Source of the DNA: a virus | Taxonomy: Duplodnaviria; Heunggongvirae; Uroviricota; Caudoviricetes | Length of the DNA stretch: 18,381 bases | Direction: 5' to 3' (one strand) | Virus record (IMG/VR): IMGVR_UViG_2734482784_000001 | Shown: in pieces, positions 1 through 18,381 of the stretch | Layout: each line of letters starts with the position of its first letter | Numbering within the stretch: position 1 is the stretch's first letter | Notes under the pieces: generated by a model | The model's input: only the letters and a program-made list of their open reading frames with translations | Told to the model about the DNA's origin: nothing | The model's database searches: none | Made by a program: the position numbers and the translations under genes

Positions 1-198
1 AATATAGGGGCAAATCCAGTGATGACCGGAGTTAACACCATCATGCGTGAATATCCAAATGGCGAAACAACACACCTCACTGTAATGGCTGCAGGGTTTC
101 CATCTCTGACCGGAGATCATAAAGTCATTTATGTAGCAGCGGATCGGCATGTAACTTCAGAAGAAATTCTGGAAGCAGCAATGAGACTCTTGAATTGA
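1..198 (+). CDS. 3' end of an unidentified ORF; start lies upstream of the window
   Basis: Frame 1 is open from position 1 to TGA at 196-198 (…TIMREYPNGETTHLTVMAAGFPSLTGDHKVIYVAADRHVTSEEILEAAMRLLN*). I do not recognise a family. It sits in the moron block upstream of the terminase gene. Confidence 0.35.
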   Translation, partial: NIGANPVMTGVNTIMREYPNGETTHLTVMAAGFPSLTGDHKVIYVAADRHVTSEEILEAAMRLLN

Positions 199-370
199 TT
201 TGATTCTAATGCATTGATAATAAATGATAATCATCTTTATCTGTTTGTGTGAAATTTAGACCGTCGTATGTTGATTATTGCGATGTTTCATCTTATCTTT
301 TATACGCTTGCTCCATATAATTGACACTACTGTGTACCAGGAAAGTCATAACAGACTAAAAGAGGAAATG

Positions 371-544
371 ATGAACATTGAAGAGTTAAAAACAAAAACA
401 GAAGCAGATATTTCTGAATATATAACAAAAAAAATCATTGAGCTTAAGAAAAAGACCGGGAAAGAAGTTACCAGTATCCAGTTTACTGCACGGGAAAAAA
501 TGACTGGTCTTGAAAGCTATGATATCAAGATTGATTTAATCTAG
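371..544 (+). CDS. gnsB: GnsA/GnsB-family small protein (57 aa)
   Basis: Tandem ATG at 368/371 preceded by AAAGAGGAAA. The 57-aa product MNIEELKTKTEADISEYITKKIIELKKKTGKEVTSIQFTAREKMTGLESYDIKIDLI matches my recollection of the GnsA/GnsB family (…TGKEV…FTAREKMTGLESYD…), whose gnsB member lies in the Qin prophage of K-12. The ORF-track start at 278 is an upstream extension with no ribosome-binding site. Confidence 0.7.
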   Translation: MNIEELKTKTEADISEYITKKIIELKKKTGKEVTSIQFTAREKMTGLESYDIKIDLI

Positions 545-606
545 TCTGTTTATAGCATTAGCATCAATTTCTCATCAGATGCTATTCAACAATACAAATT
601 ACCCAT

Positions 607-638
607 AAACCTCGTTTTTACGGGGTTTTGTTATATTT
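607..638 (+). terminator. candidate rho-independent terminator downstream of gnsB
   Basis: Arm AAACCTCG (607-614) pairs with CGGGGTTT (621-628) with one G-U wobble, loop TTTTTA, followed by a T-rich tail (629-638). Confidence 0.45.
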
Positions 639-839
639 AAACATTACCGAATAGGTATAAATCTCGATTGTCGATGGTATTGGTTGTGTGACAATACCTA
701 GTCTTTTCGGTATGCCTGAAGAGAATACAAACGACAGATTATGTAAGGGAAACGCGCTGAATCTTTCACTCTTTCATGCTGAGTGATTTGACGTTATATT
801 TTTAGCCGTAAGTGAAGAGCAAACGCATGGAGCGACAAA

Positions 840-1046
840 ATGCATAAAGATCAATACACTGATGCCCCCTCCCAGGAGCAGGTTCGTGTAAAAACTATGC
901 TTAATAGCACCATTTCGATGGGTTACCCGGATGTTGTAATTGCATGTATAGAACATCAAGTGTCTCTGGAAGCATTCAGGGCAATTGAGGCCGCGTTAGT
1001 AAAGCACGATAAGAATACGAAGGATTATTCCCTGGTGGTTGACTGA
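840..1046 (+). CDS. hypothetical small protein (68 aa), phage moron
   Basis: ATG at 840 with GGAG 7 nt upstream, 68 codons to TGA. Lies between gnsB and the terminase-like ORF. No family recognised; it does not resemble a lambda Nu1-type small terminase. Confidence 0.4.
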
Positions 1047-1081
1047 TCACCATAACTGCTAACCATTCTGACCATTTCACA

Positions 1082-1152
1082 AGTGACAGAGTCAATATCG
1101 TATTCTGTCACTGTCAGGCTAATACAGCAATGCAATTCAACTACAGCAATGC
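1082..1152. repeat. cluster of short inverted and direct repeats immediately upstream of the terminase-like ORF
   Basis: Perfect 9-bp inverted repeat AGTGACAGA (1082-1090) / TCTGTCACT (1104-1112) with a 13-nt spacer; tandem CTGTCA CTGTCA (1105-1116); 11-bp direct repeat TACAGCAATGC at 1123-1133 and 1142-1152. Confidence 0.5.
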
Positions 1153-1163
1153 CTCGTATTTAG

Positions 1164-3278
1164 GTGAATTTACAATATCGTCCAGTTCGGATGCCGGCTG
1201 CATTTCTGAAGATAAGGCATTTCGGTTCTCGTATTTTCCCCCTCATGCTCGTCAGTCCTGCGCGTAGTAAGAGACAGGACACTCACACTAATTTGTGTGG
1301 GCATGCTGTGCCTATGGGGGCAGGGAACTCAGTCCCGTGGGATCCGCTGGTGGCACCGTATGTTATTGAGCCTATGAACTGCCTGGCCTCGCGTGAATAC
1401 GACGCAGTGATATTTGTTGGCCCGGCACGAACCGGCAAGACTATCGGCCTGATTGACGGCTGGGTGATTTACAACGTGATTTGCGATCCTGCTGATATGC
1501 TGATCATTCAGATGACGGAGGAAAAAGCCCGCGAACACTCCAAAAAACGACTCGCCAGAACGTTTCGCGTCAGCCCGGAAGTGGTCAGTCGCCTGAGTCC
1601 GAACAAAAATGACAACAACGTTTATGACAGAACATTCCTTGCTGGCAACTACCTGAAAATCGGCTGGCCGTCAGTCAATATCATGTCTTCATCAGATTAT
1701 AAATGCGTGGCGCTGACGGATTATGACCGTTTTCCGGAAGATATTGATGGTGAGGGGGATGCCTTCTCTCTTGCCTCAAAACGTACCACCACATTTATGT
1801 CCAGTGGTATGACGCTGGTGGAGAGTTCCCCCGGCAGGGATGTGAAGGATGTGAAATGGCGACGGACTTCACCGCATGAGGCTCCACCAACCACGGGGAT
1901 CCTGTCGCTCTATAACCGTGGCGATCGCCGTCGCTGGTACTGGCCCTGTCCACACTGTGGTGAGTATTTTCAGCCCTGCGGCGATGTGGTTGCTGGTTTC
2001 CGTGATATTGCCGATCCTGTGCTGGCAAGTGAGGCGGCTTATATTCAGTGTCCTTCCTGTTCAGGACGGATTTTGCCTGAACAAAAACGCGAGCTGAACG
2101 GACGTGGGGTCTGGTTAGCCGCCAGTATCAATATCAAACCGGGCCATGATTATTACTTTTATATCCGCAGTGTGAACACCGTTGGCAAATCGGCATTCGT
2201 GGAGGCTGTTGGTCAGCCGAGTGATGACGCATCCGGCTATCTGGATTTTTTCAAAGGCGAGATAGGGAAAACCCATCTGGCTCAGGAGCTGTGGACGCAG
2301 ATTGATAACGGTCAGCTTGCGCCTGACCTGGCTGAAATCAGGACATCCATTACGGATGTCAGCAATGAAATCACACAGACCGTCAATAAGAAACTGGAAG
2401 ACCAGAGTGCAGCGATCCAGCAGATACAGAAGGTTCAGGTTGATACAAATAATAACCTGAACAGCATGTGGGCCGTGAAACTGCAGCAGATGCAGGACGG
2501 ACGCCTTTATATTGCGGGTATCGGTGCCGGTATTGAGAATACGCCAGCAGGAATGCAGAGTCAGGTGCTGCTGGCGGCAGACAGGATTGCGATGATTAAT
2601 CCTGCGAATGGCAACACAAAGCCGATGTTTGTTGGTCAGGGTGATCAGATATTCATGAACGACGTGTTCCTGAAACGCCTGACGGCTCCCACCATTACCA
2701 GCGGCGGTAATCCTCCTGCATTTTCCCTTACACCGGACGGGCGACTGACGGCGAAAAATGCGGATATCAGTGGCAGTGTGAATGCGAACGCCGGGACGCT
2801 CAACAATGTCACGATAAATGAAAACTGTCGGGTTCTGGGAAAACTGTCTGCGAACCAGATTGAAGGCGATCTCGTTAAAACAGTGGGCAAAGCTTTCCCC
2901 CGGGACTCCCGTGCACCGGAGCGGTGGCCATCAGGGACCATTACCGTCAGGGTTTATGACGATCAGCCGTTTGACCGGCAGATTGTTATTCCCACGGTGG
3001 CGTTTCGTGGCGCTAAACATGAGCGGGAGAATAACGATATTTATTCGTCATGCCGCCTGATAGTGAAGAAAAACGGTGCTGAAATTTATAACCGTACCGC
3101 GCTGGATAATACGCTGGTTTATACAGGTGTTATTGATATGCCTGCTGGTCGCGGTCACATGACGCTGGAGTTTTCGGTATCAGCGTGGCTGGTAAATGAC
3201 TGGTATCCCACAGCCAGTATCAGTGATTTGCTGGTTGTGGTGATGAAGAAATCCACAGCAGGTATCAGTATCAGCTGA
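1164..3278 (+). CDS. chimeric ORF: terminase large subunit (lambda gpA family) N-terminal region fused in frame to a lambda J-like host-specificity protein C-terminal region; deletion derivative
   Basis: Continuous 704-codon frame. Residues about 1-321 carry a Walker A box ([12 protein letters not shown]) and a CPHCG…CPSC zinc-ribbon-like motif as in lambda gpA. Residues from about 322 (nt about 2127) onward, starting near …[28 protein letters not shown] and including …[30 protein letters not shown]…, match the C-terminal third of lambda J as I recall it. The start is uncertain: GTG at 1164 (longest frame) or ATG at 1191, neither with a good ribosome-binding site. Stop TGA at 3276-3278. Confidence 0.7.
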
Positions 3279-3295
3279 ATTTTATAACCCATATG

Positions 3296-3322
3296 CGGGC
3301 GCCATTTCTGGCGCCTTTTTTA
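3296..3322 (+). terminator. rho-independent terminator after the chimeric ORF
   Basis: GGCGCC (3298-3303), loop ATTTCT, GGCGCC (3310-3315), then TTTTTT (3316-3321). Confidence 0.6.
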
Positions 3323-3345
3323 TTGCAGAAAAGCGAGAGGTAATT

Positions 3346-3945
3346 ATGCGTAAAGTTTGTGCAGCCATTTTGTCCGCAGCCATCTGTCTGGCCGTATCCG
3401 GTGCGCCTGCATGGGCGTCTGAGCAGCAGGCCACACTGAGCGCAGGGTATCTTCATGCCTCGACGAACGTTCCCGGTAGTGATGATCTGAACGGGATTAA
3501 CGTGAAATACCGTTATGAGTTTACGGACACGCTGGGGCTGATTACGTCATTCAGTTATGCCAACGCTGAAGATGAGCAAAAAACGCATTACAGCGATACC
3601 CGCTGGCATGAGGATTCCGTGCGTAACCGCTGGTTCAGCGTGATGGCGGGGCCGTCTGTGCGCGTGAATGAATGGTTCAGCGCGTATGCGATGGCGGGTG
3701 TGGCTTACAGCCGTGTGTCGACTTTCTCCGGGGATTATCTCCGCGTAACTGACAACAAGGGGAAAACGCACGATGTGCTGACCGGAAGTGATGACGGTCG
3801 CCACAGCAACACGTCTCTGGCGTGGGGGGCTGGCGTGCAGTTTAACCCGACCGAATCCGTGGCCATTGATATTGCTTATGAAGGTTCCGGCAGTGGTGAC
3901 TGGCGCACTGACGGTTTCATCGTGGGTGTCGGTTATAAATTCTGA
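3346..3945 (+). CDS. lom: Lom/Ail/PagC/OmpX-family outer-membrane beta-barrel protein
   Basis: ATG at 3346 with GAGAGG upstream. Signal peptide MRKVCAAILSAAICLAVSGAPAWA. The C-terminus …DIAYEGSGSGDWRTDGFIVGVGYKF matches lambda Lom as recalled, and it holds the lambda-like position between J and stf. Confidence 0.85.
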   Translation: MRKVCAAILSAAICLAVSGAPAWASEQQATLSAGYLHASTNVPGSDDLNGINVKYRYEFTDTLGLITSFSYANAEDEQKTHYSDTRWHEDSVRNRWFSVMAGPSVRVNEWFSAYAMAGVAYSRVSTFSGDYLRVTDNKGKTHDVLTGSDDGRHSNTSLAWGAGVQFNPTESVAIDIAYEGSGSGDWRTDGFIVGVGYKF

Positions 3946-3971
3946 TTAGCCAGGTAACACAGTGTTATGAC

Positions 3972-3999
3972 AGCCCGCCGGTTCAGGCGGGTTTTTTTG
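3972..3999 (+). terminator. rho-independent terminator after lom
   Basis: CCCGCC (3974-3979), loop GGTTCA, GGCGGG (3986-3991), then TTTTTTT (3992-3998). Confidence 0.7.
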
Positions 4000-4009
4000 T
4001 GGGGGGAAT

Positions 4010-7000
4010 ATGGCAGTACGGATTTCAGGTGTACTGAAAGATGGCGCAGGTAAGCCGATACAAAACTGCACCATTCAGCTAAAGGCCAGGCGCAACAGCA
4101 CCACGGTGGTGGTGAACACAGTGGCCTCAGAAAACCCGGATGAAGCCGGGCGTTACAGCATGGACGTTGAGTACGGTCAGTACAGCGTTATTCTGTTGGT
4201 GGAAGGCTTCCCGCCATCGCATGCCGGGACCATCACCGTGTATGAAGACTCACAACCGGGTACGCTGAATGATTTTCTCGGTGCCATGACGGAGGATGAT
4301 GTCCGTCCGGAGGCACTGCGCCGCTTTGAACTGATGGTGGAAGAGGTGGCGCGTAACGCGTCCGCAGTGGCACAGAACACGGCAGCCGCGAAGAAGTCAG
4401 CCAGTGATGCCCGCACATCAGCCCGTGAGGCGGCAACCCATGCGACTGATGCTGCGGACTCCGCACGCGCAGCCAGCACGTCAGCCGGACAGGCCGCGTC
4501 GTCGGCTCAGTCAGCGTCTTCCAGCGCAGGAACGGCATCAACAAAGGCTACTGAAGCATCAAAAAGTGCTGCCGCTGCAGAGTCTTCAAAAAGCGCGGCA
4601 GCCACCAGTGCCGGTGCAGCGAAAACGTCAGAAACGAATGCCGCAGCATCACAAAAATCTGCGGCCACTTCTGCATCCACCGCGACCACGAAAGCGTCAG
4701 AAGCTGCCACCTCAGCCCGGGATGCGTCGGCTTCAAAAGTGGCGGCAAAATCATCAGAAACGAGCGCAGCCTCGAGCGCCGGCAGTGCAGCTTCCTCGGC
4801 AACGGCGGCAGGAAATTCCGCGAAGGCCGCAAAAACGTCTGAGATGAATGCGGATAACAGCGCACAGGCGGCAGCAGACTCACAAACTGCATCGGCAAAT
4901 TCCGCGACAGCAGCCAAAAAATCAGAAACCAACGCGAAAAATAGTGAGTCAGCAGCAAAGGTCAGCGAAACCAACGCTAAAGCGTCAGAGAACAAGGCGA
5001 AAGAATATCTCGACAAGGTCGGGGGACTCGTCAGCCCGATGACGCAATACGATTGGCCCGTTGTTACTGGTAATGAGTCTTTTTACATAAAGATCGCGAA
5101 ACTTTCCGATCCCGGAAGCAACAATTGCCATGTAACGCTAATGGTTACTAACGGCGGTGACTACGGCTCCCCTTACGGAAACATTGACTTTATCGAGATC
5201 TCGGCGCGCGGTCTGCCTTCTTCGCTTACTGCTGATAATGTATCTCGTTACCTGAGTATACGCCGTTTAGGGCCAACCGGGCTAATCAATAGCATGCAAA
5301 TGCGTTACGGCCTGGTTAAAGATGATGGCTTTATTGAGGTTTGGGCCTTCCAGCGTGCATTTATCAACGGCGCAAAGGTTGCGGTACTGGCGCAGACGGC
5401 ACGCACGGAATTATACATTCCAGACGGATTTGTTAAGCAAACCGCCGCGCCTTCTGGATATGTTGAAAGCCCCGTTGTAAGGATTTACGACCAGTTAAAC
5501 AAGCCGACTAAAGCAGATTTGGGTCTTTCTAATGCTATGCTTACAGGCGCTTTCGGTCTTGGCGGTAGCGGGATATCAACAAACGGCAAGATGAGCGATG
5601 TAGAGATCTTAAAAGCTCTGCGTGACAAAGGTGGTCATTTCTGGCGCGGTGATAAGCCGACCGGAAGCACGGCGACCATTTATAGCCACGGTTCTGGTAT
5701 ATTCTCGCGGTGCGGCGATACGTGGTCAGCGATCAATATCGACTACTCAACCGCGAAGATTAAGATCTATGCCGGCAACGATGCCCGGCTTAACAACGGG
5801 ACTTTTAGCATCAATGAGCTATACGGCTCGGCAAACAAGCCGTCGAAATCGGATGTTGGACTTGGCAACGTAACGAACGATGCGCAGGTAAAAAAAACCG
5901 GCGATACAATGACCGGTGACTTGACAATCAAAAAAGGTACACCGTCAGTCTTCCTGCGGGCAGACAGTGGAGTCACCGCTTTGCGGTTTTATACTGGCGA
6001 TAACACAGAGCGCGGCATAATCTATGCTGGTCCTAACACTGATTCGCTTGGCGAAGTTCGCATCAGGGCAAAGACAGCAGGGGGGACATCAGGAGGGGAT
6101 CTTGTTGTTCGTCACGACGGGAGGGTTGAAGTCCGTGATCTCACAGTAGCGTATAAAATTAAAAGCAGAACGATTGAGATTGCAAATACCGACACTGACT
6201 CATCGGCAACTACGCTCAGCATCTATGGAGTACAGCACACGCCGTTGGTTTTAACGCGTTCTGGTTCTTCTGAAAATGTGTCCATTGGGTTTAAGTTAGA
6301 CAACATGAACCCAAAGTATCTTGGAATTGATACTAATGGGGATCTGGCTTTTGGTGAGAGTCCTGATCAGAAACAAAACAGCAAATTGATCACGCAAGCG
6401 AAACTCGACAAGGGATTAACGATTGGTGGTCAACTGGCTTTCAAAGGTACGACAGCGTTTTCAGCCGTTGCTACGTTCAGTGCCGGGATAGCAGGAGCCA
6501 TCGAGCCGGAAAACATTGACGGCCAGACGGTTAATCTTAACAACCTGACCATCATCAAGTCAGATGCCGGGGCAGTTAAATACTATATTTGTCCATCCTC
6601 TGCAGGTGGTGCAAATATTACCAATAAGCCTGACGGCATAGCCGGTAACTTTTTGCTCCGTGTAGAGTCGACTCGTAAGGTTAGGGATTCAGATTATGCG
6701 AACATGCAAACGCTGATTAACAGCGACACAAAACGTATATACGTTCGCTTTGTTGTTAATGGAAACTGGACAGCGTGGAGTCAGGTTGTTGTTTCCGGAT
6801 GGAATCAGGATATAACTGTCAGGTCGTTAACCACATCTAGTCCGGTAAAATCTGGCGGAGGGCGAATTGATGTCCTTGGAAGCACGTCAGACTATAGCAA
6901 AATGGATTGCTTTGTACGTGGGTTTGATAGCACCGGTAATTCTCTCGCGTGGGCGTTGGGTTCATCAGCCGGCGTAAGTAAGATGCTGTCGCTAAAAAAT

Positions 7001-7786
7001 TTCTTTAGCGGAGCTGAGATACTGTTAAATGGTAATGACGGCACGGTTCAACTCAAAACAGGTGCTGTTAACGGGGCTACAGCGCAGGCGCTCACTATCA
7101 ACAGGAATGAGGTTAACTCAACTGTTGATTTAACCCTTACAAAACAATCAGGGACTGGCAATCGTTTTGTTTTACAGAACTCAGGTAATGCAGAACTACC
7201 GTTTTCTGTCAGGGTGTGGGGTTCCAGTACTCGACAAAACGTTTTTGAGGTTGGCACGTCTGCTGCGTATCTGTTTTATGCGCAAAAAACGTCAGCAGGC
7301 CAGTTGTTTGATGTAAATGGCGCTATTAATTGCACAACGCTGAATCAGTCATCAGACCGCGACCTTAAAGACGATATTCTCGTTATCAGCGACGCGACGA
7401 AAGCAATCCGTAAAATGAACGGATACACCTACACGCTCAGGGAAAACGGGATGCCTTATGCTGGCGTTATTGCACAGGAAGTAATGGAGGCGATACCAGA
7501 AGCTGTGGGATCGTTTACTCATTATGGTGAAGAGTTGCAAGGTCCGACCGTTGACGGCAACGAGCTACGCGAAGAAACGCGCTATCTTAATGTTGACTAC
7601 GCCGCCGTGACGGGCTTACTTGTTCAGTTCGCCCGTGAAACAGATGATCGCGTTACCGCGCTGGAAGAGGAAAACACAACGCTACGTCAAAATCTGGCAA
7701 CAGCAGACACCCGGATCAGCACTCTGGAAAATCAGGTAAGCGAACTGGTTGCACTTGTCCGGCAGTTAACAGGAAGCGAACATTGA
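4010..7786 (+). CDS. stf: mosaic side tail fibre: lambda Stf-like N-terminal region with Ala/Ser-rich repeats, divergent distal region, C-terminal intramolecular-chaperone (peptidase S74-like) domain
   Basis: GGGGGAA then ATG at 4010. N-terminus MAVRISGVLKDGAGKPIQNCTIQLKARRNSTTVVVNTV… matches lambda Stf as recalled. Central region carries fibre-type motifs (…KKTGDTMTGDLTIKKG…). The C-terminus (…SDRDLKDDILVISDATKAIRKMNGYTYT…RYLNVDYAAVTGLLVQF…ALEEENTTLRQNL…) resembles the self-cleaving chaperone domain of endosialidase or T5-type fibres. Stop TGA at 7784-7786. Confidence 0.85.
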   Translation: MAVRISGVLKDGAGKPIQNCTIQLKARRNSTTVVVNTVASENPDEAGRYSMDVEYGQYSVILLVEGFPPSHAGTITVYEDSQPGTLNDFLGAMTEDDVRPEALRRFELMVEEVARNASAVAQNTAAAKKSASDARTSAREAATHATDAADSARAASTSAGQAASSAQSASSSAGTASTKATEASKSAAAAESSKSAAATSAGAAKTSETNAAASQKSAATSASTATTKASEAATSARDASASKVAAKSSETSAASSAGSAASSATAAGNSAKAAKTSEMNADNSAQAAADSQTASANSATAAKKSETNAKNSESAAKVSETNAKASENKAKEYLDKVGGLVSPMTQYDWPVVTGNESFYIKIAKLSDPGSNNCHVTLMVTNGGDYGSPYGNIDFIEISARGLPSSLTADNVSRYLSIRRLGPTGLINSMQMRYGLVKDDGFIEVWAFQRAFINGAKVAVLAQTARTELYIPDGFVKQTAAPSGYVESPVVRIYDQLNKPTKADLGLSNAMLTGAFGLGGSGISTNGKMSDVEILKALRDKGGHFWRGDKPTGSTATIYSHGSGIFSRCGDTWSAINIDYSTAKIKIYAGNDARLNNGTFSINELYGSANKPSKSDVGLGNVTNDAQVKKTGDTMTGDLTIKKGTPSVFLRADSGVTALRFYTGDNTERGIIYAGPNTDSLGEVRIRAKTAGGTSGGDLVVRHDGRVEVRDLTVAYKIKSRTIEIANTDTDSSATTLSIYGVQHTPLVLTRSGSSENVSIGFKLDNMNPKYLGIDTNGDLAFGESPDQKQNSKLITQAKLDKGLTIGGQLAFKGTTAFSAVATFSAGIAGAIEPENIDGQTVNLNNLTIIKSDAGAVKYYICPSSAGGANITNKPDGIAGNFLLRVESTRKVRDSDYANMQTLINSDTKRIYVRFVVNGNWTAWSQVVVSGWNQDITVRSLTTSSPVKSGGGRIDVLGSTSDYSKMDCFVRGFDSTGNSLAWALGSSAGVSKMLSLKNFFSGAEILLNGNDGTVQLKTGAVNGATAQALTINRNEVNSTVDLTLTKQSGTGNRFVLQNSGNAELPFSVRVWGSSTRQNVFEVGTSAAYLFYAQKTSAGQLFDVNGAINCTTLNQSSDRDLKDDILVISDATKAIRKMNGYTYTLRENGMPYAGVIAQEVMEAIPEAVGSFTHYGEELQGPTVDGNELREETRYLNVDYAAVTGLLVQFARETDDRVTALEEENTTLRQNLATADTRISTLENQVSELVALVRQLTGSEH
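4370..5010 (+). repeat. low-complexity Ala/Ser/Thr/Lys-rich imperfect tandem repeats inside stf
   Basis: Reiterated motifs such as AAKTSETNA, AAKKSETNAKNSESAAKVSETNAKASENKAKE and SASTATTKASEAATSA at the protein level, with correspondingly GC-rich repetitive DNA. This region generates several long spurious ORFs in other frames. Confidence 0.6.
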
Positions 7787-7960
7787 TATCCTTCAAGCTC
7801 TGAAGGAGGCTGTTCCCGGTACGTTCAGACTGTTGTTGAGCTGGAAATCGCAACGGAGGAAGAAACCTTGTTGCTGGAAGCCTGGAAAAAGTATCGGGTG
7901 TTGCTGAACCGTGTTGATACGTCAACTGCACAGGATATTGAATGGCCAGCACTGCCGTAG
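7787..7960 (+). pseudogene. tfa: orphan 3' remnant of a tail-fibre assembly (tfa) gene
   Basis: Directly after the stf stop and in the same frame: [57 protein letters not shown] then TAG at 7958-7960. The …[18 protein letters not shown]…DIEWP… block is the conserved C-terminus of E. coli Tfa proteins as I recall them. There is no start codon, ribosome-binding site or Tfa N-terminal part. Confidence 0.6.
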
Positions 7961-8057
7961 GGTAAAACATATAAATTCTATAATTAGATGTATCTTTCCA
8001 TTTACGGCAAGGAAGGGGGCTTGGAAGACGTAAAGCATCTCACACCGAGATTATTTT

Positions 8058-8648
8058 TTATATGTCAGGTGTCTGAAGTTTTGCTTTGGCTCTTAAAATG
8101 GTTTGCCGCGAGGTTTTGAATTCCCGGGCAATGGCACTTATACTTACACCTGACTTAATTCGTTCGAATACCACCTGTTTCTGTTCTTCATTTAACACAG
8201 GTGGTCGACCAAAACGTTTCCCTGCGCCGCGGGCTCTTACTATCCCGGAATGAGTGCGTTCAAGTAAAAGGTCTCGTTCAAATTCAGCGACTGCTGAAAT
8301 TACGTGCATCATCATTTTTCCTGTTGGACTGGTCAGGTCAATGCCCCCCAATGCTAAGCAATGCACTCTGATACCTGTTTCGGTCAGTTGTTCCACTGTT
8401 TTCCTGATATCCATTGCATTACAACCAAGGCGATCCAGTTTTGTCACAATCAATTGATCACCACATTTCAGGCGAGCAAGCAACCGGTTAAAACCAGGAC
8501 GCTCACTGGTTGCTGCTGAGCCGCTAATGTGTTCTTCGATTATTTGCTGAGGTTTGATTTTAAAACCTGCACTTTCGATTTCCCGGCGTTGATTTTCGGT
8601 GGTCTGATCCAGCGTTGATATCCGACAGTAAGCAAAAATTCGAGACAT
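8058..8648 (-). CDS. pinQ: serine recombinase of the DNA-invertase family (PinQ/PinR type), 196 aa
   Basis: ATG at 8648-8646 on the minus strand, TAA at 8060-8058. Product [31 protein letters not shown]…[45 protein letters not shown] has the resolvase/invertase N-terminal catalytic domain and a C-terminal helix-turn-helix. It converges on the stf and tfa remnant, as pinQ does relative to tfaQ in K-12. Confidence 0.9.
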
Positions 8649-8964
8649 AGTGAGACTCTATACGAAATTGGTGTTCATATCATAATGCATCTCAGAAAAT
8701 AATTTTGATTATTTTTGTGCATATTTGTATGTACACGTTCGAAAATAAACGAATGCGTATGCAACCCCGTAACTTTGGTGAGACCCAAAATCGATTTTGT
8801 GAAAAATGGCTTTAACTCGGTTTGTTTTTCGAGTTCCGGGCGGACTCAAGGAAGAAGAATAGTGTTGCGTGTTATTTTAACCAGATTTCAAGTTGTTTGG
8901 TCGTGGAAAAGTGGAGCAAAATGTTGTTAAAGTGGAAAAATGATAAAAAAGTAAGTTTATTATA

Positions 8965-9198
8965 TTACATTTTACCATTTAAATTTTGGTTGTCTTTAAG
9001 AACTGATATCGCTGTTTGTAATAATTCTTTGTTATCCAGCCATGATTTTTTCTTTATGTTTCCTTCAATGTAATCAAGCAATGTTCTGGTATTGATAGGT
9101 CTTCCCTGTTTTGCTACTTCCACTACAGCATCCCCTAGGATAATTCTTACTTCAGGAAGCTGCGCAGGGAACCACTTTAGGGTGTCTTTTTATTTCAT
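8965..9198 (-). pseudogene. ydfK: ydfK/ynaE-family prophage cold-shock gene with an ochre stop at codon 3
   Basis: The minus strand reads ATG AAA TAA AAA GAC ACC CTA AAG TGG… giving M K * K D T L K W F P A Q L P E V R I I L G D A V V E V A K Q G R P I N T R T L L D Y I E G N I K K K S W L D N K E L L Q T A I S V L K D N Q N L N G K M *. This is a 77-codon YdfK-like frame whose third codon (plus-strand 9190-9192) is TAA. The ORF is absent from the six-frame track because of this stop. Confidence 0.7.
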
Positions 9199-9959
9199 GA
9201 AGATATTCCTTAAAATATTATTGATTTTCATTGCGATATTGTATGTCTGATTCAGGATATGTTGACTTATACATCGGTTTTGTCTGGGTTATTGGATATG
9301 CCAATCCCTAATTTTATTAGGGCATGACTAAAAATGCTGAATATGATAAGGAGAGAAGTGATTATCAGTATGCTGTTCATATAGCCTCGAATTAGTAATG
9401 TGTTATATATGATATAGTTGACAATTTTATCTTGGGTGTTCTTAAAGTTCGTAGATAAACATTGTCGTTTCAGGTATACAGGAATGCTAACAGGTGGCGG
9501 CAAAAATCAGGCGGTTTATGGCGCAATCTGAAGTGGCAACTGCAAACTATCTTATGCAGAGACTCTACACGGATTGGGTTTAAAAGTATACATAGATAAC
9601 AGTTTTTATCTGAAGAAGAAAAATATCAAGGTGATATAGCCTATATGCCTTTGATGTGGAGGAATGAATGTGATGGGAGTGATGTATCTGAATAGTTGAA
9701 AAACCGCAGACACACCTTATGCAAGAACGTGCTGCGGTTGGCTGGTAAATTTTTCGATAGTGCGAGTATTGAATGATTTCCAGCCGTTATTGATTTTACG
9801 CGTAAATCCATGAAAAAACTACTTATCTGTTGGGGAGTTTTTTGGGGCATATATGGGACAGAAATAGGCCCCAGATAGACACTGAGATCGAACTTAGGAT
9901 GCTTTTAAAAAAATGCAACTATCTGAAAAAACCTAGAAAACGCCAAGGAAACCACAGGA

Positions 9960-9990
9960 TGGGAAAAAACACCTGTGAATTATGGATTTC
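9960..9990. other. approximate prophage right-end junction with the chromosome, inside ydfJ
   Basis: The ydfJ frame opens only at ATG 9982; two codons upstream is an in-frame TGA (9976-9978), and the expected N-terminal part of the transporter, including its first helix, is missing. Upstream DNA is AT-rich phage-type sequence. The exact crossover point cannot be set without the other prophage end. Confidence 0.4.
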
Positions 9991-11265
9991 CAGTTATATT
10001 CGCTCGGCGCAGCGTTAGTGTTTCATGAAATATTTTTTCCTGAATCATCAACGGCAATGGCGTTAATTCTGGCAATGGGAACCTACGGTGCAGGTTATGT
10101 GGCGCGTATTGTCGGAGCATTTATTTTCGGCAAAATGGGCGACAGAATAGGGCGTAAAAAAGTGCTCTTTATTACCATCACCATGATGGGGATCTGTACC
10201 ACCTTAATTGGTGTGTTACCGACCTATGCACAGATTGGTGTTTTTGCCCCCATCTTGCTGGTGACGCTGCGTATTATTCAGGGATTGGGTGCAGGTGCGG
10301 AAATTTCCGGTGCCGGTACGATGCTGGCGGAATATGCGCCAAAAGGTAAGCGCGGAATTATCTCCTCATTTGTGGCTATGGGAACTAACTGCGGAACTTT
10401 AAGCGCAACGGCAATCTGGGCCTTTATGTTCTTCATTCTCAGTAAAGAGGAACTGCTGGCGTGGGGATGGCGTATACCGTTCCTGGCGAGCGTTGTCGTG
10501 ATGGTCTTTGCTATCTGGTTGCGTATGAATCTGAAAGAAAGCCCGGTTTTTGAGAAGGTTAACGACAGCAACCAACCGACAGCAAAACCTGCACCTGCTG
10601 GTAGCATGTTCCAGAGCAAATCCTTCTGGCTGGCAACAGGGCTGCGTTTTGGTCAGGCGGGTAACTCAGGTTTAATTCAGACTTTCCTTGCGGGCTATTT
10701 AGTGCAGACGTTATTGTTTAACAAAGCAATTCCAACATATGCATTGATGATCAGTTCGATTCTCGGCTTTATGACCATTCCGTTCCTTGGTTGGTTATCC
10801 GATAAAATTGGTCGCCGGATCCCGTATATTATTATGAATACCTCCGCGATTGTGCTGGCATGGCCAATGCTTTCTATCATCGTAGATAAAAGCTATGCCC
10901 CGAGCACCATTATGGTTGCACTGATTGTGATTCATAACTGTGCGGTGCTGGGATTATTTGCTCTGGAAAATATTACCATGGCAGAAATGTTCGGCTGTAA
11001 AAACCGCTTTACCCGGATGGCTATTTCTAAAGAAATTGGTGGTCTTATCGCTTCCGGTTTTGGTCCTATCCTGGCGGGTATTTTCTGCACCATGACGGAA
11101 TCCTAGTATCCGATCGCCATTATGATCATGGCATATTCAGTGATTGGTTTAATCTCTGCGCTGAAAATGCCAGAAGTGAAAGACCGTGATTTAAGTGCGC
11201 TGGAAGACGCCGCGGAAGATCAACCGCGTGTTGTAAGAGCTGCGCAACCTTCCAGAAGTCTGTAA
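9982..11265 (+). pseudogene. ydfJ: MFS (metabolite:H+ symporter family) transporter gene, 5'-truncated by prophage insertion and interrupted by an in-frame amber codon
   Basis: A 374-codon frame (MDFQLYSLGAALVFHEIFFPESS…GDRIGRKKVL…FCTMTES) stops at TAG 11104-11106. The same frame continues for 52 further sense codons (YPIAIMIMAYSVIGLISALKMPEVKDRDLSALEDAAEDQPRVVRAARPSRSL) to TAA 11263-11265. 374+1+52 = 427 codons, the size I recall for K-12 YdfJ. Confidence 0.8.
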
Positions 11266-11274
11266 ATCCTCAAT

Positions 11275-11305
11275 CCCTTCTCTTACCGGAGAGGGGATTT
11301 TTATT
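11275..11305 (+). terminator. rho-independent terminator after ydfJ
   Basis: CCCTTCTC (11275-11282), loop TTACCG, GAGAGGGG (11289-11296) with one G-U wobble, then ATTTTTATT. Confidence 0.6.
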
Positions 11306-11353
11306 CATATAACAAAACATGTAGCTTGCCATATTTATATTTAAGGAATTGTT

Positions 11354-12814
11354 ATGGGAAATAATTTGTTATCAGCAAAAGCGACACTCCCTGTTTATGA
11401 TCGTAATAACCTGGCCCCAAGAATTGTTCATTTAGGCTTTGGTGCATTTCACCGTGCGCATCAGGGCGTGTATGCCGATATTCTTGCTACAGAACATTTC
11501 AGTGACTGGGGATATTATGAGGTCAACTTAATCGGCGGCGAACAGCAAATTGCCGATTTACAGCAGCAAGATAATCTTTATACCGTTGCGGAAATGTCGG
11601 CCGATGCGTGGACGGCTCGCGTCGTTGGTGTCGTTAAAAAAGCCTTGCACGTACAGATGGATGGCTTAGAAACCGTGTTGGCTGCGATGTGTGAACCGCA
11701 AATCGCGATTGTCTCTCTGACAATCACCGAAAAAGGGTATTTCCACTCTCCGGCGACCGGACAGTTAATGCTCGATCACCCGATGGTCGCTGCCGACGTG
11801 CAAAATCCCCACCAGCCGAAAACAGCAACAGGGGTGATTGTTGAGGCGCTGGCTCGCCGTAAAGCGGCAGGACTTCCCGCATTTACCGTCATGTCATGTG
11901 ACAACATGCCAGAAAACGGTCATGTTATGCGTGACGTTGTCACTTCCTACGCGCAAGCCGTTGATGTAAAACTGGCACAATGGATCGAAGATAACGTGAC
12001 TTTCCCATCAACAATGGTGGACCGTATTGTGCCCGCAGTGACAGAGGATACGCTGGCGAAAATCGAACAACTTACCGGTGTGCGCGATCCTGCTGGCGTT
12101 GCCTGTGAACCTTTCCGCCAGTGGGTAATAGAAGATAATTTTGTTGCCGGACGTCTGGAATGGGAAAAAGCGGGAGCAGAACTGGTTAGCGATGTACTGC
12201 CTTATGAAGAGATGAAGTTGCGCATGCTCAACGGCAGTCATTCATTCCTGGCGTATTTGGGTTATCTTGCCGGATATCAGCACATTAATGACTGTATGGA
12301 AGATGAACATTATCGTCATGCGGCGTATGGCTTGATGTTGCAGGAACAAGCGCCGACGCTGAAAGTGCAGGGCGTTGATTTGCAGGATTACGCTAACCGA
12401 TTAATTGCACGCTATAGCAACCCGGCGTTACGTCATCGAACCTGGCAGATTGCGATGGATGGCAGCCAGAAATTGCCACAGCGGATGTTGGATTCTGTTC
12501 GCTGGCATCTGACGCATGACAGCAAGTTCGATCTGCTGGCGCTGGGCGTCGCGGGTTGGATGCGTTATGTCGGTGGTGTTGATGAACAGGAAAATCCGAT
12601 AGAAATCAGTGACCCACTGTTACCTGTTATTCAGAAGGCTGTACAAAGTAGTGCCGAAGGGAAAGCGCGCGTCCAGTCATTGCTGGCGATTAAGGCGATC
12701 TTTGGTGATGATTTGCCAGCCAATAGCTTGTTTACTGCAAAAGTGACGGAAGCGTACTTGTCTTTATTAGCGCATGGCGCGAAAGCGACCGTGGCAAAAT
12801 ATTCCGTGAAGTAA
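11354..12814 (+). CDS. ydfI: mannitol-dehydrogenase-family oxidoreductase (long-chain polyol or mannonate dehydrogenase-like), 486 aa
   Basis: AAGGAA then ATG at 11354. N-terminal dinucleotide-binding signature …[18 protein letters not shown]…. Length and synteny match K-12 ydfI. Confidence 0.9.
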
Positions 12815-12842
12815 AAAAAGCAATGCCGCCATCGGCGGCATT
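12813..12842. terminator. shared hairpin between convergent ydfI and ydfZ; the U-tract is on the ydfZ (minus) side
   Basis: AATGCCGCC (12822-12830), loop ATC, GGCGGCATT (12834-12842). An A-run at 12813-12820 on the plus strand becomes a U-run after the hairpin for the minus-strand ydfZ transcript. Confidence 0.55.
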
Positions 12843-12849
12843 CACACGC

Positions 12850-13053
12850 TTAGTTCATGCCGAGACGAATCAGGTCCAGTGGTGCCAGTTTCTCTTCACA
12901 ACCTTCAACAACTACGGTTTTTCCGCGGCGGATTTGCTCAGCGGTCAGACCTTCAGTATCAATCGACAGGATCTTGCCAGTGTGACCGGTGCCGCTAACC
13001 ATAACACGGCTGCCAGTGGTGATTGCGTTACGGTTACGATCGTAGGTCGTCAT
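12850..13053 (-). CDS. ydfZ: small protein YdfZ (putative selenium-binding protein), 67 aa
   Basis: ATG at 13053-13051 with AAGGAG upstream on the minus strand; [67 protein letters not shown]; TAA stop. Size and synteny match K-12 ydfZ. Confidence 0.85.
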
Positions 13054-13134
13054 AGGTGTTTTCTCCTTTCTGATTTACAGTCGAAGCCCACGTAACGGGC
13101 GCAATATAAATACTCCTGTCGAGTGAAATATTTT

Positions 13135-13148
13135 TTGTTTTTGATCAA
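13135..13148 (-). promoter_or_regulatory. candidate FNR site (TTGTT-N4-ATCAA) of a class II-type ydfZ promoter
   Basis: TTGTTTTTGATCAA at 13135-13148 matches the FNR consensus TTGAT-N4-ATCAA in 9 of 10 half-site positions. AT-rich -10-like hexamers (TATTTA, TATATT on the minus strand, plus-strand 13103-13114) lie at the right distance for a site centred near -41.5. ydfZ is a known FNR-activated gene. Confidence 0.4.
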
Positions 13149-13229
13149 GCTCACATCTTTTTTGATGCATGCATGAGCCATAAGGCGGGGGAAAAGACTC
13201 TCACCCCGGATGGGATGAGAGGAAATGAA

Positions 13230-13916
13230 TTACTCTTCGCTAAACCAGTCGCTATTTTCCTGGCGGATCTGGCGCACGGATTCGCTGATTTCCTGCAAAT
13301 GTTGCGTCATTGCACGTTCTACCGCATCGCCATCACGTTTTTGCAGGGCAGAGAAAATATCAAGATGCTGGCGTAACAGCATTTCTGGTGGAGAAACGTG
13401 GTCGAAACTCATATAGCGCACGCGATCAACGGTCGCTTTCAGGTTCTCAATGGTATCCCACGCCAGTTGACAGTCGGCAATCTGCGTCAGGAGTTGATGG
13501 AAGTTGTCATCAAGTTCAAAAAAATCATCCAGTTGCTTGCGCTCAATGGCAATGCGTTGCTGGTGAAGATTTTGTTCCAGTTGGTAGCACTGGCTTTCGG
13601 TAATCATGCTCGCCGCCCGACGCGCCACCGCGCACTCAATGGCCTGACGGATAAAACTGCCGTTGCGCACCTGGGCCATGGAAATTTTGTTGACGTAGCT
13701 GCCACGCTGCGGACGAATTTGAATCAGGCCGTTTTCCGCCAGTTTAATAAAGGCTTCACGAACCGGCTGGCGTGACACATTGAAACGAACAGAAACTTCT
13801 TTTTCCGACAACGGTGTGCCTGGTGCAATCAGGCAATGGACAATGTCGCGACGAAGAATACGATAAATCTGCTGATTGACAGGCTGTGTGGGATTAAGTT
13901 GCGTTTCGACGGTCAT
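13230..13916 (-). CDS. rspR: GntR-family (FadR-type) transcriptional regulator, 228 aa
   Basis: ATG at 13916-13914, TAA at 13232-13230. N-terminal winged helix-turn-helix (…[39 protein letters not shown]…) and C-terminal ligand-binding domain. Size and synteny match K-12 ydfH (rspR). Confidence 0.85.
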
Positions 13917-13978
13917 TCGTTCTTGCTTGTGAGTGAGTTAACTGCATGAGTCTACCACTTTTTTGTGACAAGCAATAA

Positions 13979-13996
13979 CCCGGCAGTTACGCCGGG
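13979..13996 (-). terminator. weak hairpin downstream of ydfG
   Basis: CCCGGC (13979-13984), loop AGTTAC, GCCGGG (13991-13996). On the minus strand it is followed by a moderately U-rich stretch. No clean U-tract. Confidence 0.35.
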
Positions 13997-14004
13997 TATA
14001 AAAA

Positions 14005-14751
14005 TTACTGACGGTGGACATTCAGTCCGGCATAGCTTTGGGTAACCGGCATCATTTCCAGGGTATTGATATTGACGTGAGCAGGCAGCGTTGACACCCA
14101 CCAGACGGCTTCGCTGACATCTTCTGGCGTCAATGCAACGGTATTTTGATAGGTTTTTTCCACTTTACCGTCATCGCCTTTAAAGCGGACATTGGAAAAC
14201 TCGGTGCCACCCACCAGACCCGGCTCGATGTCGGTGACGCGCACCGCCGTACCATGCAGATCCGTACGCAGATTCAGGCTAAACTGACGAACAAACGCTT
14301 TCGTCGCACCGTAAACGTTACCACCGGCATACGGCCAGCTACCTGCCGTTGAGCCAATGTTAATAATATGACCATGATTACGTTCAACCATACCCGGTAA
14401 GACGGCGCGCGTCATATATACCAGGCCTTTATTGTTGGTATCAATCATCGTTTCCCAGTCTTCAACGCTGGCTTTATGCGCAGGCTCCATGCCCAACGCC
14501 AGGCCGGCATTATTTACCAGGATATCAATATTGCTCCACTCGGCAGGGAGCGATGCCAGCATCTCTTCAATAGCGGCGCGGTTGCGAACGTCCAGTTGGG
14601 CGATATACAGATTATCTCCCAGTTCGTCTTTTAACTCCTGCAACCGTTCCTGACGACGGCCAGTGGCGATAACTTTATGCCCTTGTTGAATAAAACGACG
14701 AGTAATGCATTCACCAAAACCTGCCGTTGCTCCAGTTACTAAAACGATCAT
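14005..14751 (-). CDS. ydfG: NADP-dependent short-chain dehydrogenase/reductase (3-hydroxy acid / malonic semialdehyde reductase), 248 aa
   Basis: SDR glycine motif at the N-terminus (MIVLVTGATAGFG). ATG at 14751-14749 with GAGGA 8 nt upstream. The ORF-track start at 14766 is a TTG-initiated 5-codon extension. TAA at 14007-14005. Confidence 0.9.
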   Translation of the reverse strand: MIVLVTGATAGFGECITRRFIQQGHKVIATGRRQERLQELKDELGDNLYIAQLDVRNRAAIEEMLASLPAEWSNIDILVNNAGLALGMEPAHKASVEDWETMIDTNNKGLVYMTRAVLPGMVERNHGHIINIGSTAGSWPYAGGNVYGATKAFVRQFSLNLRTDLHGTAVRVTDIEPGLVGGTEFSNVRFKGDDGKVEKTYQNTVALTPEDVSEAVWWVSTLPAHVNINTLEMMPVTQSYAGLNVHRQ

Positions 14752-14887
14752 CTCACTGTTCCTCAACGCTTTTGTGTGTCAATAACATAGCACGGGATGC
14801 TTAAGAGCGGGTAATACTGGATTGCAAGATTGCACTCCGTTATCAGTAAGCCTACGCTATGGAACACCTCGCGTTCAGGAGAAGAAA

Positions 14888-16933
14888 ATGACAACAATGA
14901 ATCCTTTCCTTGTGCAAAGCACACTGCCGTATCTGGCTCCTCATTTTGATCAAATTGCCAATCATCACTATCGCCCGGCATTCGATGAGGGAATGCAGCA
15001 AAAGCGGGCAGAAATTGCTGCCATCGCGCTTAACCCGCAAACGCCTGATTTCAACAATACTATTCTGGCACTGGAACAAAGCGGAGAATTACTTACCCGC
15101 GTTACCAGCGTCTTTTTTGCGATGACTGCGGCGCATACCAATGATGAATTACAGCGTCTTGATGAACAGTTTTCCGCTGAACTGGCGGAACTGGCTAATG
15201 ATATCTATCTGAACGGTGAATTATTCGCGCGGGTAGATGCTGTCTGGCAGCGCCGTGAATCCCTGGGGCTTGATAGTGAATCCATCCGCCTGGTGGAGGT
15301 GATTCATCAACGTTTTGTCCTTGCCGGAGCCAAACTTGCGCAAGCTGATAAAGCAAAATTAAAAGTACTGAATACAGAAGCTGCGACACTGACCAGTCAG
15401 TTTAACCAGCGATTACTGGCAGCAAATAAATCCGGCGGTCTGGTTGTGAACGATATCGCGCAGCTGGCAGGAATGAGTGAGCAAGAGATTGCGCTGGCGG
15501 CAGAGGCGGCTCGCGAGAAAGGTCTGGATAACAAATGGCTGATTCCGCTGCTGAATACCACCCAACAACCGGCGCTTGCCGAGATGCGCGATCGTGCGAC
15601 GCGTGAAAAACTGTTTATTGCGGGCTGGACGCGAGCGGAAAAAAATGATGCCAATGATACCCGCGCTATCATTCAACGTCTGGTAGAGATTCGCGCACAG
15701 CAGGCGAAACTGCTTGGTTTTCCTCATTATGCCGCATGGAAAATCGCCGATCAGATGGCAAAAACACCTGAAGCAGCACTTAACTTTATGCGGGAAATTG
15801 TTCCAGCGGCGCGTCAACGTGCGAGCGATGAATTAGCCTCCATACAGGCGGTTATTGATAAGCAGCAGGGCGGGTTTAGCGCGCAGCCGTGGGACTGGGC
15901 ATTTTATGCCGAACAGGTACGGCGGGAGAAATTTGATCTTGATGAGGCGCAGCTCAAGCCATATTTTGAATTAAACACGGTGTTGAATGAAGGTGTATTC
16001 TGGACCGCGAATCAGCTCTTCGGTATTAAGTTTGTCGAACGTTTTGATATTCCTGTCTACCATCCTGACGTTCGTGTGTGGGAAATTTTTGATCATAATG
16101 GCGTGGGACTGGCGTTATTTTACGGTGATTTCTTCGCCCGTGATTCAAAAAGCGGCGGTGCATGGATGGGCAATTTTGTTGAGCAATCAACGCTTAATGA
16201 AACGCATCCGGTAATTTATAACGTCTGCAATTATCAGAAACCCGCTGCCGGTGAGCCTGCGTTGTTACTCTGGGATGATGTAATAACCTTATTCCATGAA
16301 TTTGGTCATACGCTGCACGGCCTTTTTGCCCGCCAGCGTTATGCCACGCTTTCCGGCACCAACACGCCGCGTGATTTTGTCGAATTTCCGTCGCAAATCA
16401 ACGAACACTGGGCAACGCATCCGCAGGTATTCGCTCGCTACGCCCGGCATTATCAGAGCGGGGCAGCAATGCCTGACGAACTGCAACAGAAAATGCGTAA
16501 TGCCAGCCTGTTCAACAAAGGGTATGAGATGAGCGAACTGCTTAGCGCCGCACTTCTCGATATGCGCTGGCATTGCCTGGAAGAAAACGAAGCAATGCAG
16601 GATGTCGATGATTTTGAATTGCGGGCGCTGGTGGCGGAAAATATGGATCTTCCTGCTATACCGCCACGCTATCGCAGCAGTTATTTCGCCCATATTTTTG
16701 GTGGCGGATATGCTGCAGGTTATTACGCTTATCTGTGGACGCAAATGTTGGCCGATGATGGTTACCAGTGGTTTGTTGAGCAGGGCGGATTAACGCGTGA
16801 AAATGGGCAGCGTTTTCGCGAGGCGATCCTTTCCAGAGGTAACAGCGAAGATCTGGAACGCCTGTATCGACAATGGCGCGGTAAGGCTCCTCAGATTATG
16901 CCGATGCTGCAACATCGTGGCTTGAACATATAA
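14888..16933 (+). CDS. dcp: peptidyl-dipeptidase Dcp (zinc metallopeptidase, M3 family), 681 aa
   Basis: AGGAG then ATG at 14888 (MTTMNPFLVQSTLPYLAPHFDQI…). HEXXH zinc motif (LFHEFGHTLHG). The ORF-track start at 14822 is a TTG-initiated upstream extension. TAA at 16931-16933. Confidence 0.9.
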   Translation: MTTMNPFLVQSTLPYLAPHFDQIANHHYRPAFDEGMQQKRAEIAAIALNPQTPDFNNTILALEQSGELLTRVTSVFFAMTAAHTNDELQRLDEQFSAELAELANDIYLNGELFARVDAVWQRRESLGLDSESIRLVEVIHQRFVLAGAKLAQADKAKLKVLNTEAATLTSQFNQRLLAANKSGGLVVNDIAQLAGMSEQEIALAAEAAREKGLDNKWLIPLLNTTQQPALAEMRDRATREKLFIAGWTRAEKNDANDTRAIIQRLVEIRAQQAKLLGFPHYAAWKIADQMAKTPEAALNFMREIVPAARQRASDELASIQAVIDKQQGGFSAQPWDWAFYAEQVRREKFDLDEAQLKPYFELNTVLNEGVFWTANQLFGIKFVERFDIPVYHPDVRVWEIFDHNGVGLALFYGDFFARDSKSGGAWMGNFVEQSTLNETHPVIYNVCNYQKPAAGEPALLLWDDVITLFHEFGHTLHGLFARQRYATLSGTNTPRDFVEFPSQINEHWATHPQVFARYARHYQSGAAMPDELQQKMRNASLFNKGYEMSELLSAALLDMRWHCLEENEAMQDVDDFELRALVAENMDLPAIPPRYRSSYFAHIFGGGYAAGYYAYLWTQMLADDGYQWFVEQGGLTRENGQRFREAILSRGNSEDLERLYRQWRGKAPQIMPMLQHRGLNI

Positions 16934-16944
16934 ACACCACCAAT

Positions 16945-16974
16945 GGCTGGCCTGGAGATATCGCCAGGCCAGCC
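16945..16974. terminator. bidirectional hairpin between convergent dcp and ydeJ
   Basis: Perfect 11-bp stem GGCTGGCCTGG (16945-16955) / CCAGGCCAGCC (16964-16974) with an 8-nt loop AGATATCG. U-tracts on both sides are weak. Confidence 0.55.
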
Positions 16975-16977
16975 TGG

Positions 16978-17496
16978 TTATAGCAGTAATTGCAGCAGCT
17001 GGACGAGGGCAAACCTCACCGCTAAAGCTAATACCGTTTCGCAGTCGCCAGCAAAATGCATAACCGCAGTGTAGGTCTGGCCTTTAATATGCCACGCGAA
17101 CCAGACGGTACCCGCTGGCGTACCATCTTCACCGCCCTCCGATCCGCCGTAGCCGGTAATGGCAATACTGACATCAGCATCCGCACGCTCTATGGCACCT
17201 GTTGCCATTTCTGCTGCCACTTTCTCACTCACCGCAGAATATCGTTCAAGAGATTGCTGGCTTACGCTGAGGATTTTCATCTTTGCCTGATCGGTGAAAG
17301 TAACAAAGCCTGCACCGTAAAATTTGGGTGTATCTTCAGCTGCACACAGGGCGCTAGCCAACTTACCGCCGGTGCATGATTCGGCGGTAGTTAAGCGTAA
17401 TTGATCCGCGATAAGTCTTTGACTCAACGCGGATGTCAGGTTTTCAATAGTGTCGGTATCTGCGAGTTGTACATTTTTATCTTTATTAATGTTCAC
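16978..17496 (-). CDS. ydeJ: CinA C-terminal-domain-like protein (PncC paralogue family), 172 aa
   Basis: 172-codon minus-strand frame with an apparent GTG start at 17496-17494 and TAA at 16980-16978. Size and synteny match K-12 ydeJ. Confidence 0.8.
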   Translation of the reverse strand: MNINKDKNVQLADTDTIENLTSALSQRLIADQLRLTTAESCTGGKLASALCAAEDTPKFYGAGFVTFTDQAKMKILSVSQQSLERYSAVSEKVAAEMATGAIERADADVSIAITGYGGSEGGEDGTPAGTVWFAWHIKGQTYTAVMHFAGDCETVLALAVRFALVQLLQLLL

Positions 17497-17770
17497 TGTT
17501 TTTTGTCCACGCTATTATATGTAAAGGTGATTTGCTTTTCTGTATGCTCGTCCAATATAATAATTTTCAAACATATAAATCCGATTATTCTGAAAATATG
17601 TTTAAGACTCTTCAATCTTCTTAACCTTAGTGAGTTAAATTCTCTGAATATTTGACAGCTAGTGGGCTGATTTTAAATGCCTTATAACAATTGGCAGTAT
17701 TCTTATTTGGCAATTATAAAAATAGCAACCAGACTTAATAAGTCAAACCAAACGCAATTAAGGAGTTAGT

Positions 17771-18163
17771 ATGAAATTTCAGGCCATTGTATTAGCAAGT
17801 TTTCTTGTCATGCCTTATGCGTTGGCAGATGACCAGGGCGGTTTAAAACAGGATGCAGCGCCACCGCCGCCTCATGCAATAGAAGATGGCTATCGCGGAA
17901 CCGATGATGCAAAAAAAATGACCGTTGATTTCGCAAAAAACATGCACGATGGCGCTTCGGTTTCACTACGCGGTAATTTGATTTCTCACAAAGGAGAGGA
18001 CCGTTACGTTTTTCGCGATAAGAGCGGTGAAATTAATGTCGTTATTCCTGCGGCCGTCTTTGATGGACGAGAAGTTCAGCCGGACCAGATGATCAACATT
18101 AGCGGCAGTCTGGATAAGAAAAGCGCGCCGGCCGTCGTTCGGGTCACTCATTTGCAGAAATAA
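17771..18163 (+). CDS. ydeI: periplasmic OB-fold (BOF / YgiW-YdeI family) stress protein, 130 aa
   Basis: AAGGAG then ATG at 17771. Signal peptide [22 protein letters not shown] at 18161-18163. Size and synteny match K-12 ydeI. Confidence 0.85.
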
Positions 18164-18381
18164 AAATAAATTAGCCTGATGGCCTGAACTACTGGGCCAT
18201 TAGGGTATTGGGTTATGCTATTTGTCATCCTTTTATTTACGATAATGCAGAGGTGATTTACAGAATTAAACACTTTTTTATCCGCTGATTTTGTTTTAAA
18301 TCACAATGTTATCTCAGAGATGACTCATAACTTCGGATTTCTATGAAAATATTGACGTAATTTTGGGTAATGACTCCAACT

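Follow-up and report, generated by a model that had tools for sequence, protein, structure and literature searches.

Introduction

The closest described relatives of the locus analysed here are cryptic prophages of the Qin type in E. coli. In Qin of strain K-12 the entire head and tail block is likewise missing, and nohQ and stfQ are pseudogenes. Three groups of Qin variants, from 20AR0300 and PK8276, from H2 and CH4784, and from E. coli B REL606, share with our locus the chromosomal site, the cargo genes and the loss of the morphogenesis block. However, their breakpoints are different. In 20AR0300 and PK8276, codons 1-507 of the large terminase (TerL) are joined to the tail fibre gene J at about codon 814 (TerL507/J814 in L001; a slash marks a join throughout), and in H2 and CH4784 a small-terminase fragment and a 339-bp TerL fragment are followed by J from codon 345. 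By the annotated coordinates, the TerL/J joins of both variants (L001; L002 and L004) are out of frame and the pieces carry pseudogene annotations. REL606 has an IS3 at the join, which leads directly into J codon 726.

Two further relatives were compared with our locus. The prophage of E. coli EC93 (L003, NZ_CP061329) is an almost intact lambdoid prophage and was used as the reference for deletions. It has the order DUF1441, 700-aa TerL, portal, protease/capsid fusion, tail genes, tape measure, tip genes, 1137-aa J, lom and stf. Its DUF1441, TerL ... J, lom, stf order is the same as ours and its TerL codons 36-305 are 100% identical to our locus, but it retains the full 15.8 kb between the two genes and the C-terminus of its J is another allele, with about 87% DNA identity near the join. 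The protein P0002 (GCA_949767045.1, GCA_017151175.1) has the same TerL305/J774 junction, and its DNA is 100% identical over 1308-3278 in the same context (gnsB, hypothetical gene, lom, stf, pinQ). It differs in keeping a DUF1441 gene, TerL codons 1-35 and the native start, all of which were lost from our locus in an 888-bp deletion.

The more distant comparison is with lambda gpA and gpJ (8iyk, 8xcj), which belong to the same Pfam families as the two parts of our open reading frame (ORF); the J part aligns to gpJ 838-1131, the receptor-binding-domain region. However, our TerL is only a family relative of gpA, its small-subunit partner being DUF1441 and not Nu1, and neither part is a complete protein. 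The DNA studied, called the window below, is the whole 18,381-nt stretch of the IMG/VR record IMGVR_UViG_2734482784_000001. A sequence-only reading had described within it a chimera of the ATPase half of a lambda gpA-type terminase and the C-terminal third of J, made by one deletion of the head and tail block.

Results

The locus. Downstream of a pinQ-type invertase, the window continues into chromosomal ydfJ, ydfI, rspR, ydfG and dcp, and over positions 8000-18381, from pinQ through these five genes, it matches many E. coli chromosomes at about 100% identity. This identity of the flank marks the window, to judge from its sequence, as the right end (ydfK/pinQ-ydfJ end) of a Qin-like cryptic E. 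coli prophage together with its chromosomal flank. The locus is Qin-like because the gnsB and 68-aa-gene cargo fixes it: ynfN, gnsB, lom, stf and pinQ lie beside ydfJ-ydfI-rspR-ydfG-dcp in relatives of this type (L001, L002, L004, L023), and the annotated neighbours in L001, L002 and L004 are ynfN, gnsB, cspI, rzpQ and rrrQ. The features of the window are collected in Table 1. The lom gene is the normal gene 3' of J, and this order was kept in L001-L006. In the carrier L006, the side tail fibre gene has a 10-nt gap and is called as two ORFs (709 and 513 aa) instead of one.

Table 1. Features of the window, with positions counted from its first nucleotide.
Feature	Position	Strand	Basis or remark
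Upstream cargo: gnsB (inside ORF 278-544) and 68-aa hypothetical gene (840-1046)	278..1046	+	Pfam GnsAB_toxin
5' extension of the mechanical ORF, 48 codons	1164..1307	+	formerly non-coding, not terminase
Junction 1, GTG	1308..1310	+	joins the ends of the 888-bp deletion
TerL fragment, codons 36-305	1308..2117	+	nucleotide match to L003, Pfam
Junction 2, TerL codon 305 and J codon 774	2111..2117	+	three-way comparison
C-terminal 386 codons of J and stop	2118..3278	+	Pfam, L011 alignment, phmmer
Terminator-like hairpin followed by a T run, just 3' of the J stop	3297..3316	+	consensus scan, pattern match only
lom (Ail/Lom outer-membrane protein), intact	3346..3945	+	Pfam Ail_Lom, E 3e-127, full length
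Side tail fibre gene, 1258 aa, intact	4010..7786	+	Pfam phage_tail_N, C-terminal Peptidase_S74 chaperone domain
pinQ-type serine invertase, prophage end	8058..8648	-	Pfam Resolvase and HTH_7

The frame and its domains. The 704-codon frame (1164-3278, + strand) is present and open throughout. It has the terminase motifs on which the chimera had been proposed, plus a second CPSC motif: Walker A GPARTGKT and the CPHC/CPSC motifs are all carried by the TerL fragment. Pfam found GpA_ATPase (PF05876) at ORF residues 54-317 (E 1.6e-71, profile 2-247 of 247) and nothing ahead of residue 54. The nuclease domain PF20454, recorded in full-length (700-aa) TerL proteins, had no Pfam match in the ORF, and TerL codons 306-700 are deleted in the window. 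The TerL half gave no sequence match to a solved structure with phmmer. Its assignment to a gpA-type terminase thus holds at the level of the GpA Pfam family and not for lambda gpA itself, the small subunit being of the DUF1441 type. Likewise, the N-terminal half is terminase in its TerL fragment only; the 48 codons before it come from formerly non-coding DNA.

The second half is J codons 774-1159, with the tail-tip fibre and receptor-binding domains preceded by a remnant of the second Ig domain. Ig_J_second (PF24489) is partial (ORF residues 307-363, profile 47-104 only) and is followed by Phage_Tail_Tip (PF09327; residues 417-545, E 1.4e-30) and the receptor-binding Ig_GpJ_C (PF12421; residues 574-704, E 2.7e-39). 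The N-terminal approximately 770 residues of J, the tail-tip builders, are absent. With phmmer, the J part matched lambda gpJ structures, for example 8iyk_J residues 838-1131 (E 3e-128).

Junction 2. The TerL fragment is 100% identical over 810 nt to L003 20001-20810, within the TerL CDS (19896-21998). The J alignment begins at window 2111, equal to L003 36630 within J (34318-37731), and the reading frame is kept. The two halves thus map colinearly to separate L003 genes 15.8 kb apart, and these separate alignments, with the Pfam matches, bear out a chimera of the TerL ATPase and the C-terminal third of J arising by deletion of the head and tail block. We placed the join by comparing the window with TerL of L003 and with J of L011, an intact J of the window's allele type. 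It lies between 2117 and 2118, inside the interval 2110-2150 given before, and leads from TerL codon 305 to J codon 774 of 1159. At the join, the TerL parent reads ...GGGGTCTGGTTA/CGGG and the J parent ...GTACTGGATA/GCCGCC. The exact bases common to both are only TA (2116-2117), or loosely six of seven (CTGGTTA and CTGGATA). The 15.8 kb missing in comparison with L003 agrees with the separation of 15-18 kb predicted for an intact genome. It runs from the nuclease half of the terminase to the first two-thirds of J, with portal, protease/capsid, tail tube, tape measure and the remaining tail-tip genes in between. Alignment to an intact relative, which had been proposed as a check, in this way gave both breakpoints and the TA at junction 2.

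Junction 1. The event had been pictured as single, and this was incomplete: a second deletion, of 888 bp, had been missed, and with it the loss of the small-terminase gene and of the native start. Window 16-1310 aligns to L001 3001-4294 and to L006 3923-5217, a stretch which in these relatives sits between the 68-aa hypothetical gene and the DUF1441 gene, and window 1308-2117 maps to L001 5183-5992. The deleted stretch is L006 5218-6105; lost with it were the small-terminase (DUF1441) gene in full, TerL codons 1-35 and 289 nt of DNA further upstream. The gene and these codons are present in L001, L003 and L006, and in intact relatives the lost TerL start directly abuts the small-terminase stop. 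The parents in L006 read GCTGTG/ATGTCC and GCGGGTG/CCTATGG and the window GCTGTG/CCTATGG, with GTG common to both. ORF codons 1-48 are former intergenic DNA which the 888-bp deletion made continuous with the frame, and these first 144 nt are open fortuitously. No AGGAGG-like ribosome-binding sequence precedes the candidate starts at 1164, 1191, 1245 and 1314, and a consensus scan upstream of the ORF gave no sigma-70-like promoter on the + strand. The two joins, with their TA and GTG, contain no extra bases, mobile element or long repeat, as in short-homology illegitimate deletion.

Spread and age. Neither junction was found by exact-junction search in 5,426 complete RefSeq E. coli genomes or in the GTDB species-representative genomes; the fusion allele was found only through a search of protein collections. 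The parent allele P0002, a 691-aa TerL(1-305)::J(774-1159) with the native start, is indexed in 36 collection blocks and comes from dozens of public E. coli assemblies (drafts from NCBI, ENA and Logan, and one 4.59-Mb chromosome). Six carriers were examined; each has the DUF1441 gene directly abutting the fusion, and the 2076-nt fusion gene is identical among them. The 888-bp deletion aside, 0-5 mismatches over about 9 kb separate the window from the six carriers. Logan also contains the window's doubly deleted form, as P0003 (695 aa), with a single residue changed. P0001 (654 aa), considered as another copy of the window's form, was rejected: its contig keeps the DUF1441 gene and its short length is due to an annotated internal start. 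These comparisons of sequence point to the 15.8-kb deletion as probably one recent event in one lineage, with the window as a younger derivative.

Discussion

In our reading, to which we give a probability of about 0.9, the ORF is a pseudogene of the ordinary kind, a fusion left by two deletions in a Qin-like lambdoid prophage of E. coli that is decaying. The first, an illegitimate recombination that joined TerL codon 305 to J codon 774, took out 15.8 kb; the frame was kept by chance, giving a 691-aa product with its native start abutting the end of the small-terminase gene. In the sub-lineage of the window, a second deletion, of 888 bp between two GTG triplets, then spliced non-coding DNA onto the frame and took away the native start. 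The remaining ORF would be a non-functional relic, still open only since both events are very recent, so that too little time has passed for stops to accumulate. Its product, if translated at all, would be cytoplasmic and without packaging or tail function; low-level translation is possible, for example by read-through from a prophage late promoter upstream of the window. The crypticity of the prophage had been attributed to this deletion. It is indeed one reason but not the sole one, as the prophage bears further lesions.

The open frame had been called unusual, and the event recent or its product tolerated or used. Recent origin is favoured by the 100% identity of TerL over 810 nt and by the six identical carriers, and no sign of use was seen. 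An open frame is not very unusual, as a deletion preserves the frame with a chance of one in three; in two other Qin variants the frame is lost at the join. In other genomes of the protein collections, in-frame partners of the TerL N-terminus are Lom, Stf, a minor tail protein, capsid and even chromosomal ydfI, a range to be expected of deletion by-products. Most of the alternative fusions with contigs looked up were single assemblies. The in-frame status fits a one-in-three chance, and the TerL fusions look like the expected third of the deletions that start in TerL.

We weighed whether the fusion could be a domesticated functional protein, for example a dominant-negative decoy against superinfecting lambdoid phages, in which packaging or tail assembly would be poisoned by the terminase ATPase part or by the trimeric receptor-binding part of J. 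Several kinds of in-frame TerL::J fusions do exist among public E. coli proteins, the parent allele retains the small-terminase gene and the native start, and both retained parts include complete Pfam domains. However, the window no longer has the start codon, the small-terminase gene or the TerL N-terminus, which in lambda gpA binds the small subunit, and this speaks against use. Furthermore, the allele is clonal with zero diversity, most of the alternative junctions looked up occur in single assemblies, the sister Qin variants are out of frame, and TerL is equally fused to unrelated partners, so that a functional protein appears very improbable. Among the variants and carriers compared, nothing suggestive of selection for the fusion product was found. 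The few variants of the fusion (P0004-P0006, n=3) all have amino-acid changes, and with three variants these changes do not point to constraint. Since the carriers are essentially without sequence variation, selection on the ORF is not measurable either way. An assembly artefact, with two prophage regions mis-joined, would be favoured by the several similar lambdoid prophages per E. coli genome (median of three matching places), which make assembly harder. It is scarcely credible here: independent assemblies from NCBI, ENA and Logan share the identical junction with the 4.59-Mb chromosome, the two nucleotides common at the join are too little for a repeat-driven mis-join, and both flanks are colinear with the Qin locus.

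Taken as a deletion-fusion pseudogene, the fusion documents one recent step in the decay of Qin-type prophages and matters little in itself. Long chimeric prophage ORFs of this kind are deletion scars annotated as ordinary proteins. The fusion sequence is in fact already public under generic names, and such scars appear as 'terminase large subunit family protein' or 'DUF1983 domain-containing protein'.

The position of the breakpoints may be of wider interest. We mapped the junctions of other chimeras and then scanned IMG/VR and JGI metagenomes for breakpoint flanks. The J endpoint /GCCGCCAGTATC..., with TA before it, was joined at the same nucleotide (in one case three bases off) to at least five other left partners. 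Two of them lie in TerL, at codon 427 (L012) and, with the three-base offset, at codon 330 (L013). The others are capsid position 24430 of L003 (L027), a site near codon 40 of a class II holin on a metagenome contig (L136) and, near codon 15, a candidate gene which we take from its N-terminal sequence to be a lambda-type Nu1 (L028). The joins at J773 occur in at least three different J alleles and are thus independent events. On the other side, L045 has the left side of J773 joined just upstream of a tail-fibre-assembly remnant and appY; from its appY-like ORF we read L045 as a DLP12-like prophage. The scan for GGCGCTGTACTGGATAH gave mostly chance 16-mer matches, and only L045, L048 and L050 were J-related. 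TerL codon 427 (...CAGGTA/) had as partners capsid 24929, J773, J822, Lom codon 17, a site that appears to be near the end of the tape measure gene and one without assignment. Capsid 24430/1, capsid 24928/9 and J907 each serve as left and as right endpoint. Only 2-6 nt are common to both sides at these joins, and an end of the GGTA or GnTA type, or one like it, is seen at many of the sites. Roughly estimated, about 48 endpoints spread over 18 kb should give less than one coincidence, and more than 20 were counted. The recurrence of the J breakpoint, of TerL codon 427 and of the other sites suggests a deletion hot-spot mechanism. In an unbiased sample of 80 IMG/VR loci with this TerL, five late-region deletions were seen, one of them from hub to hub; such hubs are not the only route, because the other four are at unique positions.

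That J 773/774 (...CTGGATA/GCCGCC...) is part of a small network of breakpoints, used repeatedly and from both sides by deletions in lambdoid late operons, is a tentative proposal, to which we give slightly less than even odds. TerL 305, TerL 427, L003 capsid 24430 and 24928, and J 814, 822 and 907 would be further members, most of them with a GGTA/GnTA-type end and 2-3 nt in common; in independent genomes and different alleles they are joined, at the same nucleotide, to one another and to sites outside the network. If true, such a network implies a sequence-directed or element-anchored deletion that channels prophage decay, with scarless loss of insertion sequences as one candidate. If morphogenesis blocks are repeatedly lost through the same few nucleotides, decay is partly a directed mutational process and not random erosion, and in that case the responsible enzyme or element could be identified.

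Scarless IS loss could also replace spontaneous slippage or end joining as the cause of both deletions of the window. The breakpoints would then be former IS sites, from which an element was lost with adjacent DNA in the manner of the IS-excision enhancer (IEE). IEE-dependent excision removes elements of the IS3, IS1 and IS30 families and takes from a few nucleotides to more than 40 kb of adjacent DNA with it, at microhomologies of 2-6 nt (PMC9943667; bioRxiv 10.1101/2023.06.07.543989). A former IS site would explain how one nucleotide (J773, T427) came to be joined to many partners in both directions. The locus is also rich in IS: REL606 and PK8276 carry an IS3 at window position 1167-1170, REL606 has its IS3-anchored deletion to J codon 726, and IS1 and IS2 are nearby in BKQ37E (IS1 near J860). 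However, the IS3 site is 140 nt off junction 1, and in the handful of genomes examined no IS lies exactly at TerL305, TerL427 or J773. Pattern scans for non-native bases beside J773 and T427 detected no IS ends. We consider this origin of the two deletions unlikely, and keep the short-homology deletions of the pseudogene reading as the preferred one.

Several other causes of the hubs were tried. Local hairpins were rejected, as the DNA fold energies of 30-nt windows at 21 breakpoints were unremarkable, at percentiles of 0.08-1.0 with a median near 0.6. Chi sites were rejected too, with zero within J and those of TerL off the breakpoints. A recognition motif at a set distance, of the kind used by type IIS and type III restriction enzymes, was rejected because no 5- or 6-mer stood at a constant offset in more than three of ten sites. 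Pin/Hin-type crossover sites were unsupported, the breakpoint contexts, judged by eye, being unlike the consensus AAACC-nn-GGTTT. Secondary sites of an integrase do not explain the TA joins of TerL305, TerL427 and J773. An integrase-bearing element uses TerL codons 328-335 as its attachment site, and this site could be related to the TerL330/J772 join, at which CTGGAT is common to both sides.

Recurrent breakpoints in J and in the terminase gene

The J breakpoint of the window (2111-2120, between codons 773 and 774 of this tail tip attachment protein) was not confined to one deletion, as it recurred at the same nucleotide, or at most 3 nt away, in the loci L012, L013, L027, L028, L045 and L136. 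At least six different partners, from independent isolates and one metagenome, were joined at this point. The joins were spread over several J alleles, and the site served as the right endpoint in some of them and as the left endpoint in others. For example, in L045 (13200-14933) J was retained up to codon 773, beyond which lay unrelated sequence, a short remnant of a tail-fibre-assembly gene, and appY; from its downstream ORFs, we take this prophage to be DLP12-like. Similar reuse was observed at TerL codon 427, at positions 24430 and 24928 in the capsid region of the intact EC93 prophage (L003), and at J codons 814, 822 and 907. At the recurrent joins, the bases common to both parents were mostly "TA" alone, after a G-rich context.

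The same TerL N-terminus was also found in frame with other partners in the collection proteins P0145, P0133, P0142, P0153 and P0139. These partners included the chromosomal ydfI (mannitol dehydrogenase family), Lom (at two positions) and Stf, and a further one which we read as a tape-measure fragment. Deletions starting in TerL can extend beyond the prophage end into the chromosome.

IS3 and a putative mobile element near and within the terminase gene

Both E. coli B REL606 and strain PK8276 carry an IS3 exactly at window positions 1167-1170, at the opening GTG of the mechanical ORF (1164-3278); the window itself has no IS at this site. The far end of the IS3 in REL606 adjoins J codon 726, which is a classical case of an IS-anchored deletion, with loss of the block that the window also lacks. 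Many E. coli also have a TerL truncated at codon 331 (protein P0123, 393 collection blocks), a form not seen in the window. The block beyond this boundary opens with a gene for a 412-aa tyrosine integrase and a Bro-N gene, and the boundary sequence is TTCTGGATG(T/G)AGGGT. This block looks like a mobile element for which the terminase gene in prophages of this type serves as attachment site.

In L015 (region 2396-3001), the fusion was annotated by NCBI as a 654-aa protein (P0001) starting at the internal Met38. The small-terminase (DUF1441) gene is still present upstream of it, with 110 nt between both genes. The shorter form may reflect either damage to TerL codons 1-37 or simply the start chosen in annotation.

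Downstream genes

Since a terminator-like hairpin follows the stop codon of J as well as that of lom, lom is bracketed by such structures. In L006, which carries the 691-aa parent fusion, the side tail fibre gene has an internal 10-nt gap, and in L006, L007 and L010 two called ORFs (709 aa, and 513 or 493 aa) replace it.

Coordinates of the boundary in TerL and of features downstream of the fusion
Feature	Position	Description
TerL codons 328-335 boundary	about 3985-4160 in L016, L017, L018	sequence switches to integrase-bearing block
Terminator-like hairpin	3297-3316	strong, with T run; after J stop
Terminator-like hairpin	3972-3993	strong, with T run; after lom stop
Side tail fibre gene	4010-7786	1258 aa, C-terminal S74 chaperone domain; intact in window and L008

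Follow-up and report, generated by a model that had tools for sequence, protein, structure and literature searches.

The window, i.e., the complete stretch of 18,381 nucleotides that was analysed, carries a side tail fibre gene, stf, that sits in a defective Qin-like prophage of E. coli. In this prophage the terminase A gene is fused to J at positions 2111-2116 and the head and tail genes have been lost; therefore, stf is here a reservoir allele that takes no part in a working virion. The gene occupies positions 4010-7786 of the plus strand and, according to the ORF listing and its translation, it is an intact reading frame of 1258 codons that starts with ATG and ends with a TGA stop codon at 7784-7786; its product matches PHROG tail-fibre families. 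RefSeq includes a CDS from E. coli HS (WP_000290867.1) that is 99.9-100% identical to it, under the name 'prophage tail fiber N-terminal domain-containing protein'. Residues 1-134 of Stf form a full-length phage_tail_N domain (PF08400; Pfam, E 2e-72), residues 1-94 match a tail fiber protein (PDB 9e7m, E 1e-51), and the ORFs upstream of the gene correspond to the C-terminus of J and to Ail/Lom (Pfam), which gives stf the position after J and lom that is found in lambdoid phages. Both the N-terminal domain and the gene position identify 4010-7786 as a lambdoid side tail fibre gene, in agreement with an earlier note on this DNA that had described a 1258-codon, lambda Stf-like fibre.

The conserved proximal module of stf (4010-4983, plus strand) comprises the phage_tail_N domain and a stalk rich in Ala, Ser and Thr that extends to approximately residue 325, and it would serve as a left homology arm. 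Across roughly residues 115-300 these three amino acids account for 72-80% of the composition; the Ala/Ser-rich repeats previously noticed here are indeed an Ala/Ser/Thr-rich stretch, but of low complexity and with no tandem DNA repeat. The GC content is 56-63% in 4200-4950 versus about 42-52% in the distal part, as the note had also observed. Nevertheless, the switch between modules that it placed at 5010-5040 has to be moved, given that in approx. two dozen related loci the match stops at 4981-4983, and that the match to lambda ends at 4851. Another break lies inside the gene at 6815: in some two dozen loci, phage mEp460 among them, the match covers 3309-4983, is interrupted, and resumes at 6816. 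Judged from these alignments, which place breaks at 4983 and 6815, the distal part of stf is mosaic and comprises two or more modules. The first is a variable central module (4984-6814, plus strand; residues 326-935) in whose place many fibres that are otherwise related carry unrelated sequence, and the second is a shared distal beta-rich region (6815-7342, plus strand; residues 936-1111) that is conserved from 6816 in many loci. Further left breakpoints were found at ~7067 and ~7343 among the compared loci, and the fibre of phage PhiR70_1 has only 7343 onwards in common with this stf. At the amino acid level, the distal region shares 40-67% identity with the fibre tips of T5-like, rV5-like and Dhillonvirus-like phages, and residues 936-1111 are presumed to be the tip, which would have a receptor-binding role.

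The gene ends with a predicted Peptidase_S74 intramolecular chaperone (IMC) domain (7343-7780, plus strand), which comprises the residue at which cleavage is predicted (Ser1115), its partner Lys1120 and a C-terminal coiled coil. A self-cleaving end of this kind had been proposed beforehand, and the domain search bears it out: PF13884 (Peptidase_S74) was detected at residues 1115-1166 (E 9.2e-12; 45.5 bits against a cut-off of 22 bits), it is present in all the listed homologues of the Stf C-terminus, and both residues of the Ser-x4-Lys dyad (S1115-D-R-D-L-K1120) are invariant in 26 homologues that show 55-97% identity. The motif SSDRDLKDD of Stf aligns with SSDRRIKKD of PDB 6F45, and the spacing of the dyad is the same as that of Ser1264 and Lys1269 in pb1 of phage T5, for which a mechanism with a Ser/Lys+5 dyad has been described (PMC4690869). 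The stretch from Ser1115 to the end of Stf measures 144 residues, which agrees with the extreme C-terminal position and the length of about 130-150 residues that characterise IMC domains, and residues 1215-1256 gave coiled-coil-type matches in Pfam and PDB. An AlphaFold model of residues 936-1258 shows a long helix at positions 262-318 of its 323 residues, albeit with low confidence (pLDDT 54, pTM 0.27), and when this monomer model was compared with the PDB by Foldseek, nothing matched at E <= 0.001; both results are to be expected when an obligate intertwined trimer is modelled as a single chain. Solved IMC domains include 4UW8 and 3GW6. On the basis of the profile, the dyad, the C-terminal position and the coiled coil, the C-terminus of Stf belongs to the Peptidase_S74/IMC family. 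Like the known IMC fibres, Stf has a C-terminal domain of ~133-144 residues in which the predicted scissile Ser is followed by Lys five residues on, a predicted mixed alpha/beta part that precedes a long coiled-coil helix, and no separate chaperone gene. In contrast to them, its attachment module is lambdoid and its autocleavage is proposed by analogy; its identity to the T5-like fibres is low, ~41-54% in the tip and chaperone region.

The homology of stf to other S74 fibres ends at 7780, and the homology to tfaQ, tfaR and lambda tfa begins at 7824, which corresponds to codon 147 of Tfa. The 43 nt in between (7781-7823, plus strand) constitute a junction filler, so that the last codon of stf (His1258) and its stop codon lie within it, followed by a non-coding spacer of 37 nt (7787-7823) that is not tfa sequence. 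No source of the filler was found in any of the compared loci; apart from 2 SNPs it is invariant in all the informative ones, and the block of 180 nt around the junction (7655-7834) is nearly invariant. An inverted repeat, which the note had reported as 6 bp at 7789-7794/7800-7805 on the stf/tfa boundary, is actually 7 bp long (TCCTTCA/TGAAGGA), lies within the filler at 7789-7795 and 7801-7807, so that the reported coordinates were off by one base, and is at chance level: 14 such repeats occur in the window versus ~5.7 in shuffles, the fold z-score of the hairpin is -0.38, and the hairpin carries no weight in what follows.

After the stop codon of stf the same frame is open for 57 codons, up to a TAG at 7958-7960. 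The previous view was that all 57 are the surviving end of a tfa gene that abuts the stf stop; however, only the last 45 codons, from 7824, are tfa, and the 37 nt of filler separate them from stf. The part that did hold is unmistakable: residues 13-57 of this frame match positions 86-130 of the 131 positions of the Caudo_TAP profile (E 3.7e-19), and 7824-7960 (plus strand) represents codons 147-191 of TfaQ plus the stop codon, that is, a pseudogene that retains only the conserved C-terminal helical domain and that would act as a right homology arm. The remnant is not a complete two-domain Tfa with its own start, and RefSeq labels it 'tail fiber assembly protein, incomplete, missing N-terminus'. 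It was correctly described as being in frame with stf and devoid of a start, given that 7787-7960 has no in-frame ATG and that the in-frame candidates are only TTG at 7868/7871, GTG at 7898 and TTG at 7901. The shared frame, on the other hand, carries no weight, its prior being ~1 in 5 (a one-in-three chance of the frame, multiplied by that of 13 codons without a stop).

From 7824 onwards the sequence is collinear with that of K-12 and 98.7% identical to it, running from codon 147 of tfaQ through pinQ to dcp. Qin of K-12 (stfQ-tfaQ-pinQ) occupies the same chromosomal site, next to ydfJ', and shares with this prophage the 3' end of tfaQ, pinQ and ydfK; lambda, Qin and Rac (stfR-tfaR-pinR) all share with it the N-terminal domain of Stf and the Ala/Ser-rich stalk. 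In contrast, the distal two thirds of the lambda and K-12 Stf proteins are unrelated to the fibre studied here, which has an S74 chaperone end, and K-12 keeps a full-length tfaQ where codons 1-146 of Tfa are absent in the window. Related S74 fibres are found in another phage lineage, that we refer to as type B (L101, L102, L113 and L117-L125), formed by temperate phages of ~50-55 kb that have a terminator and an integrase behind the S74 fibre. The fibres of L101 and L102 are 79-80% identical to Stf over the last 323 residues and the others 57-71%, mostly over the last 180-255 residues; the homology covers the distal region and the chaperone domain up to the residues LTGSE. Unlike this stf, the type B genes have neither a phage_tail_N N-terminus nor a tfa fragment, their coiled coil is 7 codons shorter, and they end in LTGSEE with a TAA stop, after which come the intrinsic terminator and the integrase. 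As far as these alignments indicate, such phages are the likely donor.

The identical junction is present in ~780 of 5426 complete E. coli genomes (about 14%; ~779 when the criterion is that at least 80% of 7787-7960 is covered), and 7000-7823 is matched in 819 E. coli genomes. It also occurs in decayed prophages at other chromosomal sites, in every informative IMG/VR locus, and in the isolated phages Ayreon, mEp460 and PhiR70_1 (MF807953, JQ182728 and PV340577), where the stop codon, the filler and the tfa junction are identical and the C-terminal cassette is the same. Ayreon matches along the whole stf gene (86-87%), whereas mEp460 and PhiR70_1 have other central modules; in all three the sequence downstream of the remnant is different, and they are complete phages in contrast to the defective prophage studied here. 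The match to tfa starts at residue 147 of lambda Tfa in 49 of 49 IMG/VR loci, and none of the 49 has Tfa residues 1-131. Part of the diversity analysis used loci picked by an exact pattern across the junction; a second, less biased sample of loci gave the same result as to the start of Tfa and the missing N-domain. The complete genome of Ayreon contains Tfa residues 147-194 only, and the Tfa N-terminal domain was absent alongside the junction in the E. coli genomes, the IMG/VR loci and the three isolated phages. Side fibres of lambda are dispensable for plaque formation; hence, the isolation of Ayreon and mEp460 is no proof that Stf functions without Tfa. The stf/tfa arrangement is real but common, an ordinary case of phage mosaicism that is already annotated in RefSeq.

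This distribution bears directly on whether the swap could be a local and recent event in the Qin prophage of this strain, with stf merely decaying along with the rest. Although the prophage is defective and this stf carries IS1, IS2 or IS3 insertions in other strains, such an origin is very improbable, because the 3.8-kb ORF is intact here and the junction recurs across genomes, chromosomal sites and isolated phages, and must therefore predate this copy of the prophage; the swap was not made in this genome, and what is observed is one old junction that is now widely circulating. It could also be considered that the remnant is still expressed as a functional mini-Tfa, formed by the oligomerisation helices alone, through read-through of the TGA or from the TTG codons at 7868/7871, and that its frame is under selection. 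The C-terminal domain of Tfa is involved in oligomerisation and not in fibre binding (PMC9608196). In favour of this, the 57-codon frame is open, almost every locus has kept the remnant free of stops, the in-frame TTG codons have a GGAGG 8-11 nt ahead of them, and the junction block is unusually invariant. However, gene conversion by intact tfa genes would be expected to keep the frame open, many alleles have TCG at codon 7868, and there is no ATG. A selected read-through is argued against by the stop itself, which is TGA followed by T here and TAA in one strain, and the extension would sit on a chaperone domain that would be discarded anyway. Furthermore, the remnant of locus L015 is frameshifted by a deletion, both SNPs of the filler are non-synonymous if read in the tfa frame, and the product, a pseudogene for RefSeq, would lack the fibre-binding N-domain. 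We consider that the chance of expression is slim indeed.

The serine invertase gene pinQ (8058-8648, minus strand; Pfam Resolvase and HTH_7, RefSeq name pinQ) lies 98 nt downstream of the remnant and converges on it. Its vicinity, the inverted repeat in the filler and the link made in the literature between invertases and stf exchange (PMC3945230) could suggest that the Pin invertase created the junction or still works on it, in the manner of the invertible tail-fibre segments of Mu, P1 and e14, with the repeat as the crossover site. Nevertheless, the repeat is the chance-level one, and the identical junction of Ayreon and mEp460 has no pin gene nearby. An invertible tail-fibre segment consists of an inverted pair of 26-bp sites that flank alternative sets of stf 3' ends and tfa, next to the invertase gene. 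The window contains no gix/pix/hix/cix-type consensus site at up to 3 mismatches, and its ORFs include no inverted second set of stf/tfa ends; moreover, since pinQ converges on tfa, the junction is not on the side of its 5' end and enhancer. This proposal is largely refuted and retains hardly any credibility; pinQ is context only and had no part in forming the junction.

We consider, with a probability of roughly 0.85, that this Stf is a self-chaperoned fibre that originated when an S74 fibre was joined into tfa, that it was spread by homologous recombination, and that the tfa remnant is the scar. Both findings that the note had named as able to disprove its reading went in its favour, given the Peptidase_S74 hit at the C-terminus of Stf and the Tfa C-terminus at 7824-7960. 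The module swap that it proposed is supported by the full-length tfaQ at the same chromosomal locus of K-12, by the terminator and integrase that follow the S74 fibres of the other lineage, and by the fact that no S74-stf locus, including the complete Ayreon genome, contains Tfa residues 1-131. The domains of Stf, the structure and distribution of the junction and the lack of the Tfa N-domain are observed; from them, the following order of events can be inferred. In a single non-homologous event, the 3' end of an S74 fibre gene would have been joined to the inside of a lambdoid tfa at codon 147, through the 43-nt filler that also provided the stop codon; the old tip of stf and the fibre-binding N-domain of Tfa would have been removed at the same time. 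As for the protein, the N-terminal domain would attach the fibre to the tail, like its lambda counterpart, and the last 144 residues, by analogy with the K1F endosialidase and pb1 of T5, would nucleate the folding of the trimer from the C-terminus. The chaperone would then cut itself at Ser1115, activated by Lys1120, and the mature fibre would end at approximately residue 1114. A fibre folded and trimmed by its own chaperone should not need a separate Tfa in vivo; a Tfa encoded by a co-resident prophage may act in trans.

The subsequent spread of the cassette would have taken place by homologous recombination, with the left crossover anywhere in the conserved 5' third of stf or within the cassette, and the right one inside the 137-nt remnant, whose identity to each resident tfa is ~90-95%; the remnant would be an untranslated scar that acts as a passive homology arm. 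Among the loci, the remnant ends in at least 6 Tfa-type C-terminal tails (PALP, PAVPVME, PTNPVRE, PEEPDTV, PVAPIG and VNPVWPPPSKR) and is followed by at least 8 different contexts, and this variation suggests that homologous crossovers have occurred repeatedly inside it. Experimentally, lambda recombines with Qin and Rac through the homology of stf and tfa, and in one third of the Rac recombinants the crossover was in tfa (PMC3945230). It seems very improbable that the 180-nt block and the constant tfa remnant have been kept for a function, be it as a recombination adaptor through which self-chaperoned tips can be passed between phages that depend on Tfa, as a Tfa C-terminal peptide of ~30 residues, or as a cis-acting RNA or DNA element that aids expression of the fibre.

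A different arrangement, that we call type C, is present in IMG/VR viral contigs (L128-L141), where an S74 fibre and a tfa 3' remnant without the Tfa N-domain also coexist with a lambda-type Stf N-terminus at the locus. However, here two genes are involved: the S74 fibre is a separate gene of 346 aa, only 42-48% identical to the one described above, and it comes with a terminator of its own and a membrane ORF of 102 aa. In these loci the tfa remnant starts at residue 156; therefore, it stems from an independent junction and represents a second case.

The side tail fibre gene stf is, as the earlier note had it, a genuine open reading frame of 1258 codons (4010-7786, +) that begins with ATG and ends with TGA. 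Its first third is lambda Stf-like, given that the Pfam prophage tail fibre N-terminal domain matches residues 1-134 with an E value of 2e-72. The Ala/Ser-rich repeats described for this part are real as a bias of composition, with 72-80% of Ala, Ser and Thr in residues ~115-300, but Tandem Repeats Finder detected no repeat in the DNA. A distal module of lower GC content is also apparent, since the GC content is 56-63% at 4200-4950 versus 42-52% distally. The NCBIfam search returned no match for the Stf protein or for the Tfa remnant that follows it.

The limits of the modules were determined from blastn comparisons of the window to 54 related loci, the breakpoints being read from recurring match ends; this set was made up of the isolated phages Ayreon, mEp460 and PhiR70_1, E. 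coli HS, lambda, and 50 IMG/VR contigs picked by a pattern spanning the stf/tfa junction. The breakpoints fall repeatedly at the same positions. The gene lom and the 5' third of stf (3309-4983, Stf residues 1-325) are conserved, with lambda matching to 4851 only. In about two dozen loci, mEp460 among them, the central stf module (4984-6815, residues 326-935) gives way to unrelated sequence, and the distal part of stf together with the tfa remnant (6816 to ~7950, residues 936-1258 plus the remnant) is again common to the relatives. Extra left breakpoints are present near 7067 and at 7343; position 7343 corresponds to residue 1112, the exact start of the chaperone domain, and is the break found in PhiR70_1. 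The recurring breaks at 6816, ~7067 and 7343 therefore reveal that the distal fibre is itself mosaic, and the smallest mobile unit is formed by the chaperone domain, a short filler and the tfa remnant.

The intramolecular chaperone domain proposed for the C-terminus of Stf was identified as Pfam Peptidase_S74 (hereafter S74) at residues 1115-1166, with 45.5 bits against a cut-off of 22 bits, and coiled-coil-type Pfam matches are located C-terminal to it, at residues 1215-1256. The motif SSDRDLKDD, which includes Ser1115 and Lys1120, aligned with SSDRRIKKD of PDB 6F45, the solved distal subunit of the S16 long tail fibre. The Ser, Asp and Lys residues of this motif are invariant in an alignment of 26 homologues (55-97% identity), and T5-like, rV5-like and Dhillonvirus-like phages have relatives of the distal region at an amino-acid identity of 40-67%. 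The Ser/Lys+5 spacing matches that of the dyad Ser1264/Lys1269 of T5 pb1, and in T5 autoproteolysis is blocked by the S1264A mutation (PMC4690869). Autocleavage of the S74 domain of Stf is predicted, and independence from Tfa in vivo is putative. The AlphaFold single-chain model was poor (pLDDT 54), and a Foldseek search with this low-confidence monomer gave no match at an E value of 0.001 or better; both outcomes are to be expected for an intertwined trimer. The order of short helices, a long beta-hairpin and a 57-residue terminal helix in this model resembles the published T5 chaperone and was given no weight. The C-terminal coiled coil of Stf (7560-7780) is 7 codons (21 nt), that is one heptad, longer than in the closest fibres devoid of a tfa remnant, those of L101, L102 and L119.

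Another aspect of this locus is the exact position of the joint. In comparison with the closest S74 fibres from outside the stf lineage, homology stops after Gly-Ser-Glu, at 7780, and similarity to lambda tfa, to tfaQ and to tfaR, as well as the collinearity with K-12, all begin at 7824, which corresponds to Tfa codon 147. The tfa remnant (7824-7960) had been described as abutting the stf stop codon; the joint actually lies before this codon, and therefore the 43 nt of filler (7781-7823) provide His1258, the stop codon and a 37-nt spacer. No source of the filler was detectable in lambda, K-12 Qin or ~140 related loci, where only chance matches of 10-11 nt were found. Likewise, the 57 codons assigned to the remnant are indeed open past the stop, but homology to Tfa covers residues 13-57 only; these residues align to the final 45 positions of Caudo_TAP (E value 3.7e-19), which confirms that 7787-7960 includes a Tfa C-terminus. 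The fact that the remnant is in frame with stf carries no weight, given a prior of about one in five. The inverted repeat noticed at this boundary exists, with arms of 7 bp at 7789-7795 and 7801-7807, one base off the coordinates first proposed. It is not a distinctive feature, since the fold has a z score of -0.38 versus shuffled sequences and the repeat is one of 14 in the window, where ~5.7 are expected. A hairpin acting as a terminator or structured element was rejected given this score, the abundance of such repeats and the lack of a terminator; the Rfam search of the whole window produced no match.

The stop codon, the filler and the remnant are the same in Ayreon, mEp460 and PhiR70_1, and the junction is present in all 50 pattern-selected IMG/VR contigs. 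In a second sample, found by protein similarity and hence free of selection for the junction, it was present in every locus ending in LTGSEH that had downstream sequence left. It also occurs in strongly decayed prophages located at other chromosomal sites; at least 80% of 7787-7960 is covered in ~779 of 5426 complete E. coli genomes, and 7000-7823 is matched in 819 E. coli genomes. The tfa match begins at lambda Tfa residue 147 in 49 of the 49 informative loci, all of which lack residues 1-131, and the complete Ayreon genome has Tfa residues 147-194 only. RefSeq already annotates these fibres, some of them under the names "pyocin knob domain-containing S74 family peptidase" or "prophage tail fiber N-terminal domain and S74 family ...", and lists the tfa remnant as a partial pseudogene. 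This distribution refutes a recent local swap in the strain of the window, and the junction is old and universal.

Among 47 distinct sequences, the block 7655-7834, which runs from the 3' part of stf through the filler into the start of the remnant, showed a nucleotide diversity (pi) of ~0.01-0.03, and of 0.00-0.01 at third codon positions, in contrast with 0.10-0.15 and 0.2-0.3, respectively, in the flanks on either side. This invariance comes in part from the choice of loci; divergent E. coli alleles chosen otherwise were equally invariant. A function of this block at the nucleotide level could be invoked, but nothing points to one, given that no Rfam match, terminator or stable fold was detected. 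An origin of the junction by Pin-mediated recombination was rejected, since the search for the crossover-site consensus was empty and the junction occurs in phages without pin. The simplest reading of the diversity pattern is that the junction block had a single, fairly recent origin and has no diverged recombination partner, and that its flanks take up variants from other S74 fibres and tfa genes.

The remnant itself is consistent with a role as a site of exchange. Its C-terminal tails vary by locus (PALP, PAVPVME, PTNPVRE, PEEPDTV, PVAPIG and VNPVWPPPSKR), PALP matching TfaQ and PAVPVME matching lambda; the DNA past ~7947-7966 belongs to at least eight unrelated contexts among related loci, and polymorphisms inside the remnant are shared patchwise. 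This is the pattern expected if right-hand crossovers fall inside the remnant, against the tfa gene of the recipient. De Paepe et al. demonstrated experimentally that lambda gains Qin and Rac DNA through stf/tfa homology, and in one third of the Rac recombinants the crossover was in tfa (PMC3945230). In Tfa, the conserved C-terminal helical domain is responsible for oligomerisation and the variable N-domain for fibre binding (PMC9608196, summarising work on Mu Tfa). What survives in the remnant is the former domain, which explains both the strong resemblance of this 3' end between phages and its inability to be a chaperone by itself. A translated mini-Tfa is very unlikely: the remnant has no ATG, the TTG at 7868 is replaced by TCG in many alleles, one locus has a frameshifting deletion, the TGA stop is TAA in one strain, and both SNPs in the filler would change the amino acid in the tfa frame. 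On the minus strand, an ORF of 84 aa (7716-7970) starts past 7960, in the part where related loci are no longer alike. Many related loci (L009, L021, L022, L032, L036, L037, L046, L053, L056, L057, L061, L063, L078, L098 and L099) have between two and four tfa 3' fragments in succession, which begin at Tfa residues 132, 137, 156 or 161 and are spaced ~0.7-1 kb. A methyltransferase gene separates the fragments in several loci (L057, L061, L131), together with a DinI fragment in L061; it looks as if the 3' end of tfa had taken up cassettes more than once.

Regarding the donor, IMG/VR contigs of ~50-55 kb encode fibres of 1105-1155 residues with S74 and without the lambda-type N-terminus. Among these, L101 and L102 come closest, with 79-80% identity to Stf residues 936-1258; they end in LTGSEE, and their TAA stop precedes an intrinsic terminator and then an integrase gene, no tfa fragment being present. 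The window parts from them exactly at the last stf codon. This lineage is the best candidate for the source of the cassette, the direction of transfer being inferred. A different arrangement is present in other lambdoid loci, L128-L141 (e.g., L131, 89-5316), where a 790-aa protein carrying the lambda Stf N-terminus is followed by a 93-aa ORF, a separate 346-aa S74 fibre gene with its own terminator, a 102-aa predicted membrane ORF and a tfa remnant from residue 156. This S74 fibre ends in LSAI(D/E)AALASK. The junction is independent of the one in the window. Two junctions, each without the Tfa N-domain, support, and do not prove, that S74 tips may dispense with Tfa.

On the checks proposed with it, the earlier finding is essentially correct. 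Stf belongs to a class of lambdoid fibres that is large and has been annotated before, and it exemplifies well-known tail-fibre mosaicism; literature searches revealed no paper describing the fixed junction of an S74 Stf with filler and tfa remnant, which a specialist would find unsurprising and which does not change the current view of phage biology. The locus is a clean natural case of two solutions to fibre folding, a separate Tfa versus a chaperone that is part of the fibre and is cleaved away, swapped at one locus, with the redundant chaperone gene cut down to the part useful as recombination homology. It also accounts for the E. coli genomes, hundreds in number, in which an S74 fibre is followed by a short pseudogene labelled "tail fiber assembly protein, partial". 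For engineering of lambda-type particles, the natural fusion points at residues ~325, 936 and 1112 seem to be tolerated, and the locus suggests that S74-type tips can be grafted without an added tfa gene.

E. coli EC0880B matches 4010-8100 at 100% identity and E. coli HS at 99.9%, and 7824-16268 is collinear with K-12 MG1655 (98.7% identity), 16268 being the end of the compared K-12 segment, inside dcp. The shared order is the tfaQ 3' end, pinQ, ydfK, ynfT, ydfJ (truncated by the prophage), ydfI, ydfZ, rspR, ydfG and dcp; from this collinearity, stf and the remnant are placed in a Qin-like cryptic prophage, at its right end. This prophage is defective. Terminase large-subunit DNA (1308-2116, by comparison with Ayreon and by Pfam) is joined at 2111-2116 straight to the distal part of J, and a 704-codon ORF (1164-3278) fuses GpA_ATPase (Pfam, residues 54-317) to the distal tail-tip protein J. 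Compared with Ayreon, a deletion of ~16 kb has therefore removed head and tail genes, with an overlap of ~6 bp; E. coli HS has another deletion at this position, different from that of the window. The serine invertase gene pinQ (8058-8648, -) is intact and convergent with the remnant; it is without an obvious substrate there, since no gix/pix-type crossover site is recognisable anywhere in the 18.4-kb window. The MFS transporter gene ydfJ (9982-11265) lacks its N-terminus, as in K-12, because the prophage inserted in it, and the listed ORF 9982-11106 covers just part of the annotated remnant. At the same locus in several E. coli strains (matches H5-H9 and H28), stf is interrupted by IS1, IS2 or IS3-family insertions; this allele, intact in the window, is therefore decaying in some lineages.

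Follow-up and report, generated by a model that had tools for sequence, protein, structure and literature searches.

Genes and features at the prophage edge

The window, by which we denote the entire stretch of DNA analyzed here, is contig JUCE01000088.1 (18,381 bases) of the assembly GCA_000798535.1, an accession for which no match was found in the literature. This contig is indexed in two samples, perhaps derived from the same isolate. The locus is situated where a Qin-like defective prophage borders the chromosome: a tail-fibre gene, pinQ, ydfK and ynfT are followed by the chromosomal genes ydfJ-ydfI-ydfZ-rspR-ydfG-dcp, and the same gene order is annotated in Escherichia coli HS and ES2. 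Within the prophage, ydfK is flanked by ynfT/ynaM on its upstream side and by a pin recombinase gene on its downstream side, all on the same strand. The features of this region are the following (coordinates are those of the window):

8058..8648, minus strand: pinQ-like serine recombinase, 196 aa, intact, the next gene downstream of ydfK (HS/ES2 annotation)
8965..9198, minus strand: ydfK frame of 77 codons, intact except for codon 3, with the TAA stop at 8967..8965
9121..9136, minus strand: candidate internal restart, the only plausible one, consisting of AGGGG (9136..9132), an 8-nt spacer and the GTG of codon 26 (9123..9121), with a 52-residue product
9190..9192, minus strand: ochre TAA at ydfK codon 3, in place of the invariant Ser codon TCA, with 9191 as the variant base
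9207..9212, minus strand: Shine-Dalgarno-like TAAGGA, 8 nt upstream of the ydfK ATG, unchanged; putative ribosome-binding site
9267..9380, minus strand: ynfT, encoding the small YnaM/YnfT protein of 37 aa, intact, upstream of ydfK (PF23676, E 6.5e-28, full length; HS/ES2 annotation)
9982..11106, plus strand: ydfJ remnant, with the 5' end removed by the prophage and an amber TAG at 11104-11106 (TGG in HS and ES2)

Homology to the uninterrupted ydfJ of strain PAR begins only at window position 9976, so that approximately 26 N-terminal codons were lost to the prophage insertion. The ydfJ amber is present in all sister contigs examined. The identical amber also occurs in two unrelated complete genomes, PAR and 21KM1392; both have a ydfJ unsplit by any prophage, and their identity to the window across this region is 97.6%. 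The presence of the amber in these two genomes reflects either a recurrent mutation or recombination that transferred an old allele. In the window, ydfJ had already been beheaded by the prophage, and the amber thus falls in an already dead gene.

Several other traits of the window pertain to the history of the prophage and of the contig. A 704-codon ORF (window 1164-3278) joins the N-terminus of the terminase (GpA ATPase) to the C-terminal domains of the tail-tip protein J, and HS annotates both halves of this fusion as partial genes; thus, the bulk of the intervening prophage has been lost through a large internal deletion. Relative to GCA_025336585.1 (L034), the window contains 11 clustered SNPs at 7043-7707, within the segment of the tail-fibre gene (1,258 residues) that codes for the C-terminal part, and is identical in the flanks, which looks like a recombination patch. 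The first 15 bases of the window, AATATAGGGGCAAAT, are an IS2 terminus and match the annotated IS2 in ES2 (L002:2174). At the other end, window 18366-18381, GGTAATGACTCCAACT, is an IS1 terminus that matches L005:1669 and L034:17013, with a full IS1 present next to GGTAATGACTCCAACT in the long contig L034 (GCA_025336585.1) of the same lineage. Being bounded by IS elements at both ends, the window is an IS-to-IS contig, and the draft assembly to which it belongs comes from an IS-rich lineage.

An ochre codon in the ydfK frame

Direct reading of the minus strand at 9198..9187 gives ATG AAA TAA AAA. With the upstream sequence included, the minus-strand reading is TAAGGA ATATCTTC ATG AAA TAA AAA GAC ACC..., with the ATG at 9198..9196, and the translation of 9198..8965 is MK, a stop, KDTLKWFPAQLPEVRIILGDAVVEVAKQGRPINTRTLLDYIEGNIKKKSWLDNKELLQTAISVLKDNQNLNGKM and the terminal stop. 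An earlier note on this DNA had described a minus-strand frame opening with ATG AAA TAA, and both the coordinates and the description prove correct. Base 9191 is T on the plus strand and G in the relatives and sister contigs, which corresponds to a change from TCA to TAA on the gene strand. The note had also anticipated that TCA (Ser) would be the expected codon and that a single C-to-A change would account for the stop; indeed, TCA occupies this position in the relatives, in the sister contigs and in the genomes matched by the control query described below. Apart from codon 3, the translated frame is identical to YdfK annotated in E. coli HS and ES2 (WP_000836768.1), including all 74 sense codons that follow the TAA, and once codon 3 is restored to Ser, the protein is a K-12-type YdfK. 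In-frame ATGs occur at codons 1 and 77 alone, so that, as had been claimed, no alternative in-frame ATG is available before the final codon.

A functional member of the YdfK/YnaE family (PF27475) is expected to possess an uninterrupted frame, and the frame in the window is interrupted by TAA at codon 3. Judging from the sequence, the window locus is, by descent, a member of this family that would now be a pseudogene or a null allele. The presence of a sense codon at this position in the close relatives, together with the lack of any further difference within the gene, is what is expected of a recent nonsense pseudogene. The ydfK sequence is AT-rich and Lys-rich, and the Ser3 codon TCA is one substitution away from both TAA and TGA. 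By our computation, of the 693 single-base changes that ydfK can undergo, 42 (6.1%) yield a stop; hence, a single private nonsense SNP at some place in a genome is to be expected and is statistically unremarkable.

The stop is located inside the true coding sequence

The true start of ydfK is the ATG of the 77-codon frame. A search with the Ser3-restored protein identified 94 family members (best E 3e-42), and 17 of these, including sequences from Enterobacter, Salmonella and Limnobaculum, were aligned. The N-terminus, MKSxDTLxWxPxQLP, is conserved in the 17 aligned homologues, down to 53% identity, and residues 1-25 comprise the best-conserved part of the protein, with M1, S3, T6, L7, W9, P11, Q13, V17, L21 and A24 invariant throughout the alignment. 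The local copies of Pfam and NCBIfam contain no model of the YdfK family, and precomputed PF27475 (YnaE) matches were used instead, along with our own alignment. A PDB sequence search with the family profile detected no relative of YdfK.

The second line of evidence is the mass of the intact protein. YdfK from E. coli BL21 colonies was detected by top-down mass spectrometry at 8772.78 Da, unmodified (PMC5594050), and the calculated monoisotopic mass of the 77-residue protein, including Met, is 8772.80 Da. Given the conserved N-terminus and this match of the masses, the stop takes the place of an invariant serine and is situated within the genuine coding sequence. The earlier note had recognized that its reading would fall if the reference gene started downstream of the TAA; N-terminal conservation and the intact mass both place the start upstream. 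The window DNA has retained the full 77-residue length of the frame and still encodes the MKSxDTLxWxPxQLP block, which is located 3' of the stop and hence is untranslated.

In many public assemblies, a 52-residue ydfK starting from GTG26 is called despite an intact 77-codon frame. These calls are a systematic start-site miscall, for which the upstream AGGGG is probably responsible. For the purposes of annotation, the 52- and 59-residue ydfK calls in public data should be regarded as either mis-called starts or early knockouts.

Distribution and age of the TAA allele

The closest sister of the window, GCA_016390245.1 (L035), differs from it by one base over 17,028 aligned bases, and this base is 9191, which is also the only window position that differs from all five sisters compared over the same 17,028 bases. 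Codon 3 is TCA in every sister contig that carries ydfK. The rest of ydfK, the TAAGGA and the upstream leader, including ynfT, match the sister genomes exactly. Each sister contig carries 0-3 private SNPs over the same 17 kb, that is, about 1e-4 per site. Most of the records of this lineage are labelled E. coli and some Shigella flexneri. A further substitution, P268L in YdfI (CCG to CTG; window 12156), distinguishes the window from HS, ES2, PAR and 21KM1392 and is common to the sister contigs. An exact-protein look-up with this YdfI allele led to the contig of the window and to many sister contigs of almost equal length in other assemblies. From these sequence comparisons, the ydfJ amber and YdfI P268L are older lineage markers, and the ochre is the isolate's one private change in the region.

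The earlier note had paired the ochre with the ydfJ amber. Both nonsense lesions exist as sequence, but they are unrelated, given that the amber is lineage-wide and the ochre is private. Linked decay at the prophage edge was considered and rejected because the ydfJ amber and YdfI P268L occur in all sister contigs examined, whereas the ochre occurs in the window only.

The rarity of the allele was assessed with a 41-mer query centred on the variant, such that every 28-base seed must span the variant base. The TAA version matched none of the 5,426 complete E. coli genomes; the TCA version matched 2,794 of the same genomes, in 3,345 places, and the null result for TAA is therefore no filter artefact. 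A 521-base region around the locus matches 2,806 of the 5,426 genomes, at best with one mismatch (99.8% identical). Exact-pattern scans of the GTDB species representatives and the JGI metagenomes did not detect the TAA allele either, and no second independent TAA contig was found among the 52- and 59-residue gene calls, of which the 52-residue calls mostly represent intact genes. Thus, the window is the only contig known to carry the TAA allele. Import of the TAA from a paralogue, whether via gene conversion or mis-assembly, was likewise rejected because none of the 5,426 genomes contains a TAA copy.

Other early disruptions of ydfK do occur in nature: TGA at codon 3 (CP178317.1), TGA at codon 7 (CP178314.1), TGA at codon 9 (ABVPNR010000015.1), TAG at codon 13 (ABZFLH010000022.1) and a frameshift in AP027588.1. 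The existence of independent early nonsense alleles in other genomes implies that loss of the gene is tolerated. These alleles were found via the 59-residue call, which arises only when a lesion lies upstream of codon 19, so the early position of the stops is no evidence of a hotspot or of selection. In CP178314.1, three substitutions occur within 9 bases (GAC ACC CTA to GAT ACC TGA), and CP178317.1 additionally has a 1-base deletion in the Shine-Dalgarno region and truncated pinQ and ydfJ calls. These two may be error-prone assemblies or heavily mutated strains.

A probable recent private knockout and the alternatives

Both ydfK and its paralogue ynaE are strongly cold-induced, and the proteins have been detected after refrigeration (PMC5594050). 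The two genes are also up-regulated in long-term stationary phase (PMC7406224), and a pull-down with NudC at 16 C recovered YdfK (PMC10654059). The ydfK leader has been described as an RNA thermosensor in K-12 (PMC4444293, in a passage citing Raghavan et al. 2011), and the leader in the window is identical to that of the sister contigs and HS. An Rfam scan of window 8000-10200 yielded only sub-threshold chance matches, and Rfam contains no model for the ydfK leader. No biochemical function or knockout phenotype of ydfK or ynaE is reported in the cited papers.

Against this background, the window very probably contains a recent, isolate-private loss-of-function allele of ydfK, a cold-shock gene of a Qin-like defective prophage, that arose via a C-to-A transversion. 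The TAAGGA, its spacing and the leader are unchanged, so ribosomes should still load on ATG-AAA-TAA. They would then synthesize fMet-Lys and terminate at the UAA, which is read by both release factors, such that, barring suppression, full-length YdfK of 8.77 kDa would not be produced. The 74 untranslated codons would probably reduce the stability of the mRNA or leave it open to Rho. A sequence scan found no terminator-like site between ydfK and pinQ; a polar effect on pinQ, the only candidate gene for polarity, is conceivable. When the leader and start region were folded in the wild-type and mutant forms at 37 and 15 C, the changes in Shine-Dalgarno/AUG accessibility were small, and their direction varied with the length of the construct. 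A residual product, if there is one, would stem from weak GTG26 initiation, comprise 52 residues and probably be inactive.

This residual product is the basis of one alternative to a null allele, namely, a hypomorph in which GTG26 behind AGGGG serves as a start codon, either following termination at codon 3 or irrespective of it, and the resulting 52-residue protein (calculated mass 5968.20 Da) retains some function. AGGGG, 8 nt and GTG indeed make a Shine-Dalgarno-like element at good spacing, gene callers choose GTG26 in many intact ydfK genes, and the 52- and 59-residue products of the frame still match PF27475. Nevertheless, we consider retained function to be very unlikely. The start is not conserved, V26 being replaced by L or I in the diverged members of the 17-homologue alignment, and the product would lack residues 1-25, with all the invariant positions from S3 to A24. 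The AlphaFold model, for which the family alignment served as input (mean pLDDT 76.8), has predicted helices at residues 15-30, 37-47, 51-54 and 57-75; most of the first helix of this predicted bundle would be missing along with the conserved N-terminal block, which suggests that the GTG26 product is probably inactive. Furthermore, the top-down mass spectra, in the passages of PMC5594050 considered here, include YdfK at the 77-residue mass only and no shorter form. A different possibility is that the isolate really carries TCA and that the draft consensus is wrong in calling A. The rarity of the allele is compatible with such an error: over 17,028 bases, 9191 alone separates the window from its nearest sister contig, and none of the other genomes and metagenomes searched contains TAA. 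The draft assembly is fragmented, with contigs ending in IS elements, and the variant base adjoins an A-run (AAATCAAAAG to AAATAAAAAG), where a flow-based platform could lose the C and overcall the A-run with the length unchanged. Still, this explanation appears unlikely because real private SNPs in the sisters, at 0-3 per 17 kb or about 1e-4 per site, are more frequent than the typical short-read consensus error, which favours a real mutation over an artefact. The perfect match of the remainder of the contig to the closest sister also speaks for a clean assembly, and among the 5,426 genomes, there is no TAA-bearing paralogue from which a mis-assembly could have arisen. On this evidence, the change at 9191 is, with high probability, a real mutation.

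The mutant start region could also be active in its own right. With TAAGGA, 8 nt and ATG AAA TAA, the region has the anatomy of a two-codon minigene which, behind a good Shine-Dalgarno sequence and a cold-induced promoter, might act in the manner of lambda bar and of synthetic two-codon minigenes, through drop-off of fMet-Lys-tRNA or through ribosomes held on the leader, with an effect in the cold on mRNA stability in cis or on tRNA-Lys in trans. This anatomy agrees with the criteria for the most toxic minigenes given in the review PMC8708949 (two codons, a UAA stop and a Shine-Dalgarno sequence upstream), and strong cold induction of ydfK transcripts is reported in PMC5594050 and PMC10654059. 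Such activity nonetheless seems scarcely credible to us, given that the ydfK mini-ORF is present in a single chromosomal copy and that the data contain no sign of selection for the TAA allele. Minigene toxicity also requires limiting peptidyl-tRNA hydrolase. According to PMC8708949, toxicity arises on overexpression, and one minigene that conforms to all the criteria left growth unslowed. We assign similarly little, although marginally more, credence to a broader proposal, which we regard as highly improbable. In this proposal, the mutation would have turned a strongly cold-induced, well-translated start into a chromosomal AUG-AAA-UAA minigene that, in the cold, ties up tRNA-Lys or ribosomes to a measurable extent, or changes how stable the ynfT-ydfK(-pinQ) transcript is, and so causes a cold-specific phenotype; in a milder version, selection would recurrently favour early ydfK knockouts in which the leader and ynfT are spared.

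We therefore return to the private loss of function. As ydfK is a dispensable passenger in a decaying prophage, the event most likely represents neutral decay rather than adaptation. The ochre in ydfK is biologically ordinary, a very recent private knockout or, less likely, a base-call error, and its general importance is small. Its practical value stems from the relationship to the sister genome: GCA_000798535.1 is a natural ydfK-null, and over the 17 kb compared, nothing else separates it from its closest sister, so that the two make a ready near-isogenic pair for seeking a phenotype of YdfK, an abundant cold-shock protein.

Comparison with known systems

Known two-codon minigenes, namely, lambda bar and the leader mini-ORFs of LEE1 and axe-txe, likewise consist of a Shine-Dalgarno sequence, AUG, one sense codon and UAA. 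Unlike a conserved leader element, the mini-ORF in the window arose by mutation inside a gene, and any regulatory or toxic role is hypothetical. The other natural ydfK nonsense alleles are independent events that similarly fall within the first 13 codons, at different bases or positions and in unrelated genomes.

The paralogue ynaE (b1375, P76073) of the Rac prophage belongs to the same family, PF27475, has ynaM/ynfT and a pin recombinase as neighbours, and is cold-induced like ydfK (PMC5594050); gene conversion between ydfK and ynaE has been documented (PMC4444293). Unlike ynaE, the window gene adjoins ydfJ, which identifies it as the Qin-type copy. The closest counterparts, accordingly, are ydfK (b1544, P76154) of the Qin cryptic prophage of E. 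coli K-12 and the ydfK genes of HS and ES2, which share the locus order and 76 of the 77 codons with the window copy and differ from it at codon 3, where they have TCA and the window has TAA.

Follow-up and report, generated by a model that had tools for sequence, protein, structure and literature searches.

The locus examined here raises a simple question: why does the frame of a putative transporter gene, ydfJ, run into an amber codon and then continue, in the same frame, as far as its natural end? In the 18,381-nucleotide stretch of DNA that was analysed, called the window below, the residual ydfJ frame opens on the plus strand at the ATG at 9982 and comprises 374 sense codons (9982..11103). 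It is interrupted by an in-frame plus-strand TAG at 11104-11106, which corresponds to codon 375 of the residual frame (W375*) and to codon 403 in the numbering of the intact 455-codon gene (W403*). The orphaned 3' end of the gene (11107..11265, plus strand) holds 52 sense codons (11107-11262) followed by the natural TAA at 11263-11265, and its translation is identical to the C-terminus of K-12 YdfJ. The first-pass annotation had described this interruption and had pointed out that 374+1+52 codons add up to 427, the size that it gave for the K-12 protein; the list of open reading frames and the alignment both agree with the description, and K-12 b1543 is indeed 427 codons long (1284 nt).

Base-for-base alignment with Escherichia coli HS uncovers a single change around the stop, a G>A substitution at 11105 that converts TGG into TAG. 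Over the 1,284-nt ydfJ frame, 2 of the 1284 bases differ from HS and 17 from K-12 MG1655, and no insertion or deletion was found in this frame against either strain in the same alignment. The earlier proposal of a single-base nonsense change, as opposed to a frameshift, is thereby borne out. The second difference from HS, a G>T change at 10738 (GAT>TAT, D253Y in the numbering of the 427-residue protein), looked private when compared with HS and K-12 and turned out to be common to 26 complete genomes that form the wider clade of the window; it is an ordinary lineage polymorphism.

The 374-residue product matches the Pfam domains MFS_1 (E=1.5e-30) and Sugar_tr (E=2.6e-23) over residues 27-350, and its relatives are annotated as 'MHS family MFS transporter YdfJ'. 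Its membership of the ydfJ orthologues is established by this MFS signature, by near-identity to the HS and K-12 genes and by its position beside ydfI, the first of the downstream genes ydfI-ydfZ-rspR-ydfG-dcp, whose order is that of HS and K-12. An intact orthologue has 455 codons; the copy in the window has lost codons 1-28, carries W403* in addition and, judging from its sequence, has become a pseudogene of this putative MHS-family MFS transporter, not a working member of the family. Wichelecki et al. are said to have reported in 2014 that the rsp cluster catabolizes L-gulonate, which would suggest a substrate for YdfJ.

The amber codon is the second lesion of this gene. Homology to the full-length ydfJ of strain PAR starts at ~9976-9981, and this alignment places the junction between the right end of a Qin-type prophage and ydfJ, the first hit, at 9976..9981 on the plus strand. 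The ATG at 9982 corresponds to Met29 of the intact 455-codon protein, the promoter and codons 1-28 being lost. The prophage right end lying upstream carries ynfT, ydfK, pinQ and tail-fibre genes; it abuts ydfJ at codon 29 and aligns with the Qin right end of HS and K-12, the features that define a Qin-type disruption. Prophage-free strains (PAR, 21KM1392, LH09-a and others) display the order rspA-rspB-ydfJ-ydfI and a ydfJ of 455 codons. A consensus scan of the 480 bases upstream of 9982 (9500-9981) detected no sigma-70-like site on the plus strand. In published work, Qin integrates at the 5' end of ydfJ with loss of the promoter and 28 codons, and such integration was encountered in 48% of 638 strains (PMC6379469); in W, K-12, B and Crooks, too, Qin is listed as inserted in ydfJ (PMC3032704). 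The view that the stop struck a gene already 5'-truncated by the prophage, put forward from the sequence of the window, is confirmed by the start of homology to PAR and by the literature (PMC6379469).

Directly after the natural ydfJ stop, a consensus scan located a terminator-like hairpin on the plus strand (11272..11299; 12-bp stem and T-run). Since this hairpin stands between ydfJ and ydfI, a polar effect of the amber codon on ydfI was considered and rejected as unlikely to matter. The ydfI gene itself (11354..12814, plus strand) is an intact 486-codon ORF of the mannitol-dehydrogenase family and carries a private P268L replacement at codon 268 (12156 C>T). In close relatives, ydfI is also breaking: PGAP reports an 'internal stop' in strain H2 (L006), and contig L010 (SRR27314567) has a 1-bp deletion near the start of the gene, at the window-equivalent position 11388, with a product of 448 aa. 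On the prophage side, the cold-shock-like gene ydfK (8965-9198, minus strand) contains a private ochre TAA at codon 3 (S3*, TCA>TAA, plus-strand 9191 G>T), a second nonsense mutation of the window that the first-pass annotation had missed. In contig L009 (ERR10441185), which bears the TAG allele, Mn-catalase, two DUF892 and KGG genes take the place of ydfK and pinQ in the left flank, and 15 mismatches and 2 gaps are found in the 210 bases before ydfJ (window-equivalent 9752-9962), which suggests rearrangement or recombination at the prophage end. Elsewhere in the prophage region, none of HS, H2, ES2 and K-12 covers the segment 1311-2110, which is part of an ORF of 704 codons (1164-3278). The counterparts of this ORF in HS are partial terminase and tail-tip pseudogenes, and the segment seems, from its sequence, to be a mosaic junction within the degraded prophage.

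The history of the stop can be read from the other sequences that carry it. The 401 bp around the stop have no 100% match among RefSeq complete genomes, and an exact 28-mer spanning the TAG has 0 matches in metagenome contigs. In a public assembly collection, at least 24 contigs (27 blocks) encode the exact 374-residue product; the NCBI assembly GCA_003291075.1 is among their sources, as are several independent SRA runs. Over 7,125 bp, contig L008 and the window are 100% identical, and L008 also has the 9191 change in ydfK, which is absent from L010-L013, where the TAG coexists with the ancestral G; L013 also keeps the ancestral C at 12156, L010 adds the 1-bp deletion in ydfI, and L011 and L014 have one private SNP each. 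Because TAG-bearing contigs differ at other sites, the TAG predates their later divergence, and it is older than the other private changes of the window; P268L in ydfI is younger than the amber codon since L013 carries the TAG and lacks the T at 12156. Across the whole window, four substitutions are private with respect to the nearest relatives HS, H2 and ES2 (2115, 9191, 11105 and 12156), two of them nonsense (9191 and 11105) and one missense (12156). The TAG is an inherited marker of one clonal E. coli lineage that has since diversified. As for the window itself, positions 1-15 and 18366-18381 are unmatched in related genomes, every megablast match stopping at 16 and 18365. These ends resemble what we take to be the termini of IS2 (AATATAGGGGCAAAT) and IS1 (GGTAATGACTCCAACT), which makes it likely that the window is a whole contig of a short-read assembly, interrupted at IS copies.

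The same stop was sought in 5,426 complete genomes with a query of 55 bases that has the mutated base at its centre, for which the 28-base megablast seed forms only if the genome has an A at this position. TAG at this codon was found in two of them, PAR (CP012379), from a cockatoo in China, and 21KM1392 (CP151067), from a dog in Switzerland, whose ydfJ genes are flagged 'internal stop' by PGAP and are otherwise full-length. Both share one haplotype around the stop, which departs from the window at ~75 positions over 2.8 kb; the nearest differing SNPs (11079 and 11139) flank the stop at distances of 26 bp and 34 bp. Since this haplotype differs at the flanking SNPs, the TAG arose at least twice independently. 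Over the 5,426 genomes, codon 403 is TAG in 2, TGA in 4 and TGG in all others that have the gene. The first-pass annotation had held that other E. coli alleles with a stop at the same position would make it the annotated end of the gene. Such alleles literally exist in PAR and 21KM1392, but they do not make this codon the normal gene end: they are confined to 2 of 5,426 genomes, are annotated with an 'internal stop' and belong to another haplotype. What they reveal is recurrence of the mutation. Nor is the stop conserved among orthologues, as it would be in a case of recoding, codon 403 being a stop in 6 of the 5,426 genomes.

A census of ydfJ nonsense alleles was based on a query in which 55-mers for every possible G:C>A:T nonsense change of the gene, each with that change at its centre, were joined for four haplotype backgrounds; mismatching 3-nt spacers separated the 55-mers, and a local check established that wild-type gives no seed. 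Among the 5,426 complete genomes, 47 matched and ~41 were found to hold true alleles after representatives had been fetched. The matches of GDSC2239PM and 2018-10-2CC were false positives, their fetched ydfJ being intact, and H219 and H220 had 28-nt end matches only. The match of Ecol_AZ147 was rejected as well, as it reflects an IS3 junction and not a nonsense allele: in this genome (L018, CP018995, 1525-2780), IS3 lies in ydfJ at codon 402 with a 3-bp TCC target duplication, directly adjoining Trp403, the codon changed in the window. The alleles recovered are Q128* (TAG, 1 genome), W174* (TAG, 6), W189* (TAG, 1; TGA, 9), W191* (TGA, 3), Q239* (TAG, 1), W244* (TAG, 1; TGA, 3), W299* (TGA, 2), R373* (TGA, 6), W403* (TAG, 2; TGA, 4) and Q450* (TAA, 2). 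In these ~41 genomes, 13 G:C>A:T nonsense alleles were thus observed out of 29 that are possible; they are spread over ~10-11 codons and each is individually rare, at 0.02-0.2% of genomes. Evidently, ydfJ is often lost across E. coli, and in many ways: by integration of a prophage, by insertion of an IS element and by at least 13 nonsense alleles. Truncated members of the YdfJ cluster (368, 375, 398 and 405 aa, among others) were discarded as evidence of nonsense alleles, most being uninformative contig-end partials. In the YdfJ cluster (P0003, P0006, P0012), a product of 368 aa that ends in ...MFGCK is recorded for 210 contigs, and further ones stop at residues 370-375. This may point to a repeat or an IS insertion near codon 368-375 that is common in some lineage.

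The sequence context of the base change bears on its origin. Dcm methylates the inner C of CCWGG on both strands. The ancestral context, taken from HS, K-12, H2 and ES2, is TCCTGGT where the window reads TCCTAGT, and a former Dcm site at 11102..11106 has passed from CCTGG to CCTAG. On the bottom strand, the methylated inner C of CCAGG lies opposite base 11105, and the substitution is a transition at that inner C. The ydfJ frame has three CCWGG sites; among the 139 single-base changes that could create a nonsense codon in it, 26 of which are transitions, only the one at 11105 falls on a methylated Dcm position. The dcm-vsr genes are present in 5,368 of the 5,426 complete E. coli genomes, a frequency that makes a dcm gene likely in the strain of the window itself. 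Deamination of the bottom-strand 5-methylcytosine would have converted CCAGG into CTAGG, that is CCTGG into CCTAG on the coding strand, and a failure of Vsr very-short-patch repair would then have left the G:C>A:T change fixed. Mutation rates at Dcm sites were reportedly addressed by Lee et al. in 2012. CCWGG is a documented G:C>A:T hotspot at the methylated base, which Vsr repair counteracts (PMC13250602, PMC2715241, PMC3527292), Lieb 1991 being cited for the 5-methylcytosine hotspots at Dcm sites (PMC2715241); only a minor fraction of all G:C>A:T transitions occurs at CCWGG sites (PMC13250602). Support for a Dcm hotspot from the recurrence of the mutation was considered and downgraded, almost half of all possible transition-nonsense alleles having been seen in the census. 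Given this near-saturation (13/29), recurrence of the W403* TAG is expected and brings no statistical support to the hotspot. With 2 genomes of one haplotype, the allele at the Dcm site is no commoner than several non-Dcm alleles, among them W189* TGA (9) and R373* (6), and codon 403 was also mutated to TGA, a change that is not at the methylated C. A 5-methylcytosine deamination origin of the 11105 change is plausible from chemistry and context, and on these circumstantial grounds we give it roughly even odds.

Several other explanations of the stop have to be weighed. If the TAG were a sequencing or assembly error of this contig, the true codon would be TGG; the window does resemble a short-read draft contig, and the lack of any RefSeq complete genome identical to it over the 401 bp at the stop could be taken in the same sense. 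The possibility of an error had been raised in the first-pass annotation. For practical purposes it can be dismissed: at least 24 contigs, from independent runs and assemblies and including one NCBI assembly, carry the exact truncated product and diverge from one another elsewhere. We regard an error as scarcely conceivable. Alternatively, the amber codon might be read through, in a strain endowed with a supE/supF-type suppressor or in an engineered or recoded one, and a full-length 427-aa product would be made. The open frame of 52 codons after the TAG would suit this idea and is equally expected for a recent nonsense mutation. The engineered background, another suggestion of the first-pass annotation, is not supported, and the presence of the allele in many ordinary isolates from several independent sequencing projects argues against it. 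Furthermore, the nearest relatives HS, H2 and ES2 are commensal or environmental strains, phylogroup-A-like and not K-12 derivatives, the window differing from K-12 at 17 ydfJ positions; the ochre stop in ydfK is beyond rescue by an amber suppressor; and the product would still be deprived of promoter and N-terminus. We give read-through next to no credence.

The stop could also be a natural alternative end of ydfJ, leading to a shorter but functional 11-helix isoform and possibly to a TM12 peptide re-initiated at the ATG at 11122. Codon 402/403 has been hit repeatedly, with at least four independent events (the TAG of the window lineage, the TAG of PAR and 21KM1392, the TGA of the LH09-a lineage and the IS3 of Ecol_AZ147 at codon 402), and a 47-codon ORF begins 16 nt past the stop. 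However, the few genomes with a stop at codon 403 (6/5,426) are all annotated as pseudogenes at this locus, nonsense alleles are spread over many ydfJ codons and the clustering at codon 403 is not significant (p ~0.1-0.3 by a rough binomial estimate). No Shine-Dalgarno-like sequence precedes the ATG at 11122 and the gene of the window has neither promoter nor N-terminus, and we judge such an isoform extremely improbable. That codon 402/403 is a genuine recurrent break point, either as a Dcm-driven hotspot or through selection removing TM12 and the tail, is quite unlikely. Lastly, the loss of YdfJ might be positively selected, the nonsense allele having risen since inactivation was beneficial. 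The high frequency of Qin integration (48% of 638 strains; PMC6379469), the 13 transition-nonsense alleles, the IS3 insertion and the many truncated cluster members could all be invoked in favour of selection. In the window lineage, however, the gene was already beheaded and a second knockout would offer selection nothing more to act on, while the individual rarity of the alleles is what drift under weak constraint would be expected to produce; positive selection is, in our opinion, very unlikely.

The reading that we favour, with a probability of about 0.88, is that of an ordinary second hit in the neutral decay of a prophage-truncated pseudogene. Integration of a Qin-type lambdoid prophage at Met29 removed the promoter and the first 28 codons, and a G:C>A:T transition at 11105 later turned the Trp codon TGG into an amber codon in the beheaded ydfJ. 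In a hydropathy scan of the full-length sequence, the last hydrophobic segment covers residues 403-425 and is followed by a 30-residue tail. By reference to the 12-helix architecture of MFS proteins, this segment is presumably TM12, and the stop would remove the last predicted transmembrane helix together with the C-terminal tail. As the gene was in all likelihood dead before the amber codon appeared, the stop most likely had no further phenotypic effect and would have been fixed by drift in one clonal lineage. With no promoter, no N-terminus and W403*, the ydfJ remnant is almost certainly non-functional. In K-12, the truncated ydfJ has been reported to be differentially expressed on DicC induction, and this residual expression leaves formal room for a functional truncated product. 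On every point examined, the description of the locus in the first-pass annotation and its main interpretation are supported.

A nonsense mutation in a gene already inactivated by a prophage carries little biological weight, and its interest lies elsewhere. For annotation purposes, the 374-codon ORF is a pseudogene fragment and not the 'sugar phosphate permease' that appears in some submissions. The TAG, ydfK S3* and ydfI P268L provide a convenient marker of one clonal E. coli lineage, and the repeated inactivation of ydfJ across E. coli is consistent with weak selection on this transporter. On a small scale, the locus also illustrates in nature how a transition at the inner C of CCWGG creates an amber codon, a type of mutation known from classical genetics.

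The feature of the window is best seen as the ordinary decay of a dead gene by a second hit on a pseudogene, and several systems can be set beside it. K-12 b1543 occupies the same locus, with the prophage junction at Met29, a 427-codon remnant and the downstream neighbours ydfI-ydfZ-rspR-ydfG-dcp; unlike the window, it keeps TGG at codon 375, and it shows 16 other differences (15 synonymous and the D253Y site). Unlike K-12, the window has the extra amber stop and is placed in an HS-like lineage of phylogroup A. PAR and 21KM1392 share the identical TGG>TAG change at the same codon and differ by a ydfJ of 455 codons, free of prophage, preceded by rspA-rspB and of another haplotype. The two-hit pattern of prophage truncation and internal stop recurs at other codons in four alleles from five genomes, 23CRST009 (Q128*), SF4-1 (W191*), CAU16175 (Q239*) and FDN-11 and GPEC1240 (W299*). 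In these five, as in the window, a G:C>A:T nonsense change follows truncation, and PGAP notes 'internal stop; missing N-terminus' for them; in contrast to the window, other codons are affected and none is in a Dcm context. Finally, Coulondre and Miller are said to have described in 1978 amber hotspots of lacI arising by CCAGG>CTAGG. There as here, a transition at the inner C of CCWGG creates TAG, with the same chemistry. The lacI hotspots are CAG>TAG changes, whereas the site in the window is read from the opposite strand, TGG>TAG; and whereas the former were demonstrated by mutation frequencies in controlled genetics, the latter is a single historical event whose proposed origin is deduced from its context.
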